From NCBI GenBank assembly GCA_043738945.1, contig JAYUFB010000080.1:49697-113696 (forward strand): DNA of 64,000 nt. Direction: 5' to 3'. The translations under genes and the position numbers were made by a program. This document shows positions 1 to 64,000 of this stretch, one piece after another. Numbering within the stretch: the stretch's first letter is position 1; each line of letters opens with the position of its first letter. This DNA is from Gammaproteobacteria bacterium. GTDB taxonomy: Bacteria > Pseudomonadota > Gammaproteobacteria > Steroidobacterales > Steroidobacteraceae. The notes under the pieces were generated by a model. The model saw nothing but the letters and a program-made list of their open reading frames with translations. It searched no databases and had not been told where the DNA came from.

Positions 1-734
1 AACAATTTGAGGTTACTTCGGCGCCAGCGATCGGCATGCGGGCTGCTGATGATGCGGTTATTACACGAGAGATCGCTCAAGCGGTGGCTTTCAGACTAGG
101 ACAGCGAGTCAGTTTTACCCCCATTCCCGATCCCAATGGAGTCGGTAACGGCACACATATTCATTGGAGCTTTCTCGATTCGGACAATCACCCGGTGCTC
201 TATGATGAAAATGCGCACTGGCAAATATCACTGCTAGGCCAGCAATTTATGGCCGGTATTCAACATCATCTCCCAGCGTTGTGTGCCGTTACTACGCCCT
301 GCGTCGCATCCTACTATCGATTGCGGCCAAATAGATGGGCCCCGATGACCGCCGATGTGGGTTTACTCGATAGGGGCACGGCAATACGCGTGTGCCCCAT
401 AGTCGGGGCTGATCCTGTGCATCGCGCCAAGCAGTGCAATGTGGAGTTTCGAGTAGCTGACGCGACCGCAAGTCCCTATCTCGCACTTGCAATGCTGGTG
501 CAAGCGGGCCTTGAGGGTATTCGTCAGCGTAGGGAGATCAACCTTAATGACCCTCGCCCTTTACCCACAAGTTTAAGTGAAGCCCTCAACCTCCTAGAAG
601 CCAGTGATGCAGCCAAAGAATGGCTTGGAAGTGATCTACATTCTGGGTATTTACTTTTTAAGCGTGCAGAGTTAAAGGGTTTAACAGATCTTGATGAAGT
701 CGAAATTTGTCGTCGTTATCGCGAAGTCTATTAA
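1..734 (+). CDS. glutamine synthetase-like (gamma-glutamyl ligase family) protein, C-terminal part; 5' end lies outside the window
   Basis: The frame is open from the window edge (..QFEVTSAPAIG precedes the first Met at 36). It shows the GS catalytic-domain signatures NGTHIHWSF and EFRVADATASPYL. Stop codon at 732-734. Confidence 0.85.
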   Translation, partial: QFEVTSAPAIGMRAADDAVITREIAQAVAFRLGQRVSFTPIPDPNGVGNGTHIHWSFLDSDNHPVLYDENAHWQISLLGQQFMAGIQHHLPALCAVTTPCVASYYRLRPNRWAPMTADVGLLDRGTAIRVCPIVGADPVHRAKQCNVEFRVADATASPYLALAMLVQAGLEGIRQRREINLNDPRPLPTSLSEALNLLEASDAAKEWLGSDLHSGYLLFKRAELKGLTDLDEVEICRRYREVY

Positions 735-756
735 TTTTTCATAAAGCGGGCTTATT

Positions 757-1536
757 GTGGAATACAAACTATTAGCGGCGAATGAACCTCCAGCGTTCAG
801 GGAGACCGGACGGCAGGGAAAATCTAATTTCGTCGTGGTCGTTGATCACGCCAGCGCGCTCATTCCGCGACGCTTAGGGGACCTCGGATTGCCTGCTGAC
901 GAGCTCAAGCGTCATATCGCCTGGGATATCGGCAGCCTTGCGGTGGCGCGTCAAGTCGCGGCAGCACTTGACGCACCATTGATCGCGCAAAATTATTCTC
1001 GCCTAGTGATTGATTGCAATCGTGATCCCAAGGTCGCCACATCAATTCCTGTTGTGGGAGAGCACATCAATATCCCAGGCAATTTGAATTTAAGCCTAGT
1101 CGAAAGCAGCGCTCGTCGCGCGGAGATTTTTGAGCCCTACCATGATCACATCCGCAGTTTGATCGACGAACGGATTGCGGCGGGCCGCCCGACAATCTTG
1201 GTAGCCCAGCACAGTATGACGAATATATTTAAAGGTGTAGAACGCGCTATGCATGCCGCGATTCTTTATAATCGCGACCGACGTTTCGCGGGATTAATGC
1301 TCGACATGTTAAGGCGCGAAAGCCATTTATCCATCGCCGACAACGAACCCTACTTTGTCAGCGATGCCACCGACTATACCATTCCGATCCACGCGGAAGC
1401 ACGCGGGCTGCCATACGCGGAAATTGAAATTCGCCAAGACCTTATCAGTGACGAAATCGGACAGCGTGAATGGGCGCAGCGCATAGGCCAAGCATTGCGA
1501 GACGCCGAACAACTTTTCTTAGGAGCTTCTAAATGA
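757..1536 (+). CDS. N-formylglutamate amidohydrolase (FGase/HutG-like) family protein
   Basis: GTG start 22 nt after the upstream stop. VVVDHASALIP and VIDCNRDP motifs are typical of the FGase family. It overlaps the next gene by 4 nt. Confidence 0.8.
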   Translation: MEYKLLAANEPPAFRETGRQGKSNFVVVVDHASALIPRRLGDLGLPADELKRHIAWDIGSLAVARQVAAALDAPLIAQNYSRLVIDCNRDPKVATSIPVVGEHINIPGNLNLSLVESSARRAEIFEPYHDHIRSLIDERIAAGRPTILVAQHSMTNIFKGVERAMHAAILYNRDRRFAGLMLDMLRRESHLSIADNEPYFVSDATDYTIPIHAEARGLPYAEIEIRQDLISDEIGQREWAQRIGQALRDAEQLFLGASK

Positions 1537-2195
1537 CATTGACCCCTTCTTTAAGCCGTGAAGTGGAAATTGAGCCGGCTCATACGGCATTACTATTTGT
1601 CGATGTTCAGAATTACAATTGTCTGTGGGAGGGCGGTGAATATGCGCATCTTAATAGCAAGGAGAAAGATGACCGCTACGGCTATTTTTTTCGAACCCTT
1701 AAAGGTAGTGCATTACCCAATATGGTGCGGCTACAAAAGGGCTGCCGAGAGGTTGGAATCGAAGTAACTTACACTATTATCGAAAGCTTAACTGCAGATG
1801 GACGTGATCGTTCTCTAGACTACAAGATCACGGGTTTCAACGTACCGAAGGGTTCGTCGGACGCTAAAATGGTCAAGGAATTGGCGCCTGCCGACGATGA
1901 AATCGTTTTCCCGAAGACTTCTTCGTCCGTGTTTATATCCACCAACATCGATTATGTACTGCGCAATCTCGGTATCAAGTACTTGATTATCGCAGGCTGC
2001 CTAACTGATCAATGCGTAGATTCAGCGGTTCGCGATGCCTGCGATCTCGGGTATCTCGTGACTGTACCCACGGATGCCTGCGTGACTCAATCGGCTGAGC
2101 GCCACGAGTGGTCTCTACGGCTTAATCAGGGTTATTGCCGACAACGAACCACCCAGCAATTGTTGGACGAGATTTCACGCCTCGGCAAGCGTTAG
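1533..2195 (+). CDS. isochorismatase-family cysteine hydrolase
   Basis: LLFVDVQN Asp region and the catalytic Cys context LIIAGCLTDQCVDSAVRDA. Translationally coupled to the upstream gene. Confidence 0.85.
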   Translation: MTLTPSLSREVEIEPAHTALLFVDVQNYNCLWEGGEYAHLNSKEKDDRYGYFFRTLKGSALPNMVRLQKGCREVGIEVTYTIIESLTADGRDRSLDYKITGFNVPKGSSDAKMVKELAPADDEIVFPKTSSSVFISTNIDYVLRNLGIKYLIIAGCLTDQCVDSAVRDACDLGYLVTVPTDACVTQSAERHEWSLRLNQGYCRQRTTQQLLDEISRLGKR

Positions 2196-2206
2196 TCGGC
2201 GATATC

Positions 2207-2714
2207 TTGAAAGTACTCGCCGTATTTGCGCACCCTCGCAGAGATTCCATTAGCGGTGCCGTCGTTGATCTCTATCGTGAGAATTTCGAGTCGCGATTTC
2301 AACTCGAAGATTTAGCACAATTTCACGATAAGCCGATGCCCAGGGATGTGCTATTTCAGCAGGAGCGCATCGATCAAGCGGATGCGCTGGTGTTTGCCTT
2401 GCCCATTTAGCGAGGGATAGGCCTATCACTTTGAACCCGATATGTCGCGCGGACTGCTCCGCGATCGTCCTGCGCTAGTAGTTGGAATTGGCGCATCACG
2501 ACAATCCACGAGTCAAAAATATGGCTATGGTGATGCCATGCAGGTTCAAATGGATGTGGGGATTTTTAGGTATTGCGGACTTAAAGATGTCAAAACTAAA
2601 ATTTTTTACGAAGTGGAGCAAGAGGCTGCGATTCGACAAAGATATCTTATCGAAGCGCGACGTCTAGGCCATCAGCTATTATCGCCGGGACGCACGCGCG
2701 CCGCAAAACACTAA
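2207..2714 (+). pseudogene. decayed Flavodoxin_2 / NAD(P)H quinone oxidoreductase-like gene
   Basis: Two collinear fragments lie in different frames (track ORFs 2135-2410 and 2442-2714). The first reads LKVLAVFAHPRRDS..ADALVFALPI and then hits a stop. The WW..GW.DRV segment expected after FxxPI is absent. The C-terminal part resumes at RPALVVGIG..GIFRYCG. Confidence 0.6.
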
Positions 2715-2735
2715 CTGCACGTTTGGTGAGGCGTT

Positions 2736-3674
2736 TTATTCAAACACCAACCGCGGGAAATAAAACGTTACTGTCCAATTAGGCAAATCGACAATCTCGC
2801 TGATACGTAAGTCACCGCAAACACTACACAGCATGTACGCCTCGACCGCCGGCATTCCATGTCGACGGCTTAAGAGATCCACCATGCAGCGCACGGCGGC
2901 GCGCGCGGCTTCCATCAGATCGGGTCCGATGCCCATAGTGACCTCATATCCCTTGGCATCGAGGTGACGTGTCACGGGTCCCGGCGTTGTGAATCTTGGA
3001 AACTGAAGGGGCGTTTTCTTAAGCAACTCAAACTTTAGCCCGACTTTCATGGGGCTTTCGATGGCAGTACCGCCTACTTCACCATCGCCTTGCGCCGCGT
3101 GTGTATCGCCTACCGAAAACAGCGCTCCCTCCACTTCCACCGGCAAATAAAGCTCAGTACCCAGGCTTAGATCACGTACATCCATGTTACCGCCAACACG
3201 ACGCGGCGGAACGATGCTATGTAATCCAGACGCTGCCGGTGCCACGCCGATCGTTCCGGTGAACGGCTTCAGCGGTACCGCCCCCCAGCGGCCGAAAAAT
3301 GCCGGTGCCAACGTTATGGAGTCGTAGTTCCAAATATGCAAAGCAGGTTGCCGGAAATCATCCGCCAACAGACCAAAGCCAGGAATATTGGCGGTCCATC
3401 CCCATCCAGAAGCATCGAACGACAACAGCGTGACCTTTAGTACATCGCCAGGCATCGCGCCATCGATATACACCGGACCAGACACCGGGTTGATCTTGTC
3501 AAAGTCGAACTTTAGTATCGCTTCAGCAGTGGATTGCTGCGAAATTTGGCCGCCTGCCGCATCGATGATGTCGAATTCAATCGAGTCGCCAGGCGCAACG
3601 CTTAGAACCGGTGCAATGGCATTATTCCAACCGAAATGGTGCTGATGGCGATGAATAGTGTGTTTATTGTTCAT
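2736..3674 (-). CDS. acetamidase/formamidase family protein
   Basis: GGNMDVRDL and VGDTHAAQGDGEVGGTAIE motifs of the FmdA/AmdA family. 312 aa. Confidence 0.88.
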   Translation of the reverse strand: MNNKHTIHRHQHHFGWNNAIAPVLSVAPGDSIEFDIIDAAGGQISQQSTAEAILKFDFDKINPVSGPVYIDGAMPGDVLKVTLLSFDASGWGWTANIPGFGLLADDFRQPALHIWNYDSITLAPAFFGRWGAVPLKPFTGTIGVAPAASGLHSIVPPRRVGGNMDVRDLSLGTELYLPVEVEGALFSVGDTHAAQGDGEVGGTAIESPMKVGLKFELLKKTPLQFPRFTTPGPVTRHLDAKGYEVTMGIGPDLMEAARAAVRCMVDLLSRRHGMPAVEAYMLCSVCGDLRISEIVDLPNWTVTFYFPRLVFE

Positions 3675-3696
3675 AATTCATTTATCGTACCCCCAT

Positions 3697-4527
3697 ATGA
3701 TCGCGTTCACAAAAAATACTGACGCTAAGATTTCGATCCGCCATCCATGGCCGGTACGGGTTTGGCACTGGATCAATGCGCTCGCCGTCACGCTATCTTT
3801 GGTTACCGGGCTTTTGATATTTAATATTCATCCGCGGCTCTATTGGGGTGAAGACGGTCATGCAGGCATGCCGGCGTTACTATCGCTATCGTCTACCGAT
3901 CCTAATTCTAAGACCCCGCATTTTGATCTTCAAGTCGGCAGCCATCATTGGGATGTGACAGGGTTTATGGGTCTGATAGACAACGAGGGTAGCGATCAAT
4001 ACACCCTTATTGCAGCACCACCGATGGATTTTCAATTCGGTGCTACGCGAACTTGGCATTTCGCTGCGGCGTGGATATTAGTGAGTGCCTGGCTTATATA
4101 CGGGCTATACCTGGCGCTGGCGGGTCGATACGCGCGAGTACTGTGGCCCACACGTGAAGACCGCACCTTAAGGAATTTAAAGCACGAGCTTAAGCAGCAT
4201 TTTTTATTGAAGCGCGCGCGTGGAGTCGCGGCCGAGCGTTACAACCTACTGCAGAAATTCAGCTATTTGGTTGTCGTAACTTTACTGATTCCTATGTTGA
4301 TTTTGAGTGGTTTGACCCAGTCGAATTCAGTAACAGCGGTTTTTCCAGATCTATTTGCACTATTTGGCGGACGGCAATCGGCGCGGTCGATCCACTTCAT
4401 AGTAGCCGGAGCACTACTTGCTTTTATATTGATCCATGTTTTTCAAGTTTTTGTCGCCGGTTTTTTTAATTCAATGCGCTCTATAATCACCGGGAGATAT
4501 GTCACGCCGGGCGAGAAATCAATATGA
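3697..4527 (+). CDS. b-type cytochrome membrane subunit (cytochrome b561 / PhsC-like)
   Basis: Multi-pass hydrophobic protein with conserved His in predicted helices (VWHWINALAV, IHFIVAG). ATG 3697 is preferred because the track start at 3658 would overlap the divergent formamidase gene. It overlaps the downstream molybdoenzyme gene by 4 nt. Confidence 0.7.
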   Translation: MIAFTKNTDAKISIRHPWPVRVWHWINALAVTLSLVTGLLIFNIHPRLYWGEDGHAGMPALLSLSSTDPNSKTPHFDLQVGSHHWDVTGFMGLIDNEGSDQYTLIAAPPMDFQFGATRTWHFAAAWILVSAWLIYGLYLALAGRYARVLWPTREDRTLRNLKHELKQHFLLKRARGVAAERYNLLQKFSYLVVVTLLIPMLILSGLTQSNSVTAVFPDLFALFGGRQSARSIHFIVAGALLAFILIHVFQVFVAGFFNSMRSIITGRYVTPGEKSI

Positions 4528-5285
4528 CAACCTCCGTATCGCGCCGCACTTTGCTCAGCACCCTCGCATCCACTGGACTGGTCACCGCCTGCGGCCGCCT
4601 GGATCAGACTGCTCCCGCAAGCGCATTGCTTGATTTGACGGACCGCTTTACCTTGCGCATGCAGCGACTATTACTCGCGCAAAGGCCTTTGGTCCGGGAG
4701 CTCAGCATCGCGGATATCTCGGCTCATTTTCCAACCAATGGCACTGTGGCTCCCAAAGGAGACCTTTACCGCAAGCTCGTAGAAAACGACTTTCGCGACT
4801 GGCGGTTACGCATTGATGGACTAGTAGAACGCCCGCTCGCCTTATCGCTTGCCGAGTTGCGCTCCTTACCCGCGCGCACGCAAATCACCATGCATAACTG
4901 CGATGAAGGCTGGAGCGCAATCGGTCAGTGGACGGGAGTTCCACTCGCACGTCTGCTAGATCTTTGCCGTCCCAAAATGAATGCACGCTACGTGGTATTC
5001 CATTGTCTTGACACCCAGGAAGCCGATGGCAATCCCTACTATGAGAGTATCGACTTACTCGATGCGGTACATCCGCAGACAATCTTGGCCTACGACATGA
5101 ATGGCAGCACTTTACCGATTGGGCACGGCGCGCCCCTTAGGCTCAGAGTTGAACTACAAATCGGCTACAAGAATGCCAAGTACGTGGATCGCATCGAACT
5201 GGTTGATCGCCTATCAGCAATCGGTAAGGGTCGTGGCGGTTGGTGGGAAGATTTTGAGCGCGCACCCTGGTACGCGGGGCAGTAG
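4524..5285 (+). CDS. molybdopterin-binding oxidoreductase (sulfite-oxidase fold, MsrP/YedY-like)
   Basis: Tat-like leader SRRTLLSTLAS. MHNCDEGWSAIGQWTGV and GAPLRLRV motifs of the oxidoreductase molybdopterin-binding domain. Paired with the cytochrome b gene. Confidence 0.8.
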   Translation: MTTSVSRRTLLSTLASTGLVTACGRLDQTAPASALLDLTDRFTLRMQRLLLAQRPLVRELSIADISAHFPTNGTVAPKGDLYRKLVENDFRDWRLRIDGLVERPLALSLAELRSLPARTQITMHNCDEGWSAIGQWTGVPLARLLDLCRPKMNARYVVFHCLDTQEADGNPYYESIDLLDAVHPQTILAYDMNGSTLPIGHGAPLRLRVELQIGYKNAKYVDRIELVDRLSAIGKGRGGWWEDFERAPWYAGQ

Positions 5286-5313
5286 GCAATCGATGACCCA
5301 ACATAAGTAACTC

Positions 5314-6066
5314 CTACTGCGAACTTCTCGGGCATCCTTGTTGACGACTTCCCGATAAATACTCATCAACTAAGGTATTCTTACGCGCGTTATTAAAACT
5401 TGGCCCATGGCCGCCGTGCCCCATGGATATGTCCAGCCCCCGTAGTCTTAGCATTGTGGCGCGATATTCCTCGACATTCGAGGACGGAAACGTATCGATT
5501 AATTCGCCATCATAAAGGGCGTCCCCGGAAAATAGCGTACCCGTCCGTTCCTCAAATAGTGCAATAGAATCGATAGAATGACCCGGAAGGTGCAATACCG
5601 TCAGCATTCGATTCCCAAGGTCGATGCAATCTCCTTCCGCTATCGATTGACTAAGCGGTGCACCGGTCAAGCAATACTCAGCGGAGTTCCAGCCCTCGAC
5701 GGGAAGTTGTGAAACCGGCTGATCGAGTTCCCGGAACAAATGCGCGAGCGTCGCTTCGTCGGGCATGGTCGCAAACGCTTCGGCTTCGGACGAATGTGCC
5801 CGTCTATCAGTGAATTCGTGTAGCGCTCCGACATGATCAAAATGAATATGAGTGGCAACTGCAATCACAGACCACCCCAGCCTCGCTGCCAGCGCTGGCC
5901 TTAACGGTTGCAACCCCGTGCCCGAATCGATCAGTAAATCGCGTTCAGTACCTCGGACCAGCCAAATATTACATCGTGCGAAGCTATTGACGTGCGACTC
6001 ACGCATCCGGATTGTGTCGTGCTCCAATTCCTCACGTTCGTACCAATGCTCTGCAATCTGCATCAC
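5314..6066 (-). CDS. MBL-fold metallo-hydrolase
   Basis: HxHxDH motif (THIHFDHVG) plus downstream LPGHS and GD..Y elements. Its start overlaps the upstream stop by 1 nt. Confidence 0.85.
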   Translation of the reverse strand: MMQIAEHWYEREELEHDTIRMRESHVNSFARCNIWLVRGTERDLLIDSGTGLQPLRPALAARLGWSVIAVATHIHFDHVGALHEFTDRRAHSSEAEAFATMPDEATLAHLFRELDQPVSQLPVEGWNSAEYCLTGAPLSQSIAEGDCIDLGNRMLTVLHLPGHSIDSIALFEERTGTLFSGDALYDGELIDTFPSSNVEEYRATMLRLRGLDISMGHGGHGPSFNNARKNTLVDEYLSGSRQQGCPRSSQ

Positions 6067-7250
6067 TATCCGCCAATGGCCTGATCCAGATCCGCTATCA
6101 AATCCGCAGCATCTTCAATGCCGGCCGAATAGCGGATCAAGTTCTCAGGTATGCCTGCTCGCGCGCGTTCCTCAGCAGTCAATTCAACATGACTGGTCAC
6201 TTGCGGAGGTCCCGCGGTGGTAGCCACGCCTCCTAAATGCGCCGCACGCTGTGCGAGCTGCAAGCTATCTAGGAGGCTGCGCACAGCCGCAAAACCACCC
6301 TGGGGCGTGAACGATAATACTCCGCCAAATCCGCTCATTTGGCGCGCTGCAATCAAATGTCCGGGATGAGAAACAAGCCCCGGATAAAATACGCCATCGA
6401 TTTTCGGGTGATTCTCAAGATGCTGAGCAATTGCCAATGCATTGGCGTTGTGGCGCTGCATCCGAAGGGCAAGAGTCTTCATGCCGCGCAATATGGCGTA
6501 GGCCGCATCAGCATGTAAACTCGCGCCAGCGATCTCGCGAAAATGATGGATTTTCTTGATAAGATCCGCACGACCGGAGACGACGCCCCCCATCACATCC
6601 GAATGGCCCGCCAAAAACTTAGTCGCACTATGAACAATAAGATCCGATCCTAAGGCTGCTGGCTTTTGGTTAATCGGCGTAGCGAAAGTGTTATCCGTCA
6701 CCACAATCGCCCCTACCCGCCGCGCTGCACGCGCTAAACGCTCAATATCAACCACTTTTAAAGTCGGGTTAGTAGGGGTTTCCAAATACAACAACTGACA
6801 CCCACGCGTAATTTCTGCCTCAATTGCTTCGTGATTAGTCGTGTCACAAAGAGTTGCTGAAATCTTAAAACGTGGCAGGAATTCCTCAAATAAAACATTG
6901 GTTCCACCGTATGAGTCCTTGATGCTAACAACTCGCTCGCCCGGCGAAAGTAGCGAAAACAGAGTGGAACTAATCGCCGCCATTCCCGTGGAAAAGGCGA
7001 TCGCCACTTCAGTTCCATCAAGGGCCGCCATCTTAGCTTCGAGCACGGCGACTGTCGGGTTCGAGTTACGCGAATAGATATGTCCGCTCGCCTGTCCGCT
7101 CGCTACTTTTTGCCAGGTATCGAAATCCGGATAGGCAAAAGTCGCTGCGCCCACAATCGGCATCACCGCCGCACCGTAAGGAAACGGACCCTCCTCCGCA
7201 GCCCATACTGATTGGGTGCTAGCGCCGTATTGCAATTTTTTTCCCGTCAT
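6066..7250 (-). CDS. PLP-dependent Cys/Met metabolism enzyme (cystathionine gamma-synthase / beta-lyase / methionine gamma-lyase family)
   Basis: PLP-lysine context HSATKFLAGHSDVMGG, plus YSRNSNPT and DNTFATP motifs. GGAG Shine-Dalgarno sequence upstream of ATG 7250. Confidence 0.88.
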   Translation of the reverse strand: MTGKKLQYGASTQSVWAAEEGPFPYGAAVMPIVGAATFAYPDFDTWQKVASGQASGHIYSRNSNPTVAVLEAKMAALDGTEVAIAFSTGMAAISSTLFSLLSPGERVVSIKDSYGGTNVLFEEFLPRFKISATLCDTTNHEAIEAEITRGCQLLYLETPTNPTLKVVDIERLARAARRVGAIVVTDNTFATPINQKPAALGSDLIVHSATKFLAGHSDVMGGVVSGRADLIKKIHHFREIAGASLHADAAYAILRGMKTLALRMQRHNANALAIAQHLENHPKIDGVFYPGLVSHPGHLIAARQMSGFGGVLSFTPQGGFAAVRSLLDSLQLAQRAAHLGGVATTAGPPQVTSHVELTAEERARAGIPENLIRYSAGIEDAADLIADLDQAIGG

Positions 7251-7417
7251 TAATCTTTACTCCCAAATTTCCTTAGCATCATGCCAGGTCGTCGGGATAA
7301 AGTGAGTAGTATCGATTCGGCCGATGGTCTGCGCTAACTCATCGCTGACGATCTGCGCATACGCGGCCGCGGCGGTCATCAATTTCACAGGCGCCCCCCA
7401 GTCAGCACTCGGCGCCG

Positions 7418-7897
7418 TCAGCCATCACGCGCATCGAGCCTATATTGCTGCTGATTCCCGATTACTGCACCGGCGCATTGCAACTGATGCCCAGATTGCG
7501 GCTGGCCCACACCGCCGAGATAAAGCCGGTCGGCCTGGCCATTAGCGGCCATCGTCACCTGGGGAGTGAACGCCGGTCGCAATCCTACCAGTCCGGGGCC
7601 GCTCCAGACGCCGGCTGCGCTGGAACTGACACCCCAGACTCGCGGACCGACGCCGTTGGATTGGGCGAATACCACTGCAGCCGCGCCATCCGGCGCCACC
7701 GCTACCTGCGAATCGGTAGCATTGGTGCCGACGGCGGAGTTCAAGGTCTGCAGACCGCCCCAACTGGTGTTAAAGGAGTAGGGTAAGGTAAGCGTCAAAG
7801 CGCTAGTCGCGGCGCCTACGATTCCCGCAGCGTCGGTTAGGGCGACCCCATTGCGCTGCCATTGATACACGAGCGGCGCAGCGCCAGTGGCGACCAC
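7418..7897 (-). pseudogene. remnant of a large Ig-like-repeat surface protein gene
   Basis: ..GADGGTANFTVVATGAAPLVYQWQRNGVAL.. is a bacterial Ig-like repeat signature. The frame is open upstream of the track start but has no start codon or signal peptide. The downstream part is low-complexity Gly/Ala/Ser/Val. Confidence 0.3.
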
Positions 7898-8001
7898 GGT
7901 GAAGTTCGCCGTTCCGCCATCAGCGCCGAGAAGGAAGCTGCGACAAAATATCGCGGAAAACTGGTGAGGGTCTTGGTCAAATATTTCTCGCGATGCGGAA
8001 T

Positions 8002-9381
8002 TTAAAAGGACGATAACTCGAGAACGGCTCCGCTCGAATGGTTGTAGCCGGGCAATCGGCCGCTAATGGTTACCCAGAGGGTCTTGCCGTCGGGTGAACC
8101 CGCGATGCCGTTGATTCGTGCACGGCCAAGACGGTGTCCATCAGCCAAGGTCACGGTTCGGATCGCGACCACGCTACCGTCCTGGCGCATGCGGACAATG
8201 GTGTTGTTGCCGCGATTCGCGACGTAAAAATCTGATAACACATCCAAGGTGGTGTTGGAGGCCCAATTCGGATCGCTCGACTCGATGGTCACCGGTGCCA
8301 TGTCGATCGGCTGATTGAGCGCGTCTGCGGTCAGGTGCTGCACGCCCGTCACGTGGAAAACGACTCCGTCGTCACTGAGAGCGAGAGCGGCGATCGAATT
8401 GTTAAACGGTTCGCTGACAAAGAGCACAAGCGTCGGCGAATAATTGACCAGCACGCCCACTCGCGGTTGCGCTCCGCGGTGATCTTCGGACTCGCCGCCC
8501 TCGTCATCGCTCCAGCGCCGACCCAACACCGGAAAAACAGTCGCAGTAGGCGCCAACCCATCGAGTGCTTTAAGCGTGCTTTCTTGAACCACGGATCCAT
8601 CCGCAGTTACGACTGCAAAAACCGCCTTACGCGAACCATCCGGCGATCGTCCAAGCAACGCCGTGCCTACGGCACCCGTGTTGAGGGCACCCGCTATCAC
8701 CTGCAGAGGCAAGCGCGGCGTGAGATCGCCCACATAGACTCCACCAAGCAGCAGGTTGGGCGCGCCGGCCAACGGTTCGCCCGTGGGATCATCGATAGAA
8801 GAGCTGCCGATCCCCTCAAGACCAAAGGGTGCGTTCGCAGGCCAGATACGCCCAAAGGCGTTGTTGATGGACAGCCCGAGCGGATTACTGACGCCGGTGT
8901 AACGCGCGCTGTTGGCAAGCGGATTGTGGATGGCATTGCGGAACGCGGCACTTTGCGAACTGTACAATTGCACCTTGCCATCGAGTGCCGACACTTGGCC
9001 GCCGGCCGCCGCAAACTCGAACGGTATAACAAGGGGTACCGCGCCGCGCGGATCTATCGATAATAGAGAGCCTGCGAGTTGATCGGCATTTGCCAATGGC
9101 GCGCCGAAATTGGAGGTGCTTGCCACCAGCAATCGGACCGGATCAAGCACGGCTCCGGGCAGCGTGTAGGCCGCGAGCGCCGGTTTGTCGTGAATTGGAC
9201 CGCCGGCGAGAAATGCGCCGACGACGCTGATGGCCGACACTCCAGGGATGCCGACCGCCACCACGCGGCCTGCGAGCGCGGGGGGCGCATCGCCGGCATT
9301 GCTTGACGAGCTTAAGCCGAGACCCATGACCAAAATGGCGGTGCTTAGCAGCGGTGCAGAAAAGTGTTTGTGGTGGATCAT
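8002..9381 (-). CDS. secreted protein with NHL/YncE-like beta-propeller repeats
   Basis: Signal peptide from Met at 9381 (MIHHKHFSAPLLSTAILVMGLGLSSSSNA). Repeat signature FYVANRGNNTIVRMRQDGSVV. Last gene of the sigma-kinase operon. Confidence 0.6.
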   Translation of the reverse strand: MIHHKHFSAPLLSTAILVMGLGLSSSSNAGDAPPALAGRVVAVGIPGVSAISVVGAFLAGGPIHDKPALAAYTLPGAVLDPVRLLVASTSNFGAPLANADQLAGSLLSIDPRGAVPLVIPFEFAAAGGQVSALDGKVQLYSSQSAAFRNAIHNPLANSARYTGVSNPLGLSINNAFGRIWPANAPFGLEGIGSSSIDDPTGEPLAGAPNLLLGGVYVGDLTPRLPLQVIAGALNTGAVGTALLGRSPDGSRKAVFAVVTADGSVVQESTLKALDGLAPTATVFPVLGRRWSDDEGGESEDHRGAQPRVGVLVNYSPTLVLFVSEPFNNSIAALALSDDGVVFHVTGVQHLTADALNQPIDMAPVTIESSDPNWASNTTLDVLSDFYVANRGNNTIVRMRQDGSVVAIRTVTLADGHRLGRARINGIAGSPDGKTLWVTISGRLPGYNHSSGAVLELSSF

Positions 9382-9469
9382 TTTAAGGCTCCCGCGATGG
9401 CGAATTAGGTCTCCTATATTAAGGAACGAAATCCGGGGTGCTGTTTGGACAGCGGCCGCCATTAATTAG

Positions 9470-12358
9470 TTAATGGATGGGTGCAGCGCCCGCGAGACGC
9501 AGCGCGTCGCGTGCAGCCGTAATCCCGGAACTGGCGGGATCATCATAGCGAACACTGGCGATCAGCGCCTTGTCCGCCCAGCGCCGCGCGCCCGCAACAT
9601 CACCGTTCTCGAGTAGCAGAGCGCTGTGCACTAGCCATAGCCGCGGCTGCACCCGAATGTCGTATAAACCTTGCACGCGCTCCAATGCCGTCATAGCGTG
9701 AACGCTTTCGTCCAGCGCAGAGGACAGCGCCCCGCGGGCGCCCGCAATTCTTGCCAACCCTGAGCGAGCTAGCGCTGCCTCCAGCAGGGGTTTTCCAGCA
9801 GCCTTCTCAATGATGGCATTGAATTCTTGTTCCGCAGCGGCAAAGTCGGCATCACCCGGGTGAGAGTGATCAAGCAAAAATCTTGCCCATCGTTCGCGCA
9901 TGCGCAAGCTCCACGGCGAGGAGGGGTCGTCCTTCGCTGCGGACTCATCATGGGCCGCCTGCAGATGGACGCGCGCCTCGGCGTGGCGTCCAAGCCGATC
10001 ATAAGCATCGCCTAGCTTACGTCGCACCTCACGCACGCCGAAGTCGGCGCGGCCGCGCGCTACATAGGTTTGATAAGCGGATTCAAGCAAAGGCACGGCT
10101 TCCCGCACGCGTCCTTCGGCTGCCAGGCATTCCGCGTAAATCTCGCGCGCCCATTTGTCATTCCCGTTAGTGGTCCACAGGGACGGAATTGACACCAGCA
10201 TTTGCGTAAACAACCTATCGGCGGCGTCTCGCTGACCGCGCTGGTGCAGCAACTGCGCGTGATGTGCAAGCGAAATCCAATACACGGCATGGCGCTCGCC
10301 ATAGGTTTTCTTAGCTTGCGCTTCGGCGCGTATATAGGTGTCTTCAGCGGCGGCGAACTGGCCTAACCTTTCGCGAGTCCGCGCAAGATCGTACAAAAGG
10401 TCGGCAATGATTGAATCATCGCGATCAGGCGCGGCTTCAGCCACCGCCAAGGCCTGCTCCAGAAGCTGTGCCGCCGACAAGCTGTTGCCCTGTTCGGTTT
10501 GTTCGAGCGACGCTAGACTGAGCGCTGTTGCATAGTCGTTGCTGCGCGGCGCAGCGGCGGCGTACAAAACCAGCGCTTGCTTAAGGGCCTGGCGAAATTC
10601 GGCACGCCGGCCCAAACCAGTGCTGGCGCGCGCCTGTGTGCGCCACCAATTGGCCCGCATAACGGTCTTATCAAGGTGCGCCGCTCGCAGCGACGCATCG
10701 GTTTCCTCGAGCAGCCGAGTCGCCTTGGCGTAGTCCTCACGCAAACATGCCGCATCGGCCTCGTTCAACAGTCCTTGAATCACAATGGGATGGGCGGAGC
10801 CATAATACGCGCGGGCAAGCTCAATTCGGCGCGTCTGTGCCGCGGTGTAATGTCCCTCGTCGGACATGTAGTCGTACATGTCGGCGGTCAGTCCGAGCAA
10901 TTCGATCTGCAGTTCAGGTTGCCCCACAAACTCCCCCTCGATGCGCGCGGAACCGAGATCGAGCAACTCGCGGGCGGTGATTTCACCGCGCGGTCGATCG
11001 GAGGCAATGCGGGGATCGTTGGCGCGAAATACTCCAATGAGGAAGTTCTTGGTGGCAGTCGCGCGGTCCGCCTGCCGCCGTGCCTCGCGGGCTTGCAATA
11101 ATGACACCGTCGTGGCCGCGATCAAGGCGAGCAACACGGCGGTCGCAGCGGTAAGCCCGAGGCGATGGCGGCCGGCGAGCTTGCGCAACCGGTATAAAAC
11201 GCCATCCGGCCTCGCCAGCACCGTTTCACCGCTCAGGTAGCGTTGCACATCGGCGGCAAAGGCGTCCACCGTGCCGTAGCGTTCCGTAGGAGCCTTCTTC
11301 ATGGCTTTGTTCAACACCGCATCGAGATCACCCCGCAATTGCCGCTGCAATAGCCGGTCATGCACCGCATCGCTTGCCAACGGTGGGTCGAGCTCGGTAA
11401 TAGCCTGCTCCAGGTGCGCCGCGCTTTGCGGAGTCAGGCGATACGGCCGAGTGCCAGTCAACAGTTCATAGGTCACGACGGCCAGCGAATAAATGTCGGT
11501 CGCAGTGCCAATGCTCTCGCCCCTAATATGCTCGGGCGACGCATAGTCGGGAGTGAGTAACATGCCCGCGAATTGGGTGGCATTTGATGCAGGCACGGTG
11601 TCGCCTTCGATCAGTTTTGCGATGCCGAAATCCAGAAGTCGCACCGAGCCTGCGGCCGTAACCAACAAGTTAGCCGGCTTCAGATCGCGGTGAACCACTA
11701 GCTTCGAATGTGCATACGCCACCGCCTTTGCTACATCAAGGACCAGCAAAAGCCGCTCGCGAAGTGACAGGCTCCGTTCGCGGCAATAGACGTCGATGGC
11801 TTGCCCTTCTACATATTCCATGGCCATGAAAGGCCGGCCCAGTGCATCGACGCCCGCGTCGTAAAAGCGCGCGATGTTCGGATGCTCAAGACCCGCCAGG
11901 ATGTCACGCTCTCGACCCATGCGCTCGCTGAGTCGATCGGCCCAGGTTGCGAAAGGCAGTTTTAACGCCACGACACGTTTGAAGGCTCCGTCTGCGCGAT
12001 TGGCTAACCACACGAATCCCATGCCGCCCCGACCGATTTCCCGCACCAGTTCGTAGGGACCGACATGCTCTCCCGCCGCCAGTTCAGCCGTTACGGGTTG
12101 CGCCACAACCATCTGTACCAGCGCGGCGATTTGGCTTTGAACACTAGGGTTATTGGACTCCAACGCCGCTGTATCCAGCAGCATCCGTCGCAGCGTGGGT
12201 CGCAGGCTACTATGCAATTCCGGTAATCGGTCGATCCAGCCGGCACGCTCCGTCGCGGGCAGCTCAAGCGCCTCGTCCAATAGGGCGAGCAGCGCCGCAT
12301 ATTCGCTGGCCGTGCGTTTCATAACTGCGAGCGGCGCGAGCCGTCTAGTCGCTCGCAT
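9470..12358 (-). CDS. Ser/Thr protein kinase with a transmembrane segment and a C-terminal TPR-repeat domain
   Basis: Hanks kinase motifs GRGGMGFV, VALK, HRDLKPANLL, DFGIAK and YASPE. TM segment LGLTAATAVLLALIAATTVSLL, followed by about 540 aa of TPR-like helical repeats. The start (12358 or ATG 12322) abuts or overlaps the sigma gene stop. Confidence 0.92.
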   Translation of the reverse strand: MRATRRLAPLAVMKRTASEYAALLALLDEALELPATERAGWIDRLPELHSSLRPTLRRMLLDTAALESNNPSVQSQIAALVQMVVAQPVTAELAAGEHVGPYELVREIGRGGMGFVWLANRADGAFKRVVALKLPFATWADRLSERMGRERDILAGLEHPNIARFYDAGVDALGRPFMAMEYVEGQAIDVYCRERSLSLRERLLLVLDVAKAVAYAHSKLVVHRDLKPANLLVTAAGSVRLLDFGIAKLIEGDTVPASNATQFAGMLLTPDYASPEHIRGESIGTATDIYSLAVVTYELLTGTRPYRLTPQSAAHLEQAITELDPPLASDAVHDRLLQRQLRGDLDAVLNKAMKKAPTERYGTVDAFAADVQRYLSGETVLARPDGVLYRLRKLAGRHRLGLTAATAVLLALIAATTVSLLQAREARRQADRATATKNFLIGVFRANDPRIASDRPRGEITARELLDLGSARIEGEFVGQPELQIELLGLTADMYDYMSDEGHYTAAQTRRIELARAYYGSAHPIVIQGLLNEADAACLREDYAKATRLLEETDASLRAAHLDKTVMRANWWRTQARASTGLGRRAEFRQALKQALVLYAAAAPRSNDYATALSLASLEQTEQGNSLSAAQLLEQALAVAEAAPDRDDSIIADLLYDLARTRERLGQFAAAEDTYIRAEAQAKKTYGERHAVYWISLAHHAQLLHQRGQRDAADRLFTQMLVSIPSLWTTNGNDKWAREIYAECLAAEGRVREAVPLLESAYQTYVARGRADFGVREVRRKLGDAYDRLGRHAEARVHLQAAHDESAAKDDPSSPWSLRMRERWARFLLDHSHPGDADFAAAEQEFNAIIEKAAGKPLLEAALARSGLARIAGARGALSSALDESVHAMTALERVQGLYDIRVQPRLWLVHSALLLENGDVAGARRWADKALIASVRYDDPASSGITAARDALRLAGAAPIH

Positions 12359-12920
12359 CGAGCAACAACAAGCGCACCTTCTCGAGATCGCGCCGCACCG
12401 TGCGGCCGGTCACGCCCAAGTACTCGGCAATCTCGTCGTTGTCGAGCGCCGCGAAGTAACGCATCTCCACCACACTCACAAGACGGCTATCGACGGCCGC
12501 AAGTTCATCGAGCAATTCGTTGACGCGAATAATCTCCTCAATCGGCGATTCGATCGACTCGGCGAGATTGGTATCCAAAGTGACATGCACCTGCTTGCCG
12601 CCGCGTCGCTGCGCCTGGGCGTGCCGCACGTAGTCGACCACGACCGAGCGCATGACGTGGGCCGCATAGCGGAGAAATTGCTGCTGGTTCTGGACGGCAA
12701 TTTTGCCGGCCTTCACGAAACGTAGATATGACTCATGCACTAACGAGGTGGTATCGAGCACCATGGCGTTATTAACGCCGCGAACCCGCCGGTGAGCCAG
12801 CGCGCGCAGTTGCGGATACAGGATACCGTATAGGTGGTCAATGGCCGCGCGGTCCCCACCCGCGGCGGCGGCAAGGAATTGAGACAAGTCGGCAGACCCT
12901 TCGCTGTCCATCGCACCCAA
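12345..12920 (-). CDS. ECF sigma factor of the Ser/Thr-kinase-associated type (ECF43 / Sig-70_X6-like)
   Basis: Region 2 LDTTSLVHESYLRF and region 4 HTH EIAEYLGVTGRTVRRDLEKVR. N-terminal LAAAAGGDRAAIDHLYGILYPQLRALA is typical of this subgroup. There is no adjacent anti-sigma gene; a kinase gene sits there instead. Confidence 0.85.
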   Translation of the reverse strand: MGAMDSEGSADLSQFLAAAAGGDRAAIDHLYGILYPQLRALAHRRVRGVNNAMVLDTTSLVHESYLRFVKAGKIAVQNQQQFLRYAAHVMRSVVVDYVRHAQAQRRGGKQVHVTLDTNLAESIESPIEEIIRVNELLDELAAVDSRLVSVVEMRYFAALDNDEIAEYLGVTGRTVRRDLEKVRLLLLDASD

Positions 12921-13146
12921 TGCGTTCTCCCAAAGGCGTTATCAGTATAGGCAGCCGAGTAGGCCACGGATGTGTATACCGTGCAAGGAATGACGTTGTC
13001 GATTATTCAAAAAGCTGAGTAATCCGCGAGCGCGACGCAACTACCGCGGCTATAACTTCACCAGTGGAAAAACCCTTAAATACCCGATTGAATCGTAGTG
13101 CAACTGACGTCAATACTTATGACCGCAATTGATTCAGGAGACCCAC

Positions 13147-13467
13147 ATGATGAATTCTACACTCAAGCGAAACGACTTTTTTCTTCACGCTTTCACGACT
13201 GTCGCAATCAGCGTGCCAATCATGTTAGTTATCATCAGCGCCACTTTGCCGCAAAGCTTTGAACGCGGTGAATTTTGGGTGGACGGACATATCGGACTAG
13301 TGTTGATACTAGCGGGTGCGCTGGCGATTCGTGGCGCCTATGTGTGGGGTTATAGCAGGGCGCTCAGATTTCTGGCTTCCCAAAATATCCAGCGCGGAAC
13401 AGATAAAATATTAATATATACAAATACTTACGAACAACATGCTGCTCTATTAGAAATCCACTCATAA
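13147..13467 (+). CDS. small two-TM membrane protein, unknown function
   Basis: AGGAG Shine-Dalgarno sequence 6 nt before ATG 13147. Two hydrophobic helices (FTTVAISVPIMLVIISATL and IGLVLILAGALAI). Lies in a strongly AT-rich patch. Confidence 0.5.
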   Translation: MMNSTLKRNDFFLHAFTTVAISVPIMLVIISATLPQSFERGEFWVDGHIGLVLILAGALAIRGAYVWGYSRALRFLASQNIQRGTDKILIYTNTYEQHAALLEIHS

Positions 13468-13522
13468 ATTTCGATTGATTTCTACACGCGCCAACGTCTC
13501 AAATAACAGACAAGATGAGGAG

Positions 13523-13921
13523 ATGCTTGTGGACAATCAATGCGAACTTGAGCGAATTTCGATTTTCATCCTCAGAGCGCTACACCATAAGCAGCAGCGT
13601 GAGGATTCGGGTCCATTGACTGAAAATGAGCAGGTTTTGCTAACGGCCTGCGAGTTTTGGCTGGCCTGCGAAAATCAGTCGCTGCGCAGTCATTTGGGCG
13701 CCCAATACCAACCCCAGTTAGATAGAGCGAAAAGGGCTTTTGACGCAATAGGGGCTCGGCACACGGCGACCGTCCTCAATAGACAAAGTGGATCGGCGAG
13801 CGCCATTCGCAATATTGAGAATCAAATTCGTAGCACCGATGAAGATATTGACGGGTATTTAATGAGTTTTGCAGCCCGGTGCTGTATTGACGAGACAGGC
13901 TTTCAAACGGCAAATACATGA
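13523..13921 (+). CDS. hypothetical cytoplasmic protein, unknown family
   Basis: Open frame with an ATGA overlap onto the ECF sigma gene at 13918. The start is ambiguous (TTG 13475, ATG 13523 or GTG 13529 after GAGGAG). I could not assign a family. Confidence 0.5.
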   Translation: MLVDNQCELERISIFILRALHHKQQREDSGPLTENEQVLLTACEFWLACENQSLRSHLGAQYQPQLDRAKRAFDAIGARHTATVLNRQSGSASAIRNIENQIRSTDEDIDGYLMSFAARCCIDETGFQTANT

Positions 13922-14538
13922 CCGCGAATATTGATCAAGGTGCTGATCGGGAGTTAGTGGCCAAGCTATTGCGCGGTGACAAAGCCGCCCTGGATCAGTT
14001 TTTCTCAACCTATTTCCCTCGAGTATTCCGTTTTGCCTTGCTACGCGCGCACCGCGACGAAGACTTGGCACAGGATATTTGCCAACAGGTTATGGATAAG
14101 GCCTTTCGCCACCTAAGCAGCTATCGTGGTGAAGCGTCGTTATTTACGTGGTTATGTCAAATCACGCGCAACGAACTAGCGGATTATTGGCGCCGAGAGA
14201 AGCGCCGGTCTGCGGTGGTATCTCGTATCGACGATGATCCTGCCGTGATGGCGGCATTGGAGACACTTTCGGCACCCGAATCCTCTGAGCCTGAAGCCCA
14301 GCATCATGAAGCTGATTTGCGTGATCGCGTGCATGTGGCGCTGGATGCGCTACCCACACACTATGCTGACGCGCTTGAACTGCGTTATTTGAATGACCTT
14401 TCGGTGGTGGAGATTGCCAAGCGGTTGGGACAATCGATGATTGCCACACAATCCATTTTACAGCGCGCGCGCGCGGCTTTTCGCGATGCCTACGCGACTT
14501 TGAGTACCATGAGGGATGACCATGATCGAGCCTATTGA
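13918..14538 (+). CDS. ECF (RpoE/FecI-like) sigma factor
   Basis: Region 2 (FRFALLRAHRDEDLAQDICQQV, LFTWLCQITRNELADYWRR) and region 4 (LSVVEIAKRLGQSMIATQSILQRAR). Confidence 0.9.
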   Translation: MTANIDQGADRELVAKLLRGDKAALDQFFSTYFPRVFRFALLRAHRDEDLAQDICQQVMDKAFRHLSSYRGEASLFTWLCQITRNELADYWRREKRRSAVVSRIDDDPAVMAALETLSAPESSEPEAQHHEADLRDRVHVALDALPTHYADALELRYLNDLSVVEIAKRLGQSMIATQSILQRARAAFRDAYATLSTMRDDHDRAY

Positions 14539-15430
14539 AAATGATGTAGCAGAGCTATTGCGCAAGGTAGGTGCGCGTGCGGCACCTAAACCGGAAGTGA
14601 CGGCGGCTGTATATCAGTCGGCATTGACAGCGTGGCGTCGCGAAGTGCGCCGCCGAAGAATGACGAGAGTCTCGTTGGCGTTGGCGGCATCGGTCGTATT
14701 GTCCGTAGTGGGTGCTTGGGTATTGCAGCCGCACGCTGACAATTTAGTAGCCATCGTATCCGGCTCGACCGAGCGAACACTGCACGTGGGCGAGCGGTTA
14801 GCCAGTGGTGAAAATGAGCTGCGTCTCGCGCGCTTGGATGGGGTCATCATGCGCTTAGCGGCGCATTCTGTGCTAATAGCTGCGTCAAAGAGTGATGTGC
14901 GGCTTGAGAGCGGCCATTTGTACGTCGAAACTGGAGATACCGCGACTCACGAAACTCAATTTCGCCTCCTTACTCCCTTTGCAACGATTGACCATTTGGG
15001 CACCCAATTTGTGGCGGCGCTTGACGACGCTGGTATGCAAATCGCGGTTCGCCAGGGCCAGTTGGCCGTGCATACACCGCAAGTCGCTAATCTTATCGTT
15101 GCGGCCCATGAAGCGACACAGGTGAATAGCAACGGCCAAAGCGTGCGTTTGTTGGATCAAAAAGCTAGTGATCTTTGGCAATGGGTGGACAAGGACACAC
15201 TGATCATTATTGAAGGTCGCACCTTGTACGCGGTGCTAGCGGAACTATCCCAACGCGACGGTTTGACGTTGCGATTCTCCAAGGCCGATATATCCGACCA
15301 CGCACATGATTATGTGTTGCACGGCCCGTCTTTGACCCTGACGCCACGGCGTGCGATCGATATTGTGACGGCTAGTGCCGGTGTGCGCGCGCAGGTTGCG
15401 GATCAAATTTTAACAATACAACCACTTTAG
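14516..15430 (+). CDS. FecR-family anti-sigma factor / transmembrane sensor
   Basis: Short cytoplasmic N-terminus, single TM (VSLALAASVVLSVVGAWVL) and a periplasmic FecR-like domain. It lies between the ECF sigma gene and the STN-domain receptor gene. Confidence 0.8.
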   Translation: MTMIEPIENDVAELLRKVGARAAPKPEVTAAVYQSALTAWRREVRRRRMTRVSLALAASVVLSVVGAWVLQPHADNLVAIVSGSTERTLHVGERLASGENELRLARLDGVIMRLAAHSVLIAASKSDVRLESGHLYVETGDTATHETQFRLLTPFATIDHLGTQFVAALDDAGMQIAVRQGQLAVHTPQVANLIVAAHEATQVNSNGQSVRLLDQKASDLWQWVDKDTLIIIEGRTLYAVLAELSQRDGLTLRFSKADISDHAHDYVLHGPSLTLTPRRAIDIVTASAGVRAQVADQILTIQPL

Positions 15431-15446
15431 ATTCGAGCTACTCCTG

Positions 15447-17682
15447 TTGAGGATTGTAACGATCCTTACCGCACCTCGGCTACTTTGTACGTGGCTGTTC
15501 CTTAGCCTGTCGATCAGCACCTTCGCCACGTCGCCTGCAACAAGCGGCCTTGTGGGACTGAGGCTAGAGGCGGCCCTAAAAAAATTGGAGCGGGCAGATT
15601 TTCACGTTGTATTTAGCACGGCGCTGGTACAGCACAATCAACGGGTCATGCTGGAACCTCGGTCCGCTGCTTCGGCGGCGATGGTCCGCGAGTTGCTGGC
15701 ACCCTTTGGGCTGAGCTTGAGTGAAATATCCCCCGCGGTTTTCGCTGTAATACGCAGCGCTAAATCCTCTGCAGAATCATTGCCGGCAACTACCGCAAGC
15801 TTACCCATCACCCTCAGTGAGTTAACCGTCACGGCAAGCCACTACCGTCTGGTGGGACTCAGCGGTACGCCGCTGGCTATTGAGGGCCCGCAACTGCGAG
15901 CCGAACCGCACTTTGCGGACGATGCCTTGCAGTCTGTGGGGCGGCTGCCAGGTGTTGCACAGAACGGATTTGCGGGATTGATGCATATTCGTGGCGGTGA
16001 ATCCGGCGAAACACGGGTCTTGCTCGACGGTTTTCCCATTCGCGAAGTTTTTCATTTGCCAGATTTTCAAGGCCCATTCAGTGCCTTGGATGCTTCGGCT
16101 ATTAAGCGAATCGATGTCTATACCGGTGGATTTCCGGCCCGCTACGGGGATCGGTTGAGTGGAGTGTTGGACATAGCAACTCGGGATGTGACGGAATCAC
16201 CGCGTCGGTCGGCTGAGCAATCTGCAAAGAATATCCGAGGGTGTCGGCGTCGACTCGCACAATCCTAAGTTCTCAGACCTATTGGCGAAATTGCGTTGGC
16301 GACCTGCGGATGGAACGACTTTGTCGCTACAGGTTTTGTCCGCGCAAGACAGTCATGAAACCCTAGACCCAGACATTGGCAAAACCGGTCGATTTGACAG
16401 TCGTACGCGTTACACGTGGCTACATGCCGAGCAGTACCTGAGGGCGAACTGGCGGTCAGAGGCCTGGATCGGCAATACCGAGCTGTCCTCGGATCGGATT
16501 GGAGCGATCAATAACCCCAACATCGCCATAGGACAAGTAAGCGATTATCGCCGTGCTAACATTTGGGACGCACAACTGCGTTTTTACGGCCCACTCGGAT
16601 CCGCGCATCAACTTGAATGGGGTGTGAACTGGAGCGCGGCGGATGCGGACTACAAGTACCACAGCGCTGTGAATTTCGGCACCGGGGTAGCCCAATTATT
16701 CGCGCGGCCTACCACTGTCGTCGGCGACGCGTTGCTGTCACCTTATCGTCGCGACACTAGCGTGTATGTATCAGATCGTTGGCAAATTTTACCACGACTA
16801 GTCGCCGAGATCGGTGTTCGTACGCAACACGCTTGCGGCCTCGAGCTTGCGCCACACGACTCACAAGATCCGCGCCTATTAATGTCGTTTGCGTTGCGCT
16901 CTACTACTCAGATGTTCGCTAGTTGGGGAGTATTTCACCAAGCCGACGAAGTACTCGACTTGGATGTGACGGATGGTTTACGTCGTTTCTCGCCACCGCA
17001 ACGCTCCGAACACAGGATACTAGGAATTCAGTACCATAGCTCAGAGGGTATTACTTTGCGCGCCGAAGCGTATCGCAAAGCGCAAACCTCACCCCGGCGG
17101 CGTTATGAAAGTTATTTTGATCCGCTCGGTGCGTTACCGGAACTCACACCCGATCGAGTGCTAGTGGCCCCTACGCACTCAGAAATGCACGGCGTAGAAT
17201 TATCGAGTGCTTTTGCGAAGGGGGCGTTTTCCACGCGCCTTTCGTACGGCTGGTCGCGCGTCTATGATGATATCCGTGGCATGGATGTGCCACGTAGCTG
17301 GAATCAAGCTCATACGATCGACGCAATTGTTCAATGGCAACGCGGACTGTGGTCCGCAAGTGCAGCGCTCAATGTGCATAGCGGTTGGCCTACCACGCCG
17401 TTATTGACTCTACCCGGCGGCAATGCGCAATTGGCCGCACGTAATTCCAGTACTGAGAGCCTGTTTCAATCGCTCGACTTAAGGATGGTATATCACCAAA
17501 ATATTCAGCATGGCGCATTGGTGTATACCGTTGATGTCGCAAATGCACTTAACCACGACAACCACTGCTGCGCCGACATTGTGCGAAGTAAGACTTCGCC
17601 GGGAGCAAACTCATTATCGGTGCAGGAATCGCTGCCCTGGCTGCCTAGAATTCCATCCTTCGGTGTGCGCTGGGAGTTTTAA
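15447..17682 (+). pseudogene. TonB-dependent transducer-type receptor (STN domain + plug + barrel), frameshifted
   Basis: ORF 15447-16268 carries the signal peptide, an STN-like domain (LEAALKKLERADFHVVFS) and the plug (IRGGESGETRVLLDGFP, DVYTGGFPARYGDRLSGVLDI). The barrel continues in another frame (16282-17682). Readable sequence ..SEGVGVDSHNPKFSDLLAKLRW lies upstream of 16282, so the shift is near 16185-16215. Confidence 0.7.
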
Positions 17683-17710
17683 ATGATGTTGGCTTGACCC
17701 TTGACTAGCG

Positions 17711-18109
17711 TCACCACGCACATTTAACCCGAAACAATTTCATTCCGCGGTCATTGGTAATCAGCGTTGCGCCCTCGATGGTCGCTTGTGCGGCTAGCAT
17801 CCGATCAAATGGGTCACGATGGTCGACCGTAAATTCGCCGGCCATAATCGCATGCTGAAAAGAAACAGCAAGGTGGGTAAATCCGTCTTTGACAATTAGT
17901 TCGTTAAAATCATGGATGGCATGTTCGGCGCCAGGCAGCTTGCCGATGCGGTGTTTAGTGGAAATTTCCCAGGCACTTGCCGCACTGATAAGGACCGTAT
18001 TGTCCTCGTCGGCGATTAACTTGGCTGCATGCTTGGAAAGGCGCATATCGTCTTTCCACCACCAGAGCAGCGCGTGCGTATCGAGCAATACTCTCAACGA
18101 TTTTCCCAT
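17711..18109 (-). CDS. vapC: PIN-domain toxin, VapC family
   Basis: PIN acidic residues in LLDTHALLWW, SAWEISTK, HRDPFDRM and ITND. 16-nt overlap with the upstream antitoxin gene. Confidence 0.9.
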   Translation of the reverse strand: MGKSLRVLLDTHALLWWWKDDMRLSKHAAKLIADEDNTVLISAASAWEISTKHRIGKLPGAEHAIHDFNELIVKDGFTHLAVSFQHAIMAGEFTVDHRDPFDRMLAAQATIEGATLITNDRGMKLFRVKCAW

Positions 18110-18321
18110 GCGCGCAGTTCCCTCTCGGGAAGCGGATCAAAGAACGCATCGTCGATGATGCCCTTCATGCGTCCGCGCTGACGCATCCCCGTACTTGGCG
18201 CAAGTGGCACCATGCGCGCATACGGCTTGCCCGCTTTGGCCAGAATAATTTCTTGGCCCGCATGAGCCCTTTCGAGCAGTTTAGAAAACTGTGTTTTCGC
18301 TTCGTGTACATTGATAGCCAT
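18094..18321 (-). CDS. Phd/YefM-family antitoxin
   Basis: The N-terminus MAINVHEAKTQFSKLLERAHAGQEIILAKAGKPYARMVPL is a typical Phd/YefM fold signature. ATG 18321 is preferred over the track start at 18336. Confidence 0.85.
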   Translation of the reverse strand: MAINVHEAKTQFSKLLERAHAGQEIILAKAGKPYARMVPLAPSTGMRQRGRMKGIIDDAFFDPLPERELRAWENR

Positions 18322-18355
18322 TATCGTAACCCACAAATTAAAGATCGCTAATTGT

Positions 18356-18377
18356 GACTTAGTCCATCGACTTAGTC
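18356..18377 (-). promoter_or_regulatory. tandem 9-bp direct repeat upstream of the phd-vapC operon (candidate operator)
   Basis: GACTTAGTC-catc-GACTTAGTC lies 35-56 nt upstream of ATG 18321. TA antitoxins commonly autoregulate through repeats in this position. Confidence 0.3.
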
Positions 18378-18441
18378 AATAATAGCACTGGGTACGAAAA
18401 TGCACTACCTGCGGTCCGTGGCAACTGGCTAACTCGCCCCG

Positions 18442-19170
18442 TTACTGACTCCCCACGAGGCGAGCCACATCACAGTAAGGAGTAGTCGCCTTAAGAACAA
18501 ATTTTAACAATCCTTTGCCACCATTGATCGAGACGCGGGGTAATTTTAGCGGGTCATCCTGAGGATGTACGCGGCCGCGACGCGTCGTGACTGCCATTCG
18601 GTAACCCGCCCTCTGAACGCACGCCGCTACTTCTGAATTATGGTGCCCATAGGGATAACAAAAGCTGGTAATTGGCTTACCCGCAATATGGCCGATCGAG
18701 GCGCGGCTTTGAACTAATTCTTCCATAACCTTAGCGTGAGGTAACTTCGTCAGATCAGGGTGGGTGCAGGTATGCGAACCGATTTCAAATCCCAATCCAA
18801 TCCATGCGTCGAGTTGCGAACGCGTCATCAACGGCTTGCGGCCACGCAATTTTTCCGCGTCCCACACATTGTACGTACCAATGTGCTCGCTCACAATGAA
18901 GCAAGTCGCACCAAAATTAAACTCGCGCAGTATTGGGGCTGCATTTGATAAGTTATCTGCATAACCGTCATCAAACGTGATTACAACACACCCCGCTGCA
19001 TTTCCTGCATTGAGGCGGCGCTCCCCCTCGGAGAGTGAGACGCCTCGCAAACCTAAGCGCCGCAACCACCAGAGCTGTTGCGCAAATTTCTGTGGCGATA
19101 CGTATAGTTTTGGCATGCTCATGCCGCTGGGCGCGACGGCAATATTGTGATAATTCAGAATAGCGAGCAT
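18442..19170 (-). CDS. polysaccharide deacetylase (NodB-homology) family protein
   Basis: ITFDDGYADN and CYPYGHHN motifs. Follows the glycosyltransferase gene after a 3-nt gap. Confidence 0.85.
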   Translation of the reverse strand: MLAILNYHNIAVAPSGMSMPKLYVSPQKFAQQLWWLRRLGLRGVSLSEGERRLNAGNAAGCVVITFDDGYADNLSNAAPILREFNFGATCFIVSEHIGTYNVWDAEKLRGRKPLMTRSQLDAWIGLGFEIGSHTCTHPDLTKLPHAKVMEELVQSRASIGHIAGKPITSFCYPYGHHNSEVAACVQRAGYRMAVTTRRGRVHPQDDPLKLPRVSINGGKGLLKFVLKATTPYCDVARLVGSQ

Positions 19171-19173
19171 CAG

Positions 19174-20298
19174 TTATTCGAATGATGTTTGCAATGGCAG
19201 CTGCGGGCTAGGAGTACTGACCGATTCAGTGATCATCGCTATAAACTCAGCGGCAATCTTGTGGGCTGCAAATTTAGTCTGCACATATCGCCGCCCGGTC
19301 TGGGAAAATCGTAGCCGTAAATTAGGGTTGGCGTGCAGCCGACTAATAGCACGCTGCAACGATTGGTGATCATTGGCGGGCACCAATAGCCCCGATTGGT
19401 TGGGAGCGAAGGCCTCTTCCATCCCACCCATTCGAGTGCCGATCACTGGCAGCAGGCACGCCTGAGCTTCTGCGAGGACGCGACCAAAGGTTTCCGGCTC
19501 GATGCTGGGTGCGACGAGCACATCCATCGCCGCATACATCTCGCCTATTTCCGGGGTCCAGCTGACAAAATGGCACCGACTATCGATCCCGAATTCTTGT
19601 GCCTTGCGACGCAAACGGATTAATTCTGCGCCTTCTCCCACACACAGGAACTGTATTTGCGCCACTCCGACCATCAGAGGCACTATTGCGTTCCAGAGAA
19701 CTTCAACGCCCTTACATAACTCAACTCGACCCACGAAGCCAATCACGAAATCATCCGCAGCTATGCCAAATAGATCACGGATGCCGACGCGCCTAGCTAC
19801 AGATGCATGCAGTCGGTTGACATCGATGGGATTATAAAGCATCGCCAGTCGATCCGCGGGCGCTCCTTGCGCCACGAGTCGACGCTGCGCGTATTCGGAG
19901 ACAACAAAAAATTGATCTACCATATAGGGCAAAACACAGCGAGTGAGCCAACTTCGAATATCAGGCATATGCCTAAAAAGTGCTACCCGCACGCGCGTCA
20001 GTCGGCCGATCACCCACACAGTCCAATATAGCTTCTCACGATTAGTGATGATCCACTCCGGTTGCTCTGTGCGGATTGCGCGTAATATTGTTAAAACGCC
20101 GCGCGGATCGACGCCACCGCGAAATTTCGTCACATGTGTTCTAATGCCTCGTTCAGTCAGCAATTGAGCGACTAGACTATCGCGTTTGACCACCACCGAA
20201 ACGGAGTGACCAGAGTCGCTTAGCGCACTGGCGAGAGACACCACGTGCAGTTCCGTTCCCCAGCCATTACGGCTGGCATCTACAAACAGAAGTTTCAA
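19174..20298 (-). CDS. GT4-family glycosyltransferase
   Basis: GT-B fold with the C-terminal E-x7-E region (EPETFGRVLAEAQACLLPVIGT). N-terminal MKLLFVDASRNGWGTELHV. Confidence 0.85.
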   Translation of the reverse strand: MKLLFVDASRNGWGTELHVVSLASALSDSGHSVSVVVKRDSLVAQLLTERGIRTHVTKFRGGVDPRGVLTILRAIRTEQPEWIITNREKLYWTVWVIGRLTRVRVALFRHMPDIRSWLTRCVLPYMVDQFFVVSEYAQRRLVAQGAPADRLAMLYNPIDVNRLHASVARRVGIRDLFGIAADDFVIGFVGRVELCKGVEVLWNAIVPLMVGVAQIQFLCVGEGAELIRLRRKAQEFGIDSRCHFVSWTPEIGEMYAAMDVLVAPSIEPETFGRVLAEAQACLLPVIGTRMGGMEEAFAPNQSGLLVPANDHQSLQRAISRLHANPNLRLRFSQTGRRYVQTKFAAHKIAAEFIAMITESVSTPSPQLPLQTSFE

Positions 20299-20397
20299 AA
20301 TGCTCTCTAAAATGGCGTGGACGAATTTATTCCCTCTGATTGGACGTTGATAAGTAATGAAATCAATCGAAATAACGCAGTTTTCTTAATCCGGCTC

Positions 20398-21290
20398 TTA
20401 ATTCTGTACTCCAGGCGGTCGAGCGGTGGCTACCGGAATTTCAAACACCATGCGAAGGCCTGTGTTGCCTTCTGCCGCTTCAGCCCAAATTTTGCCGCCG
20501 TGTAAGGCGACGATACTGCGACAAATTGCCAAACCGAGACCGCTGCCTTCGTCTTCCAAACCATCGGTCGTACTCAAACGAAAAAACGTTCGAAAATCCG
20601 CTCTCGATATTCCGCCGCGATCCCCGGCCCTGCGTCGCTGAGCGCGACCCGCCAATGACCCGCATCGATACTCGAGTGCAGAGCAATAGCTCCGCCTGAT
20701 GGCGACACATTCAAGGCATTGGTGAGTAGATTTAATAACACCTGGGTGTGAATATAGGTACTGTAAGCTGCGGTGCTCCGCCAGCGCCCGTGCGTCTTGA
20801 TCAAATTTAGCCAACAGCACTTGCGGATAATGAGCTGTGCGATTAAGACGGAGGTCATGTGTCTCAGCGCGCGACAAAAATAATAGCTCGTCAATGATCT
20901 GGCTAAGCCGCAACATCTCCTCCAGCTGTACCTGCACGGATTCCTCGTTGGCCGTATCCAGATTACCCTGCATCGGCAATTTCTCGGCCTGCAGCCTAAT
21001 CAACGATAGCGGCGTCTTTAATTCATGCAAAACTTCAGCGGTGAAGCGTCGAATCTGCTGAAACGACGACTCCAGACGATAAAACTTTGGTTCAGGAGCA
21101 ACGCAAGTTCGCCAGCCGACTTAAACCTCGGCCGATCGCCACACTTAATGCCACCATGACGGCCAGCAACCACAGCGAAATCTCACCGTAATCGCTCAAC
21201 GCCTCGCGCACGCTAGCAAGGGGCGTTGCCACGGTTACATCGAAAGGACCGAGGATTTATTCTCCGACGCGCAACTCGCCAATACCGGAC
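20398..21290 (-). pseudogene. decayed sensor histidine kinase gene with no response-regulator partner
   Basis: H-box (HELKTPLS), N-box (QVLLNLLTNALNVSP), G1 (DAGPGIAAEY) and G2 (GSGLGLAICRSIV) lie in alternating frames (track ORFs 20398-21030 and 20574-20894). The TM2/HAMP remnant (LWLLAVMVALSVAIGRGLSRLANLR) ends in a stop near 21100. No adjacent response regulator. Confidence 0.75.
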
Positions 21291-21371
21291 GCGTGGTTGT
21301 CGCCGGCAGCAGCAGTCGCAGTCGCTCTAATAGCCGTATTTATGACCCGTCATTCGACACCTCAGACTCCA

Positions 21372-22367
21372 CTACGGCGAGAGTGACCCAGCAAACGCCG
21401 CAAGGTCAATCATGTCGCCCATTTTTAAATGCGCTACCACCGCTCGCATGGGTAGTCCCATTGCGCCCGAGCGCGCACCGGTCTGAAAAGCGAGTAGCTG
21501 GCGAAGAATATACGTGGGCGAGCGCGCCGCAAGTGGCGGCACTAGGCCGACGCCTTTGAGATTAGGTCCGTGGCAAGAAATGCACGCAGCCGATCCAGCA
21601 CCCCCTGCCATCGCGATTAATTTGCCACGCTTGATACTGCCGGGGGGCACATAAGCGATATAGCGCATTTTATCGTCCCGATTTTCGTGACGCGCCACAT
21701 CTGGCGCAAACTCCAGCAAGCGTTCGCCGAGTAGTTCTTCTCCGTTGTTAGGTTCGGCTACGTAAACCCACCCAACAACCTGTGAGCGAGGCACGTTCAC
21801 GCGCTCGAGCACGTCGACACGCGGCCCCAATTGCTGCGCCGAGAAATATTGTGCAGCACTCAATACTTCACCGACACTTGCGTGCGCCGCTACGCGAATC
21901 ATACTGTCAGCCGGTCTATAAGTCCCAGGCCACGCACTCTTGCGCGCGCCACTCTTAAAGTCAGCTAGCTGTTGAACGATATACGCTACCGGCAATCCAG
22001 CAAGGGAGGCGTTCTCAGGACGCCCCTGGCCACTCGGCGAATGGCAGTATCCACAGGCATACACGTCCGGCGTATTACCATGCGAAACCACGGCGGGCAT
22101 TGCACCGTGTGAATTCGGATACCAATCGGGTGCTGAAAAAAGGTTATTGAGCTGTGCCTCGGTGAATGCCAGTGTGCTATTCGGAAGGTGCACGAGCTTT
22201 GCAGTATCGAAGGGCGCAACAACCGCCAGCGCGGATGGATTCAGCGGGAACACCCAAGCGGGGACTTCTGCGTGAGATTCGCGCGCCACCATCGAATTGA
22301 CAGCGAGCGCACCGCATACAGCCCACACCGCACGTCCGTTCCACACGCCTCTATGCTCCCGCTGCAT
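21372..22367 (-). CDS. diheme c-type cytochrome, periplasmic
   Basis: Two CxxCH motifs (CGYCH and CISCH). Signal peptide after Met 22367 (..[16 protein letters not shown]). This start overlaps the cysA 3' end by 17 nt. Confidence 0.8.
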
Positions 22368-23409
22368 AAATCTGCCAGCGACGAAAACGCAATGTGACTC
22401 GCTGACCAACGACGAATCGCTCGGCCTCAAAACGCTCGCGACTTATTTCCGCCTCGAGTAACTCGTGCGCTGCACGACCCTCAGGGACCAATTCTAAACG
22501 CACAATGGGTCCAATCACCCGTACCGCCATTACCTTAGATGACCAACCCGCCGTGTCACTACCAATCTCAATCTCATGCGGACGAATCAGTGCAACACCC
22601 CCTCGCACACTTAACGCCTCAGGATCTGCAGAGATATCAATAGGCCCCAAATAGGCGCGGCCCCCTTGCAGTCGAACCGGCAACTCGTTAACTTGCCCTA
22701 AAAAACGATGCACAAACGCCGAAGTCGGCTCATCGTAGACATCACCAGGCACCCCCGCTTGTTCGATTCGACCCTGATTCAGGACGACAATGGTATCGGC
22801 CACTTCAATAGCTTCCTGTTGATCATGCGTCACAAAGATACTGGTGAAGTGCAATTCATCGTGTAAGCGACGCAACCATCGTCGTAGTTCGTGGCGCACC
22901 TGAGTATCGAGCGCGCCGAATGGCTCATCGAGTAGCAACACCTCAGGATCAACCGCCAACGCACGCGCCAAGGCCACGCGCTGACGCTGCCCCCCCGATA
23001 GTTGCGCCGGGTAGCGATCGCCTGCCCACCCTAATTGCACTAATTCTAATAATGAGCCTACTTTTTGCCGGAGATCTTTTAACGCAGGACGTTCGCGCCG
23101 CGGCTTAACCTTAAGTCCGAAAGCAACATTCTCGAATACCGTCATATGGCGAAATAATGCGTAGTGCTGAAACACAAAGCCCACTTTGCGGGCACGAATC
23201 GGCCACAGAGTCGCATCTTGATCATCGAATAATACTTGTCCTCGATCCGGCGTTTCCAATCCTGCAATAATCCGTAATACCGTCGTCTTGCCGCAACCTG
23301 AAGGACCCAAGAGCGCAATTAAAGCACCGGTCGGCACGTCTAAATTAATCCCATCGACCGCAGCAAATTCGCCATAGCGTTTAGAGACCCCGCGCAAAGC
23401 AATACTCAT
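22351..23409 (-). CDS. cysA: sulfate/thiosulfate ABC transporter ATP-binding protein
   Basis: Walker A GPSGCGKT, signature LSGGQRQR and Walker B LLLDEP, plus a C-terminal regulatory domain. ATGA overlap with cysW. Confidence 0.92.
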
Positions 23410-24296
23410 GCCTTTTCCCCACGTGCTTTCCCCACAACCACACGATTTCGCGCCTGCAACGCCAAATGACGCAACTCTGGCTCCCGCCATTCCAGAAAAC
23501 TTTTACCCGCTAAGGTCAGTAGCGCGAGCATCGCCAGCAACGATGCAACCGCAAACGCAGCGGCGTAGTTATATTCGTTATAGAGAATTTCAATATGCAG
23601 CGGAATGGTATTGGTGCTGCCGCGAATATGTCCCGATACCATCGAGACCGCACCAAATTCCCCCATGGCCCGCGCATTGCAAAGCAATACCCCGTACAAC
23701 AATCCCCATCGAATGTTCGGCAAGGTAACCCGCCAGAAGGTTTGCCATCCATTAGCACCCAACGCCAAAGCCGTCTCCTCGGCGTCTTTGCCCTGCGACT
23801 GCATCACCGGTATGAGTTCACGCGCGACGAACGGAAAAGTCACAAATACGGTAGCAATGACAATACCCGGTACCGCGTACAACAGATGAATATCATGTAC
23901 GCGCAGATACGGTCCAAACCACCCTTTGGATCCAAACATCAAAATGTAAACTAAACCCGCAATCACCGGCGATACCGAAAACGGCAGATCAATAAGCGTA
24001 ATCAACATACTCTTACCGCGAAATTCAAACTTCGCAATAGCCCACGCGGCCGCCACTCCGAACACCACATTGAACGGCACGGCAATCGCCGCCACTCCTA
24101 GCGTCAACTTGATGGCGGACCATGCCATGGGATCAACAAGCGCCCTTACATAGGCCGCAAACCCCTTTGACAATCCTTGGGTAAACACGACTAATAGCGG
24201 CATTGCCAAAAACGCCGTCAAAAAAATTAATGCCACCGTAATTAACAACCATTGCGCCACGGTCGATGATGAACTTACACCCCGATTGCCAGACAT
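23406..24296 (-). CDS. cysW: sulfate ABC transporter permease
   Basis: Multi-pass permease with the EAA loop [21 protein letters not shown]. Its position follows the sbp-cysT-cysW-cysA gene order. Confidence 0.9.
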
Positions 24297-25159
24297 TAGC
24301 GGCCTCCATGGCGGGACAAAGTCCACACTTGTAGCGCGTTAATTCCCAGCAACAGCAGGAATGACAATACCAACATGACCACCGCAATAGCGGTTGCCCC
24401 CGCGTAATCATACTGCTCCAGTTTCGTAACAATTAGCAGCGGTGTAATCTCCGATTTCATTGGCATATTACCGGCAATAAAAATCACCGAACCGTACTCG
24501 CCTACAGCGCGCGCAAAGGCCAACGCGAAACCTGTCAATAATGCAGGCCATAATGCCGGCATGATCACATGTACAAAGGTTTGCAAAGCGGAAGCACCCA
24601 GCGTCGCCGCCGCTTGCTCCACTTCATGATCGAGACCCTCTAAGACAGGTTGCAAAGTGCGCACCACAAAAGGCAGCCCGATGAAAGTCATTGCGACTAC
24701 CACCCCTAGCGGGGTGAACGCCACATGAATACCCAGAGGCACCAACCATTGCCCCAGCCAACCATTGGGTGCATATAACGCCGTCAAAGCAATACCGGCG
24801 ACCGCCGTAGGTAGCGCAAACGGTAAATCGACCATCGCATCAATGAGTCGCTTGAACGGAAAGGTGTAGCGCACCAACACCCACGCCACCAATAATCCAA
24901 ATACCGCATTGATTAGTCCCGCCAACAACGACGCGCCGAAGCTTAAGCGCAAAGATGCCAACACTCGAGGCGCGGACACCACCTCAAAGAAATGTTCCCA
25001 CCCCATGCCAAAGCTACGAATAAAGGTCGCCGACAAAGGAATTAAAACCACCAATGACAAATACAACATGGTGAATCCCAGAGTCAGGCCAAAACCCGGT
25101 AGCACGCGGCGCGGGCGGCGCAATTTCCCACCAGCATAGGTTACAGTTTCATTGGCCAT
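24296..25159 (-). CDS. cysT: sulfate ABC transporter permease
   Basis: EAA loop [24 protein letters not shown] 25159 lies 7 nt after the sbp stop, and the upstream track extension overlaps sbp. Confidence 0.9.
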
Positions 25160-26159
25160 AAATTCGATCGAAGACCCCATGATCAGCAAAATGGGTCGTC
25201 TGCGCCAAAGTCCAACCACCAAACACTTCGTCAATCGTCACCAGACGAATAGTGGGAAACCGCTGCTTATATTTAAGCAAAACTTTTGCATCGCGCGGGC
25301 GAAAAAAATGCGTTGCCGCCAGCTCCTGTGCCTCATGCGAATACAAATACTGAAGATAGCCTTCAGCAACTTTACGGGTTCCATGTCGATCAATATTCTG
25401 GTCAACCACCGACACTGGCGGCTCAGCGAGAATACTCAATGACGGCATCACCACTTCGAATTTATCAGCCCCCAACTCTTGGATCGCAAGATAGGCCTCA
25501 TTTTCCCAGGTCACTAGCACGTCACCCATGCCACGCAGCGCAAAAGTAGCACTCGCACCCCGCGAACCCGAATCGAGGACAGGCACATGCTGGTACAGTT
25601 TCCTCACAAAGTCCTCGGCACTGGCAGCAGTTCCGCCGGGTTGTTTAAGCGCCCAGGCCCACGCGGCCAAATAATTCCAGCGCGCACCTCCGGAAGTTTT
25701 AGGGCTGGCTGTGATCACCGCCACGCCCGGCCGTATCAGATCCGGCCAATCGCGAATGTTTTTAAGATTGCCCTTGCGAACCATAAAGACAACGGTAGAA
25801 GTGTAAGGCGCACTATTGTTAGGTAGGCGTGTTTGCCAATTAGTTGGGATTAAATGACCCACGCGCGCCAATGCATCCACGTCACTACCCAAGGCCAGCG
25901 TCACCACGTCGGCATCCAAACCATCGATTACCGCTCTCGCCTGTTTACCTGATCCCCCATGACTCTGATTAATACGAATCTCTTCACCGGATTTTTTTTG
26001 CCAATAAACAGCAAACGCCCGATTATAGTCTTCATAAAATTCACGCGTCGGGTCGTACGATACATTTAACAGATGGGCCACGCCGCCGCGATTCGGCGTA
26101 CAGCCCGAAGTGGCCACCAAAACTAAGACCAGCAATACAGCCGCTACTCGTAAAATCAT
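25149..26159 (-). CDS. sbp: periplasmic sulfate-binding protein
   Basis: Lipoprotein-like or signal leader ([15 protein letters not shown]). Sbp/CysP-type motifs [26 protein letters not shown] and VTWENEA. Confidence 0.92.
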
Positions 26160-26166
26160 TGCATCC

Positions 26167-27150
26167 TTAAGGACTATCGCGCAGCGGAATACGCAGCTCG
26201 CCTAAGACTCGATTGACTTCTTCGGCGGTCTCCACTTTTTCAGTCTCGCGCACTAACTTGCGTGGCAAATGCGGTGCCAGCAATTCTATAAACTCGTACA
26301 TATAAGCGCGTAACAACGCACTGCGACGAAATCCGATCCAAGTCGTATGCCCCTCAAATAGATGCGCCGCGTCTAACACCACGAGGTCGGCATCAATCAC
26401 GGGATCGACCGCTAAACGCGCCAAGATGCCGACGCCCAAGCCTAAGCGGACATAGGTTTTTATGATGTCCGAGTCACGCGCGGTCAACGCAACATCAAGC
26501 GATAGCCCTGCGGTTTCAAACAAAGCCGGCAGCGATGACCTCCCAGCGAAGCTAAACACGTAAGTCACGATCGGATATTCCGCTAATTTTTTTAAAGTTA
26601 ACTTACCGGCCGTGGCTAACGGATGGCCCCGCGGCACCACCACCGCACGATGCCAGCGGTATACCGGCAACCGCACCAGATGCGGAAATAATTCTTCTGA
26701 TCCGGTGGCAATAGCGAAATCAACCCGATCCTTGGCCACCATTTCGGCGATCTGTTCCGAGGTACCCTGATGTAAATGTAGACGTACCTTCGGGTACTGG
26801 ATACGAAATGCACGAATGACCTGCGGCAGCACATAGCGCGCCTGGGTATGGGTCGTCGCAATCGACAAGGAACCCCCATCGGCCTTACGCAACTCCGCTG
26901 AGGTGCGCCGAATATTTTGCATTTCGCGCAAGATATTAGTCGCTCGCGCAATAATTTCAGTGCCGGCCGCCGTGGTACGAGTGAGGGCACGACCCTCGCG
27001 CTCAAACAATTGAAAACCCAGCTCTTCTTCTAACATCTTAAGTTGACGACTCACCCCCGGCTGCGAGGTGTGTAATTGGCGCGCCGCCGCCGTGATATTC
27101 AAGCCGTTTTCATGTACGGCCACCAAGTAGCGTAGTTGCTGGAACTTCAT
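26167..27150 (-). CDS. cysB: LysR-family regulator, CysB-like
   Basis: The N-terminal [48 protein letters not shown] is characteristic of CysB/Cbl. It lies upstream of sbp-cysTWA and divergent from cysH. The start could instead be ATG 27156. Confidence 0.85.
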
Positions 27151-27277
27151 CGGCACTAGGATATAAGTTTATGGCGATCAATGCCGGATACCCTTGAGCG
27201 CCGGACATCACAAAATCGCATGTGCTCATAAGCACAAGTTCGTTTTCTAGCGGCTGGGCGGCTTTTATAGTGACAAG

Positions 27278-28033
27278 ATGTCTACTGGGCACCTCTCCGA
27301 ACTCTCTAAAACGCTACGCGAGCGCGCCGAAACCAGCATTGCGCAATTGCGCGAGGCGGTAGTTGACTACAAAAATGTCTGCTACGCCAATAGCTTAGGC
27401 TTGGAATCCATCGTTCTGACCGATCTTATCTGGACCGCCGTACCGCAAATCGAGATCTTCAGTATTGATACCGGACGCTTATATCCGGAGACCTACGAGC
27501 TTATTGGACGCCTACAACAGCACTACGGCCGGGCGCTTCGGATTTACTACCCCGAAACACCGCAACTAGAGGGCTGGGTGGCCGAAAATGGTATAAACGG
27601 ATTTCGCGAAGGCCTGGAGCAACGGCGTAATTGCTGTTCCATTCGCAAAGTCGAACCCTTTAGGCGTGCCATTTCCGGGCATAATGCCTGGGTGACCGGT
27701 ATTCGCCGCGATCAATCAGCGAGCCGTGCGTTTGCCGCTCCAGTCGAGTGGGATGGCGAATATGGACTACACAAGATTAGTCCCCTGCTCGATTGGAGCA
27801 AAAAAGATATCACCGACTACATCGCCAAAAAAGCTCTCCCGTACAACAGCTTGCACGATAAAGGTTTTCCCAGTATCGGCTGCGCCCCCTGCACCCGCGC
27901 AGTGCCCTCCGGTGAAGATGAACGCTCAGGTCGCTGGTGGTGGGAACGTGCTGAATCACGCGAATGTGGGCTTCACCCCCGACGCCAGGCTCAGGCGCTC
28001 GCGGTTCCGCGACAATCGCTATCGCAACACTAG
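27278..28033 (+). CDS. cysH: adenylylsulfate (APS)/PAPS reductase, Fe-S cluster type
   Basis: C-terminal ECGLH motif plus the Cys pairs RRNCCSIRK and GCAPCT. These pairs characterise the bacterial APS-reductase class of CysH. Confidence 0.9.
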   Translation: MSTGHLSELSKTLRERAETSIAQLREAVVDYKNVCYANSLGLESIVLTDLIWTAVPQIEIFSIDTGRLYPETYELIGRLQQHYGRALRIYYPETPQLEGWVAENGINGFREGLEQRRNCCSIRKVEPFRRAISGHNAWVTGIRRDQSASRAFAAPVEWDGEYGLHKISPLLDWSKKDITDYIAKKALPYNSLHDKGFPSIGCAPCTRAVPSGEDERSGRWWWERAESRECGLHPRRQAQALAVPRQSLSQH

Positions 28034-28223
28034 GGGTAGTGGTAGCGACCGTCCACGCTAACCGAAAGAGGGTGAGTTTTCAGTCAACATGGACGGCGCA
28101 GCCTGCAAAATCACGTGGTCACAAGATTTGAGTTCATTGCGCTGAGGCGCTTGAGCGCTGCCTTAAACTCTCGCGCGTAAGAAGCGCGCAATACCAGTGC
28201 GGCAGCAAGGACTGTAGTGATGC

Positions 28224-28367
28224 CTATGCATCCATACACCACAAGCTGGCCTTGGGCGAGACCCGGGGCAAGGTGCCCGCCAGTAAAATCAATGCGATAG
28301 GGGCCAGAGCGGCTACCGCTGCAATTGCGCGGGCAACGAAGACGTCTTGGTTGTGAGTGGCAGTCAT
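28224..28367 (-). CDS. possible 47-aa hydrophobic peptide, divergent from the two-component operon
   Basis: AGGAG followed by 7 nt and ATG 28367. Sequence MTATHNQDVFVARAIAAVAALAPIALILLAGTL.. A second hydrophobic stretch (VVYGCIGITTVLAAALVL) continues in another frame, so the gene may be frameshifted or spurious. Too short for the ORF track. Confidence 0.2.
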   Translation of the reverse strand: MTATHNQDVFVARAIAAVAALAPIALILLAGTLPRVSPKASLWCMDA

Positions 28368-28529
28368 AAAAAATCTCCTATTCAGTTGTCTTTGTAACGG
28401 TTCAGCGAATCAAATTCTCTACTAATCGATGTAAAACGCAGTTATCAAGATGTAAAGTTATGCAAGCATTGACGTAAATTTTCTAGGTCCCCCATTCTGA
28501 CGTTGCTGCGCACTGTCTTCATTCGGTTC

Positions 28530-28596
28530 TTTACAATGATTTACACTCCCTTACCGGCCTTTACGATCGGCTCAACTAGCGATCCGCGCCTATAAT
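28530..28596 (+). promoter_or_regulatory. four phased (T)TTAC boxes (CpxR-type, inverse orientation) plus a TATAAT -10 element upstream of the response regulator gene
   Basis: TTTAC at 28530, 28540 and 28560 and cTTAC at 28550 give exact 10-bp phasing. TATAAT at 28591-28596 ends 5 nt before ATG 28602, and no Shine-Dalgarno sequence is visible. Confidence 0.45.
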
Positions 28597-28601
28597 GGGT
28601 C

Positions 28602-29315
28602 ATGCTGCCCAGTACCGCTCCCGTGTCCTCTTCTGTACTTCTTATTGATGACGATGAGGAACTGGTGGATTTGTTGAAGAATTACCTGGAGCGCGAAGGT
28701 TTTTTCGTCGGTGGTGCCGAGGATGGAGAATCGGGTGTTCACGAGGCCCGGTCAGGGCGCTATGCGATCGCCGTAGTCGATATGATGATGCCACGCAAGA
28801 ACGGTATTGAGACTCTCATGGCCATTCGTGCCCACGGCAATATGCCGGTCATCATGTTAACCGCCAAGGGCGACGACACGGATCGGATCGTGGGCCTGGA
28901 AATTGGCGCGGACGACTATATTCCAAAGCCCTGCACACCGCGTGAATTGACGGCGAGAATTCGCGCGGTATTGCGACGCACATTGCCAAGTGAGAACACG
29001 GCTGATTCTGCTGGCGTGATCAATTCCGGCGCACTAATGCTCGACCCACAACGCCGGGTGATTCATTGGAATGGTATGCCGATTGATTTCACCAGTACCG
29101 AATTTAATTTATTAGAATTATTAGCTCGCAGCATGGGTACTCCAGTCAGTAAAAATATTCTCTCAGAGCAAGGATTAGGTCGGAAGTTGGCCGCTTTCGA
29201 TCGCAGCGTTGACGTCCACATGAGCAGTATCCGGCAAAAAATAGGCCGGGTGACGGATGGCCGATCGTGCATTTTGACCGTTTACCGCTTGGGATATCAG
29301 CTGATTCCCGAATGA
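28602..29315 (+). CDS. OmpR/PhoB-family response regulator (CpxR-like)
   Basis: Receiver domain (LLIDDDEEL, VVDMMMPRKNG, LTAKGD) and winged-helix output domain (FTSTEFNLLELLA, VYRLGYQL). Confidence 0.92.
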   Translation: MLPSTAPVSSSVLLIDDDEELVDLLKNYLEREGFFVGGAEDGESGVHEARSGRYAIAVVDMMMPRKNGIETLMAIRAHGNMPVIMLTAKGDDTDRIVGLEIGADDYIPKPCTPRELTARIRAVLRRTLPSENTADSAGVINSGALMLDPQRRVIHWNGMPIDFTSTEFNLLELLARSMGTPVSKNILSEQGLGRKLAAFDRSVDVHMSSIRQKIGRVTDGRSCILTVYRLGYQLIPE

Positions 29316-30379
29316 ACTTGCGACTAAAACCCCCTGCCGCAAAGCCCCTAGAACGTTTGTTTTGGAAGTTCTTTGGGTTAATTGTATTTGTGCAGATGGG
29401 TTCCGATCTGGCGATGCGCTTAATGTTTTCGGCGCGCCATTCAGTTGCCGCGATGCCTCCACACGCTCAGTCGCTAAAGATTATGCTTGAACCCTTTGAG
29501 GCTGACATTTTGGCAAGTCTCATCTGTGCTGCGCTGCTGGCGTGGCTACTCTTCAAACCCATTCGAAGTTTGCGCTCAGCACTATCTGAAGCGGCCGGCG
29601 GCAATCTCGATGTGCGCATAGCAGATCGCATGGGACCGGGAAACGACGAACTGCGAGATCTAGGCGCTGAGTTTGATCATATGTTGGCGCGCCTGCGTTC
29701 TCTCATTGTCGCGCAACGCCGATTACTTAACGATGTGTCTCACGAAATACGCTCACCCATGGCGCGAATTCAAGCCGCAACTGGCTTGGCCAGCCAGCAA
29801 CCCGAGCAGGCCTCAGCATTGATGGAACGTATTGAGCGAGAGTCGGTGCGAATAGACAAGCTTACGGGCGAGCTTTTGGCACTTTCGCGCCTGCAAGCTG
29901 GGGTCGATCACAGCTTGAATGAAGAAATTGATCTGCGTGAATTGCTATCGGTCATTATTGACGATGCGCAATTCGAGGCTCATGCCAAAGGGCGCGTCAT
30001 GCAAGTGGGCGATCAAATCGATGGTGTGGTGAGAGGCAATGTCATTCTGTTACGCCGCGCGGTCGAGAACGTGTTGCGCAACGCCATTAAGTACAGCCCT
30101 CGTAATGGTAGCATCGCAGTTGAAACCAAAACCGATGCCGCAGGCTTGCTGGCCGTCATACTCGTACGTGATTCTGGGAAGGGGGTTCCTGAGAGTGATC
30201 TTGCCAGTATTTTTGACCCATTCTTCCGCAGCTCCACGCACGCACGCAAAGAGGGTAATGGCTTGGGTTTAGCAATCGCCCAGCGGGTTATTGAAAACCA
30301 CGGTGGTGCGATAAGTGCGTCAAACATGCCCGGCAGCGGGTTGTGCGTGAGAATTGAATTGCCGCTGCTACTGGGATAG
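29312..30379 (+). CDS. sensor histidine kinase with a minimal periplasmic loop, HAMP and HisKA-HATPase domains
   Basis: ATGA overlap with the response regulator gene. Two TM segments separated by about 35 aa. H-box SHEIRSPMARI, N-box NAIKYSP, G1 DSGKGVPE and G2 GNGLGLAIA. Confidence 0.9.
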   Translation: MNLRLKPPAAKPLERLFWKFFGLIVFVQMGSDLAMRLMFSARHSVAAMPPHAQSLKIMLEPFEADILASLICAALLAWLLFKPIRSLRSALSEAAGGNLDVRIADRMGPGNDELRDLGAEFDHMLARLRSLIVAQRRLLNDVSHEIRSPMARIQAATGLASQQPEQASALMERIERESVRIDKLTGELLALSRLQAGVDHSLNEEIDLRELLSVIIDDAQFEAHAKGRVMQVGDQIDGVVRGNVILLRRAVENVLRNAIKYSPRNGSIAVETKTDAAGLLAVILVRDSGKGVPESDLASIFDPFFRSSTHARKEGNGLGLAIAQRVIENHGGAISASNMPGSGLCVRIELPLLLG

Positions 30380-30427
30380 ATGAACTTATGCGGACAGCGG
30401 TGCTCGCATGCATCCCTAGGATAAGCC

Positions 30428-31864
30428 ATGATTTACTTTCCCATGTTCTTCAATCTATCAGGCCAAAAAGTGCTGGTGGTGGGCGGCGGCGAAGTCGCTT
30501 TTCGCAAAGTCTCTTTATTAGTGCGCACGGGCGCGCTCATCACAGTCGTTGCGCCTGAAATCCAGGCGGAGTTTCGTCAGATGGCGTGCACCCATAGTGC
30601 CGCGCAAACACCAGTCCCAAAGACGCAACTTAATTTGCAGCTCCGCAAGTTCATTCCCGATGATCTCAACCAGGTAAGGCTGGTCATTGTGGCGACAGCG
30701 GATCGAGATCTTAACCGCTCGATTGCAAAGCTCGCCGAGGACAGGGCTATCCCCGTGAACGTCGTCGATGACCGTGAGGCTTCGCGCTTCATCGTGCCCG
30801 CCATCATTGATCGTGACCCTGTGCTGGTCGCGATTTCTACCGGCGGTGCCTCTCCGGTTTTGGCGCGTCGCTTGCGCGAACGCCTTGAGGCACTTATTCC
30901 TAAGCGTTTCGGTGGACTTGCATTGTGGTTACAAGAACTACGTAAATCGAGCGCAGAGCGTCTACCCAATACCGCGGCACGGCGGCGTTTTTTTGAAAGC
31001 ATTATCGATGGCGCGGCCGCGAGTCGATTCATTGAAGGAGATATCCAGGGCGCACAGCGCATCGCGCAAGAATTGCTGGATGCTACCGAAGCGCCGCTTA
31101 GGGTAACTGCGGTGTCCCCAACCACGACAGGCTCGGTGACACTGGTAGGCGCAGGGCCGGGCGATCCGGAATTACTGACTTTGAAAGCTTTACGTGCGCT
31201 GCAAGACGCCGATGTTATTTTCTATGATCGTTTGGTGCCCGAGGGAATTTTAGATCTCGCCCGCCGGGATGCAAGCCGTGTATGTGTGGGGAAAGCCTCA
31301 GGTGGGCCCAGCACCACCCAAGATTCCATCAACGCCCTGCTGATCCGACATGCTCAAAAAGGCGAGCGCGTCGTGCGACTCAAAGGCGGTGATCCCTTTA
31401 TATTCGGTCGCGGCGGCGAAGAATTAGAAGCGCTCGTGGTGGCTAAAATTAATTTCACCGTCGTCCCCGGTATTACCGCTGCCCTCGGCTGTGCCGCCTA
31501 CGCAGGCATACCACTAACCCATCGCGATCATGCCCAGAGTGTAACCTTCGTCACCGGGCACGCGGACAGAAAGGGCAAGGAACCCGACTGGCGGGCTTTG
31601 GCGATGCCGGGAACCACTGCCGTGTTTTACATGGGACTCGCACGGCTCGAACATATTGTCGAACGACTTCTCGCACACGGCGCGCCACCCTTGCGCGCTG
31701 CAGGACTCATCTCACAAGGGACCACCCACCGACAACGCGTCATTACCGCGACCCTTGCAGATATCGGTGCGGCGGCCGCGCTCGCACAGTTGGAGTCGCC
31801 AGGTCTATTGATAGTCGGTGATGTGGTGGCGTTATACGGGCCTTTAAGCTGGTACACGGGCTAA
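30428..31864 (+). CDS. cysG: siroheme synthase (precorrin-2 dehydrogenase / ferrochelatase / uroporphyrinogen-III C-methyltransferase)
   Basis: N-terminal Rossmann motif VLVVGGGEVAFRK. C-terminal SUMT motifs VTLVGAGPGDPELLTLKA and VVRLKGGDPFIFGRGGEE. Confidence 0.93.
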   Translation: MIYFPMFFNLSGQKVLVVGGGEVAFRKVSLLVRTGALITVVAPEIQAEFRQMACTHSAAQTPVPKTQLNLQLRKFIPDDLNQVRLVIVATADRDLNRSIAKLAEDRAIPVNVVDDREASRFIVPAIIDRDPVLVAISTGGASPVLARRLRERLEALIPKRFGGLALWLQELRKSSAERLPNTAARRRFFESIIDGAAASRFIEGDIQGAQRIAQELLDATEAPLRVTAVSPTTTGSVTLVGAGPGDPELLTLKALRALQDADVIFYDRLVPEGILDLARRDASRVCVGKASGGPSTTQDSINALLIRHAQKGERVVRLKGGDPFIFGRGGEELEALVVAKINFTVVPGITAALGCAAYAGIPLTHRDHAQSVTFVTGHADRKGKEPDWRALAMPGTTAVFYMGLARLEHIVERLLAHGAPPLRAAGLISQGTTHRQRVITATLADIGAAAALAQLESPGLLIVGDVVALYGPLSWYTG

Positions 31865-31928
31865 CGGCATGCCTAAGTGACGTTCCGCATGCTAATGTTG
31901 TCATTTATGCTAGACCCTTGGAAATCTA

Positions 31929-32417
31929 ATGCCAAAAGACCCCTTGCCGGAAAATAAGAACGCCAAGGGCCATGCATTGCGGTTCTACCAACGAGTCCTG
32001 GATTTTATCGTTGCCGTTCTAGTATTTGTCATGATCCTAACGTTGATCGGAGCAGTGTTTGGATTATTTTTAGACTTTGTCGCGGCCGCCAATGCATTTC
32101 GCGGTGACCTGCAGTCGCATAGCTTGACACACGGTGTGGTGGACGAGTTAGACCGGCAACTAGTAATTGATGTTCTATCGGTTTTTGTACTAATTGAGTT
32201 ATTTCGTACCTTCACCGAATATCTGGAATTCCATCGCGTTCGACTACGCATTCTTGCCGAAGTGGGAATTGCGTTTGTTCTGCGCGAGATTTTTATCGGT
32301 TTATATGATCACCACATTCAACCCTTTGAGCTGATTTCATTATCGGTCTTGCTTGCGGTGCTGGTAGCTACGCGAATTGCCGCGGTTTCGTTTCGCGCTC
32401 GGTATTCAGAAAACTAA
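31929..32417 (+). CDS. psiE: PsiE-family (phosphate-starvation-inducible) membrane protein
   Basis: Four-helix membrane protein with the characteristic core LIELFRTFTEYLEFHRVRL. Confidence 0.7.
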   Translation: MPKDPLPENKNAKGHALRFYQRVLDFIVAVLVFVMILTLIGAVFGLFLDFVAAANAFRGDLQSHSLTHGVVDELDRQLVIDVLSVFVLIELFRTFTEYLEFHRVRLRILAEVGIAFVLREIFIGLYDHHIQPFELISLSVLLAVLVATRIAAVSFRARYSEN

Positions 32418-32902
32418 GCAGTTAAGACCCAATCCTTCTACGACCGATTATTTAATCGCTTCCGAACTGCCCAGCACCATCCTCGATTTGAGCTGTGTTA
32501 AAAGAGGTATAAGCGCCGCTTGAGCTACGAGTGACTAGGCTCGGCCACGATGACCAGTTCGTCGGTCATCGGAATGGAATGCAGTTTCAATACTATGTGC
32601 GCCATCCAGCACGGTGAGCGCCGCCGGGAGCAATGCCCGTCCGCGGGTCAAGACGAAACCGCAAAATAAGCCGCCGTCGCGAAATCGCCCTCGCCGACAA
32701 TTTCTGAAACCGGGAAATTGAGATCCGCATAGCCTTGACCTTGGGCTCTCTCAAAAAGAGACCCAAACCATGGTTGTTGATGGCGGTGAGTTTCTCCCGC
32801 ATCCGCTAGAGTCCAACGAGTGGTCGTTCCGCGAAGTGTGCGGGTTGCGGCTTCCATCTTATGTCAGCCTCATATAGGTCACTACATAAGCTCGGGGTAG
32901 CA

Positions 32903-33070
32903 ATGCCGAAAGGTCCAGAAATTCGTCGCTCGGCGGACCGATTATCGAGGGTGCTCACGGGGCGCCCGGCGTTTGGGGTGAACCTGTTTTTGCCCGGATT
33001 GACGCGTCATGAGCGAAGTCTGAGCGGGGTTCAAATCGTGCGCGTTGAGCCGCGCGCCAATCAATTCCGC
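32903..33070 (+). pseudogene. nei: N-terminal remnant of an endonuclease VIII (Nei/Fpg family) gene
   Basis: MPKGPEIRRSADRLSRVLTGRPAFGVNLFLPGLTRHERSLSGVQIVRVEPR.. aligns by eye with the Nei N-terminus (MPEGPEIRRAAD..VETRGK). Homology stops after about 55 aa. No H2TH or zinc-finger part follows, and the frame runs into the opposite-strand gene. Confidence 0.6.
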
Positions 33071-33182
33071 ATACCGATCAATACGCGGATGATGACCGCC
33101 AACATTGGGGTCGCGCCCATGCCCACTGCTGAGGAGCCGGACACAAGGCCCGGCTCCATATCTCAACTTGCAAGCCGATGTG

Positions 33183-33629
33183 TTACTTGAGCATCAACTC
33201 CTGCATCGTCGTGGAACCGAGCACCGTCCTAATCTTGGCGCGCTCGACCTGTGCCTGGTTGGCAGAGGCTACCGAGCCGCTGACTTCCTTGGCGATGGCG
33301 TCTGCTTTGGCCAGGGAACCGTCCAATGCCGCCCAGTTCTTATAGGTTACCACCAGCAACAGGTCCGCATCTTCCGGACCGCGCGGCTGCACCTGGTACA
33401 CGGCGTAGCTCAGGATGTTGCCGGCCTTCTTGCCGATTTCCTGCTGCTGTTTCCACTTGGTGCCGATCCAGTTCATATAGTCGTCAAACTTGCCATCGAT
33501 GGTGCGGATTCTAGCCACATTGACGACTGAGCCCTGCGTGTAAGCGTGATCGCCCGCAAGAACGGTGAAGCTGGCGGATGCCAGACAGGCGAAGGCTGCA
33601 ATGGCGGCAATACGATTCATGATCGACAT
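33183..33629 (-). CDS. secreted hypothetical protein
   Basis: Clear signal peptide MSIMNRIAAIAAFACLASASFTVLAG. 148 aa. No family recognised. Confidence 0.65.
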   Translation of the reverse strand: MSIMNRIAAIAAFACLASASFTVLAGDHAYTQGSVVNVARIRTIDGKFDDYMNWIGTKWKQQQEIGKKAGNILSYAVYQVQPRGPEDADLLLVVTYKNWAALDGSLAKADAIAKEVSGSVASANQAQVERAKIRTVLGSTTMQELMLK

Positions 33630-33820
33630 AAACTTCCCCTTGATGAGTTTTGAGTTGGTGTTTTTCTATGGGCACTCGGGATGCGTCGCGACTGGCGCTC
33701 AGCAACCGCAAGTTTGTAAGCGGAAATATACGCCTGTTGATGTGCAATGTCAGTGGGAAACCGCAACGCTACACCCCATGGCACTTGACAAACCAAGGGT
33801 TGCGCGCCGAATCTTAAGCA

Positions 33821-34930
33821 ATGACCAAGACACTCTGGATCGGCACTCGCAAGGGCGCGTTCGCGCTGCGTCAGGGCCTAAAGAAATCTGCTTGGCGTTT
33901 AGCGGGACCGCAATTTCTGGGACATATTGTTCATCATATCGTCCAAGATCCACGCGAACCTCGACGGCTGGTTGTGGCCGCCAAAACTGGACACCTAGGC
34001 CCTACTGTCTATACGTCTCTCAATCGCGGTCGAAATTGGCAGGAGGCTAAGTCGCCCCCGGCATTTCGTAAGGCGCGTGAAGGCGAAACAGCGCGTGCCG
34101 TAGAACGGGTATTCTGGTTGAGTGCCGGTCACCCGAGTGAGCCTGGAGTTTGGTACGCCGGGACCGCGCCGGCAGGCTTATTCCGTTCAGAAGATCACGG
34201 CGTTCACTGGCAGCCGGTTGCGGGTTTCAATGAACATGCTATGTTTTCTAAGTGGGCCGCTGGATTTCGAACCCCCGACGGAGAATTGTTACATTCGATT
34301 TGCATCGATCCGCGCGATGCCCGTCATATCTATTTGGCGATTTCCATCGGAGGTGTGTTCGAATCAGTGGATAGCGGTGCTGATTGGGCGCCGCTCAATC
34401 AAGGGGTCGCTGCGGAGTTCCTCCCGGATGCAGATGCCGAATACGGTCACGATCCACACTGCCTCATAGTGCATCCACAACAACCGGACCGGCTCTATCA
34501 ACAAAATCACTGCGGCATTTATCGATTGGATCGGCCGGCCCAGCGCTGGATCCGAATTGGTGACAAGATGCCTAAGCGAATCGGCGACATTGGTTTCCCG
34601 ATCGTGGCGCATCCGCGCGATGCTGATTGCGTGTATGTCATACCCATGGATGGTTCAAAGGTGTGGCCGCGTACCGCTGTCGGCGGAAAACCCGCGGTCT
34701 ACCGTTCCTACAATGCCGGACGTAGCTGGCAGAGGCTTGACAAAGGGCTACCCGGGAAACACGCTTGGTTCACGGTATTGCGTCAGGCCATGTGCATCGA
34801 CAATGAAGATTTTGGGCTGTTTTTCGGTACAACTCAGGGCGAAGTCTGGAGCAGCCAAAACGCTGGAGACTCCTGGCGGCGCCTCGCGCAGCACTTACCT
34901 GAAATTTACTCCGTGACACACGCGCTGTAG
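33821..34930 (+). CDS. cytoplasmic BNR/Asp-box repeat beta-propeller protein (sialidase-like / Ycf48-like fold)
   Basis: Five Asp-box motifs (SLNRGRNWQ, SEDHGVHWQ, SVDSGADWA, SYNAGRSWQ, SQNAGDSWR). No signal peptide (MTKTLWIGTRKGAF..). Confidence 0.8.
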   Translation: MTKTLWIGTRKGAFALRQGLKKSAWRLAGPQFLGHIVHHIVQDPREPRRLVVAAKTGHLGPTVYTSLNRGRNWQEAKSPPAFRKAREGETARAVERVFWLSAGHPSEPGVWYAGTAPAGLFRSEDHGVHWQPVAGFNEHAMFSKWAAGFRTPDGELLHSICIDPRDARHIYLAISIGGVFESVDSGADWAPLNQGVAAEFLPDADAEYGHDPHCLIVHPQQPDRLYQQNHCGIYRLDRPAQRWIRIGDKMPKRIGDIGFPIVAHPRDADCVYVIPMDGSKVWPRTAVGGKPAVYRSYNAGRSWQRLDKGLPGKHAWFTVLRQAMCIDNEDFGLFFGTTQGEVWSSQNAGDSWRRLAQHLPEIYSVTHAL

Positions 34931-34932
34931 CA

Positions 34933-35199
34933 GTGGAGCATACCGTTAAAATCGCCAGTCCACTCCGCTCCTATGTCCACGGGGCGACTCAAGTGCGAGC
35001 CCAAGGTGATTCGTTGCAAGAGCTGCTCGCCGATTTAGAGCACGCCTATCCTGGCATGCGCTTTCGCATGATTGACGAACAAGAACGTATCCGACCGCAC
35101 ATTCGGATATTCGTCAATAGCGTCGAGGCTTTGACCCTCGATTTCGCGTTGCTCAAAGAGGATGTGATCCATCTAATTTGCGCATTAAGCGGTGGCTGA
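34933..35199 (+). CDS. MoaD/ThiS-family ubiquitin-like sulfur-carrier protein
   Basis: 88 aa ending in ..ALSGG followed by the stop, the C-terminal Gly-Gly of the beta-grasp carrier. GTG start 2 nt after the BNR gene stop. Confidence 0.8.
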   Translation: MEHTVKIASPLRSYVHGATQVRAQGDSLQELLADLEHAYPGMRFRMIDEQERIRPHIRIFVNSVEALTLDFALLKEDVIHLICALSGG

Positions 35200-35200
35200 A

Positions 35201-36340
35201 ATGCTATCGGCCAGCGAACGGGCTCGCTACAGTCGGCATTTATTGTTACCGGAAATCGGCAACGCGGGACAAGAAAAATTAAAGGCCGCACGAGTATTAA
35301 TTGTCGGAGCTGGAGGCCTAGGTTCACCTGCCGGCCTTTACCTAGCTGCCGCCGGTGTCGGCACTCTGGGGATAGTTGATCATGATCACGTCGAGATTTC
35401 GAATTTGCAACGGCAGATTCTATTTGATACATCATCACTGGGGTTCAGTAAGGCCACCGCAGCGCAAGCGCGCTTGAGCGCGCTAAATCCGGAAATTACG
35501 CTGCAAGCCCATGAAGTTAAATTACAGCCCGACAATGCAGTCGAGTTAATACAACCCTATGATTTGGTCGTGGACGGTAGCGATCGGCTAAGTACGCGCT
35601 ATCTGGTCAACGATGTCAGCGTGATACTGGGTAAATCTTTGGTGTCCGCTGCTATTCATCGATTCGAGGGGCAGGCGATGACCTACAAGCCCGCCCAGGG
35701 TCCCTGTTATCGTTGCCTATTCCCGGAATCGGCCGAAGTTGCGATTCCGAACTGCGCTGAGGCGGGCGTACTCGGAGTACTACCGGGAATTCTCGGCGCT
35801 CTACAAGCCACCGAAGCGCTCAAACTCATACTGGGAATCGGCGAGCCCCTGCTGGGCCGATTGCTAACTTTCGATGCATTAGCAATGCGTTGGCAGGAGT
35901 TTAAATTTTCCCGCCGTACCGATTGCGCCGTCTGTGGAGAGCACCCCTCTATTTGCAACGCGCAAGACAGCGCTGCCGCCGCAATCGATAGCTCGCACAC
36001 TAACATCACTCGACTAGGACCCGAGCAACTCCATAGCTTGATGAGCGAGTCTCGCACCGACCGGGCGGCCCCCCTCATCATTGACGTACGAGAGACCCAG
36101 GAATTTAGCGTCAGTCACATTGATGGCGCAATGAATATCCCTATGCAAGGTTTATCGCAGGGTTTAGTGGATATTCCGCTGACCAAAACTTTGGTGTTTG
36201 TCTGCTACAGTGGTGGACGCAGTCTAGCCGCTGGGAAATTGGCACTCGACATGGGCCGCAGCAAGGTCGCTCATTTAGAGGGAGGCATGATGGCGTGGGC
36301 GCGCGCCCGAAATCCACACATGATTGTCGCAGCACCTTAA
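35201..36340 (+). CDS. E1-like adenylyltransferase with a C-terminal rhodanese domain (MoeB/ThiF, MoeZ type)
   Basis: ERARYSRHLLLPEIG and GxGxxG (IVGAGGLGSPAGLYLAAAGVG). Zinc Cys pairs CYRC and CAVC. Rhodanese active-site loop VCYSGGRS. ATG lies 1 nt after the MoaD-like stop. Confidence 0.9.
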   Translation: MLSASERARYSRHLLLPEIGNAGQEKLKAARVLIVGAGGLGSPAGLYLAAAGVGTLGIVDHDHVEISNLQRQILFDTSSLGFSKATAAQARLSALNPEITLQAHEVKLQPDNAVELIQPYDLVVDGSDRLSTRYLVNDVSVILGKSLVSAAIHRFEGQAMTYKPAQGPCYRCLFPESAEVAIPNCAEAGVLGVLPGILGALQATEALKLILGIGEPLLGRLLTFDALAMRWQEFKFSRRTDCAVCGEHPSICNAQDSAAAAIDSSHTNITRLGPEQLHSLMSESRTDRAAPLIIDVRETQEFSVSHIDGAMNIPMQGLSQGLVDIPLTKTLVFVCYSGGRSLAAGKLALDMGRSKVAHLEGGMMAWARARNPHMIVAAP

Positions 36341-36382
36341 GAGCGCCACTCGCCACGGGGTGGCTAATGGTAAAATAGTGGA

Positions 36383-37495
36383 ATGGAATTATCCCTTCCC
36401 TCACGCGACTATCTCGACACTGAAGTATTCAAGCGCGAAGTTGCCTGTATTTTTTCGCGCGAATGGGTCGCTGTGTGCCGAGCAGAGGAAATTCCGGGCG
36501 CGGGCGACTGGCAGGTGGTCAATTTGGTGGGTGACAGCGTACTTATTGTGCGCGGTAAAGACGACCGGCTACGGGCCTTTTATAACGTCTGTCGTCATCG
36601 AGGCGCGCAGCTGTGCGCGCCTAAGAATGCAGCCCTAAAGCCGGGCCGGGCGGTATTACCCTCATCGGTGCTGGCCAACGGAAATATCCGCTGTCCTTAT
36701 CACGCCTGGACCTATGATGCTGAGGGCGCTCTCATTGGCGCGCCATTCCTTACCGATGACCCAGGGTTTAGGCGCGAAGATTTTTCCCTCTACCCCTTGA
36801 GATGTGAGATTTGGGGTGGTTTTGTATTCATACATGGCTCGCCCAAAGAAGCGAAGTCGCTCGCCAGCCAAATGACACAGGTGTTGGCGCGCATTGCCAA
36901 CTACCCATTGAAGGATATGCGTATCGGTCATCGCATGCGCTACGAGGTGGATGCTAATTGGAAAATTCTCTGCGAAAACTATAACGAGTGTTATCACTGC
37001 GGCCCGGTGCATCCAGAACTATGCCGTTTGGTGCCCGCCTTTCGCATGAAGGGCGGTGCCGACCTTGACTGGCAAGACGGGATTCCGCATCGCGAGGGAG
37101 CCTATACTTTCACCTGGAGCGGCACCACTCAACGTGCGCCATTCAAAGGCCTGAGCGAGGCGGAAAAAACCAAACACAAGGGTGAGCTGGTGTATCCGAA
37201 TTTATGGTTGAGCATGGCCTGCGACCACGTGACCGCTTACATCCTGCATCCTATTTCCGCCCATCGTACCGAAGTGGAATGTCTATTCTTGTTTGCCCAA
37301 GAAGAAATAGCGAAGTCCGATTTTGATCACACCGATGCCAGTACTTTTTGGGAGGTGACCAATCAACAAGATTGGGCCATTTGCGAGCGCGTTCAACAAG
37401 GCATTGCCTCCAGCCAGCATAAACAAGGGTACTACGCACCCATGGAAGATATGAATCTGGATATGCGGCGTTATATTCGCGAACGCATGAAGTGA
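36383..37495 (+). CDS. Rieske non-heme iron oxygenase, alpha subunit (GbcA/Stc2/choline-monooxygenase-like)
   Basis: Rieske ligands CRH..CPYH and a mononuclear iron region NYNECYHCGPVHPEL. GTGA overlap with the soxB-like gene. Confidence 0.88.
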   Translation: MELSLPSRDYLDTEVFKREVACIFSREWVAVCRAEEIPGAGDWQVVNLVGDSVLIVRGKDDRLRAFYNVCRHRGAQLCAPKNAALKPGRAVLPSSVLANGNIRCPYHAWTYDAEGALIGAPFLTDDPGFRREDFSLYPLRCEIWGGFVFIHGSPKEAKSLASQMTQVLARIANYPLKDMRIGHRMRYEVDANWKILCENYNECYHCGPVHPELCRLVPAFRMKGGADLDWQDGIPHREGAYTFTWSGTTQRAPFKGLSEAEKTKHKGELVYPNLWLSMACDHVTAYILHPISAHRTEVECLFLFAQEEIAKSDFDHTDASTFWEVTNQQDWAICERVQQGIASSQHKQGYYAPMEDMNLDMRRYIRERMK

Positions 37496-38766
37496 GGAGA
37501 TCCTCGCCTCATTATTCCGCGTGGTCACTAATTCGCGCGCGCATGAAGGGCGGCTATTGGCAACCTCTTTGGACCGGTCACAAACTGCAAGCAGCTTATG
37601 ACGTCGTCATCGTAGGAGCCGGTGGCCACGGTTTGGCGACCGCTTTTCACCTGGCACGCGATCACGGCATTAAGCGCATCGCTATTCTTGAGAAGCGCTT
37701 AGTGGGCTATGGCAACGTCGGGCGTAATACCACCATCGTGCGCTCTAATTATTTGTTACCTGAGAATCATTATTTTTACGAAGACTCGCTACGTCGCTGG
37801 GAAACGCTGTCGCACGATTTGAACTACAACGTGATGTACAGTCCGCGCGGCGTGGTTGATCTAGCACTCTCGGATGACGAAATGTCGGGTGCCGCACGTC
37901 GCGGCAACGCCATGCGCCTTGCCGGTATCGATGCCGAACTTCTCGATCGCGCAGCGTTAAAGCGCTTCTGTCCAGAGTTGGACACCGAGCGCGAGAGGCG
38001 ATTCCCTATTGTCGGTGCGTTGCTACAACGACGCGGCGGCACTGTACGCCATGATGCGGTGGCCTGGGGTTATGCACGCGCCGCGAGCGCACTCGGGGTC
38101 GATATTATCGAGGACTGCGAGGTCACCGGTGTACAGGCTGCGGCCGGGATAGCGAGCGGTGTCGACACCAGTCGCGGCTATGTTAAGGCCGAGCGCATCG
38201 TGTTTGCGACCGCCGGTCACACCGCCATGATCGGTACGATGCTCGGCGTACCCATGCCGATCGAGACGCATCTATTACAGGCTATGGTCACTGAGCCGAT
38301 TAAACCGTTGCTCAACACCGTGCTGGTGTATATGTATCCCGGTCACGGCGAAACTTATATCTGCCAATCCGATCGTGGCGGGTTAGTGATGGGCGGAATG
38401 CTCGATGGCTTTCCTTCCTACACCCGTGAAGGCCGATGGGATCGCATGGAAGACGTGGTGGAAGGCGCGGTCGAGTTACTCCCGCAAATCGCCGGCTGCA
38501 AAATTCTGCGCCATTGGGCGGGTACTAATGACATGACCATGGATGGTAGTCCCATCATGGATCGACTTCGCCATGACAATGTATTCGTCAATGCGGGTTG
38601 GTGCTACGGAGGATTCAAGGCCATCCCCGCCTCGGGTGCCGCGTTCGCCACGCTCGTCGCAACCGGTAGCGCACCGGATCTCATAAAAGCCTATCGCATG
38701 TCACGCTTTGCAACCGGCCACCTGCTCGACGAGCGTGGCGGCGGTCCTTTCCCGGTGCGCCTATGA
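37492..38766 (+). CDS. soxB: heterotetrameric sarcosine oxidase family, beta subunit (FAD)
   Basis: SoxB-type N-terminus (YSAWSLIR..W..LW) followed by YDVVIVGAGGHGLATAFHLA. The physiological substrate may not be sarcosine. Confidence 0.88.
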   Translation: MRRSSPHYSAWSLIRARMKGGYWQPLWTGHKLQAAYDVVIVGAGGHGLATAFHLARDHGIKRIAILEKRLVGYGNVGRNTTIVRSNYLLPENHYFYEDSLRRWETLSHDLNYNVMYSPRGVVDLALSDDEMSGAARRGNAMRLAGIDAELLDRAALKRFCPELDTERERRFPIVGALLQRRGGTVRHDAVAWGYARAASALGVDIIEDCEVTGVQAAAGIASGVDTSRGYVKAERIVFATAGHTAMIGTMLGVPMPIETHLLQAMVTEPIKPLLNTVLVYMYPGHGETYICQSDRGGLVMGGMLDGFPSYTREGRWDRMEDVVEGAVELLPQIAGCKILRHWAGTNDMTMDGSPIMDRLRHDNVFVNAGWCYGGFKAIPASGAAFATLVATGSAPDLIKAYRMSRFATGHLLDERGGGPFPVRL

Positions 38767-39020
38767 CGCTCGCAACACTACAGACCCGCTTAGTATGTCC
38801 TTTCTGCGGACCGAGACAATTGAGCGAATTCGTATTTCACAAGACTTTGCCCCCAGCGAATGCTTCCCGCTTCGCCAAGGTCTATGAGCGCATTGATACC
38901 CCGCACTTGAGTATCGAGCATTGGCAGCACGTCCGCGGCTGCCGTAGTTGGCTACGCGTGCACCGCAATCCATCGAGTGGCGCCGTTCTCGAAATAAATC
39001 TACTCAGCGCCGCCACATGA
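38763..39020 (+). CDS. soxD: sarcosine oxidase family, delta subunit
   Basis: 85 aa with LVCPFCGPRQLSEFVF and a later H..H..C zinc-site pattern. ATGA overlaps on both sides. Confidence 0.85.
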   Translation: MTLATLQTRLVCPFCGPRQLSEFVFHKTLPPANASRFAKVYERIDTPHLSIEHWQHVRGCRSWLRVHRNPSSGAVLEINLLSAAT

Positions 39021-41962
39021 GCGCTCGAGCAGGCACACGCGGCGTACGGATTGGAACACGAATCGCCAGCGAATCGATACGATTTAGTTTTGACGGCCAG
39101 GAGTACCTCGGCCAAGCCGGCGACACCGCCGCCTCCGCGTTACTCGCCAATGGTGTGCGCGCGATGGGCCGTAGTGTCAAGTACCGCAGGCTGCGCGGAC
39201 TACTCGCGGCAGGGCCCGAAGAGCCCAACGCGCTTTTGACCGTGGGCAATTTTCCTAATGTCATTCCCAATGTATCCGCGCCCCAATTGGTCTTGCGGAA
39301 CGGTATGATTTTACGTAGTCAGAATCGCTGGCCGAGTTTGAAGTTCGATGTAGCATCTTTGTTGCAAGCGGGCGGCGGCTTATTGGGTGCGGGCTTTTAC
39401 TACAAAACATTTATGTGGCCCTCTTGGAAAACCTACGAAAGACTAATCCGCAATCTAGCCGGTCTCGGTGAAGCACCAGGTGCGTGTACGCTGCCTCCTC
39501 CCAAAATAATGTATGCCAGTTGCGATGTGCTGATAGCAGGTGCCGGCCCTGCGGGACTTGCTGCTGCACTGGCTGCCGCCCGCAACGGCGCAAACGTGTG
39601 GCTGTTCGAGCGGGAACCTGCGGTAGGCGGCGAGCTGGAATTTGAAACGAGTGAAGTCGATGGCCTGCCAGCCCAGCAGTGGATTGCCGCAACACTCGCA
39701 GAACTAGCACAACGCGGCGCAAAGATATTCACCAACACGACCATCATGGGAGGCTCTAGCGATCTAATCATTGCACATCGAGAAGCGGGCGGAATTCCTG
39801 GGGACAACACGGTGTACCGCATAAACCCTCGCGCGATGGTGGCCGCTATGGGCGCGGTGGAACGACCCATTGCCTTTGCGGGTAATGATCGCCCCGGCGT
39901 CATGCTCATCAATGCCGCCGAGAAATACTTAGCTCGCTACGGCGTGAAAGTGGGCAGCGATCTGGTGCTATTTGCCAATCATGATCGTGTTTATGCCGCC
40001 GCCGCGCGCTTACAAGCCGGTGGCATGCGCATCCGCGCCATCATCGATACTCGCCGCACAGCCTCGGAAGCGATCCCCTTACGCGCCGATCTCATGCGTA
40101 GTGGAATCCATTGTTTACTGAATACGGCGGTTCTCGCTACGACAGGTCGCCAACGCATCACTGGGGTAAAAATCGCACCACTCGATGCGCCACACCAAGC
40201 ACGTATCCTACCCTGCGATACTGTTCTAGTTGGCGGCGGATGGTCGGCACCCACCCATCAATCGGCACAATCGCACTTCATCGCGGGTGCTGAACACGGC
40301 TGTCTCGAACTCAGCGCCGCCCTGAATGATGGGTATACGGCAGGCCGCACCGCCGCCGCCGTCGCCGGTAAAATGAACCTGCCCGGGGCTGCGCCTAGAG
40401 GCCACGGCGACATGACGCCCCAGCTCGTGCCCTTCTGGCGCTCACCCAGCGACCCCACTCGCGAAAAAAACCAATTCGTCGATTTGCAAAATGACGTCAC
40501 CGTAGCCGATCTGCGCGCCGCGCTTAGCGAAGGGTTTAACGACATTGAGCACGTGAAGCGTTACACCACCCTCGGTGTAGGTACCGAGCAAGGTCGCACC
40601 AGCGGCTTGCTGGGCGCAAGTATCGTGGCGGAATTGAAAGGCGAACTCCTCACACAGGTCGCCACAAGTCGCGCGCGTCCGCCTTATTATCCGATGACCT
40701 TAAGTTCGCTCGCGGGACTGCGCGTTGGCGCGGCGCTGCGACCGACCCGCAGGACAGCGCTGCATCAATGGCATGAATCGAACGGGGGTGTATTGGAGTC
40801 CACAGGCCTTTGGATGCGGCCTCGATACTATCGGGCGAATGGCCTGGACGCCTTCACCGCAGGGGTTGCGGAAGCTAAACGAGTGCGTAGCATCGGCGGC
40901 ATCATCGATAGCTCGACGCTGGGGAAAATCGAAGTGGTAGGCCCCAATGCGGCAGCCTTCCTCGATACGCTGTACCTCACCAAGGCTAGCACTATTAAAA
41001 TAGGCCGCAGTAAGTACATGGTGAATTTGCGCGAGGACGGCATGGTGTTGGACGACGGTATTGTGCTGCGTCTTGCAAGCAATCGATTCCTAGCTACGGT
41101 GAGCTCGGGACATGCCGAACATATGCTCTCGCACTTTGAGTACTACTGTGTTGAGGGGCACGATTCCGCGATTACGGGCGCTGCCGCGATTTCGCGGACC
41201 CGCGCGGTCTCAGTCACCGATGTGACGGAGAGTTGGTCGGTGATTGCAGTGGCTGGGGCCACCAGCCTAAGCGCTCTAGCCCAAGTCTTAGGCAACGAGT
41301 GGCAAACAAGCCTCGCGCAACTGTCGCATATGGATTTCGCACTAGGCGTATTCCAAGGTCGCGATATCAAGGTACTGCGCGCAAGCTTTTCGGGTGAGCT
41401 TGCATTCGAGTTGCATTGCCGCCCGGCCATTGCGCTCACGCTATGGGAAGGCCTGATTGCCGCCGGTCTTTCACCCTATGGGCTCGAAGCTCTCGATATT
41501 TTACGCGTGGAAAAAGGTTACTTGGTGAGTTCCGAGATCAACGGTCAAACCACTCCCTTTGATCTCGGCATGGACGGACTTGTTAAAATAGGCAATCACT
41601 GTGTGGGTCGCGAATTGCTCGATCGACCTGCGTTTCATGAAGCATCAAGGCCGCGCCTCGTGGGTCTTAAAGCAGTTGATGGTAAATCCAAATTTCTGGG
41701 CGGCGCGCAGCTACTCAGTACCTTATCGCCTCGTCCCTGCGGTCACGTGACTTCTACGGTTTATAGCCCGACCTTCAATGAATGGATCGGCTTAGGACTA
41801 GTCGCTCGAAATCTAGAGCTTGGCACCACCTTGATTGCCAAAGATCCACTGCGCAGCGGCAACACCCGAGTGCTATTGGTGCCCCCGGTGCACTTTGATC
41901 CGAGCGGTGCTCGGATGAAATCTGTGCAACAAACCCAAAGTAAATCCGCAGTACCGCCATGA
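39017..41962 (+). CDS. soxA: sarcosine oxidase family, alpha subunit (NAD/FMN and folate-binding GcvT-like domain)
   Basis: N-terminus FSFDGQEYLGQAGDTAASALLANGVRAMGRSVKYRRLRGLL..EEPNAL. Dinucleotide motif CDVLIAGAGPAGLAAAL. C-terminal aminomethyltransferase-like region. ATG 39017 overlaps the soxD stop. Confidence 0.9.
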   Translation: MSARAGTRGVRIGTRIASESIRFSFDGQEYLGQAGDTAASALLANGVRAMGRSVKYRRLRGLLAAGPEEPNALLTVGNFPNVIPNVSAPQLVLRNGMILRSQNRWPSLKFDVASLLQAGGGLLGAGFYYKTFMWPSWKTYERLIRNLAGLGEAPGACTLPPPKIMYASCDVLIAGAGPAGLAAALAAARNGANVWLFEREPAVGGELEFETSEVDGLPAQQWIAATLAELAQRGAKIFTNTTIMGGSSDLIIAHREAGGIPGDNTVYRINPRAMVAAMGAVERPIAFAGNDRPGVMLINAAEKYLARYGVKVGSDLVLFANHDRVYAAAARLQAGGMRIRAIIDTRRTASEAIPLRADLMRSGIHCLLNTAVLATTGRQRITGVKIAPLDAPHQARILPCDTVLVGGGWSAPTHQSAQSHFIAGAEHGCLELSAALNDGYTAGRTAAAVAGKMNLPGAAPRGHGDMTPQLVPFWRSPSDPTREKNQFVDLQNDVTVADLRAALSEGFNDIEHVKRYTTLGVGTEQGRTSGLLGASIVAELKGELLTQVATSRARPPYYPMTLSSLAGLRVGAALRPTRRTALHQWHESNGGVLESTGLWMRPRYYRANGLDAFTAGVAEAKRVRSIGGIIDSSTLGKIEVVGPNAAAFLDTLYLTKASTIKIGRSKYMVNLREDGMVLDDGIVLRLASNRFLATVSSGHAEHMLSHFEYYCVEGHDSAITGAAAISRTRAVSVTDVTESWSVIAVAGATSLSALAQVLGNEWQTSLAQLSHMDFALGVFQGRDIKVLRASFSGELAFELHCRPAIALTLWEGLIAAGLSPYGLEALDILRVEKGYLVSSEINGQTTPFDLGMDGLVKIGNHCVGRELLDRPAFHEASRPRLVGLKAVDGKSKFLGGAQLLSTLSPRPCGHVTSTVYSPTFNEWIGLGLVARNLELGTTLIAKDPLRSGNTRVLLVPPVHFDPSGARMKSVQQTQSKSAVPP

Positions 41963-42441
41963 GTCACGCGCTCTTCAATGATTTTTCCTGCCAATTGGAG
42001 GAAATGCCGTCTTCAAGGGATTATGAGTTCATTGCATTTGGCGAGGTAGCCGATGAAGGAGTGCCCGGTGAAAGCGGGCCAGGTGACTCGGCGTTGCTGC
42101 CCATCGCACCCGGCCGCTGGTTTGCGCCCTCTCCCGACGCCGCGGTGCAATCATTCCTTGAGGCTGCAATCCACGCAGATTCAGGCACCGTGATTGATAT
42201 CAGCGGCAAGTGGCACGCGATGACGCTCATCGGCAGCGGCGCGAGCCGCTTACTCGCCAGCAGCATCGACATCGAAGCCGTATTACACAACCGCTCCTGT
42301 GCCGCACTGGCGTTGTTCGACTGCCCCGCGATCGTCGCGCGCAAACCCACGGGATTTTCGATCTGGGTACACTCCAGCTACGCCGCTCATTTTGTGAGGG
42401 TCATTCAAGAGCTGGGGGCAAGTCTAATCGCGCGCAAATAG
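41959..42441 (+). CDS. soxG: sarcosine oxidase family, gamma subunit
   Basis: 160 aa in the fourth position of the soxBDAG order, with an ATGA overlap. The DISGKWHAMTLIGSGASRLL pattern is typical of SoxG. It is somewhat shorter than usual. Confidence 0.75.
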   Translation: MSHALFNDFSCQLEEMPSSRDYEFIAFGEVADEGVPGESGPGDSALLPIAPGRWFAPSPDAAVQSFLEAAIHADSGTVIDISGKWHAMTLIGSGASRLLASSIDIEAVLHNRSCAALALFDCPAIVARKPTGFSIWVHSSYAAHFVRVIQELGASLIARK

Positions 42442-42469
42442 CATCTACCACTGATGCCTATAGTTTTTC

Positions 42470-42709
42470 CTAAAGCTTTAGATGCGTACCGTCGCACAAC
42501 GGTGCTTTGTGCGTGTGCTTGCATCCGCAAAAAAACACCGTGGTTGACTGCGACGCGGTATATTTCACCGGTGCGAATTCACTGCCCTTATGACTACCAT
42601 CACAAAACGGTTGTTTAGCGCTCTTGCCACAGGCGCACCAAAAGTAGATCTTACCCGCTTCAACCTCGACGGCGTAGGGACTCTTTTGGGCAATCGTCGG
42701 GCTTGTCAT
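42470..42709 (-). CDS. CDGSH iron-sulfur domain protein (two CDGSH motifs)
   Basis: CACGKSAKQPFCDGSH and CGCKHTHKAPLCDGTH. GGAGA Shine-Dalgarno sequence 7 nt before ATG 42709. Same strand as, and immediately downstream of, the GS-like gene. Confidence 0.88.
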   Translation of the reverse strand: MTSPTIAQKSPYAVEVEAGKIYFWCACGKSAKQPFCDGSHKGSEFAPVKYTASQSTTVFFCGCKHTHKAPLCDGTHLKL

Positions 42710-42760
42710 GTCAGCATCTCCGTGGCAAAGCATAGACCGTAGTTCGGACCCACTGCTGTG

Positions 42761-44044
42761 TCAAATATAATTAATGTAATAGTCTCTAAGGGCATCGCCT
42801 TGCAAGTTTTCGGTCTCTTTGATTTCCGCCCGCTTTATCGCCACATGGTTTGCCACCAAAGTGTCGCCCATGCATTTTACAAACACCTTGTCGGCTTCAA
42901 GCGCACTGAGCGCCGCACCGAGACTCTCAGGCACGCCCTCGGTGGCATCAGTTTGACTAAGACAATCGCCGGTCTCAGGTGGCGGGAGTTCATATTTTCC
43001 GGTGTGCCCCAACTTTGCCGCCTGCAGCACCGCCGCCACTAACACATAGGGATTGGACGCCGCATCGCCCATACGATGCTCAATACGCGCGCGGGTCCCA
43101 CCCTGTGCCGATATGCGAGTGGTGACCCCGCGATGATCGACGGCCCAGTTGCGCCAATAGCCCGACATTGACCCCGGTTTTAATCGCTGATAGGAATTAA
43201 CGGTCGGAGCCACCAGTGCGCACATCCCTTGGTGATGCCGCATCAGGCCAGCCACCGAACTGCGCGCAACTGGCGAAAGATTCGAGCCGTGGCCATCCGC
43301 AATCACGTTATGACCCGACGAGTCATTAAACGAGAAATTCACATGCAAACCGCTTCCTCCTTTATTGAGAATGGGCTTCGGCATAAAAGTCAGCAGCAAA
43401 CCATGTTCAAACGCCACTTCACGAGCCATTAACCGGAACAGAAAAGCGTCATCCACCGCTTGCAGCGCATCGTCATAGACAAGCGTAAACTCTAATTGCG
43501 GAGCGTCGAACTCTGAGGTCATGCATTCCACTTTGAAGCCGCGCGATTCCGCCCGATGCCAAAGGTTGTCGGTGAATCGGCGCGGATCACAAGCGGGTCC
43601 GGTGCTGTACACATAAGCACCCGGCGTGTCATACGGCGCTAACTTGCCTGCTTCGTTGCGCTCAAATACATAGGCCTCAAGCTCTAAGCCAACCTTGGGG
43701 TTAAACCCTAACGCACGCCATTCGTTCACTGTGCGCTTAAGCAATTGACGCCCACACATCGGCAGAGGCGATCCATCGGTTTCATTAAGATCCGCGATCA
43801 CCACCGACGTGTCCATTTCCCACCCAGCGCGTACATCAGCCGCGGTAAACACCGCGTCCATGTCGGGCATTCCCTGTAACATCTTAGTACCGGGGGCCGG
43901 AATTAAATCCTTGCCGTAAGTCAGTGCATAGGTCGCCTGAGCAAATCGCGAGGCACCCCCACTTTTCTTGGAGGCGGGAAGGTATTTACCGCGCGCCAGA
44001 TTCAAATGATCACAAAATAATAATCTGAGTCGCTCATCAGCCAC
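42761..44044 (-). CDS. glutamine synthetase-like gamma-glutamyl-amine ligase (PuuA/GmaS/IpuC-like)
   Basis: 427 aa with a GS catalytic domain (KVGLELEAYVF, FDAPQLEFTL, MPKPILNKGGSGLHVNFS, NSYQRL, RIEHRMGDAASNPY). The N-terminal domain is short, as in amine-ligating GS paralogues. Confidence 0.85.
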   Translation of the reverse strand: MADERLRLLFCDHLNLARGKYLPASKKSGGASRFAQATYALTYGKDLIPAPGTKMLQGMPDMDAVFTAADVRAGWEMDTSVVIADLNETDGSPLPMCGRQLLKRTVNEWRALGFNPKVGLELEAYVFERNEAGKLAPYDTPGAYVYSTGPACDPRRFTDNLWHRAESRGFKVECMTSEFDAPQLEFTLVYDDALQAVDDAFLFRLMAREVAFEHGLLLTFMPKPILNKGGSGLHVNFSFNDSSGHNVIADGHGSNLSPVARSSVAGLMRHHQGMCALVAPTVNSYQRLKPGSMSGYWRNWAVDHRGVTTRISAQGGTRARIEHRMGDAASNPYVLVAAVLQAAKLGHTGKYELPPPETGDCLSQTDATEGVPESLGAALSALEADKVFVKCMGDTLVANHVAIKRAEIKETENLQGDALRDYYINYI

Positions 44045-44056
44045 TTAATTTCTCCC

Positions 44057-45319
44057 TTAACGCAACTTCACACGTACTGGCAATTTTTTAATACCACCCA
44101 CAAAATTAGAGCGCAAATAAGCATGGGCGCCGACCTGCTCGAGACTTACCACTCGTCTTACAAATTCCTGTAATAGCAAGCGCACTTCCAGTCGCGCCAA
44201 CCACATGCCTAGGCATACATGCGCTCCGCCCTGCCCGAATGCAACATGTCGATTAGGCGAACGCCCCGGATCGACTTCAAAAGGATTTTGAAAAGCCGCC
44301 TCATCGCGGTTAGCCGAGACAAACCACAGCAGTACCTTATCGCCTCTGTGAATAATTTTGCCGTGCATTTCGCCGTCGCGACTTGCCGTACGACGAAAAT
44401 ACATCGCGGGACTAGCCCAGCGAATAAATTCATCAGGCGCAGTGTTCCAGAGTTCGGAACCGCCCTCCTGCAATTGCTCTAGTAGTGCTGGGCGATTTGC
44501 CATCGCATGCAGGGCCGCCGAAATCGAATAGCGCGTAGTGTCGTTACCGGCTGCGACCAACAAACAAAAGAAGTTCCGGAACTCATGCTCAGGAATCACA
44601 TTGCCTTTGGCATCGGGTTGCAAAATGATACCGAGCACACCCGTATCGTCGCCGCTACGTCGTTTTTGTTCCATTAATGACTTCGCGTATTCATAAAGTT
44701 CGGCTCCTGCGGGCGAGCGAAACGGCATAAAACGGAAAGCCTCGGTATCGGTTTTGTCCAAGACATGAGCGGTGTACTCAGGATCGGTGTTGCTTATCAA
44801 CTCATCACCCTTGCGAACCAACCAATCAAGATCCGACTGCGGGGTACCAATAATTTGGCCTAACATACGCATGGGGAGTTGTCTTGCGATCTCGTGAACC
44901 GCATCAAACTCACTGCTAGCTAAGGCTTTATCTAAAATCTCATTGCATAGCTCGCGAATCTGGGCGTCGAATTGATCAATCACCGGACGAGTGAACGCCT
45001 TGCTGACGCGAATTCGCACATCGGTATGCTCAGGCGGATCGGTTTCCTGAAACGTACGTCGCGCCAAATATTCCTCATAGCTCTGGTCTTCCATGCGGAT
45101 GCCGCGCGCCGAGCTCATCCATTTATAGTCGCGCAATAGTTGCGATACATCGGCATGACGAGTCACCGACCAAAATCCAGTGCCCGCCGGATATTCACAC
45201 CAAGCCAGCGGATCTTCGCGCCTTAATCGCGAAAAAGTATTCTGTGGCGCTCCGTTGGTAAAGCTATCGTGACTGGAAAGGTCGGCGTGCCCATCGTCGG
45301 TCGGAACCCACACTGTCAT
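44057..45319 (-). CDS. cytochrome P450 monooxygenase (class I bacterial type)
   Basis: Heme-thiolate loop FGQGGAHVCLG, I-helix LLVAAGNDTT and an ExxR region. 12-nt gap to the GS-like gene. Confidence 0.92.
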   Translation of the reverse strand: MTVWVPTDDGHADLSSHDSFTNGAPQNTFSRLRREDPLAWCEYPAGTGFWSVTRHADVSQLLRDYKWMSSARGIRMEDQSYEEYLARRTFQETDPPEHTDVRIRVSKAFTRPVIDQFDAQIRELCNEILDKALASSEFDAVHEIARQLPMRMLGQIIGTPQSDLDWLVRKGDELISNTDPEYTAHVLDKTDTEAFRFMPFRSPAGAELYEYAKSLMEQKRRSGDDTGVLGIILQPDAKGNVIPEHEFRNFFCLLVAAGNDTTRYSISAALHAMANRPALLEQLQEGGSELWNTAPDEFIRWASPAMYFRRTASRDGEMHGKIIHRGDKVLLWFVSANRDEAAFQNPFEVDPGRSPNRHVAFGQGGAHVCLGMWLARLEVRLLLQEFVRRVVSLEQVGAHAYLRSNFVGGIKKLPVRVKLR

Positions 45320-45412
45320 GTTGACTTAACCCCCCTCTACCCAGAGCACGAATAACGCGCTTCAGAATATCATTGCATTGACAACGAAACAAACAGATCT
45401 AAGATAGTAAGT

Positions 45413-46114
45413 ATGAGCCACCGAATTGCCGTACTACTCACCAGTAATGACGAATCCGCTTTTGCCAAGCGCTTCCCTAACGACGGCGAAAAGGTAATTA
45501 CGCTGCTGCGCGCTCTGAGACCGGATTGGTCCTATCGAGTATGGTCAGTGAAGGACGGCGAATTCCCCTCAAGCACCGACGCAGACGGGTACATCATCAC
45601 AGGTAGCCCCGCCTCGGTACACGACCCGCTGGATTGGATAGCGCGCTTAACTGCCCTGATCTGCGAGCTGCATAGCCGACGGGCACCTTTAGTGGGGCTT
45701 TGCTTCGGTCATCAAGCCATTGCGCTAGCGCTCGGCGGTCGGGTTGAGAAAAGCCCCGGCGGTTGGCGTATGGGAATCGCTGCAACTCATTTTTCTAAAA
45801 AGTTACCCTGGATGGCACCCTACCACCCCACCCTCGAGCTATACGCATCGCATTCCGAGCAAGTCACTCAACTCCCGGCCACCGCTCAACGCCTCGGAGG
45901 CGATGACTTCTGCCCGATCGCTTCCTTCGTTTTAGACCAACACATCATGACTACGCAGTACCATCCAGAGTTCTCGCCCACCTTTATGTCGGAACTGACT
46001 GATGTACTAGTGCGGAAACTGCCCGCCGAAGTCATTGCACAAGCTCGCGAGGAACTAAAACGGGAAGCGCAAGGCGAAGTATTTGCCCAATGGATGGTGA
46101 AATTTTTGGAATGA
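45413..46114 (+). CDS. class-I glutamine amidotransferase-fold protein (candidate gamma-glutamyl-amide hydrolase)
   Basis: Nucleophile elbow GLCFGHQAIA and the His-Glu pair in QYHPE. It is a stand-alone 233-aa protein with no synthase domain. Divergent from the P450 operon with a 93-nt spacer. Confidence 0.8.
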   Translation: MSHRIAVLLTSNDESAFAKRFPNDGEKVITLLRALRPDWSYRVWSVKDGEFPSSTDADGYIITGSPASVHDPLDWIARLTALICELHSRRAPLVGLCFGHQAIALALGGRVEKSPGGWRMGIAATHFSKKLPWMAPYHPTLELYASHSEQVTQLPATAQRLGGDDFCPIASFVLDQHIMTTQYHPEFSPTFMSELTDVLVRKLPAEVIAQAREELKREAQGEVFAQWMVKFLE

Positions 46115-46136
46115 ATGAGCTTCGTTGACTTCAAAC

Positions 46137-47093
46137 CTAATATTGCTGACGCTGGTAGTTAACCGCCTCGCGGAACACATGCGCATGAAGCTGTGCGGTG
46201 CGCACCCGCGATTCAGCATAACCACCCGCCAATACAATAACCAACGGAATCCCGCGAGCGCGCACCGCCTCAATCACAGCACGATCACGGCTACTTATTC
46301 CCTGCTCAGTCAGTTTAAGTTTACCGTAACGATCACCCGCCGCGACGTCGACCCCCGCGAGGTAAAACACAATCTCAGGTTGACTCTCAAGCACAGCTGG
46401 CAAATGGCCGTGCAGGCTATCAAGATATGCGGCATCGCCGACACCACTGGGCAATGCTATATCGAGGCAAGAGCGCATTTTACGGGCGGGATAGTTCTGC
46501 TCGCCGTGCATTGAGAAGCTTAATACCTGGCCCACCCCTTCGAAAATAGCCGCAGTGCCATTACCTTGGTGGACATCAAGATCGATAATGGCTGCGCGGT
46601 CAATGAGTCCTTCCGCACGCAATTGAGTGATGGCAATAGCAACATCGTTCAGCACACAAAAACCCTCGCCGTGGTCAGCAAAGGCATGATGAGTCCCGCC
46701 TGCCAAGTTAGCAGCAAGACCTAACTTTAACGCCGTGCGCGCTGCTAGCAAGGTACCCCCAGCCGCAAGACGCGAACGCAACCATAGAGACTCCGACCAC
46801 GGAAAGCCCAGCAGTCGTTGCTCAGCCAAAGAAAGCTGAGAAGACTCTAATTTATCAAGGTACTCAGGAGTATGCACCTGTTCCAAAATCCACCTTTCGA
46901 GCGGCTCAGGAACCATCAAATCACCAGGGTGCAACACGCCTTCCGTCAATAGGAGTTCCATGAGCAATGGATATTTACTCATGGGGAAAGGATGCTGCGG
47001 TGAAAGCCCCAGTTGATATCCCGGGTGATAGCAATAACGCAAGCCGTGGCCCAGACCACTATTTAGGCTGAAATTCAGAAAATTTACTCTCAT
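46137..47093 (-). CDS. histone deacetylase-family amidohydrolase (acetylpolyamine/acetoin-utilisation type)
   Basis: GGTHHAFADHGEGFCVLND, IIDLDVHQGNG and YLAGVD motifs of the arginase/deacetylase fold. Confidence 0.88.
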   Translation of the reverse strand: MRVNFLNFSLNSGLGHGLRYCYHPGYQLGLSPQHPFPMSKYPLLMELLLTEGVLHPGDLMVPEPLERWILEQVHTPEYLDKLESSQLSLAEQRLLGFPWSESLWLRSRLAAGGTLLAARTALKLGLAANLAGGTHHAFADHGEGFCVLNDVAIAITQLRAEGLIDRAAIIDLDVHQGNGTAAIFEGVGQVLSFSMHGEQNYPARKMRSCLDIALPSGVGDAAYLDSLHGHLPAVLESQPEIVFYLAGVDVAAGDRYGKLKLTEQGISSRDRAVIEAVRARGIPLVIVLAGGYAESRVRTAQLHAHVFREAVNYQRQQY

Positions 47094-47139
47094 CGAAAAT
47101 TATGGCGTAATGTATATTTATTGGCATATACTATATTAT

Positions 47140-47165
47140 ATGTCACATAAATTTTTAAATGACAT
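47140..47165 (+). promoter_or_regulatory. palindrome ATGTCA-N14-TGACAT in the AT-rich vapBC upstream region (candidate operator)
   Basis: Perfect 6-bp inverted arms at 47140-47145 and 47160-47165. They sit 62-87 nt upstream of ATG 47227 in an intergenic stretch of about 20% GC. Confidence 0.3.
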
Positions 47166-47226
47166 CTTTTGTTGATAATGATATAAAATATAACTTTGAC
47201 CTGCCTACAACGGAGCAAGGTTACCT

Positions 47227-47472
47227 ATGACAGTACAAGTTATCGTCACACCCAACGGCCGAATGATTCTGCCATCCGGCATCCGCAAGCGTCTTGGCCT
47301 GTCGGGTGGCGGAGCCTTGTTGGTCGAAGAGACGCCCCATGGCGTAGTTCTGCGAACAGTGGGTCAGTCGATCGCTCATGCCCAAGCCTTGGCGCGAAAA
47401 TACACGTCCGGCAAGGCGGGTACATCAGTTGATGCATTTCTAACGAACCGGGTCGTAGAGAGTGGCGAATGA
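47227..47472 (+). CDS. vapB: AbrB/MazE/SpoVT-family antitoxin (VapB)
   Basis: The looped-hinge-helix signature VIVTPNGRMILPSGIRKRLGLSGGGALLVEETPHGVVLR. ATGA overlap with the PIN toxin gene. Confidence 0.88.
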   Translation: MTVQVIVTPNGRMILPSGIRKRLGLSGGGALLVEETPHGVVLRTVGQSIAHAQALARKYTSGKAGTSVDAFLTNRVVESGE

Positions 47473-47858
47473 CCGAAGTCATTCTAGATGCTTCAGCACT
47501 CCTGGCCCTGCTAAAGAATGAACCCGGCGGTGCAAAAGTAGCAGAAGTCGTGATGTCGTCGCGCATGAGTGCGGTTAATTACGCCGAGGTAGTCAGCCAT
47601 TTCATTCACGCCGGAATGCCCGCCCCCGAGGTAGATGCAATGCTCGATCCTTTACCCATGACCTTGGTCGAAGCGGATGCAGATCTCGCGCGTATCGCCG
47701 GTCGATTACGTTTAATTACCTCAAATGCGGGTCTATCGCTGGGGGATCGGTTCTGCCTGGCCCTCGCCGCACGCGATGGACTTCCCGCCTGGACCGCCGA
47801 CAGAAAATGGCGGAGCGTGGCAGAAGCAGCAGGGGTAGTTGTCGTCGTCATCCGATAA
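47469..47858 (+). CDS. vapC: PIN-domain toxin, VapC family
   Basis: ILDASALLALL, NYAEVVS, GLSLGDRFCLALA and WTAD acidic-residue pattern of PIN domains. Confidence 0.88.
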   Translation: MTEVILDASALLALLKNEPGGAKVAEVVMSSRMSAVNYAEVVSHFIHAGMPAPEVDAMLDPLPMTLVEADADLARIAGRLRLITSNAGLSLGDRFCLALAARDGLPAWTADRKWRSVAEAAGVVVVVIR

Positions 47859-47948
47859 TCGAATGCTGACCAGCGGTGCCGTTCAACGTTTTGACTCAAA
47901 GCCGTCTAACGCGAGCGTCCGCTTTTTGGAGGCAGAGATCGGACGACC

Positions 47949-48497
47949 TTACGTACTGAGGCCGATGTAATACACCATGTTGTCCGCGGGCCGGACCAGA
48001 ATCAGATCGACCGCCGAAGGATCCGTACCGTAGTATTTAATGCTCCACAGATAAACGTAGTATGTTTGATTTCGGATATCAGCTGCAGGAGGAAACCAAG
48101 GAATATCACTTGAATTTCGCGCCGTCTCCGCGAACCCGACTGCGTCGTCAATGACCATGGGAAGCTGATCGCCGCGATGCCAACCGCCTCTCTTCGTCGA
48201 AGGCAATTCTGATGGCGAGACATGGGAAATCTTTATTGCATATGCGTCCAGATGATCACCGCCGAGCGATCGGGCAGTGACGTGACTGTGCATTACACTG
48301 ATGAAGCGCTTGTCACCAAGCGCGCACCAGTTCAACACAAACCGCACGTCTTTAAACGTAGCAGCACCGTTCGGCTGATCGGCATACGTCACGTGTTTGA
48401 AGGCAACGAATCCAATAATGGCCAGTACACCGATTAGCGATATCGCGCCCCAAGCGAGCAGGCTGCGTACCAGAAATATCCTTATCAATGCGCTCAT
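47949..48497 (-). CDS. membrane-anchored hypothetical protein
   Basis: N-terminal TM (LLAWGAISLIGVLAIIGFVAF) followed by a soluble domain of about 140 aa. No family recognised. Confidence 0.5.
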   Translation of the reverse strand: MSALIRIFLVRSLLAWGAISLIGVLAIIGFVAFKHVTYADQPNGAATFKDVRFVLNWCALGDKRFISVMHSHVTARSLGGDHLDAYAIKISHVSPSELPSTKRGGWHRGDQLPMVIDDAVGFAETARNSSDIPWFPPAADIRNQTYYVYLWSIKYYGTDPSAVDLILVRPADNMVYYIGLST

Positions 48498-48763
48498 ACC
48501 GACACCTTGCCATTTTGCTGAAAGGAGTCGTCCCTCCTTGCACCATCCAATCGTATCAGTTTACAAACGTCGGCTTTCGGTGGACCATTTTTACGGAATG
48601 AGTGTCCGAGTTTGGTCGACCACGTCGAAAAGCGACAGATATCCGGCGGACAAACTCGCCATATACAGTTTAACCCGACAAGGCAATGTCGGATAGATAA
48701 AATCCTAGCCTGCACAAAAACCACAGAATCTCGCCCTGTGCGACTTTTCGCCAGCTGCGCGTT

Positions 48764-49828
48764 CTACTCGCGCCGTGTTTGCAGCCCTTCCTCAACAATC
48801 GCCTTTTCCAGCATACTGCGAAAACTCGCTAAGGCCGTGTCCATCCGCATCGCCAACATGGGCGCATCCGGTTCAAGATCCAAAATTCTCTGTTGCGCCA
48901 AAATAATATCCTTATCTTCCATGAACCCAGCCAACACGCTCGTGGTTAAGTTCTCGGTAACCTTAGGGTCATCTAGTGCAAAACCATGCGATTGCTGAAA
49001 AAAGTAATGCGAAGTCTTCTCAGTCTCCGGCGTCACTGCCTGACAACCAAAAAACGACGCCGCATCGACACGATTGCCCTCGGGCGCACCGGTGCCCGTC
49101 GCCGCACTCCCCGAATCCATGAGTAGCACCCCCGGCAGTACCACATCATAAATATTCCACCGATCAACATTGCCAGGCCAAGTTTTCAAATTACGCAAAA
49201 AAGGTGCCGGTTCATCATCAATCAGCCAGCGCTCGACGCGCACACTCCGCCCTTTGCGCGTCACCTTGGGCCGAGTACCCGCATATTTAGCCGAGCCGCC
49301 TAAAGTTGTAGCGTGCACATAGGACAGGTGCGAGAAATCCAACAGATTATCAGTGATCAAAACGTAGTTAGCGTTGTAATGCAGGTACCCGGGCGTGCCG
49401 CGCCAACCGGGATCATCCAAATAATGAGTATCGGGAATGAGCGAAGCATCCGCCTTTTCAGGTTCACCCATCCAAATCCACACCCACTTGAATCGCTCAA
49501 CCACGGGAAAGGCTCGAACTTTAGCGGCCGGCGGAATAAATTCCTGTGAAGGAATCTCAACGCATTGGCCCAATGAGTTAAACAGCAACCCGTGATACAT
49601 ACAACGGATGCAATCACCCTCACGCCGCCCCTTGGAGAGCGGCGCCGCACGATGACAGCAACGATCCAATAACGCCACAACGTGGCCATCACGGTCGCGC
49701 CACAATATCAACGGCACGCGAGTAATAGTACGTGCCAGCATTCCCTCCGACTCGATCTCATGCGACCACGCCGCCACATACCAAGTATTTTTAAGAAATG
49801 TAGTACTAGAAGCGGTGGCGGTACTCAT
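48764..49828 (-). CDS. Rieske oxygenase, VanA/phthalate-family oxygenase component
   Basis: Rieske motif CCHRAAPLSKGRREGDCIRCMYHG with canonical spacing. Iron site region DNLLDFSHLSYVH. No reductase gene is nearby. Confidence 0.85.
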   Translation of the reverse strand: MSTATASSTTFLKNTWYVAAWSHEIESEGMLARTITRVPLILWRDRDGHVVALLDRCCHRAAPLSKGRREGDCIRCMYHGLLFNSLGQCVEIPSQEFIPPAAKVRAFPVVERFKWVWIWMGEPEKADASLIPDTHYLDDPGWRGTPGYLHYNANYVLITDNLLDFSHLSYVHATTLGGSAKYAGTRPKVTRKGRSVRVERWLIDDEPAPFLRNLKTWPGNVDRWNIYDVVLPGVLLMDSGSAATGTGAPEGNRVDAASFFGCQAVTPETEKTSHYFFQQSHGFALDDPKVTENLTTSVLAGFMEDKDIILAQQRILDLEPDAPMLAMRMDTALASFRSMLEKAIVEEGLQTRRE

Positions 49829-49860
49829 GATATGGCTAGCATTATAAAACTCTAGCTCAG

Positions 49861-52083
49861 CTATTTTCCGCCCCAGCGATAATTAAAAGTCGCGCCATAG
49901 GTGCGTGGTGGACCGTAAACGCTCTGGTTCCATCCGATAACCGATAAATCTAAGTTATAAACTCGGTAGTATTTATTAGTAACATTCCTTACCCACGCGC
50001 TTACATCCCAATGACCTGCGTCATTGGTGTAAGTAAATCGCGCATTACTCAGTGCATACGAAGCCTGATAATCGACCTGAGAATTGAGAAGCTCTAAATA
50101 TTCGTGCGCGTTCCATTTAGCGTCCGCCTCGACCGCTAGTTGACCACTCGGCACCGGCCACTCATAGCGTGCCACCGCATTTAAGCTCCATTTTGGGGCC
50201 TGCGGAAGCTCTGTAGAGATCGTTCCGCCTAATGCCAGCGGAACATTTTTAGCAACGGTTTCTAGATGGGAAACACCTAACTGCAAATTCATTCCGCGCA
50301 TCGGTGCCACAGCGAATTCCAACTCACCACCTTTAACGGTTGCATCAATGTTCTGCACCACTTGGGTTAAGCCCGCCAGAAAGAAACCCTGGTAATTATG
50401 ATAATCGTAGTAAAATAAAGCACCGTTAAGGCGCGCGCGTCCGTCCCAAAAAGTGTATTTCTCGCCAAGCTCATAGCTAGTGAGTGTCTCTTGGTCATAC
50501 GGCAGGCTAGTGACCGAAACAGGGGGTGCAGCTCCCGGCGGCGGCGCATACTCCCCGACTCCCGCACTCGGGGCCGACCATCCGCCACCTTTCGCGCCAC
50601 GGTTGACGCTGACATAAAGCATAGAATCTGGGGCAAATTTGTAATCTAACTCAAGCTTACCCGTAACGTTGTTATAGGTATGATTTGCGGAAGGGTACAG
50701 TCCACGGTTGTAAGGATCATCAGGGCTAAAACCGGGATTCGTAAATAGATAATCGAAAGTCTTTTTGTCACTCGTATAGCGTGCGCCTGCGATACCCGTA
50801 AAGCTCGGTGCAAAATCATATTCTAGTTGGCCAAAAATCGATTGTGACTGGGTCGTCAGCGTAAAAGCAGCGTCCGATGGGCCACCAAATGCTGAGATGA
50901 TACTGACCTTTTCATCATTGCTGGTGTGATAGTCGAGAAAATACAAACCCGTGATCCACTTAAGCGCACCCACCGTACCGTTGAGGCGTAGTTCCTGCGC
51001 GAGTTGATGATAATGCTGCAGCGTGTCGTAATTAAAAATGGGCTGCGGAGATACATCTGAGTCCTCACCATAGCGTTTCTGAAGGTGCAGATAATCGGTA
51101 ACGGACGTAAAATTGAAAGCATCGAAATTCCAGTTCACATGCAAGGTTGCACCCAGCACCGTGCGATTAAATATACCGCGCCGGTCTTCAGCCTGAGTAA
51201 ATGGATCGGTGTTAGCACTAGAGTAACCCGTAAAGTCACCTAAATTCGGATCCGTAAACTTGCCTCTCGCTTGGCTATCCCAGGCGGACGGCGCCCACGA
51301 ATAATTACCCGCGGTTTCGTTATCATTCACTACACCGTGAATTTTCAGCAGGACTTCACCCTGTTCTGACGGTTTGTACAAAAACTGTACGCGGCCCGCG
51401 TATTGCTTTTCGTTGTTGATAGATGGCCCAATCAGGTTTTTAATATAGCCGTCATGATATGAAGTCGCGAAAGAAGCGCGTACCGCAAATCGGTCACTAA
51501 CTGCATGATTGAAAGCACCTTCGGTGTTTAAGGTACCGTAATTACCGCCGGTCACCGACACATACCCGTCATCATCGAATTTCGGTTTTTCGCTGATATA
51601 GTGAATCAAGCCACCGGTGGCGTTGCGCCCGAACAACGTGCCTTGCGGGCCGCGCAATATTTCTACCCGTTGAATATCGAACAGCGATCCCGCGAGTGCT
51701 CCCATGGAGGCGATATACGCATCATCCGCATACACCGCGATTGGGGCTTCTTGGTGATCGCTGAAATCGTTCTGCGACACACCGCGTAGGTTATACACCG
51801 TGACGGTAGCGCCGTATTGATTGAACTGCATACCGGGGGTTTGGTTTGAAATAGCGGTCACGTCGCTAAGCCCTAGCTTCCTCAACGAGGCGCCATCAAA
51901 CGCGGTAATTGAGGTACCCACCGTCTGCAAATTCTGCTCACGCTTTTGTGCGGTGACCACAATTTCATCGAGCGTACCCGCTCCGCTCGGCATGCTGGTT
52001 GCGGTCGGTGCATCAGCGGCGATAGCCACTCCGGAATTGATCGCGGCGAGAACCAGCACAAGCAGTTTTTGTTTATTAATCAC
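49861..52083 (-). CDS. TonB-dependent receptor
   Basis: Signal peptide, TonB-box region DEIVVTAQKRE, plug motif ILRGPQGTLFGRNATGG, and a long beta-barrel with a terminal aromatic-rich strand. Confidence 0.92.
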   Translation of the reverse strand: MINKQKLLVLVLAAINSGVAIAADAPTATSMPSGAGTLDEIVVTAQKREQNLQTVGTSITAFDGASLRKLGLSDVTAISNQTPGMQFNQYGATVTVYNLRGVSQNDFSDHQEAPIAVYADDAYIASMGALAGSLFDIQRVEILRGPQGTLFGRNATGGLIHYISEKPKFDDDGYVSVTGGNYGTLNTEGAFNHAVSDRFAVRASFATSYHDGYIKNLIGPSINNEKQYAGRVQFLYKPSEQGEVLLKIHGVVNDNETAGNYSWAPSAWDSQARGKFTDPNLGDFTGYSSANTDPFTQAEDRRGIFNRTVLGATLHVNWNFDAFNFTSVTDYLHLQKRYGEDSDVSPQPIFNYDTLQHYHQLAQELRLNGTVGALKWITGLYFLDYHTSNDEKVSIISAFGGPSDAAFTLTTQSQSIFGQLEYDFAPSFTGIAGARYTSDKKTFDYLFTNPGFSPDDPYNRGLYPSANHTYNNVTGKLELDYKFAPDSMLYVSVNRGAKGGGWSAPSAGVGEYAPPPGAAPPVSVTSLPYDQETLTSYELGEKYTFWDGRARLNGALFYYDYHNYQGFFLAGLTQVVQNIDATVKGGELEFAVAPMRGMNLQLGVSHLETVAKNVPLALGGTISTELPQAPKWSLNAVARYEWPVPSGQLAVEADAKWNAHEYLELLNSQVDYQASYALSNARFTYTNDAGHWDVSAWVRNVTNKYYRVYNLDLSVIGWNQSVYGPPRTYGATFNYRWGGK

Positions 52084-52124
52084 AGGGCCACCCTTTAGAG
52101 TTTTCAGCTTCCCGAGTATCCGAT

Positions 52125-52168
52125 CAAACTTGTTTCATTGTCAACAAACTTGTCTTTAAGGACAAGTT
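52125..52168. promoter_or_regulatory. AACTTGTC-N6-GACAAGTT palindrome plus an upstream CAAACTTGT half-site in the TonB receptor / marR divergent region
   Basis: Perfect 8-bp inverted arms at 52147-52154 and 52161-52168. An additional direct copy of CAAACTTGT lies at 52125-52133. The position and symmetry fit a MarR-type operator. Confidence 0.45.
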
Positions 52169-52298
52169 ATCAGGCTACCTGTGGTTTAGGCACCACGGAT
52201 TCAGACTGTTACCCCACGCCATTAACCGAAGCGGCGCGACAAGCATCGACGTGGTAATCTTTTTGTCTCTGCAAAAAGGGATAAAGGGAATTATAGAA

Positions 52299-52796
52299 AT
52301 GCTTAGAGCCGCAAAGAAAAAGACCAGCGCGCGTCCGCACGTTAAACGCGCAGCTTTGGGGCCCATCGGCAAGTTGGAAGACTTTATACCGTACAAGCTG
52401 TCCGTGGTCGCGAATCGTCTATCTCAGTCTATCGGCCGCCTTTTCGAAGCCCAATTCAACATTCAAATGCCTGAATGGCGCATTTTGATGGCCCTCTATG
52501 CATACGATCACTTAGTCTTTAACGAAGTCGTGGAGCGAACCAGCATGGATAAAGCGCGGGTCTCCCGGGCCCAACGCCGCTTGGTGGACTTAAGCCTAGT
52601 GAAGTCGGTCAACGATCCCAGCGATGGACGCAAGGTGATACTCTCGTTGACGCTAAAAGGCGAGCGAATGTGCGCCAATATTCTTCCCGAAGCGGCCAAA
52701 CGCGAAGCCTGGTACTTAGCCGCGCTTGATGACCACGAACACAGCCAGCTCGACATAATCTTGGACAAGCTCATGAAACGCAGTCTGGAGGCCTGA
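52299..52796 (+). CDS. MarR-family transcriptional regulator
   Basis: Winged-helix core (PEWRILMALYAYDHLVFNEVVERTSMDKARVSRAQRRLVDLSLV..DPSDGRKVILSLT). ATG 52299 has an AAGGGA Shine-Dalgarno sequence. Confidence 0.88.
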   Translation: MLRAAKKKTSARPHVKRAALGPIGKLEDFIPYKLSVVANRLSQSIGRLFEAQFNIQMPEWRILMALYAYDHLVFNEVVERTSMDKARVSRAQRRLVDLSLVKSVNDPSDGRKVILSLTLKGERMCANILPEAAKREAWYLAALDDHEHSQLDIILDKLMKRSLEA

Positions 52797-52891
52797 ACCA
52801 CCGCGAGCGGCGCGGCGGCTGCGGTGCGTTGCTCCCCGACATTCCAATCGTTGACAATGAAACAATCAGGCTGCATGATTTTAACTACCCT

Positions 52892-54325
52892 ATGGCCTAC
52901 CCCACGCTTAAGCTGCTCATAGACGGTCAATGGATAGAACAAACTTCTAGTACTTTGGCCGTCCACAATCCGGCCACGGGCGAGGTACTGGGGCAACTCC
53001 CGGCAGCCGAGCCCGAGCACATTGAGCAAGCGGCAAAGGCCGCCGCCAAGAGCTTTCCAGCGTGGGCTGCCATGGGACCGCATGAGCGCTGCGCAATCAT
53101 TGCAAGGGCCACCGCACTCATTCGTGAACGCGCCACCAGCATCGCGGAAATCCTTACTCTGGAACAAGGTAAGCCGCTCGCTGAGTCAAAACGTGAAGTC
53201 ATGCTGTCCGCTGACATTATCGACTTTTTAGCCGAAGAATCACGACGTTTAGCGAGCCGTGGCGTACCGGCGCGCTCCTCAAACATCCTCAGCCAAACTG
53301 TGCAACGCGTACCGGTTGGGCCGGTTGCTGCTTTTACGCCCTGGAATTTCCCCGCTAGTTTGCCTGCACGAAAGCTGGGCGGCGCGCTCGCTGCCGGTTG
53401 CACGGTGGTGATTAAGCCTGCGGAAGAAACGCCTGCAACCTGCCTAGAATTAGCGCGCGCTTTTGTTGATGCGGGAATTCCGCCCGGAGTGCTCAATGTG
53501 GTGTGCGGCAATCCTGCCGCCATTGCAAGCGCACTGATTGCTCACCCCGGAATTGCCAAGATATCGTTTACCGGTTCAGTCCCGGTGGGGCGAATGTTGG
53601 GTGAAATGGCCGCAAGACATTTGAAGCGTTTCGCCGCCGAACTCGGCGGCCACGCCGCACTAATCGTATGCTCGGATGTCGACGCGGCACATGTGGCTGC
53701 ACTCGCGGCCACGGCTAAATTTCGTAACGCTGGACAAGTATGTACCGCGCCAATTCGATTCTTAGTGCACAAGGCCGTATACCAAACCTTTCGCTATGCC
53801 TTCATTAGCGCTGCGAATGCTATTAAAATAGGCAATGGTCTAGAACCCGGAGTCCAGCTCGGTCCCTTAATCCACGAACGACGCTTAGCCGCGATGCAAG
53901 GCTTCGTTGACGACGCCAAACAGCACGGCGGCAAGGTATTGTGCGGTGGCCTTAAGCTCGATCGTCCAGGGCTTTTCTATCCGCCCACCGTGCTCGAACG
54001 TGTCCCGTTCAGCGCCCGCGCGCAGCGCGAAGAACCCTTCGGCCCACTCGCATTACTGGATGAGTTTGAAGATTTAGATGCCGCCATTACCCAAGCCAAC
54101 GCACTGAATTACGGGCTAGCCGCTTACGCCTTTACCCGCGATTTGGCGCAAGCGCACCGACTTGCGCACTCGCTCAATGCGGGCATGGTCGGCATTAATC
54201 ATTTCGGCGTATCGCAACCGGAGACACCGTTCGGCGGCATTAAAGATAGCGGCACCGGCAGCGAAAGCGGCTTAGAGGGCTTACTGGGCTACACCGATGT
54301 TAAATTTGTAAGCATGGCCTCGTGA
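52892..54325 (+). CDS. NAD(P)-dependent aldehyde dehydrogenase (succinate-semialdehyde dehydrogenase-like)
   Basis: Catalytic Glu (AAELGGHA) and Cys (FRNAGQVCTAP), plus FTGSVPVG and PFGGIKDSG motifs. Confidence 0.92.
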   Translation: MAYPTLKLLIDGQWIEQTSSTLAVHNPATGEVLGQLPAAEPEHIEQAAKAAAKSFPAWAAMGPHERCAIIARATALIRERATSIAEILTLEQGKPLAESKREVMLSADIIDFLAEESRRLASRGVPARSSNILSQTVQRVPVGPVAAFTPWNFPASLPARKLGGALAAGCTVVIKPAEETPATCLELARAFVDAGIPPGVLNVVCGNPAAIASALIAHPGIAKISFTGSVPVGRMLGEMAARHLKRFAAELGGHAALIVCSDVDAAHVAALAATAKFRNAGQVCTAPIRFLVHKAVYQTFRYAFISAANAIKIGNGLEPGVQLGPLIHERRLAAMQGFVDDAKQHGGKVLCGGLKLDRPGLFYPPTVLERVPFSARAQREEPFGPLALLDEFEDLDAAITQANALNYGLAAYAFTRDLAQAHRLAHSLNAGMVGINHFGVSQPETPFGGIKDSGTGSESGLEGLLGYTDVKFVSMAS

Positions 54326-55059
54326 CTAACCTCTCGTCCGCTTCACGGCTGACACCCACCACCGCAATGATCGACCCACCGGGCGCTGGCCGCTCAGATG
54401 TCACACCGCGGGCCTTATTGCTGGATTTTGGCAGCGTCATAAGCGTCTCCGCCTTTGAAAGACACCGACAAACCGAACGCATTTTAAACTTACCCGTAGG
54501 CTCGCTCACGTGGCAAGGTCCCCTCGACCCCGACACCGACGCACTTTGGACCCGCATGCAGCGCGATGAAATCACCGAACGCGAGTACTGGGCCATTCGC
54601 GCGCGTGAACTAGGCCGAGCGGTGGGCGAACACGACTGGGATATTCCTAAGATGATCACGCGCATGCGCCAATCCGATCCTAATGCAGTGGTTCGCCCAG
54701 AGATGCAGCGCCTCATTCGGTTGACGCGCGCCGCCGGGATCAAAGTAGCAGTACTCTCCAATGAATTTGAACTGTTTTATGGGGTTGATATAGCCAAACG
54801 TATTGACGTCATGCAGGGCATGGATGCAGTTATCGATGCCACCCACACCAAAATACTCAAACCTGATTTACGCGCCTATACATTAGCGTTAGAAGCATTG
54901 CAGTGCGATGCTCGTGAAGTGTTATTTGTCGATGATCAATTTCGCAATGTCGCGGGCGCAATTCGCGCGGGACTGCAAACGCAATTTTTTGATTTGCGCG
55001 ACGTCAACGGCAATATTGCCGCGATTGCGGCTCGCCTCAAACTAAACCTTTGCAGCTAA
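54322..55059 (+). CDS. HAD-superfamily hydrolase
   Basis: Motif I LLLDFGSVI, motif II VLSNE and motif III/IV K..(L)FVDD. 4-nt overlap with the ALDH gene. Confidence 0.75.
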   Translation: MTNLSSASRLTPTTAMIDPPGAGRSDVTPRALLLDFGSVISVSAFERHRQTERILNLPVGSLTWQGPLDPDTDALWTRMQRDEITEREYWAIRARELGRAVGEHDWDIPKMITRMRQSDPNAVVRPEMQRLIRLTRAAGIKVAVLSNEFELFYGVDIAKRIDVMQGMDAVIDATHTKILKPDLRAYTLALEALQCDAREVLFVDDQFRNVAGAIRAGLQTQFFDLRDVNGNIAAIAARLKLNLCS

Positions 55060-55074
55060 AATGCGTAGCGACCC

Positions 55075-56439
55075 ATGAGTCAATTCACTCCTGCCGAACT
55101 TAAAGCCGCGAACGCTCAGCACTTACTCCATCCTATGGCTAATCTTGCAGCCATGCACGACACGCCACCTGACATTATTGCCAAGGGTGAAGGCAGCTGG
55201 ATCTGGGACATCGACGGTCATCGCATGGTCGACGGCGTGGGCGGCCTGTGGAGCGCAAATCTCGGATTCGGCCGCAAAGAAATTCGCGATGCCGTAGTCG
55301 CACAACTCGATGAACTAGCCTTTTACAATGTATTTCGCGGCACCACCCATCCCCGCGCGATTGAGCTCACTGAAAAACTGATGCAGGTCATGGCACCGGA
55401 ACAGGCCGGTTCAGTATTCTTCAGTAACGGTGGCTCCGACGCGGTCGAAAGTGCTCTGAAATTGGCGCGTCAGTATTGGAAAATTAAGGGCCAGTCGGAT
55501 CGCATTAAATTTATAGCGCTTAAACAAGGCTATCACGGCGTGCATTTTGGCGGCATGAGCGTCAACGGCAACACCAATTTCCGGCGCGCCTACGAACCAT
55601 TGCTACCCGGTTGCTTTCATGTCGACACGCCCTGGATTTATCGCAACCCATACACCGACGACCCCGCGGCTCTCGGCATCAAATGCGCTGAAATGCTCGA
55701 ACGCGAAATCGTATTTCAATCGCCGGACACCGTCGCTGCATTTATTGCCGAGCCCGTTCAAGGTGCCGGCGGTGTCATCGTGCCCCCTGCTAATTACTGG
55801 CCGCTGGTGCGCAAAATCTGCGACAAGTACGGCGTACTGCTGATCGCCGATGAAGTCGTCACTGGTTTCGGTCGCACCGGCAAATTATTCGGCACAAGAT
55901 TATGGGGGGTCAACGCGGACATCTGGTGCTTAGCAAAGGGCATCTCCTCAGGGTATGTCCCGCTAGGTGCCACGGTCTTGAACAGGCAGCTCACCGAAGT
56001 ATTCAAGCAAGGCGATGCCGGCCTTGCCACAGTCACTCACGGCTACACGTATAGCGCACACCCGGTCGCCGCCGCTGCTGCCATCGCTACTCTTGACTAC
56101 CTAGAGCGAGTCGATGTCGTCGGCAATGCGGAACGCGAAGGCGCGCACCTCATGGATCGCCTACACACCATGGGAAAAAAACACCGCTTGGTCGGTGACG
56201 TGCGCGGCGTAGGTCTAATGGGATGCTTAGAACTGGTCGCCGATCAAAAAACCAAAGCCGCCTTCCCGCGTGGCGCCAAAGAGGTCACGCAAATTGCACG
56301 TGAAGCCTATAAGCGCGGCGCTATGATTCGTACCTCTGGTGCCAATATTATTTTATCGCCCGCACTAACCATTGAACGTAGCCAAATTGATCTATTGTGC
56401 GACATTATCGATGCATCACTTACAGCAGTAGAAGGTTAA
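55075..56439 (+). CDS. class-III (omega) aminotransferase
   Basis: FSNGGSDAVESALKLA, LIADEVVTGFGRTGKLFG and the PLP-lysine context CLAKGISSGYVPLG. Confidence 0.9.
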   Translation: MSQFTPAELKAANAQHLLHPMANLAAMHDTPPDIIAKGEGSWIWDIDGHRMVDGVGGLWSANLGFGRKEIRDAVVAQLDELAFYNVFRGTTHPRAIELTEKLMQVMAPEQAGSVFFSNGGSDAVESALKLARQYWKIKGQSDRIKFIALKQGYHGVHFGGMSVNGNTNFRRAYEPLLPGCFHVDTPWIYRNPYTDDPAALGIKCAEMLEREIVFQSPDTVAAFIAEPVQGAGGVIVPPANYWPLVRKICDKYGVLLIADEVVTGFGRTGKLFGTRLWGVNADIWCLAKGISSGYVPLGATVLNRQLTEVFKQGDAGLATVTHGYTYSAHPVAAAAAIATLDYLERVDVVGNAEREGAHLMDRLHTMGKKHRLVGDVRGVGLMGCLELVADQKTKAAFPRGAKEVTQIAREAYKRGAMIRTSGANIILSPALTIERSQIDLLCDIIDASLTAVEG

Positions 56440-57852
56440 ATGTCGACGGATACTGCGCCGATCGCTAATCGCAAGATTCTGAACTTTAGCGCGCTATTCT
56501 CAGCGTCCATCGGCGTGGTGGTCTCACAAGTCACCATCGCCTCCGTGTTACAAGGTGTGGGTCTCGGTGGCTGGGGCTTTATCATTGCCATGCTGCTGGC
56601 TTTCGCACTCGCGCTGACCAATGCCATGGCCTACACCGAAATGGCATTGATGATGCCCGAAGTCACCAGCCTCAGTAGTTACGCTGAGGCCGCCATTGGT
56701 AATTTTCCGGCGATTTTATTAGTGTTCGCAGGTTACGTAACGCCCGTCCTGTTCGGCGTGCCTGGTGAACTCATTTTAATGAATCAAGTCCTCTCGCAAG
56801 CCCTACCTTTTTCCATGCCCCTATATTTTTGGCCGAGCATCCTGATCGGTACTTTCGTGATTTTAAATATTTTGGGTACTGACGTGTTCGCCAAAGTGCA
56901 AACCGCCCTCAGCTGCACGGTGCTCGCGTTTCTCTTGATTACCGGGGTAGTTGCTTTGCTCGGTGGAATTTTTGGAGCGGGTGCCACGCCAGGCTTAAGT
57001 TCAGGGGGCACCGCCGCATTGTCCAAAGACACCATTACTTTCGGATTGGTTGCCCTGGCTTTCTGGGTATTTGTCGGCTCAGAGTTCGTGACTCCGTTAG
57101 TCGCCGAAGCGCGGAATCCGAATCGCGATCTGCCTCGCGCGATGCTGGGCGGTCTATTTTTAATTCTCATCGCCTATCTGTGTTTTGCCATCGGTAGCTC
57201 TTTTTTCGTGAGTCGTGGTGCGCTGTCGCAGTCGTCGGCACCGCATTTAGATTTTGCGATGGCCGTCTACGGACCCAAGGCGCGTATTTGGTTTTCATTG
57301 TTAGCCGTATTAGCCTCAGCTAGCCTTTTAAATACCGTGCTGGCGGCGGTGCCACGCATGCTTGCCGGCATGGCCAACAATGGCCAGGTGTTCCCGATTT
57401 TCAAATACACCCACCCACGCTATAAGACGCCGGTGATTGCTATATTGTTTGTAGGCGCATTGCCGCTGCTGGGCCTGGCCTGGTCGCGCGGGGATGCGAA
57501 TGCCATATTACCCTTAGTCATCGCCTCCTCCATCACCTGGCTACTCGCTTATATGCTGGCGCAAGTATCATTATTGGTCCTACGCTATCGACACCCCCGT
57601 TGGCATCGGCCCTTCCGCGTGCCCCTATTTCCGCTGCTCCCCCTCGCCGCTATCGGCGGTATGGCCTACGTATGCCTACACGCGGCACCCACTCCCGAAA
57701 TGCGACCGCAGATCGCTCAATACACCAGCGTGGTACTCGTACTATTTTCAACCGTTGGCGCCCTATGGGTAAAGTTCATTATGAGAAAAGGTTTGTTCCA
57801 ACCCATCACACCGGTTGAGGATATTGTGCATGGTAGCCACAACCATTCTTGA
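56440..57852 (+). CDS. APC-family amino acid/amine permease
   Basis: About 12 hydrophobic helices over 470 aa. It starts on the nucleotide after the aminotransferase stop. Confidence 0.85.
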   Translation: MSTDTAPIANRKILNFSALFSASIGVVVSQVTIASVLQGVGLGGWGFIIAMLLAFALALTNAMAYTEMALMMPEVTSLSSYAEAAIGNFPAILLVFAGYVTPVLFGVPGELILMNQVLSQALPFSMPLYFWPSILIGTFVILNILGTDVFAKVQTALSCTVLAFLLITGVVALLGGIFGAGATPGLSSGGTAALSKDTITFGLVALAFWVFVGSEFVTPLVAEARNPNRDLPRAMLGGLFLILIAYLCFAIGSSFFVSRGALSQSSAPHLDFAMAVYGPKARIWFSLLAVLASASLLNTVLAAVPRMLAGMANNGQVFPIFKYTHPRYKTPVIAILFVGALPLLGLAWSRGDANAILPLVIASSITWLLAYMLAQVSLLVLRYRHPRWHRPFRVPLFPLLPLAAIGGMAYVCLHAAPTPEMRPQIAQYTSVVLVLFSTVGALWVKFIMRKGLFQPITPVEDIVHGSHNHS

Positions 57853-59221
57853 TACGCTACTGGAGCAGGAACAGGCTCTATTCGCGACAAGGCACTCTCG
57901 CAGTCAACAATTATTTGCCGCTGGCCAGACAAATTATCTCTACGGCGCACCCTCTCATTGGATGCGTCGCTGGGCGGGGGGATTTCCGCTCTACGTCAAA
58001 AACGCCCAAGGCGCACACATAACCTGCGTTGATGAATTTAACTACATCGATTTCTGTTTAGGTGACTCTGGCAGCATGTGCGGACACGCCTCGCCCGCCA
58101 TCACCAGGGCCGTCGCCCAGCAACTCGCACAAGGCGCCACTTTTATGTTGCCTACCAAGGATGCAAACTGGGTGGGCGCTGAACTTGAGCGGCGTTTCGG
58201 CCTGCCTATTTGGGGTTTCACCACCTCTGCGAGCGACGCCAATCGCGCCGTCATTCGCATGGCTCGTATGATGACGGGTCGAGAGAAAGTCTTGGTGTTC
58301 AACGGCTGTTATCATGGCTCAGTCGAAGAAGCGCTAGTCGCTTTGCGAGGCGATCAAGTCGTGATGCGCACTGGCATTCATCCTAATGCGGTCGACCATG
58401 CGAGAATTTCTAAAGTCATTGAATTCAACGACGAAGCTGCCTTAGAAGCCGCGCTTGCGAGCGAAGATGTTGCCTGCGTACTCGCAGAACCCGTCATGAC
58501 CAATTTTGGACTCATTGAACCGCACGCTGGGTTCCTCGACAAATTGCGAGCGGTGACCAGGCGCACAGGCACGCTTCTCATCATCGATGAAACCCACACT
58601 TTCTCAAACGGTCCTGGGGGCTACACTGCTGCTCACGGACTCTCTCCAGATTTCTTAGTAATCGGAAAATCTGTAGGGGGAGGCATTCCTGTAGGTCTCT
58701 ATGGAATGAGCCGCGAGGTAGCTGAGCGTTTTTGGCAAATCATACCTAAGGTGAATCCCGCACAGGTTCGCCAGAGCTCCCATCTAGGATTTGGCGGAAC
58801 CCTTGCCGGCAGCGCTTTACAAATAGCTGCCGTCAAAGTCGTGATGGATGAAGTGCTAACCCACGCGGCTTTCACAAAAATGATAGATATGGCGATGCGG
58901 CTCGCGAGCGGTGCACGTCGTGCCATCAGCGACGCCAAGCTGCCGTGGTATGTGGCCCAAAGCGGCGCACGGGTGGAAATAATGTACGCCCCAAATCCAC
59001 CCGGCAATGCCACCGACGTCGCGCGCGACCGTAATGGTGTGCTTGAAGCCCTGGTCCATGTATTTTTCATGAACCGCGGAGTTCTCATCACACCTTTTCA
59101 CAGTATGATGCTGATGTGCCCAGCCACCGAAACTGCCGACATTGATCAAACACTCAACGTACTCAGGGAATTCGCTGCGCAACTTCGCGAGTCAAAAGCC
59201 TATACTTTGGCAAATCCTTAA
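57830..59221 (+). CDS. class-III aminotransferase, glutamate-1-semialdehyde aminomutase-like
   Basis: LIIDETHTF and the PLP-lysine context FLVIGKSVGGGIPVG. The start is ambiguous (57815 or 57830) and overlaps the permease 3' end. Confidence 0.85.
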   Translation: MVATTILDTLLEQEQALFATRHSRSQQLFAAGQTNYLYGAPSHWMRRWAGGFPLYVKNAQGAHITCVDEFNYIDFCLGDSGSMCGHASPAITRAVAQQLAQGATFMLPTKDANWVGAELERRFGLPIWGFTTSASDANRAVIRMARMMTGREKVLVFNGCYHGSVEEALVALRGDQVVMRTGIHPNAVDHARISKVIEFNDEAALEAALASEDVACVLAEPVMTNFGLIEPHAGFLDKLRAVTRRTGTLLIIDETHTFSNGPGGYTAAHGLSPDFLVIGKSVGGGIPVGLYGMSREVAERFWQIIPKVNPAQVRQSSHLGFGGTLAGSALQIAAVKVVMDEVLTHAAFTKMIDMAMRLASGARRAISDAKLPWYVAQSGARVEIMYAPNPPGNATDVARDRNGVLEALVHVFFMNRGVLITPFHSMMLMCPATETADIDQTLNVLREFAAQLRESKAYTLANP

Positions 59222-59261
59222 GTTATCGGAGCGTTAAATTTCTCATGAATACCAATTTTCT

Positions 59262-60035
59262 ATGAACGCCAGTGTACTTCCTATACGGTCACATACCGAA
59301 GAGCAGCGACAAGCGAAAGTGGATCTTGCTGCCTGTTATCGGTTAGCAAATCGCTTTGGATTGAATGAGGGTATCGATAATCACCTGACGATGTTGGTTC
59401 CCGGATATTCCGACCGTTTTTATCTCGCGCCATTTGGTCTGCATTGGTCCGAGGTCAAGGCCAGTCATTTTATGGAAGTCGATTTCGGGGGAAGAATACT
59501 CGCAGGTGCAGGTTCGATTGAGGATACGGCCCTGTATATTCACGCGCCCGTGCATAGACTTAGTCCGAACGCACACTGTGTGCTACACACTCATATGCCA
59601 TACGCCACTGCGCTTGGCATGTTGGAAAATCCCCGCTTGGAAATGGCCGTACAGAGTGCCCTCGGATTTTATGATGATATTTCATACGATGCTGATTACC
59701 AGGGACTGGCCTACGACGCTGGCGAAGGCGAGCGATTGGCACGATCGCTGGGCACAAAATCCATATTAATCATGCTCAACCACGGCGTGCTAGTGGTGGG
59801 TGAAAATGCCGCGCAAGCTTTCGAGCACCTATATTTTCTCGAACGAGCCTGTCAGGCACAAATATTGGCCCTCTCCACTGGACGCCCGTTACGAATTATT
59901 GCCGAGCCCATCGTGCGGGCCACCGCCGCCCAATTCCAATCAGGTTCTAAGGTTGAAGGTTTAGACCGCGCGGTACTGCATTTTGCCGCCTTGAAGCGCA
60001 TGTTAGATCGCAGCGAACCGGATTACGCCACCTGA
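59262..60035 (+). CDS. class II aldolase/adducin-family protein
   Basis: Metal-binding His pattern (IHAPVH, CVLHTHMPYATAL, LNHGVLVVG). Confidence 0.85.
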   Translation: MNASVLPIRSHTEEQRQAKVDLAACYRLANRFGLNEGIDNHLTMLVPGYSDRFYLAPFGLHWSEVKASHFMEVDFGGRILAGAGSIEDTALYIHAPVHRLSPNAHCVLHTHMPYATALGMLENPRLEMAVQSALGFYDDISYDADYQGLAYDAGEGERLARSLGTKSILIMLNHGVLVVGENAAQAFEHLYFLERACQAQILALSTGRPLRIIAEPIVRATAAQFQSGSKVEGLDRAVLHFAALKRMLDRSEPDYAT

Positions 60036-60178
60036 ATAGCCAGAGCACCCAGGGCGCCCAGGACGGGCGCACGTGGAACGCGGCTCAAGCCGCACGCAGC
60101 CCCTTTGTTCTGCTGCTCGCGGCCGTTTTATTCATTAATTATGTAGACCGCGGAGTACTACCGACCGCTGCGCAATTA

Positions 60179-61303
60179 ATGCAAGTGGATTTGCAGCTCA
60201 CTAAAACCCAACTCGGCGAGCTCATGTCGGCGTTTTTCTGGGTCTATGCCTTCGTGCAAATCCCCATCGGTTGGCTCGCTGAACGCTATGGAGCCGGACG
60301 AGTACTGGCGAGCGGACTCATCGTATGGGCATGCGCAACGCTTTTGCTAGGAATCAGCTCCGCATTTCCCGCGCTGATTGCTTTTCGGATGCTACTGGGA
60401 CTTGGCGAGAGTACTGGCTTCCCTTGCGTTTCGAAACTTCTCGCCACCGCAGTGCCGGTGACGAGTCTTGGATTGGCTAACGGCATTGTGGGTTGCGCCT
60501 ACACTCTGGGACCCGCGTTTGGCACTTATTTTGGCGGAATGCTCATGGCCCAATATGGATGGCGGTCCACGTTCCTAGCATTCGGTGCGCTGTCATTGCT
60601 ATGGTTGATACCCTGGTCACGAGTGAGCGTGCCTAAAACAGTGGCCGCGCAAAAAGATACCCCTATGCCGAGTTTGCAACGCATAGTGTCCGAACCGTCC
60701 CTATGGGGCACCGCGTTAGGTTTATTCTCCAGTAACTATGCGTTTTATTTTATGTTGTCCTGGCTGCCGTTCTATTTGGTAACCGCGCGCGGCTATTCTA
60801 CCGTTGAAATGGCGAAACTTGCCGGAAGCGCCTATGTCTTAACGGCGCTGAGTTCATTGTTCGCCGGTTGGGCAATTGATCGCTATATTAGACACGGTGG
60901 TTCCGCCAATTTCATTTACAAGGCCATCATGGCGGCAGCCCACGCTGGAGCGGTACTCTGCATGCTGGGATTAGCCTTCGGTCCACGCTCACTTGCACTT
61001 CCTTGTATTTATCTATTCCAAGCGCTCATCGGCGCAGCTTCTCCCGGTGTTTACGCGATTCCGCAAATATTAGGCGGCGCGGCGGCGGCCGGACGCTGGG
61101 TCGGCATACAAAACTCCATCGGCAATTTTGCCGGCATTATCGCGCCGTGGCTGACCGGATTCATGATCGACTACACCGGCCAGTTTACAGCAGCTTTTGT
61201 CGTTGCTGCCGCGGTCAGTTTACTCGGCCTTATCGGTTGGATATGGATGCTGCCAAAACTCGCGCCGCTCGATTGGAACGCACGTTCCACGGTAGCTGTA
61301 TAG
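60179..61303 (+). CDS. MFS transporter (anion:cation symporter-like); N-terminal helix lacks a canonical start codon
   Basis: FWVYAFVQIPIGWLAERYGAGRVL and GESTGFP motifs. The in-frame upstream sequence encodes a convincing TM1 (SPFVLLLAAVLFINYVDRGVL), but no ATG, GTG or TTG lies upstream of 60179. Confidence 0.75.
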   Translation: MQVDLQLTKTQLGELMSAFFWVYAFVQIPIGWLAERYGAGRVLASGLIVWACATLLLGISSAFPALIAFRMLLGLGESTGFPCVSKLLATAVPVTSLGLANGIVGCAYTLGPAFGTYFGGMLMAQYGWRSTFLAFGALSLLWLIPWSRVSVPKTVAAQKDTPMPSLQRIVSEPSLWGTALGLFSSNYAFYFMLSWLPFYLVTARGYSTVEMAKLAGSAYVLTALSSLFAGWAIDRYIRHGGSANFIYKAIMAAAHAGAVLCMLGLAFGPRSLALPCIYLFQALIGAASPGVYAIPQILGGAAAAGRWVGIQNSIGNFAGIIAPWLTGFMIDYTGQFTAAFVVAAAVSLLGLIGWIWMLPKLAPLDWNARSTVAV

Positions 61304-61323
61304 AAATCCGTGTAGAGGCTAGC

Positions 61324-62427
61324 GTGGCTAAGCAATCAAAAACAGCCGTTTTGGTGGGATCAAGTGTATGCGCTGCGGTGCTTACTCTGGACCGTGCCCA
61401 TACGCTCAATATCTATGCGTGGTCTGATTATTTTCCAAAATCACTGATCGACAAATTTCAAATCACCAGTGGGATTCACGTCAATCTTGCCCTTTTAGAC
61501 TCCCCCGGAATGGCCGAGGCCGTATTATCAACGGGACATTCAAACTACGACATCGTCACCATGAACGCATCCCCGGAACTTGGGCGAGAAATTCCAAAAG
61601 GATTTTGGAGAAAACTGGATAGAACCCGTATTCCCGACGCACGTAATGCGGATACCAAAATAATGGAGTTACTACAAGCGGTCGACCCGGGTAACCAATA
61701 TGCAATTCCCTGGATGTGGGGAACGATCCGTATGATGTATAACCGAGATAAACTAAAATCACTCGTGCCCAATGCGCCTCTCGATAGTCTCGACTTACTC
61801 TTCAAAAAAGAATGGTTGAGCAAAGTGTCCGAGTGCGGAATTAACCTGCTCGACGCCTGGGGAGAAGTTATGCCCATGGTGTCCCGCTATCTAGGCCAAC
61901 AGCAACTATCTACCGACCCTGTCGCATTAGCGGCTGTAGTCACCAAACTTAAGGAAATTCGGCCCTTCATTCGACGCATCGCGTTTTCGGGCTATTACGA
62001 ACAACTCGCCGACGGCGAGCTATGCTTAAGCATCGGCTACTCTGGAGATGCCATTATTGCACGTCGCATGGTCGAAGAAGGACATACTAACCTACACATC
62101 GGCTACGCTTACGCTAAAGAAATTGTCCCGTTTTTTATTGACAAACTGGTCATTCCCGCCGACTCACCGAACACAAGCAGCGCTGAATCTTTCATTAATT
62201 TCGTCATGCGACCGGAAATATCAGCCGAAGTGACGCGCTACATTGGCTTTGCCACTGGAAATGCCGCGGCGATGCCACTTCTGGAACCTTCGATAAGAGA
62301 AAACCCCGTGATCTACCCACCCACATCGGTGCGGGACCGAATGACACTTCAACCAAGATATACTCCTGAAGAGACCTTAGTTTTTCGCGAGTCTGGCAAC
62401 AGTTTAAAGCAAATATGCTGCCACTAA
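61324..62427 (+). CDS. PotD/PotF-like periplasmic polyamine-binding protein with no cognate ABC transporter genes nearby
   Basis: GTG 61324 gives a signal-like N-terminus (KTAVLVGSSVCAAVL), then LNIYAWSDYFP and YAIPWMWGT motifs. The longer track ORF from 61003 overlaps the MFS gene. Confidence 0.8.
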   Translation: MAKQSKTAVLVGSSVCAAVLTLDRAHTLNIYAWSDYFPKSLIDKFQITSGIHVNLALLDSPGMAEAVLSTGHSNYDIVTMNASPELGREIPKGFWRKLDRTRIPDARNADTKIMELLQAVDPGNQYAIPWMWGTIRMMYNRDKLKSLVPNAPLDSLDLLFKKEWLSKVSECGINLLDAWGEVMPMVSRYLGQQQLSTDPVALAAVVTKLKEIRPFIRRIAFSGYYEQLADGELCLSIGYSGDAIIARRMVEEGHTNLHIGYAYAKEIVPFFIDKLVIPADSPNTSSAESFINFVMRPEISAEVTRYIGFATGNAAAMPLLEPSIRENPVIYPPTSVRDRMTLQPRYTPEETLVFRESGNSLKQICCH

Positions 62428-62452
62428 GCGCTCTACAATAGCGGATACACAC

Positions 62453-63307
62453 ATGACCGAAAATAAATTTGCCGGCACCGATCAATACGTCGCCACCGAC
62501 GATTTGATGACGGCCGTTAATGCATCCATCACTTTATCTCGACCGCTATTAATTAAAGGCGAGCCAGGCACTGGGAAAACGCAACTAGCGCTGGAGCTAG
62601 CCCGCTCTCTTGATCGCCCACTACTTGAGTGGCATATCAAGTCCACCAGTAAGGCACAACAAGGGTTATACGAATACGATGCCGTATCTCGACTGCGTGA
62701 TTCGCAGTTAGGGGATGCTAAAGTTCAGGATATTCGCAACTACATACTCAAGGGTCGATTGTGGGAAGCTTTCGAATCCCCAGTAGCGCCCGTGTTGTTA
62801 ATCGACGAAATCGACAAGGCCGATATTGAATTTCCTAACGATCTATTGCGCGAGCTAGATCGTATGGAATTCTATGTGTACGAGACGCGCGAACTAGTGA
62901 AGGCATTGCATCGTCCCATCATGCTTATCACTAGCAATAACGAGAAAGAGCTTCCGGACGCCTTCTTAAGGCGCTGCTTTTTTCACTACATTAGATTCCC
63001 TGACGCCAGCACGATGACTAAAATTATTGATGTTCACTTTCCAAATCTCAAGAAGGATTTGCTAGCCGAAGCATTGACCGCCTTCTTTCGTCTACGCGAA
63101 ACGCCGGGGCTACGCAAAAAACCCTCCACCTCCGAATTGCTTGATTGGATTAAATTATTGGTCGCCGAAGACATCCCACCCGAAGCATTGCGCGCGGATG
63201 ATTCAAAAAAATCACTTCCACCGCTATTCGGTGCACTGCTCAAGAACGAGCAAGACACGCACTTAGTGGAACAACTGATATTTCTGCAACGCCGCACCGG
63301 CCGGTAG
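62453..63307 (+). CDS. MoxR-family AAA+ ATPase
   Basis: Walker A GEPGTGKT, Walker B LLIDEIDKA and a sensor region ITSNNEKELPDAFLRRC. Confidence 0.9.
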   Translation: MTENKFAGTDQYVATDDLMTAVNASITLSRPLLIKGEPGTGKTQLALELARSLDRPLLEWHIKSTSKAQQGLYEYDAVSRLRDSQLGDAKVQDIRNYILKGRLWEAFESPVAPVLLIDEIDKADIEFPNDLLRELDRMEFYVYETRELVKALHRPIMLITSNNEKELPDAFLRRCFFHYIRFPDASTMTKIIDVHFPNLKKDLLAEALTAFFRLRETPGLRKKPSTSELLDWIKLLVAEDIPPEALRADDSKKSLPPLFGALLKNEQDTHLVEQLIFLQRRTGR

Positions 63308-63334
63308 TGTTGCTCGCGGTAGTGTTAGAAAACT

Positions 63335-64000
63335 ATGTTGGTGCAATTTTTCTTTAACCTGCGAGCGGCGGGAATTCCGGTAAGCATAGGGGAGTTCCTA
63401 TCGTTACTCGAGGCACTGCATAAAGGAGTGGCTTTTTGCTCGGCTGGGGAATTCTATTTCCTCGGGCGTCTTTCGCTTGTTAAAGATGAGCGATACTTTG
63501 ATCGCTATGATCGGGTCTTTGCTGAGCATTTTGCAGGTGCCGAGCGCTTGTTCGAGAAAATGCTCGCCGATGTGCCCGAGGAATGGCTGAGATCCATGAG
63601 TGCACGAGTATTCAGTAAGCAAGAAAGAGAAAAGATTGCCGCTCTTGGGGGTTGGGACAAATTGCTGCAAACCTTGCGAGAGCGCCTCAAGGAGCAAAAC
63701 GAGCGGCATCAAGGCGGCAGTAAATGGATTGGTACGGGGGGTACTTCGCCTTTTGGTGCCAACGGCTATAACCCTGAAGGGATACGAATGGGACAAGAGG
63801 GGTCAAACCAACGCCGCGCGGTAAAAGTTTGGGACGCACGCGAGTACCGTAATCTTGACGACTCGGTCGAGCTTGGAACCCGAAATATCAAAATGGCCCT
63901 GCGCAAATTGCGCCGTTTCGCTCGTGTCGGAGCAGTGGACCAACTTGACCTAGACGGCACCATCAACGCCACCGCCCGCAACGCAGGCTGGCTTGACTTG
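63335..64000 (+). CDS. VWA-domain (CoxE-like) protein, N-terminal part; 3' end lies outside the window
   Basis: ATG 63335 opens a frame with no stop up to the window end, so it is absent from the ORF track. MLVQFFFNLRAAGIPVSIGEFLSLLEAL.. and ..HQGGSKWIGTGGTSPFG.. are typical of the partner proteins of MoxR ATPases. Confidence 0.75.
   Translation, partial: MLVQFFFNLRAAGIPVSIGEFLSLLEALHKGVAFCSAGEFYFLGRLSLVKDERYFDRYDRVFAEHFAGAERLFEKMLADVPEEWLRSMSARVFSKQEREKIAALGGWDKLLQTLRERLKEQNERHQGGSKWIGTGGTSPFGANGYNPEGIRMGQEGSNQRRAVKVWDAREYRNLDDSVELGTRNIKMALRKLRRFARVGAVDQLDLDGTINATARNAGWLDL

Follow-up and report, generated by a model that had tools for sequence, protein, structure and literature searches.

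A cytoplasmic seven-bladed Asp-box beta-propeller protein and a small ubiquitin-like protein (Ubl) of the MoaD/ThiS family are almost always encoded side by side, and this in many bacterial phyla, which suggests an enzyme system for sulfur transfer that has not been described before. As judged from gene order, the conserved unit is this propeller-Ubl pair and not the three-gene cluster in which it was first observed, where a MoeZ-type E1-rhodanese gene follows directly. The explanation considered here, to which an even chance is assigned, is that the pair forms a dedicated sulfur-carrier module in which the thiocarboxylated Ubl is served by a new acceptor-side partner, the propeller. No publication that links such a propeller with a MoaD/ThiS-type Ubl, or that describes the pair, was found in the literature.

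Organization of the locus

The genes identified in the window (the whole 64,000-nucleotide stretch of DNA that was analyzed) are listed in Table 1. The junction between the propeller and Ubl genes reads TAG(34928-34930)-ca-GTG(34933), and that between the Ubl and E1 genes reads TGA(35197-35199)-a-ATG(35201). The genes are therefore separated by 2 and 1 nt, respectively, and the spacing given in the first-pass annotation is borne out by both the ORF list and the junction DNA. If translation of the E1 began instead at an alternative GTG at 35192, its gene would share 8 nt with that of the Ubl. Scans for promoters and terminators returned site numbers that were not above chance.

Table 1. Genes of the propeller-Ubl-E1 cluster, with positions counted from the first nucleotide of the window
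Gene	Position	Strand	Description
Asp-box propeller	33821..34930	+	ORF, 369 aa
MoaD/ThiS-family Ubl	34933..35199	+	ORF, 88 aa, GTG start
MoeZ-type E1	35201..36340	+	ORF, 379 aa counted from ATG

Within the 10-kb scan, the region upstream of the trio contains cysTW, sbp, a cysB-like LysR gene, cysH and cysG. These sulfur-assimilation genes had been taken to fit a sulfur-transfer role for the cluster. They are indeed present here, but cysH, cysG, cysB and sbp were found within 8 kb of the pair in none of 80 related loci, and the surroundings therefore provide no evidence for such a role. Genes for MoaE, ThiG, CysM or a JAB peptidase were absent from the 10 kb on either side of the trio and from the other window ORFs scanned, in line with the initial remark that none is adjacent, and the window locus also has no E2 gene. 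Rieske and sarcosine-oxidase genes farther downstream were rejected as operon partners given that they are not conserved.

Conservation of the propeller-Ubl pair

Two subfamilies of the pair could be distinguished. Subfamily 1 is represented by 80 genome loci with propellers 57-73% identical to the window protein. In 79 of these, the propeller gene is followed directly by the Ubl gene, the sole exception being a locus cut by a contig end. The sources include Steroidobacteraceae, Burkholderiales, Terriglobia, Planctomycetota, Nitrospirae, Bacteroidota, Leptospiraceae and Obscuribacter. Propellers of subfamily 2 are ∼33% identical to the window protein, and their gene order is reversed. Here, the Ubl gene was directly upstream, with a median gap of 22 nt, in 68/68 metagenome loci, the count being confined to loci with enough upstream sequence. 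This subfamily includes PA1355/PA1356 of Pseudomonas aeruginosa together with members from Burkholderia, Ralstonia, Cupriavidus and one Bacteroidota, and annotated loci of P. aeruginosa, Ralstonia, Burkholderia, Mitsuaria, Azoarcus, Pseudogulbenkiania, Cupriavidus and Chondrinema show this gene order. The Ubls of the two subfamilies are mutually homologous, and the propeller and the Ubl have therefore diverged together. The pair is also present in Arthrobacter and Nonomuraea. In all, it is kept in 147 of 148 assessable loci. The synteny check that had been suggested from the window alone thus strongly supports the core of the earlier proposal: the propeller is a dedicated partner of the GG-ended Ubl, in a pairing with no assigned function.

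By contrast, the E1-rhodanese gene adjoins the pair in 31 of the 80 loci of subfamily 1 and in none of 80 loci of subfamily 2, and the propeller-MoaD-MoeZ trio that had been put forward as a unit does not survive this comparison. The 31 loci with an adjoining E1 belong to Steroidobacteraceae-like gammaproteobacteria, apart from four outside that group, namely two Obscuribacter-type metagenome-assembled genomes (MAGs), a MAG labeled Planktothrix and an unclassified proteobacterial MAG (L046). A third conserved gene was also sought, and none was shared with the pair across the related loci. ORF clusters beyond the trio recurred in at most 13 (about 10) of 80 related loci and represent clade-specific housekeeping functions, for example ATP synthase, mnmG, parAB and PEPCK, and the immediate operon-like neighbors in 20 loci were mutually unrelated. 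Of 9 annotated subfamily-2 loci, 4 have exporters of the EamA/RarD/RhtA type close to the pair; an exporter partner was discounted because the EamA subfamilies differ and none is found in any subfamily-1 locus. The consistent lack of an adjoining E1 in subfamily 2 and of a conserved third gene are observations that count against an acceptor function for the propeller.

The propeller protein

The window propeller is a member of the Asp-box (BNR) beta-propeller superfamily. Five Asp-boxes (S-x-[DN]-x-G-x-x-W) are located at residues 66, 123, 182, 296 and 345, compared with a mean of 0.01 in shuffled propeller sequences, and the protein matches the Pfam families Sortilin-Vps10, BNR and BNR_6. Residues 4-18 form the first conserved beta-strands, which bear an invariant T9-R10-K11-G12 loop, and because the N terminus is a conserved strand, the protein has no signal peptide. 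The original description of a 369-aa protein with five Asp-boxes and no signal peptide is therefore upheld by the ORF, the motif scan and the conservation of the N-terminal strand. At least 8000 matches were returned in each search with the propeller.

A model of the propeller was built with AF2 on a 60-sequence alignment and displays seven blades with a pLDDT of 92 (a single-sequence run gave a pLDDT of 34). Residues 5-367 match PDB entry 3b7f (Reut_B4987 / YP_299179.1 from Cupriavidus pinatubonensis JMP134), which stems from structural genomics, with a phmmer E value of 1.3e-154, and comparison of the model with 3b7f by Foldseek gave E = 3e-50 and a TM score of 0.94 at 57% identity. Both proteins have seven blades and five Asp-boxes, with no structural difference between them, and the window propeller belongs to the 3b7f / YP_299179.1 family as an orthologue-level relative. 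The published description of 3b7f gives its function as "not known," makes no mention of the adjoining Ubl and reports a tunnel of 9 x 11 A (PMC2716378); the part of the published material that was available documents no metal or ligand. A C. pinatubonensis locus (L043) likewise has the Ubl gene immediately after the gene for the propeller.

Public databases annotate the propeller family as "exo-alpha-sialidase" or "glycosyl hydrolase." Identity as a GH33 sialidase was rejected on the grounds of seven blades rather than six, a best sialidase match in the PDB of E = 0.5 and the lack of a signal peptide. A GH74 xyloglucanase was likewise rejected. The GH74 catalytic cleft needs two tandem seven-bladed propellers, whereas the window protein is a single propeller of 369 aa, and the GH74 matches cover one propeller only, at 16-21% identity and TM scores of 0.54-0.67. 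The only NCBIfam glycosylhydrolase model touched was matched with 59 bits against a cut-off of 175.

Across phyla, 114 positions of the propeller are near-invariant, and the invariant polar residues are K11, H58, H158, H213, Q228, H230, R284 and R321. Polar residues that are invariant across the subfamilies map to the D-A and B-C loops of the AF2 model. Such loops constitute the top face of the propeller, on the side opposite to the Asp-boxes (PMC2716378), and the invariant polar residues are predicted to lie on this face, as placed by strand topology and not by coordinates. Together with the 3b7f tunnel and the peptide-bound Foldseek relatives described below, these residues speak for a conserved functional site in the propeller. 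The sole invariant cysteine of subfamily 1, C231, is variable in subfamily 2, which rules it out as a catalytic cysteine; a cysteine relay in the propeller is therefore not general. Two Streptomyces and three Rhodobacterales family members have no Ubl within 5 kb, but their propellers retain K11, H158, H213, Q228, H230, R284 and R321. The core site may thus function independently of a Ubl, and this counts against the acceptor reading.

The Ubl and E1 proteins

The 88-aa protein is a MoaD/ThiS-family beta-grasp Ubl that is CysO-like and has a free C-terminal Gly-Gly. Residues 7-88 matched Pfam ThiS (PF02597) with 24.9 bits against a cut-off of 22.5, and the ORF and DNA end in ...ICALSGG followed by the stop codon, in agreement with the initial reading of a MoaD/ThiS-like protein with a Gly-Gly end. 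The nearest solved Ubl structures (E ∼1e-5) bear the deposition names ThiS/MoaD family protein (4n6e_B) and cfp10A (3dwg_C) and are the CysO sulfur carriers of Amycolatopsis orientalis and Mycobacterium tuberculosis, respectively. Assignment as MoaD proper was rejected, given a score of 26 bits with the MoaD model TIGR01687, below its cut-off of 49.5, and given that no MoaE was found within 10 kb or among the scanned window ORFs. The top NCBIfam match was SAMP1, also below cut-off, and the public annotation is "molybdopterin converting factor small subunit." A protein search with the Ubl returned close relatives only.

Partner Ubls end exactly in GG in 75 of 79 cases in subfamily 1 and in 74 of 75 in subfamily 2. 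Fusions of the Ubl were sought among the best 150 Ubl representatives and none was found, all being small stand-alone proteins, and alignments that reached the GG end of the query usually stopped at the C terminus of the match itself. Conservation of a free GG end suggests that the Ubl C terminus is used chemically.

The E1 protein contains a ThiF domain (Pfam E = 2.7e-81, residues 10-243) and a Rhodanese domain (E = 2.1e-16, residues 275-368), with two CxxC motifs (residues 169 and 242) and the sequence CYSGGRS (residue 335). Pfam and the motif scan thereby corroborate its identification as a ThiF/MoeB adenylyltransferase with CxxC pairs and a rhodanese domain. It has the architecture of MoeZ, yet it is no MoeZ equivalog: the NCBIfam MoeB and MoeZ models were both matched below their equivalog cut-offs, and the score with the MoeZ equivalog PRK07878 was 359.6 bits against a cut-off of 647. 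All 31 adjoining E1s in the related loci have the same architecture with two CxxC motifs each, and in nearly all of them a C-[RK]-S-G-x-R-type rhodanese loop can be recognized. Adenylation and thiocarboxylation of the Ubl C terminus by the E1 are putative activities, and the evidence for them is the adjoining E1-rhodanese gene.

Proposed function and alternatives

In the MoeZ, Uba4 and MoeB families, adenylation by the E1 followed by sulfur transfer from a rhodanese persulfide is established. A minimal model for the system described here comprises three steps. First, the E1 would adenylate the C-terminal Gly-Gly of the CysO-like Ubl, and the persulfide on its rhodanese cysteine would turn the Ubl acyl-adenylate into a C-terminal thiocarboxylate; at loci without an adjoining E1, activation in trans presumably falls to a housekeeping MoeB or MoeZ. 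Second, the thiocarboxylated Ubl would dock onto the seven-bladed Asp-box propeller, and its flexible ...ALSGG tail would enter the top-face mouth of the central tunnel, which is expected to be lined by the full set of invariant polar residues from K11 to R321. Third, the propeller would act as the acceptor-side enzyme, a counterpart of MoaE, ThiG, CysM or TtuA, and hand the sulfur to a substrate, possibly with the assistance of a histidine-held metal, such that the Ubl is freed with a free carboxylate. The propeller-Ubl pair would then be an ancient self-contained core. We hold it to be plausible, at slightly below even, that the pair represents an ancient, hitherto unrecognized class of sulfur-carrier-dependent enzymes with a beta-propeller catalyst that inserts sulfur or uses the thiocarboxylate. 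This reading covers the making or repair of a sulfur-containing metabolite, cofactor or macromolecule. The pair belongs to the core genome in P. aeruginosa, the Burkholderia cepacia complex and Ralstonia and is also found in many soil phyla.

It is unlikely, although worth considering, that the propeller instead acts on the Ubl itself, either as a receptor or chaperone by which Ubl-COSH is sequestered or protected or as a TfuA-like thiocarboxylate hydrolase or sulfide-releasing enzyme, in which case sulfide or persulfide would feed other pathways. TfuA, an enzyme that hydrolyzes the ThiS thiocarboxylate, is a precedent, and no substrate-supplying gene is conserved beside the pair. The closest single-propeller structural relatives are also non-catalytic peptide binders, the single-propeller structures retrieved by Foldseek including those of Ycf48 with a D1 peptide, sortilin with neurotensin or progranulin peptides and DAIP with a thermolysin fragment. 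Sortilin and Ycf48 grip C-terminal tails via arginines. Ycf48/HCF136, the sortilin Vps10 domain and DAIP share the fold class of the window propeller but are only 8-17% identical to it, have no link to a Ubl or E1 and are non-enzymes of the thylakoid lumen, secreted proteins or receptors. A role confined to the Ubl is, moreover, difficult to reconcile with the very high conservation of the propeller across phyla (57-73% identity and the 114 near-invariant residues) and with an invariant His/Arg/Lys/Gln cluster that resembles a catalytic site more than a binding surface, and it leaves unexplained why a dedicated Ubl would be kept merely for hydrolysis.

Still less probable is conjugation of the SAMP/Urm1/TtuB type, in which the E1-activated Ubl would be joined covalently to lysines of target proteins. 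The propeller would then be either the chief target, with the invariant K11 as one candidate site, or a substrate receptor standing in for an E2/E3. K11 is located at the proposed docking site, the GG-ended Ubl adjoins an E1, and SAMP1 heads the NCBIfam matches of the Ubl, albeit below cut-off. Urm1, TtuB and the SAMPs are both sulfur carriers and modifiers, and the two roles can coexist. However, none of the loci encodes an E2 or a deconjugating peptidase of the JAB or another type, every adjoining E1 carries a rhodanese domain that would be superfluous for conjugation alone, and the pair resides among housekeeping genes and not in defense or stress islands. The Ubl-conjugating defense models of PADLOC match neither the propeller nor the Ubl, the similarity detected being limited to the Rossmann region of the E1; this result and the lack of E2 and JAB genes in the locus led to rejection of anti-phage Ubl conjugation (Bil, Bub, CBASS Cap2 and 6A-MBL). 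Taken with the nearest solved Ubls being CysO sulfur carriers, the rhodanese-bearing E1s and missing E2 and JAB genes argue for sulfur transfer over conjugation.

A fortuitous or regulatory adjacency of housekeeping MoaD and MoeB, for molybdenum cofactor or thiamin synthesis, with an unrelated glycoside hydrolase or sialidase would suit the public names of both proteins and a Chondrinema pair that lies near genes annotated as MoaE, XdhC, cysteine desulfurase and SufU, but is very improbable in view of the synteny in two gene orders, the lack of accompanying moaA, moaC, moaE, thiG or thiH, the sub-threshold scores of the Ubl and E1 with the MoaD, MoeB and MoeZ models, and a propeller that fails as a GH33 or NCBIfam glycosylhydrolase and resembles GH74 at the Asp-box level only. 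P. aeruginosa has a separate moaD-moaE set elsewhere in its genome.

Relationship to known sulfur-carrier systems

Ubiquitin has its prokaryotic roots in the sulfur-carrier Ubls, and each known carrier serves a distinct sulfur-insertion chemistry, leading to molybdopterin, thiamin, cysteine, methionine, thiosugars, thioquinolobactin or 2-thiouridine. The window locus resembles the CysO-CysM-MoeZ(-Mec+) system of M. tuberculosis in that the solved structures nearest to its Ubl are the CysO proteins 3dwg_C and 4n6e_B, and its E1 joins ThiF with a rhodanese domain at the C terminus and has a pair of CxxC motifs. It differs in the low score of its E1 (360 bits) relative to the MoeZ equivalog cut-off and in having a beta-propeller partner in place of the PLP-dependent CysM and the JAB peptidase Mec+; as it encodes neither CysM nor a JAB peptidase, the locus is not a CysO system proper. 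As in MoaD-MoaE and ThiS-ThiG, a small GG-ended beta-grasp carrier is encoded beside a dedicated partner, the carrier tail is expected in the active site of the partner, a ThiF/MoeB-type E1 would provide activation, and the core comprises two genes with the E1 often encoded elsewhere. By contrast, the partner is a seven-bladed Asp-box propeller rather than the alpha/beta hammerhead of MoaE or the TIM barrel of ThiG, the window pair has no linked substrate-supplying genes, and the Ubl falls below the MoaD cut-off.

If the acceptor reading is correct, the known carriers would gain another member, very widely distributed and with its own partner of unrelated fold, and the pair may reveal a new thiolated product. 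PA1355/PA1356 of P. aeruginosa fall within the family, as do homologues from pathogenic Burkholderia and Ralstonia, and the 3b7f crystal structure, without an assigned function since 2007, gains a testable hypothesis. The assignment also corrects the widespread misannotation of the propeller as an exo-alpha-sialidase, a name already taken up in print, where it stands for a supposed biofilm factor (PMC11538994).

Results

The first-pass annotation had described a propeller gene followed, at gaps of 2 and 1 nt, by genes for a Ubl (an ubiquitin-like MoaD/ThiS-type sulfur-carrier protein) and a MoeZ-type E1-rhodanese. Inspection of the open reading frames, DNA, Pfam domains and motifs bore out the positions, spacing and domains. 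The junctions read TAG-ca-GTG (propeller/Ubl) and TGA-a-ATG (Ubl/E1), spacings typical of translational coupling; an alternative GTG start for the E1 at 35192 would give an 8-nt overlap with the Ubl gene. The Ubl matched Pfam ThiS at 24.9 bits (threshold 22.5) and terminates in ...ALSGG. The E1 combines a ThiF domain (E = 2.7e-81) with a C-terminal rhodanese domain (E = 2.1e-16), and carries CxxC motifs at residues 169 and 242 and CYSGGRS at 335. As had also been noted, genes for MoaE, ThiG, CysM or JAB proteins were absent, both within 10 kb on either side of the trio and among the other scanned open reading frames of the window.

Table. Genes of the propeller-Ubl-E1 cluster
Gene	Position	Strand	Basis
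Propeller, 369 aa	33821-34930	+	ORF; Pfam Sortilin-Vps10, BNR, BNR_6
Ubl, 88 aa, GTG start	34933-35199	+	ORF; Pfam ThiS above threshold
E1, 379 aa from ATG	35201-36340	+	ORF; Pfam ThiF + rhodanese

Scanning a single genome per species yielded at least 594 loci encoding a propeller relative, the best 80 of which, with proteins 57-73% identical to the window propeller (subfamily 1), were examined. These originate from Steroidobacteraceae, Burkholderiales and Cupriavidus, Casimicrobiaceae, Terriglobia and Blastocatellia, Planctomycetota, Nitrospirae, Bacteroidota, Leptospiraceae, Obscuribacter and others. In 79 of these best 80 loci, a Ubl homologue was observed between a few bases and a few hundred bases past the propeller stop codon; the lone locus without one stops at a contig edge. 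A second subfamily, ∼33% identical to the window protein, includes the Pseudomonas aeruginosa core gene PA1356, which was placed there by means of the N-terminal sequence printed in PMC6085387, and occurs in the Burkholderia cepacia complex, Ralstonia solanacearum, Cupriavidus, Azoarcus, Mitsuaria and Chondrinema (Bacteroidota). Here the gene order is reversed, and the Ubl was found directly upstream of the propeller in all 68 metagenome loci whose upstream sequence spans 330 nt or more (median gap, 22 nt). Arthrobacter and Nonomuraea have the propeller first and then the Ubl. Thus, the propeller and a Gly-Gly-terminated, CysO-like Ubl constitute an obligate gene pair across phyla and in two gene orders, and the earlier proposal that they are partners without an assigned function is well supported. 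Two loci from Streptomyces and three from Rhodobacterales lack a Ubl within 5 kb of the propeller gene.

The subfamily 1 and subfamily 2 Ubls are homologous, with common motifs ...DEQ..lR.H... and ...ALSGG, which argues that propeller and Ubl diverged together. The stop codon falls exactly after Gly-Gly in 75 of 79 subfamily 1 Ubls and 74 of 75 subfamily 2 Ubls, and the best 150 representatives of 921 Ubl clusters (E ≤ 1e-3) are all small stand-alone proteins. Among solved structures, the window Ubl is closest to 4n6e_B and 3dwg_C, both CysO proteins. The Ubl 3' of the Nonomuraea gerenzanensis propeller (L096:6060-6374) ends ...VLPALA, without Gly-Gly, and two subfamily 1 Ubls (L055 and L065) extend 15 residues beyond the aligned C-terminal end; sequencing errors or gene decay may account for these departures. 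In one Gammaproteobacteria MAG (L024:9100-12030), an insert of ∼2.9 kb, carrying an opposite-strand gene for a 520-aa TPR-like protein and an apparent recombinase fragment, separates the propeller gene from the Ubl and E1 genes, which stay together. The genus Cupriavidus has both propeller subfamilies, each with its cognate Ubl (L041, L043, L057, L077 and L080 in subfamily 1; L094, P0135-P0141 and P0163 in subfamily 2); this co-occurrence, seen at genus level, suggests that two systems run in parallel and are not interchangeable.

The three genes had been regarded as a unit, a view that did not hold: an E1-rhodanese adjoins the pair in only 31 of the best 80 loci (subfamily 1) and in none of 80 subfamily 2 loci. 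The 31 comprise Steroidobacteraceae-like gammaproteobacteria and four others, namely two Obscuribacter-type MAGs, one MAG labelled Planktothrix and an unclassified proteobacterial MAG (L046). The adjacent E1s carry two CxxC motifs, and the rhodanese active-site loop is recognisable in nearly all. A rhodanese-fused E1 has been recruited beside the pair in several lineages. No third conserved gene was identified; the biggest neighbour clusters beyond the trio reach at most 13 of 80 subfamily 1 loci and consist of clade-specific housekeeping genes, and a Pfam scan of 20 operon-like neighbours revealed no relation among them.

The surrounding sulfur-assimilation genes had been offered as support for sulfur transfer. 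None of the 80 subfamily 1 loci has a counterpart of cysH, cysG, cysB, sbp or the Rieske and sarcosine-oxidase genes close to the pair; the sulfur-assimilation neighbourhood is specific to the window genome and is not usable as evidence. The sulfate-assimilation block (22351-31864) comprises ABC transporter permeases, sbp, a cysB-like LysR gene, cysH and cysG, with genes for a response regulator and a histidine kinase inserted between the last two, and then a PsiE-family gene; elsewhere, no gene of this block is conserved beside the pair. On the other side (36383-42441, + strand), a GbcA-like Rieske oxygenase gene begins 42 nt past the E1 stop codon, and genes for a heterotetrameric sarcosine oxidase (soxB, soxD, soxA and soxG) come next. 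Together they resemble a catabolic cluster for N-methyl amines or glycine betaine and may be co-transcribed with the trio; no related locus has such a cluster beside the pair. Elsewhere in the window (15447-17682, + strand), 3' of ECF-sigma and FecR genes, a 273-aa open reading frame with a TonB-receptor Plug domain is followed after 14 nt by one of 466 aa without a Pfam match, and the two may be halves of one TonB-dependent receptor gene that a frameshift or stop codon has interrupted.

Among other genomes, the pair on a Chondrinema litorale plasmid (L090) adjoins an annotated cysteine desulfurase, SufU, a lone MoaE and a divergent XdhC gene, a single locus that hints at a link to molybdenum-cofactor sulfuration. 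Of 9 annotated subfamily 2 loci, 4 (L086/L091, which are P. aeruginosa PA1355-PA1356; L087, L093 and L094) encode EamA/RarD/RhtA-type exporters of different EamA subfamilies a few genes from the pair, and VOC/PhnB-like (3-dmu-9_3-mt) genes recur near it in P. aeruginosa and L070; both recurrences are probably due to chance.

The propeller contains five Asp-boxes (S-x-[DN]-x-G-x-x-W) at residues 66, 123, 182, 296 and 345, compared with an average of 0.01 in shuffled sequences. It lacks a signal peptide; residues 4-18 are conserved β-strands, and T9-R10-K11-G12 is invariant across the family. An AF2 model built from 60 homologues (pLDDT 92, pTM 0.91) has seven blades and superposes with a TM score of 0.94 and 57% identity on the nearest solved relative (E = 1.3e-154), PDB 3b7f, a structural-genomics entry for Reut_B4987 (YP_299179.1) of Cupriavidus pinatubonensis JMP134. 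The one paper found on 3b7f gives its function as "not known", presents the protein as founding an uncharacterised family, and describes an open central tunnel (9 x 11 Å) and unusual blade closure (PMC2716378). The next structural neighbours are GH74 enzymes, which require two propellers whereas the window protein has one, and DAIP, Ycf48 and sortilin, which are peptide binders with a single propeller. No significant similarity to sialidases was seen (E = 0.5), and the sole NCBIfam glycosylhydrolase model touched scored 59 bits against a cut-off of 175; the public names in the family ("exo-alpha-sialidase", "glycosyl hydrolase" and "PSII assembly factor-like") rest on the common repeat motif and not on functional evidence.

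Polar residues invariant in both subfamilies are R10, K11, H58, H158, D211, H213, Q228, H230, R284, R321 and T338; K11, H158, H213, Q228, H230, R284 and R321 are kept even in members without a Ubl. In the Rhodobacterales members L088 (Rhodobacter sp. CZR27), L098 and L099, H58 is replaced by W or F and the other core residues are retained; one of these propeller genes is divergent beside egtB-egtD (ergothioneine synthesis). In the AF2 model the invariant residues are at the starts of innermost strands or in B-C and D-A loops. By propeller topology (PMC2716378), these loops surround the tunnel mouth as the top face, and the Asp-boxes lie on the opposite side. The residues are thus predicted, from strand order rather than coordinates, to lie on that face.

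Discussion

Sortilin and Ycf48, whose peptide-bound structures are among the structural neighbours of the propeller, grip C-terminal peptide tails. By analogy, the cluster of three to four His with Arg and Lys could grip a C-terminal (thio)carboxylate, and could also hold a metal and an anionic group. E1 proteins of the MoeZ/Uba4/MoeB type adenylate a terminal glycine, and the rhodanese persulfide turns the adenylate into a thiocarboxylate. The E1 would act in this way on the Ubl, for which the propeller would be the acceptor-side partner: in a complex like that of MoaD and MoaE, the GG-COSH tail would enter the top-face pocket and hand sulfur to an acceptor, a scheme to which we give about an even chance. 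Known chemistry disfavours a product with an amine beside the new thiol, such as the cysteine and homocysteine of the CysO and HcyS routes, because no JAB peptidase is present. C231 is the sole invariant cysteine of subfamily 1; given that it varies in subfamily 2, a persulfide relay on the propeller would not be a general mechanism.

The peptide-binding relatives, and the lack of substrate genes linked to the pair, would also suit a non-catalytic Ubl receptor or a TfuA-like thiocarboxylate hydrolase, but the conservation is enzyme-like and we consider this role unlikely. Conjugation of the Ubl to proteins, the propeller serving as target or receptor, could account for the Gly-Gly end, the E1 and the invariant K11; however, the window locus has no E2 or JAB gene, each adjacent E1 bears a rhodanese domain and PADLOC models matched neither the propeller nor the Ubl, making conjugation quite improbable. 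A further reading, in which the Ubl and E1 are housekeeping MoaD and MoeB next to a glycosidase that has nothing to do with them, is contradicted by the synteny (79/80 and 68/68) and sub-threshold model scores, and is very improbable.

We rate the module as a sulfur-carrier Ubl system in which the propeller-type partner is what is new. It would work like MoaD/MoaE, ThiS/ThiG, CysO/CysM and TtuB/TtuA but falls within none of them: the Ubl scores under the cut-offs of the MoaD and SAMP1 models and the E1 under those of the MoeZ and MoeB equivalog models, and the partner has another fold. Full-text literature searches found no published link of an Asp-box propeller with a MoaD/ThiS protein, nor did text searches of the 2006 and 2007 prokaryotic Ubl surveys, the 2009 E1-superfamily survey being outside the search. 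With tractable organisms and an existing crystal structure, propeller-Ubl function is now directly testable.

The literature found on PA1356 consists of two statements. A transcriptome paper describes it as promoting colonisation and biofilm formation (PMC11538994), apparently from the "sialidase" annotation alone. The other is an in-silico Tat prediction for its N terminus (PMC6085387); the segment taken by the predictor is the conserved N-terminal strand and TRKG loop.

Follow-up and report, generated by a model that had tools for sequence, protein, structure and literature searches.

Gene content of the locus

The window, meaning the whole 64-kb stretch of DNA that was analyzed, carries a compact minus-strand operon headed by a cytochrome P450 gene (44057-45319; 420 aa; PF00067, 4.6e-19; motifs FGQGGAHVCLG and AAGNDTT). 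This is followed on the same strand by a glutamine synthetase (GS) paralogue with a GTG start (42761-44044; 427 aa; Gln-synt_C, 1.6e-75) and by a gene for a 79-aa CDGSH protein (42470-42709; zf-CDGSH, 1.5e-17) with two motifs, CACGKSAKQPFCDGSH and CGCKHTHKAPLCDGTH. A gene for a GATase1 protein (45413-46114, plus strand; 233 aa; PF00117, 3e-15; GLCFGHQ and QYHPE) is divergent from the operon, and beyond it lies a minus-strand gene of the HDAC/acetylpolyamine-amidohydrolase family (46137-47093; PF00850, 1.2e-57). The reading frames, motifs, and gaps given in a preliminary description of this DNA were all borne out by the ORF list, by profile searches, and by reading of the sequence.

Only 12 nt, containing GGGAGA, separate the P450 stop from the GS start, and 51 nt, containing GGAG, lie between the GS stop and the ATG of the CDGSH gene; a search for terminator-like sites between the three genes found none. 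The P450 and GATase1 starts are 93 nt apart, and within this region, shortly 5' of the GATase1 start, there is a plus-strand sigma-70-like promoter match (45378-45405; TTGACA-16-TAAGAT), which agrees with the consensus at 10 of 12 positions and is a consensus match only.

The GS paralogue is proposed to be an ATP-dependent glutamate-amine ligase. Profile searches found no Gln-synt_N domain in it, and its scores fall below the curated cutoffs for GlnA (178 vs 429), PuuA (204 vs 650), and type III GS (200 vs 470); by these thresholds, it is not a member of any of the three. It is 31% identical to IpuC of Paenarthrobacter aurescens TC1 and matches the solved GmaS only at 2e-35. Its metal-, ATP-, and glutamate-site residues are invariant across 93 orthologues. 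The P450 is the proposed oxidase of the resulting gamma-glutamyl amide. Its Cys369, D260/T261, and ExxR residues are kept in 69-74 of 74 orthologues (median identity, 66%). No NCBIfam family reaches its cutoff against this protein, and the closest solved structures are CYP125MRCA (3.5e-88), followed by CYP268A2 and CYP124. The GATase1 protein has a stand-alone class I glutamine-amidotransferase fold and is proposed to be the gamma-glutamyl-amide hydrolase that removes the tag; Cys97 is present in all 50 orthologues, and His184 and Glu186 are present in 47 of the 50. The CDGSH protein is a two-domain [2Fe-2S] protein (matches to 3TBN at 8.8e-32 and to CISD3 at 2e-19) whose role in the module is uncertain.

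Flanking genes

The HDAC-family protein is possibly an N-deacetylase that feeds the module. Its gene also adjoins the module in loci L004 and L096, and it is absent from the sister gammaproteobacterial lineage L018.

Convergent with the P450 operon is a plus-strand operon that begins with a Rieske non-haem-iron oxygenase gene (36383-37495; Rieske and Ring_hydroxyl_A domains), a distant relative of GbcA (score of 188 against a cutoff of 670) whose stop overlaps the start of soxB. The remaining genes (37492-42441) encode SoxBDAG, a heterotetrameric N-demethylase of the sarcosine-oxidase family: SoxB (37492-38766; TIGR01373, 541 against a cutoff of 529), SoxD (38763-39020), SoxA (about 39017-41962), and SoxG (41959-42441), the last three each matching their own family. 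The operon is syntenic in L003 and L004, while a demethylase-like DAO-FAO_M-GCV_T gene occupies its position in L018. Its functional tie to the module is uncertain, the link being one of position alone, in two related gammaproteobacterial lineages.

On the other side lie minus-strand genes for a VanA-type Rieske oxygenase (48764-49828; Rieske and VanA_C domains) and a TonB-dependent receptor (49861-52083; Plug and TonB barrel domains), both of which are syntenic with the module in L018 (82% and 69% identity, respectively). These are followed on the plus strand by genes for a MarR-family regulator (52251-52796; MarR_2, 3.7e-10), an aldehyde dehydrogenase (52829-54325), a HAD hydrolase (54322-55059), a class III omega-aminotransferase (55075-56439; NF005683, 684 against a cutoff of 575), and an amino-acid permease (56440-57852), the last four with Pfam matches. 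All four are syntenic in L018 at 74-86% identity and are proposed to supply the downstream steps and an uptake system. Neither this operon nor the Rieske-SoxBDAG operon figured in the preliminary description, which had also held that no regulator could be read from the sequence. However, the MarR gene is syntenic in L018 as well (81% identical), which makes it a candidate regulator of the locus; MarR genes also accompany module loci in Alphaproteobacteria.

Conservation of the module

A survey of about 100 related loci from Alpha-, Beta-, and Gammaproteobacteria placed the P450 gene directly upstream of the GS gene, adjacent and co-oriented, in 72 of the 74 non-redundant loci with room upstream. 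Thus, of the P450-GS-CDGSH adjacency that the preliminary description had wished to see checked, the P450-GS part is indeed conserved, and nothing that it had named as evidence against its reading at the sequence level, such as a paralogue grouping with GlnA, was found. In 51 of 62 loci, a GATase1 gene lies within 3.5 kb of the GS gene. Directly behind the GS gene, 67 of 88 loci have a gene for a [2Fe-2S] Fer2 ferredoxin, the other 21 having no linked carrier, whereas only 11 of 96 loci include a ferredoxin reductase; the family norm is a carrier encoded at the locus and a reductase encoded elsewhere. The most frequent accessory is an aldehyde dehydrogenase, found within eight genes of the GS gene in 39 of 92 loci. 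A class III aminotransferase is present in 33 of 100 loci and co-occurs with the GATase in 31 of the 33, as would be expected if removal of the tag released an amine for transamination. HAD and Tm-1-like genes also recur with the module and have no role in the model proposed below.

Carriers include Rhizobium, Gellertiella, Pararhodobacter, Salaquimonas, Alexandriicola, Hypericibacter, Ruegeria sp. TM1040, Novosphingobium, and MAGs of Gammaproteobacteria, and a distant version is found in Streptomyces canus. The public names of the proteins are all generic. From this comparison of sequences, the P450-GS pair with its GATase1 most likely belongs to an extensive, conserved family of proteobacterial modules for amine catabolism that has so far received no name.

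A proposed pathway and its alternatives

The preliminary description had suggested an ipu/puu-like module, built around a P450, that tags, oxidizes, and untags an amine. Conservation of gene order and of catalytic residues strongly supports this reading. Gene content, gene order, catalytic residues, and patterns of co-occurrence are what is observed; from these, we infer an order of reactions, a substrate, and a site of oxidation. In the model that we consider probable, the module is amine-catabolic and Ipu-like, with an arylethylamine as the most likely substrate. The GS paralogue would ligate glutamate to a primary amine at the expense of ATP, and the P450, receiving electrons from a small iron-sulfur carrier and a reductase encoded away from the locus, would oxidize the gamma-glutamyl amide. 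The GATase1-fold hydrolase, using Cys, His, and Glu, would then remove the glutamyl group, after which the class III aminotransferase would transaminate the freed, oxidized amine and the syntenic aldehyde dehydrogenase would oxidize the product. For an arylethylamine, the P450 would hydroxylate position 3 of the ring, and the pathway would end in homoprotocatechuate. In addition, the HDAC-like amidohydrolase, the VanA-type oxygenase, and Rieske-SoxBDAG may convert N-acetyl, O-methyl, and N-methyl derivatives, respectively, to the primary amine.

It had been thought that no substrate could be read from the locus. However, related loci recurrently contain genes for homoprotocatechuate ring cleavage, an amino-acid decarboxylase, an omega-aminotransferase, and an aldehyde dehydrogenase, a context that points to a tyramine- or dopamine-type arylethylamine as the most likely class. 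Ring-cleavage markers, either of the homoprotocatechuate or of the LigB type, are present in 22 of 100 loci from several lineages, including Streptomyces. Among the dioxygenases, one scores above the NCBIfam equivalog cutoff for HpaD (411 vs 321); HpaH and HpaI matches fall just under theirs, and for the HpaE and HpaG matches no family scores better. Each of the seven loci with a VOC-type HpaD also has the GATase. Nine loci encode a group II PLP decarboxylase, seven of them together with ring-cleavage genes; this enzyme scores highest against DABA decarboxylase, at 162 where the cutoff is 900, and does not type as an aromatic or tyrosine decarboxylase. Ruegeria sp. TM1040 has paaABCD and the gene for a PaaI thioesterase immediately beside the module. 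Annotation of the 64-kb window revealed neither ring-cleavage genes nor a Fer2 or a ferredoxin reductase, and the aromatic reading is consequently imported from relatives whose GS is 50-66% identical.

The same architecture might instead serve an alkylamine with a short or branched chain, for example ethyl-, propyl-, butyl-, or isoamylamine, although this reading is unlikely. Here the P450 would hydroxylate a terminal methyl of the gamma-glutamyl alkylamide, and oxidation and untagging would yield an amino acid, for example beta-alanine or GABA, for transamination. The nearest solved relatives of the P450 (CYP125, CYP124, CYP268, CYP153, and P450terp) are mainly terminal or other sp3 C-H hydroxylases, so that an aliphatic amine fits as well as ring hydroxylation, or better. 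The Ipu precedent is itself aliphatic; the aldehyde dehydrogenase of the window scores best against succinate-semialdehyde dehydrogenase (438, below cutoff), its aminotransferase is of the omega type, and most loci with both GATase and aminotransferase, the window included, have no ring-cleavage genes within reach. Furthermore, cluster c25, provisionally malonyl-CoA-decarboxylase-like, is present in a few freshwater loci. However, the linkage to ring cleavage, in several lineages, is far above chance placement, the MarR and paa neighbors also suggest aromatic substrates, and no alcohol dehydrogenase recurs with the module.

The P450-GS-CDGSH operon of the preliminary description holds as a co-directional gene set, but not with the CDGSH gene as a conserved member, since outside the window clade (L001-L004, whose GS proteins are at least 92% identical) this gene does not adjoin the GS gene. 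It is rather improbable that the CDGSH protein is a dedicated electron carrier of the P450, a non-orthologous replacement of the Fer2 ferredoxin. Its gene does occupy the usual Fer2 position on the same strand, closely behind the GS gene, with its own GGAG and no terminator-like site before it, and the arrangement is retained in three related MAGs; the window has neither Fer2 nor a reductase, and it is usual in the family for the carrier to be linked and the reductase not. However, 79-aa homologues with 72-80% identity occur in other bacteria as stand-alone genes with unrelated neighbors, so that the window gene is probably the ordinary copy of its genome. Sister lineage L018 lacks Fer2 as well as CDGSH, and loci with no linked carrier are found elsewhere in the family. 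At conserved positions, the P450 has undergone no change specific to the CDGSH clade: it differs at only 2 of 171, and both differences are shared with the CDGSH-less sister. In addition, the CDGSH gene and the Sox operon arrived together, and among the papers searched, none links CDGSH proteins to P450s. The CDGSH clusters characterized to date are much higher in potential than P450 ferredoxins. Most likely, then, an ordinary CDGSH gene is co-transcribed with the module here and is probably no conserved component of the pathway.

Oxidative N-dealkylation by the P450 is less probable still. In such a scheme, hydroxylation of the carbon beside the amide nitrogen would give a carbinolamide that breaks down to an aldehyde and glutamine, and the GATase1 would be a glutaminase regenerating glutamate. 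GATase1 enzymes are glutaminases by ancestry, and the aldehyde dehydrogenase is, as noted, the commonest accessory. Moreover, the 11 LigB-type loci, including those of Hypericibacter and S. canus, have GS, P450, ferredoxin, and reductase, with the GATase in none of the 11 and the aminotransferase in none; there, the tag must leave otherwise or stay on. However, the C-N bond is kept in the Ipu precedent (PMC6776027). The joint occurrence of GATase and omega-aminotransferase also argues against dealkylation, since earlier loss of the amine nitrogen as glutamine would leave no need for an aminotransferase.

Comparison with known systems

N-methylglutamate dehydrogenase belongs to the heterotetrameric sarcosine-oxidase family, and the GS paralogue adjoins an operon of this family; however, an N-methylglutamate-type methylamine pathway, with GS as GmaS, Sox as that dehydrogenase, and the P450 and GATase as bystanders, is scarcely credible, given the below-cutoff score on the type III/GmaS-like model, the distant match to solved GmaS, the lack of a GltB-like N-methylglutamate synthase among the annotated ORFs of the window, and a GS gene that is tied to the P450 across the family and to Sox in the window clade only.

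Instead, by analogy, the tag-oxidize-untag module most likely resembles the pathway for isopropylamine (Ipu) in its mode of action. In P. aurescens TC1, gamma-glutamyl-isopropylamide is formed by IpuC and hydroxylated by a multicomponent P450, and product release has been postulated for an amidotransferase-type enzyme (PMC6776027). The TC1 plasmid annotation lists an SDR, a GATase, a P450, a ferredoxin, a ferredoxin reductase, and ipuC. The preliminary description knew of no characterized system with exactly the composition seen here, yet this cluster already combines GATase, P450, ferredoxin, reductase, and ipuC. The window proteins share only 29-31% identity with their TC1 counterparts, which makes them analogues rather than orthologues. 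Thus, the design of tagging, oxidizing, and untagging an amine is already known from isopropylamine breakdown, and the module described here would be a further, widely conserved case of it.

Gene organization of the P450-GS module

The module consists of a cytochrome P450 gene and a gene for a glutamine synthetase (GS) paralogue, both on the minus strand, together with a divergently transcribed gene for a GATase1 (amidotransferase-fold) protein. The P450 (44057-45319, minus strand; 420 aa) carries the motifs FGQGGAHVCLG and AAGNDTT and matches Pfam p450. The GS paralogue (42761-44044, minus strand; 427 aa, with a GTG start) matches Gln-synt_C at 1.6e-75, and it is followed by the gene for a 79-aa protein with two CDGSH motifs (42470-42709, minus strand), in which zf-CDGSH is matched in two stretches. 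The GATase1-fold protein (45413-46114, plus strand; 233 aa), which contains GLCFGHQ and QYHPE, matches Pfam GATase, and the neighboring HDAC-family protein (46137-47093, minus strand) matches Hist_deacetyl. The preliminary description had named these five genes, every coordinate and motif it gave matches the ORF map, and the four families it had named for profile searches (p450, Gln-synt_C, zf-CDGSH and GATase) were all found in Pfam.

The junctions were read from the sequence. The GTG of the GS gene is preceded by 12 nt that follow the P450 gene and contain GGGAGA, and the divergent P450 and GATase starts are 93 nt apart; both distances had been given correctly before. The gap between the GS gene and the ATG of the CDGSH gene is 51 nt, with GGAG inside it. 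No terminator-like site was found within the P450-GS-CDGSH run, and a hairpin separates the end of the CDGSH gene from that of soxG, which converges on it. Contigs identical or nearly identical to that of the window come from stream metagenomes, and the host is an uncultured gammaproteobacterium.

Conservation of the module

Related loci were gathered from genomes (13 loci) and metagenomes (80 loci), together with several Pfam-labelled contigs and annotated plasmid records, and every one of them encodes a relative of the GS paralogue (50-95% identical). ORFs were called by a conservation-weighted method and the counts were checked by tblastn, the linkage counts being taken from tblastn over 96 non-redundant loci. 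The P450 gene lies immediately 5' of the GS gene, on the same strand, in 72 of the 74 loci with room for it, and these P450s are 54-94% identical to that of the window (median, 66%). A GATase1 gene occurs no more than 3.5 kb away in 51 of 62 loci, and a [2Fe-2S] ferredoxin (Fer2) of about 105 aa is encoded immediately 3' of GS in 67 of 88; a ferredoxin reductase was seen anywhere at the locus in just 11 of 96. The catalytic residues are also kept. Cys97 of the GATase is present in 50/50 orthologues and His184 together with Glu186 in 47/50, while the cysteine ligand, acid-alcohol pair and ExxR of the P450 and the metal-, ATP- and glutamate-site residues of GS are retained across the related loci. 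Given this kept linkage and these kept residues, the P450-GS-GATase trio is a genuine conserved functional unit.

Carriers include Gammaproteobacteria and Rhizobium MAGs, Gellertiella hungarica, Pararhodobacter, Salaquimonas, Alexandriicola marinus, Hypericibacter adhaerens, Ruegeria sp. TM1040 and Novosphingobium sp. EMRT-2, and a distant version is present on a Streptomyces canus plasmid (P450 40% and GS 33% identical to those of the window). Thousands of metagenome proteins match the window P450 at E <= 1e-50, the best 120 of them being at least 68% identical. The source annotation of the GS, CDGSH and P450 homologues uses generic names throughout, and a full-text literature search returned no paper on the P450-GS family. 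A single P450-GS pair defines a large, unnamed family in freshwater, marine and soil Proteobacteria.

The GS paralogue

The GS paralogue scores far below the cutoffs of the models for the reference enzymes: 177.9 against GlnA (TIGR00653; cutoff, 429.15), 203.7 against PuuA (NF045547; cutoff, 650) and 200.5 against type III/GmaS (TIGR03105; cutoff, 469.6). In the Pfam search only Gln-synt_C was detected, without a Gln-synt_N domain, and alignments with solved GlnA chains begin at about residue 80. Solved chains of GmaS, GlnA3-like, NpaA1-like and PA5508 proteins are matched no better than GlnA (1e-35 to 6e-27). Residues E121, E123, E178, E185, H234 and R287, as well as R305, R310, R320, E322 and R324, are invariant among 93 sequences. 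It had been considered that this protein might group with bona fide GlnA; at the level of sequence, scores and domain content do not place it there, and it is best regarded as belonging to a separate clade of GS-like ligases.

Three assignments to known functions were rejected. GlnA type I fails on both the TIGR00653 score and the missing Gln-synt_N, and gamma-glutamylputrescine synthetase (PuuA) on the NF045547 score. The N-methylglutamate pathway (GmaS, MgsABC, MgdABCD) was discarded because TIGR03105 is below its cutoff and synthase genes are lacking, the Sox-family genes alone being present; no GltB-like ORF is found among the annotated ORFs of the window.

Genes around the module

Directly 3' of the CDGSH gene, and convergent with the P450 operon, lie a Rieske oxygenase gene (36383-37495, plus strand) and a complete sarcosine-oxidase-family set on the plus strand, consisting of soxB (37492-38766), soxD (38763-39020), soxA (about 39017-41962) and soxG (41959-42441). 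The Rieske protein is a distant relative of GbcA (188 against a cutoff of 670), and its gene is translationally coupled to soxB. This arrangement suggests a two-step N-demethylation operon for an N-methylated compound. In L018, a locus of the sister gammaproteobacterial lineage, a DAO-FAO_M-GCV_T demethylase-like gene takes the place of the Rieske-Sox operon. A Rieske gene beside the module at L057, a locus with a LigB-type dioxygenase, was considered as independent support for the Rieske-Sox association and set aside, being just 25% identical to the window gene.

On the other side, a MazE-like antitoxin and PIN-domain toxin pair of the VapBC type (47227-47858, plus strand) and a 182-aa ORF of no family (47949-48497) are found between the HDAC gene and a VanA-type oxygenase gene. 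Since the stretch 47227-48497 is absent from the syntenic L018, it looks like an insertion. Beyond it are the VanA-type Rieske oxygenase with a TonB-dependent receptor (48764-52083, minus strand), a MarR regulator (52251-52796) and then, on the plus strand, an operon for an aldehyde dehydrogenase, a HAD hydrolase, a class III aminotransferase and an amino-acid permease, after which come a further aminotransferase gene and one for a class II aldolase.

Several features lie farther from the module. A second GS-like gene (Gln-synt_C, 4.9e-51) is cut by the start of the window; within 36-3674 it is followed by an N-formylglutamate amidohydrolase gene and by one for an isochorismatase-family hydrolase, a formamidase/acetamidase gene lies opposite, and the region may represent another amide or amine pathway. 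At 9470-12358 (minus strand), a Ser/Thr protein kinase of 962 aa that contains TPR repeats adjoins a 486-aa ORF without a family, in the region of the window's highest GC content (about 0.60). At 13918-17682 (plus strand), an ECF sigma factor gene and the gene for a FecR-like anti-sigma factor precede an apparently split TonB-dependent receptor, in which a Plug ORF (15447-16268) is followed by a 466-aa ORF without a Pfam match (16282-17682); this could be a frameshifted gene, a pseudogene or a receptor whose barrel has diverged. A sulfur-assimilation region (21372-32000) encodes an ABC transporter (an ATPase with TOBE, and permeases), a LysR regulator, PAPS reductase and sirohaem synthase, and its transporter stretch (22000-26000) has an unusually marked bias in strand composition, with a GC skew of about -0.17 and an AT skew of +0.15 to +0.20.

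Clues to the substrate

Among the related loci, with the identities of some accessory gene clusters assigned partly by eye, the recurrent accessories are aldehyde dehydrogenases, a class III aminotransferase and an uptake protein, which is either an amino-acid permease or a transporter of the tripartite tricarboxylate type. The recurrent regulators near the module are of the GntR, IclR, AraC or MarR type. In the freshwater metagenome loci L033-L050 and in locus L112, the operon of the module repeatedly includes genes for a HAD hydrolase and for a Tm-1-like ATP-binding protein (UPF0261) that passes NF002676; the models considered below assign no step to either.

Aromatic ring-cleavage genes are linked to the module in 22 of 100 loci and fall into two exclusive classes. 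In the first (7 loci), the dioxygenase is a VOC-type 3,4-dihydroxyphenylacetate 2,3-dioxygenase, accompanied by HpaH- and HpaI-like genes; all seven loci have the GATase and five have the aminotransferase. One of these dioxygenases scores above the cutoff of the HpaD equivalog model (411 against 321), and HpaH (349; cutoff, 351.5) and HpaI (343; cutoff, 369) fall just under theirs. The second class (11 loci) has a LigB-type dioxygenase and includes Hypericibacter, Novosphingobium and Streptomyces canus; genes for FAA-hydrolase, acetoacetate-decarboxylase-family, aldehyde dehydrogenase, ferredoxin and reductase proteins are present, whereas neither the GATase nor the aminotransferase occurs in any of the 11. 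Over all loci, GATase and aminotransferase are found together in 31 of 33, and it is to this GATase-aminotransferase class that the window belongs. No ring-cleavage genes were found within the 64-kb window, nor any gene of the homoprotocatechuate (hpa) meta-cleavage pathway (HpaD, HpaE, HpaG, HpaH and HpaI), the candidate downstream route. A group II PLP decarboxylase, not typed as aromatic, is linked in nine loci, seven of which have ring-cleavage genes, and in Ruegeria sp. TM1040 the module adjoins paaABCD and a PaaI thioesterase gene.

A compact set without GATase and aminotransferase, extending from Alphaproteobacteria to Streptomyces, is seen at nine of the gathered loci (L016, L020, L021, L028, L049, L057, L092, L113 and L115). 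Besides GS, P450, ferredoxin and reductase, it comprises an aldehyde dehydrogenase, a LigB-type dioxygenase, an FAA hydrolase and a protein of the acetoacetate-decarboxylase family that is most similar to MppR. When Hypericibacter is compared with S. canus, the ring-cleavage genes (53-77% identical) are better conserved than the P450 (39%) and GS (32%).

Proposed mechanism

A mechanism in which an amine is tagged with glutamate, oxidized and then untagged is a reasonably probable account of the P450-GS-GATase module. An arylethylamine such as tyramine is put forward, tentatively, as the substrate. In loci of the GATase class, GS would ligate glutamate to the arylethylamine, the P450 would hydroxylate the ring of the tagged amine, and untagging would follow; the freed amine would then be transaminated and the resulting aldehyde oxidized, leading to homoprotocatechuate. 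In the LigB form, which has neither hydrolase nor aminotransferase, the tag is probably retained during ring cleavage, and its retention would prevent a condensation of the amine with the ring-fission aldehyde; otherwise the tag could be lost by another route. In the window, the HDAC-like amidohydrolase, the VanA-type oxygenase and the Rieske-Sox operon might form a funnel that removes N-acetyl, O-methyl and N-methyl groups, a speculation drawn from gene position.

The nearest solved P450s are CYP125, CYP124, CYP268, CYP153 and P450terp, and because most of these are sp3 C-H hydroxylases, an aliphatic amine stays a serious rival as substrate. Oxidative N-dealkylation to an aldehyde and glutamine, with the GATase serving as a glutaminase, is quite improbable: it would account for the loci that lack a GATase, but it agrees poorly with how closely the GATase and the aminotransferase are paired.

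The CDGSH gene

The preliminary description had treated P450-GS-CDGSH as one adjacency. The P450-GS part is upheld by the 72 of 74 loci, but the CDGSH part is not, since that position is seen only in L001-L004, the clade of the window, and the motif was found nowhere else among about 100 loci. The protein has two C-x-C-x2-(S/T)-x3-P-x-C-D-G-(S/A/T)-H motifs, with PF09360 matched in two stretches, and aligns with the solved structures 3TBN (8.8e-32) and 6AVJ (2e-19).

In the window, the position after GS is held by this protein rather than by one of the Fer2 fold, to which class I P450 ferredoxins of the adrenodoxin/putidaredoxin type belong. This raises the idea that the two-domain CDGSH protein has replaced Fer2 as electron donor to the P450 in this gammaproteobacterial lineage. 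It sits exactly where Fer2 does in three quarters of the related loci, and its gene probably shares a transcript with those of the P450 and GS. No homologue of Fer2 or of a ferredoxin reductase was found within the 64-kb window, and across the related loci it is normal for the carrier, but not the reductase, to be linked to the module. However, the position is confined to the window clade, and the sister lineage L018 has neither carrier. Furthermore, CDGSH proteins of 79 aa form a very large and highly conserved family, and three homologues that are 73-80% identical to the window protein are encoded by solitary genes in unrelated contexts (between Pirin and RIO1, beside an acyl-CoA dehydrogenase, and beside minCDE). 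Nor does the P450 of the CDGSH clade show any clade-specific substitution at conserved positions: it differs at 2 of 171, and both differences are common to the CDGSH-less sister. A full-text literature search returned no paper linking CDGSH proteins to P450s. The evidence against such a donor role is the stronger, and the role is considered unlikely.

We know of no established physiological role for bacterial CDGSH proteins. If the donor role were true, it would be the first defined biochemical function for them, and P450 redox partners would gain a new class. The position of this gene allows an inexpensive check of what these enigmatic proteins might do.

Implications

Gamma-glutamylation is known as a protecting-group strategy in the catabolism of polyamines, isopropylamine and arylamines. 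The two forms of the module, one with hydrolase and aminotransferase, which implies untagging, and the other with a LigB-type set and without both, give testable predictions. If the substrates are of the tyramine or dopamine type, the module would constitute an unrecognized and widespread route of biogenic-amine turnover, alongside the one through amine oxidase that Pseudomonas is known to use. The question can be put to a direct test in culturable carriers, among them Ruegeria sp. TM1040, Gellertiella hungarica and Hypericibacter adhaerens.

Comparison with known systems

The Puu/Pau systems for putrescine and other polyamines (PuuA, PuuB, PuuC, PuuD and PuuE) share their types of step with the window. 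They combine a GS-like ligase and an oxidant of the tagged amine with an aldehyde dehydrogenase, a glutamate-removing hydrolase and an aminotransferase of class III (PMC10606097). Their oxidant, however, is the flavin oxidase PuuB rather than a P450, and the window hydrolase matched PF00117 alone, Peptidase_C26, the family of PuuD, not being among its Pfam matches.

In the degradation of anilines and naphthylamine, a GATase-like protein (AtdA2/TdnT) accompanies the AtdA1/TdnQ/NpaA1 ligase. The GS-like enzyme of the aniline, chloroaniline and 1-naphthylamine systems glutamylates the aromatic amine ahead of an oxygenase (PMC11335346). The products feed ring cleavage, as in the reading proposed for the window-related module. 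Both these and the Puu/Pau systems thus have the logic of the glutamyl tag in common with the window and use other oxidants, that of the aniline-type systems being a two-component Rieske dioxygenase that strips nitrogen from the arylamine. In addition, the decarboxylase and aminotransferase neighbors of the window-type module suggest alkyl-linked amines, unlike the aniline systems.

A Pseudomonas piperidine pathway reportedly includes a GS-like PipA and a P450. In the N-heterocycle clusters of Mycobacterium (pipA/morABC) and Gulosibacter molinativorax, genes for a P450, ferredoxin and reductase adjoin a GS gene; these actinobacterial P450s are of other families than the window P450, and the likeness is taken from descriptions rather than sequences. 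In G. molinativorax the P450, ferredoxin, reductase and GS genes are consecutive (GMOLON4_435 to 438 and 3049 to 3052), with GS read as serving nitrogen assimilation in a paper that does not show glutamylation (PMC9477822). The two CDGSH motifs of the 79-aa protein are shared with Magnetospirillum 3TBN and mitochondrial CISD3/MiNT; in the three other contexts examined, genes for such proteins are solitary and have no pathway around them, whereas in the window the gene follows the P450-GS pair in the position of a ferredoxin.

The isopropylamine (Ipu) pathway of Pseudomonas sp. KIE171 and Paenarthrobacter aurescens TC1 (pTC1/pTC2) has, like the window, a GS-like ligase, a P450 and an amidotransferase-fold hydrolase, and the logic of tagging, oxidation and untagging would be common to both. 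As described in a proteomic study of P. aurescens TC1, IpuC forms gamma-glutamyl-isopropylamide, which a multicomponent cytochrome P450 turns into gamma-glutamyl-L-alaninol, and release of L-alaninol by an amidotransferase-type enzyme is postulated (PMC6776027). The preliminary description knew of no characterized system of this composition; however, annotated pTC1 (CP000475) has SDR, GATase, P450, ferredoxin, ferredoxin reductase and ipuC genes in a row. Of this architecture, the window has the GS-like ligase with its catalytic residues kept, the linked P450 and the linked Cys-His-Glu GATase, but it lacks the clustered ferredoxin and reductase and has the CDGSH gene instead. The gene order also differs, and the substrate is an isopropyl compound for Ipu, whereas the neighbors of window-type modules point to an aromatic one. 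The window GATase has a weak match in TC1, only to the second pTC1 copy. The window P450 is 29% identical to that of pTC1, which places it in a different CYP family, and with GS only 31% identical to IpuC, the window system would be Ipu-like in its working and outside the Ipu orthologous group. By membership, therefore, it is assigned to neither the Ipu, the Puu/Pau nor the aniline/naphthylamine systems; by mode of action, its closest known counterpart is judged, by analogy, to be Ipu.

Follow-up and report, generated by a model that had tools for sequence, protein, structure and literature searches.

The stretch of DNA analysed here, a window of 64,000 nucleotides (64 kb), carries on its minus strand a tightly spaced series of genes that begins with a class I cytochrome P450 (44057-45319). 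The enzyme displays the motif FGQGGAHVCLG, and its closest solved structures are CYP125, CYP124 and CYP268. After a gap of 12 nt follows the gene for a predicted GS-like gamma-glutamyl ligase of the PuuA/IpuC type (42761-44044, minus strand), which matches Gln-synt_C (1.6e-75) and scores under all NCBIfam equivalog cut-offs, including those for GlnA and gamma-glutamylputrescine synthetase. The last minus-strand gene of the series (42470-42709) encodes a small protein with tandem CDGSH motifs, and a spacer of 51 nt (42710-42760, minus strand) lies between its start and the stop codon of the GS-like gene. No promoter-like or terminator-like site is predicted in the interval from the GS-like to the CDGSH gene. 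The latter is probably co-transcribed with the P450 operon, in agreement with the original prediction, which had described it as the operon's last gene. A soxG-like gene (41959-42441, plus strand) runs convergently with the CDGSH gene and marks the end of the minus-strand operon; the same layout is found at the orthologous loci L001 and L217.

Upstream of the P450 gene, a divergent control region (45320-45412) with the operator-like 13-mer GTTTCGTTGTCAA at 45378-45390 leads into the plus-strand gene of a class I glutamine-amidotransferase-fold (GATase) protein (45413-46114), a putative gamma-glutamyl-amide hydrolase resembling IpuF and PuuD. The genes for the GS-like ligase, the P450 and the GATase-fold hydrolase are clustered as in the Ipu type. 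A ferredoxin and a ferredoxin reductase of the cluster's own, which also belong to that type, are missing from the 64-kb window, and the genome instead carries a ferredoxin reductase-ferredoxin (FdR-Fdx) pair on C71. Judged by its predicted gene content, the cluster is an Ipu-like module without redox partners of its own.

Both Rieske oxygenases that had been reported for the window are present, a GbcA-like enzyme upstream of soxBDAG-like genes (36383-37495, plus strand) and a VanA-like enzyme (48764-49828, minus strand). A MarR-family regulator (52251-52796, plus strand), the candidate regulator of the island, is followed on the same strand by a row of genes for an aldehyde dehydrogenase, a HAD hydrolase, a class III aminotransferase and an amino-acid permease (52829-57852); the aldehyde dehydrogenase, aminotransferase and HAD families also recur at orthologous P450 loci. 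In genome-wide scans with the Fer2, Pyr_redox_2 and NAD_binding_1 profiles, the only match inside the window was a SoxA-like protein. For these families, the earlier statement that the 64 kb hold no ferredoxin or ferredoxin reductase gene is therefore correct. Likewise, a motif and pattern scan of all window ORFs of at least 40 aa returned no small Fe-S protein besides CDGSH, which had been singled out as the only such gene of the window. A 76-aa ORF (48494-48724) with a loose Fer4-like Cys pattern was rejected, its translation not being ferredoxin-like.

The product of the longest minus-strand ORF at the CDGSH locus (42470-42733) contains two complete CDGSH motifs, CACGKSAKQPFCDGSH and CGCKHTHKAPLCDGTH, and is matched by Pfam zf-CDGSH in two stretches (E 1.5e-17). 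Its best counterpart among solved structures is 3TBN (E 1.8e-31, approximately 65% identity over residues 7-85), followed by human CISD3/MiNT (6AVJ, E 2.9e-19). The ATG at 42733 opens this ORF, but the true start is most likely the second ATG (42709), which gives rise to a protein of 79 aa. This assignment follows from a Shine-Dalgarno GGAG located 8 nt 5′ of ATG 42709, from the contrast in substitution pattern on either side of this ATG and from the alignments with CDGSH homologues in other genomes, which begin at residues 9-11 of the longest ORF. Compared with its closest relative L001, the window has 6 nonsynonymous and 0 synonymous changes in the 8 codons 5′ of ATG 42709, whereas the remaining 79 codons display a dN/dS of 0.11. 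The CDGSH gene is intact and under purifying selection.

Within its short chain, the protein harbours two copies of the type 6 motif C-X-C-X2-(S/T)-X3-P-X-C-D-G-(S/A/T)-H, and its homology to the solved type 6 members 3TBN and 6AVJ spans the full length. Two 3Cys-1His ligand sets are present, C25/C27/C36/H40 and C61/C63/C72/H76 in the numbering of the 79-aa protein, with all eight residues intact and at the positions tabulated for bacterial MiNT (Table 1 of PMC6006223). The second His is printed as 67 in that table, which we take here as a misprint for 76. By these features, the protein is a further member of the known type 6 CISD family and is predicted to bind two [2Fe-2S] clusters. The Fer2 profile does not match it, nor does the adrenodoxin-type ligand pattern Cx5Cx2Cx(36-37)C occur in its sequence, the pattern scan finding CDGSH motifs only. 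The window's own genome contains a single CDGSH copy among about 3,300 genes.

To place the operon among its relatives, we collected P450 homologues from a set of species-representative genomes, which yielded 277, and examined the best 80 (64-94% identity), mostly from Rhodobacterales and Hyphomicrobiales with some from Burkholderiales. A metagenome scan with the GS-like protein contributed 8 further loci, none of which has a CDGSH or ferredoxin gene after GS, and brought the total to 88. The P450-GS pair is conserved in every locus whose DNA reaches GS, and approximately 80% of the 88 loci also have a GATase homologue, usually in divergent orientation to the P450. In the 77 loci readable past GS, we scored the gene that directly follows. 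At 56 of them it is a Fer2 ferredoxin of the adrenodoxin type, acidic and 103-105 aa long, which begins 7-101 nt (median 14 nt) after GS; 20 loci have neither carrier in this place, and CDGSH occurs at a single one (L001). The CDGSH gene of the window thus occupies exactly the ferredoxin slot of the orthologous P450-GS operons, and the proposal that it sits where a P450 ferredoxin is expected is borne out. The same survey bears on the further proposal that CDGSH is the dedicated electron shuttle of the P450, against which the original prediction itself had named related genomes in which a conventional ferredoxin accompanies this P450-GS pair and CDGSH is missing. Precisely this combination is found at the 56 loci, and the other 20 manage without any carrier gene in the slot. 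In the nearest outgroup lineage found (L207/L214; P450 80% and GS 78% identical), the operon ends at GS and has neither carrier. The loci without a carrier suggest that carriers encoded in trans commonly serve this P450 family.

The arrangement with CDGSH is confined to three closely related genomes, namely the window's own, G041 (L001) and G042 (L217), which share identical synteny through to soxG and soxA. Because the arrangement recurs in the latter two, an assembly artefact is ruled out. Among 40 relatives, of which 24 belong to the same genus, we found no orthologue of the P450 (0/40). By contrast, CDGSH homologues (50-73% identity) are present in about 16 of the 24 same-genus genomes, and orthologues of the C71 ferredoxin (60-68% identity) in at least 16. 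The absence of the P450 from relatives in which the CDGSH and ferredoxin families are common points to a recent acquisition of the P450 module by horizontal transfer. The simplest history would be that the module entered a lineage already in possession of a usable FdR-Fdx pair and of the CDGSH gene family. In a maximum-likelihood tree of 98 CDGSH homologues, the pair from the window and L001 is unplaced and groups neither with the stand-alone copies of the genus nor with those of alphaproteobacteria. In four same-genus genomes, the regions of 17-20 kb around the CDGSH homologue have no neighbour gene in common with the window.

We then considered which redox partners the genome offers outside the window. 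It encodes two P450s, the second of which (C76:4025-5320) adjoins a fatty-acyl-AMP-ligase/carrier-protein fusion, as assigned by reading the sequence. The genome's best Pyr_redox_2 score belongs to a 418-aa flavoprotein (C71:18368-19624) that combines Pyr_redox_2 with Reductase_C. It is followed without any gap by a 105-aa Fer2 ferredoxin, which shares 44% identity with the ferredoxins encoded in the orthologous operons. By their domain composition, the two are a canonical class I FdR-Fdx redox pair. Both proteins are retained in the other two genomes with operon-linked CDGSH (reductase 86% and 95% identical in a whole-genome search; ferredoxin 90% and 97% identical). The pair adjoins neither P450 gene, and its conservation throughout a genus in which this P450 is mostly missing implies that it serves other acceptors too. 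A second stand-alone Fer2 ferredoxin is located on C111. The sole FNR-type reductase of the genome, a 322-aa protein of the VanB/GbcB type with a Fer2 domain (C9), suggests itself as the electron donor of both Rieske oxygenases.

An indication of how these genes may be regulated comes from the operator-like 13-mer GTTTCRTTGTCAA, of which the 3.5-Mb genome contains three exact copies, with 0.14 expected. Besides the copy in the P450/GATase intergenic region, one lies upstream of the MarR gene (52132-52144, plus strand) and one where the neighbouring aldehyde dehydrogenase gene begins (52851-52863). The 13-mer is absent upstream of the C71 FdR-Fdx pair, and the P450 promoter region and the C71 upstream region have no operator in common. 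By this distribution, induction of the P450 would probably include the CDGSH gene and probably leave out the resident C71 pair.

The CDGSH family at large is extensive and strongly conserved, with at least 600 matches in the pattern scan. The best 80 of these loci (61-75% identity) stem from Pseudomonadota, Acidobacteriota, Verrucomicrobiota and other phyla. None of them has a P450-GS pair, an FdR-type reductase or an adrenodoxin-type ferredoxin within 6 kb, and at one of the 80 an unrelated P450 fragment is found 5.7 kb away. No gene family accompanies more than about one-eighth of these 80 homologues. Ruegeria alba even encodes both components separately, a P450-GS-Fdx cluster on one contig (L041) and CDGSH on another (L096). 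In the absence of any fixed neighbour, the profile is that of a general-purpose small protein rather than a partner dedicated to oxygenases. Fusions of tandem-CDGSH modules with a bicupin and with a Glu_synthase FMN domain occur in related genomes; such links to redox enzymes hint that CDGSH modules can act as built-in electron carriers.

Considering all of these data, we favour, with moderate confidence, the following explanation. An Ipu-like gamma-glutamyl-amine P450 module would have been acquired horizontally without a ferredoxin and would draw on the resident FdR-Fdx pair, the CDGSH protein being a probably co-transcribed, MiNT-like general neighbour. The GS-like ligase would gamma-glutamylate an amine, the class I P450 would hydroxylate the glutamylated amine, and the divergently transcribed GATase-fold hydrolase would remove the glutamyl tag. 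In the lineage of the window, the module would have to operate without the adrenodoxin-type ferredoxin that most orthologous operons have after GS. Electrons would pass from NAD(P)H via the putidaredoxin-reductase-type flavoprotein to the acidic [2Fe-2S] ferredoxin of the C71 pair and from there to the P450. The CDGSH gene is probably read through from the operon promoter, yet its product would not be an obligatory reductant of the P450. Of these elements, the gene identities, their arrangement and distribution, the protein charges and the existence of the C71 pair are shown by the sequences, while co-transcription, horizontal acquisition, the path of the electrons and the gamma-glutamyl chemistry are inferences.

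Some observations count against CDGSH being a passenger. Its gene is under purifying selection and has been kept with the arrangement in three genomes; the C71 FdR-Fdx pair lacks the 13-mer of the island, while CDGSH is probably induced with the P450; and tandem-CDGSH modules have been fused to redox enzymes in related genomes. Moreover, it is improbable that a small [2Fe-2S] protein should land by chance in the ferredoxin slot, on the same strand, at a distance of 51 nt and as the genome's only CDGSH gene; we estimate this at ≤~1% per rearrangement. Scanning many windows does, however, flag rare coincidences, which weakens the argument from improbability.

An alternative that we regard as unlikely, though not far-fetched, ties CDGSH to the island without making it the reductant of the P450. 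It might donate or repair [2Fe-2S] clusters in a NEET-like manner, or buffer iron or ROS, when the P450 and the Fe-S enzymes are induced. A P450 prone to uncoupling, next to two Rieske oxygenases and a SoxA-like protein in a locus rich in [2Fe-2S] enzymes, would provide a use for such a helper, and the co-orientation and probable co-transcription of CDGSH with the operon would supply it at the right time. The lack of a fixed neighbour across the CDGSH family would equally suit a general helper. Cluster transfer and repair are documented activities of eukaryotic NEET proteins (PMC6006223, PMC9737848). On the other hand, CDGSH is linked to the island in one lineage only, and two evolutionary surveys of CDGSH domains (PMC3174974, PMC5859297) demonstrate no bacterial function and give no gene context.

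Quite unlikely, in our judgement, is a functional displacement of the operon ferredoxin by CDGSH, in which an FdR-type flavoprotein would reduce CDGSH and CDGSH would pass electrons to the P450, either both of them or, like cytochrome b5, only the easy second one. Positional replacement is what keeps this electron-donor idea alive as a minority hypothesis. CDGSH holds the place that a ferredoxin takes at 56 orthologous loci, its spacing from GS is tight with no terminator predicted, and three genomes conserve it (dN/dS 0.11). Through a common operator that the C71 pair lacks, its expression is likely induced along with the operon, and the fusions of CDGSH modules found in relatives, with an FMN Glu_synthase domain and with a bicupin, are in keeping with a carrier function.

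The properties of the proteins themselves argue otherwise. Class I P450s bind acidic ferredoxins via a basic proximal face. Accordingly, the slot ferredoxins of the orthologous loci (n = 55) have a median pI of 4.2 and a median net charge of -12 at pH 7, and the C71 ferredoxin has a pI of 4.6 and a net charge of -6. The CDGSH protein, with a pI of 8.8 and a net charge of +3.8, is basic and does not offer an acidic surface complementary to the P450. A switch of partner would be expected to leave traces on the basic face of the P450. The CDGSH-linked P450s do differ at 22 positions with at least 85% conservation among the ferredoxin-linked orthologues, most changes being conservative, but none of these lineage-specific substitutions alters a basic docking residue. 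Unchanged are R102, R104, K107 and R111 in the putative helix C as well as R353, R357, R376, R380, R388 and R389 in the putative Cys-loop/L-helix, both regions having been assigned from sequence motifs; at these positions, 82-100% of the ferredoxin-linked orthologues have a basic residue. The retention of this face thus counts against a switch.

Redox potentials point in the same direction. Class I ferredoxins have low midpoint potentials, about -200 to -300 mV and typically near -240 mV, and the value of mitoNEET lies roughly 200-300 mV above, so that a mitoNEET-like potential would render the first electron transfer to the P450 unfavourable. The clusters of mitoNEET have been measured at ~0 mV at pH 7.5 (PMC9737848). 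Even at 0 mV, a b5-like role restricted to the second electron, or an effector role, would be thermodynamically acceptable.

Genomic evidence adds to these objections. The CDGSH-P450 arrangement is limited to one narrow lineage of three close genomes, with no recurrent linkage of CDGSH to P450 or ferredoxin reductase genes across genomes and no P450 or FdR adjacent to any of the 80 nearest CDGSH loci. All three genomes with operon-linked CDGSH have kept the canonical FdR-Fdx pair, and 20 orthologous loci do without a cis-encoded carrier altogether. A full-text search of a literature library retrieved no CDGSH-P450 couple, its matches being papers on eukaryotic NEET proteins and ferroptosis. 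Taking the resident redox pair, the opposite charge, the unchanged docking face and the missing family linkage together, we do not uphold the proposal that CDGSH is the dedicated shuttle of the P450.

That the CDGSH ORF might be a non-functional remnant in decay or a chance ORF, for which only its small size speaks, is refuted by its conservation, as seen in the eight intact ligands, the Pfam match (E 1.5e-17), the 65% identity to 3TBN, the dN/dS of 0.11 and the Shine-Dalgarno sequence, and we give it practically no credence.

To our knowledge, none of the widespread bacterial CDGSH proteins has an assigned function, and the choice of redox partner limits the use of P450s in biocatalysis. If the displacement of the ferredoxin were true after all, it would be the first physiological role assigned to any bacterial CDGSH protein, and P450s would gain a new class of redox partner. 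In any case, the orthologous loci constitute a natural experiment in which the same operon carries a ferredoxin, nothing or CDGSH in one position, making a three-way biochemical comparison possible. Should the favoured explanation apply, with a carrier in trans and CDGSH as a passenger, this ordinary and likely answer would serve mainly as a cautionary example. Being the only Fe-S gene nearby is weak evidence of partnership until the orthologous loci and the genome as a whole have been inspected.

Among known systems, the protein compares most directly with MmCISD, the type 6 tandem-motif CISD of Magnetospirillum magneticum whose structure is 3TBN (Lin et al. 2011, PMC3174974), and with human MiNT (6AVJ). 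It shares with them a length of about 80 aa, two CDGSH motifs and ligands at positions 25/27/36/40 and 61/63/72/76. The solved homologue is monomeric, and the gene occurs in single copy per genome, as in the survey of Lin et al. 2011 (PMC3174974). The difference lies in the attachment of the CDGSH gene to the 3′ end of a P450 operon; it is the context that is new, not the protein. The C71 pair, in turn, follows the two-gene design of putidaredoxin reductase and putidaredoxin, a 418-aa reductase and then a 105-aa Fer2 protein of pI 4.6, and differs from that system in not standing beside either of the P450 genes in the window's genome.

The P450 module itself resembles the Ipu pathway of isopropylamine metabolism, whose clusters are known from Pseudomonas sp. 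KIE171 and from plasmids of Arthrobacter aurescens TC1 and whose core enzymes are likewise a GS-like ligase (IpuC), a P450 hydroxylase of several components and a hydrolase with an amidotransferase fold (PMC6776027). The similarity extends to genes for an aldehyde dehydrogenase and an amino-acid permease near the window's module. As annotated in Arthrobacter aurescens TC1, Ipu clusters combine IpuC and a P450 with a ferredoxin, a ferredoxin reductase and an amidotransferase (PMC6776027). Whereas they encode a ferredoxin and a ferredoxin reductase of their own, the module in the window has neither and carries CDGSH instead. In addition, the window's P450 is closest to CYP125/CYP124 among solved structures.

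The nearest counterparts are the GATase/P450-GS-Fdx clusters of Rhodobacterales and Hyphomicrobiales, such as those of Ruegeria alba (L041) and Gellertiella hungarica (L003), whose P450s are 64-75%, GS-like proteins 50-65% and GATases 40-59% identical to those of the window. Most of them share the divergent layout, a few having the GATase gene on the same strand or missing, and aminotransferase, HAD and aldehyde dehydrogenase genes recur as neighbours. Where these clusters place an acidic Fer2 ferredoxin after GS, the lineage of the window places a basic CDGSH protein.

The nearest outgroup lineage that we found for the P450-GS operon (GS, glutamine-synthetase-like ligase) is represented by two metagenome contigs, L207 and L214, at 80% identity for the P450 and 78% for the GS. 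In both, the operon stops at the GS gene, and some 250 nt of non-coding sequence separate it from a convergently transcribed GcvT-family gene; neither a ferredoxin nor a CDGSH gene is present at the operon.

On C71, another contig of the window's own genome, a stand-alone FdR-Fdx operon (C71:18368-19941) encodes a putidaredoxin-reductase-type flavoprotein of 418 aa and an adrenodoxin-type ferredoxin of 105 aa, flanked by glnB-like and pyruvate-carboxylase-like genes that were named by eye from their translations. This ferredoxin is kept across the genus, whereas the window P450 is mostly absent from it. The second P450 of the genome (431 aa) lies on contig C76 and is translationally coupled to a gene (together C76:2067-5320) that, as read from its sequence, encodes a 653-aa fatty-acyl-AMP ligase/carrier protein fusion. 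No redox partner adjoins this P450, and the pair may constitute a lipid or natural-product module.

An operator-like 13-mer, GTTTCRTTGTCAA, was found in 3 copies versus 0.14 expected, and all exact copies in the 3.5-Mb genome fall within the window. One lies in the P450/GATase promoter region (45378-45390, minus strand; GATase, class I glutamine-amidotransferase-fold protein), one is linked to a MarR gene at 52251-52796 (52132-52144, plus strand), and one to a row of aldehyde dehydrogenase, HAD, aminotransferase and permease genes (52851-52863, minus strand). Because the shared copies connect these three places, they suggest a single, putative MarR-controlled regulon.

The GATase gene is directly adjoined by a histone-deacetylase-family gene (46137-47093, minus strand), possibly of the acetylpolyamine amidohydrolase type. 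Further rightward lie two class III aminotransferases, a class II aldolase and a solute-binding protein, and together with the deacetylase-family gene these point to an island for polyamine or amine catabolism. Inserted inside it is what looks like a VapBC-type toxin-antitoxin pair (47227-47858, plus strand); its members are an 81-aa ORF that matches no family and a 129-aa PIN-domain gene, the start of which the ORF overlaps.

Convergent with the P450 operon, a GbcA-like Rieske oxygenase gene precedes SoxB-, SoxD-, SoxA- and SoxG-like heterotetrameric oxidase genes (36383-42441, plus strand), the SoxD-like gene being assigned from position alone. This stretch has the appearance of a module for demethylating N-methyl-amines or betaine. 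Immediately 5' of it is a MoeZ-like gene (35192-36340, plus strand), whose product joins a MoeB/ThiF-type adenylyltransferase to a C-terminal rhodanese domain. The convergent layout is shared by L001 and L217, the loci of two other genomes with a CDGSH-linked operon.

In same-genus (L169, L171, L173, L174 and L176) and same-order (L177 and L185) genomes, a tandem-CDGSH module is fused N-terminally to a 355-aa bicupin protein or to a 507-512-aa Glu_synthase FMN-domain protein. These fusions point to CDGSH modules as an electron input for the enzymes that carry them.
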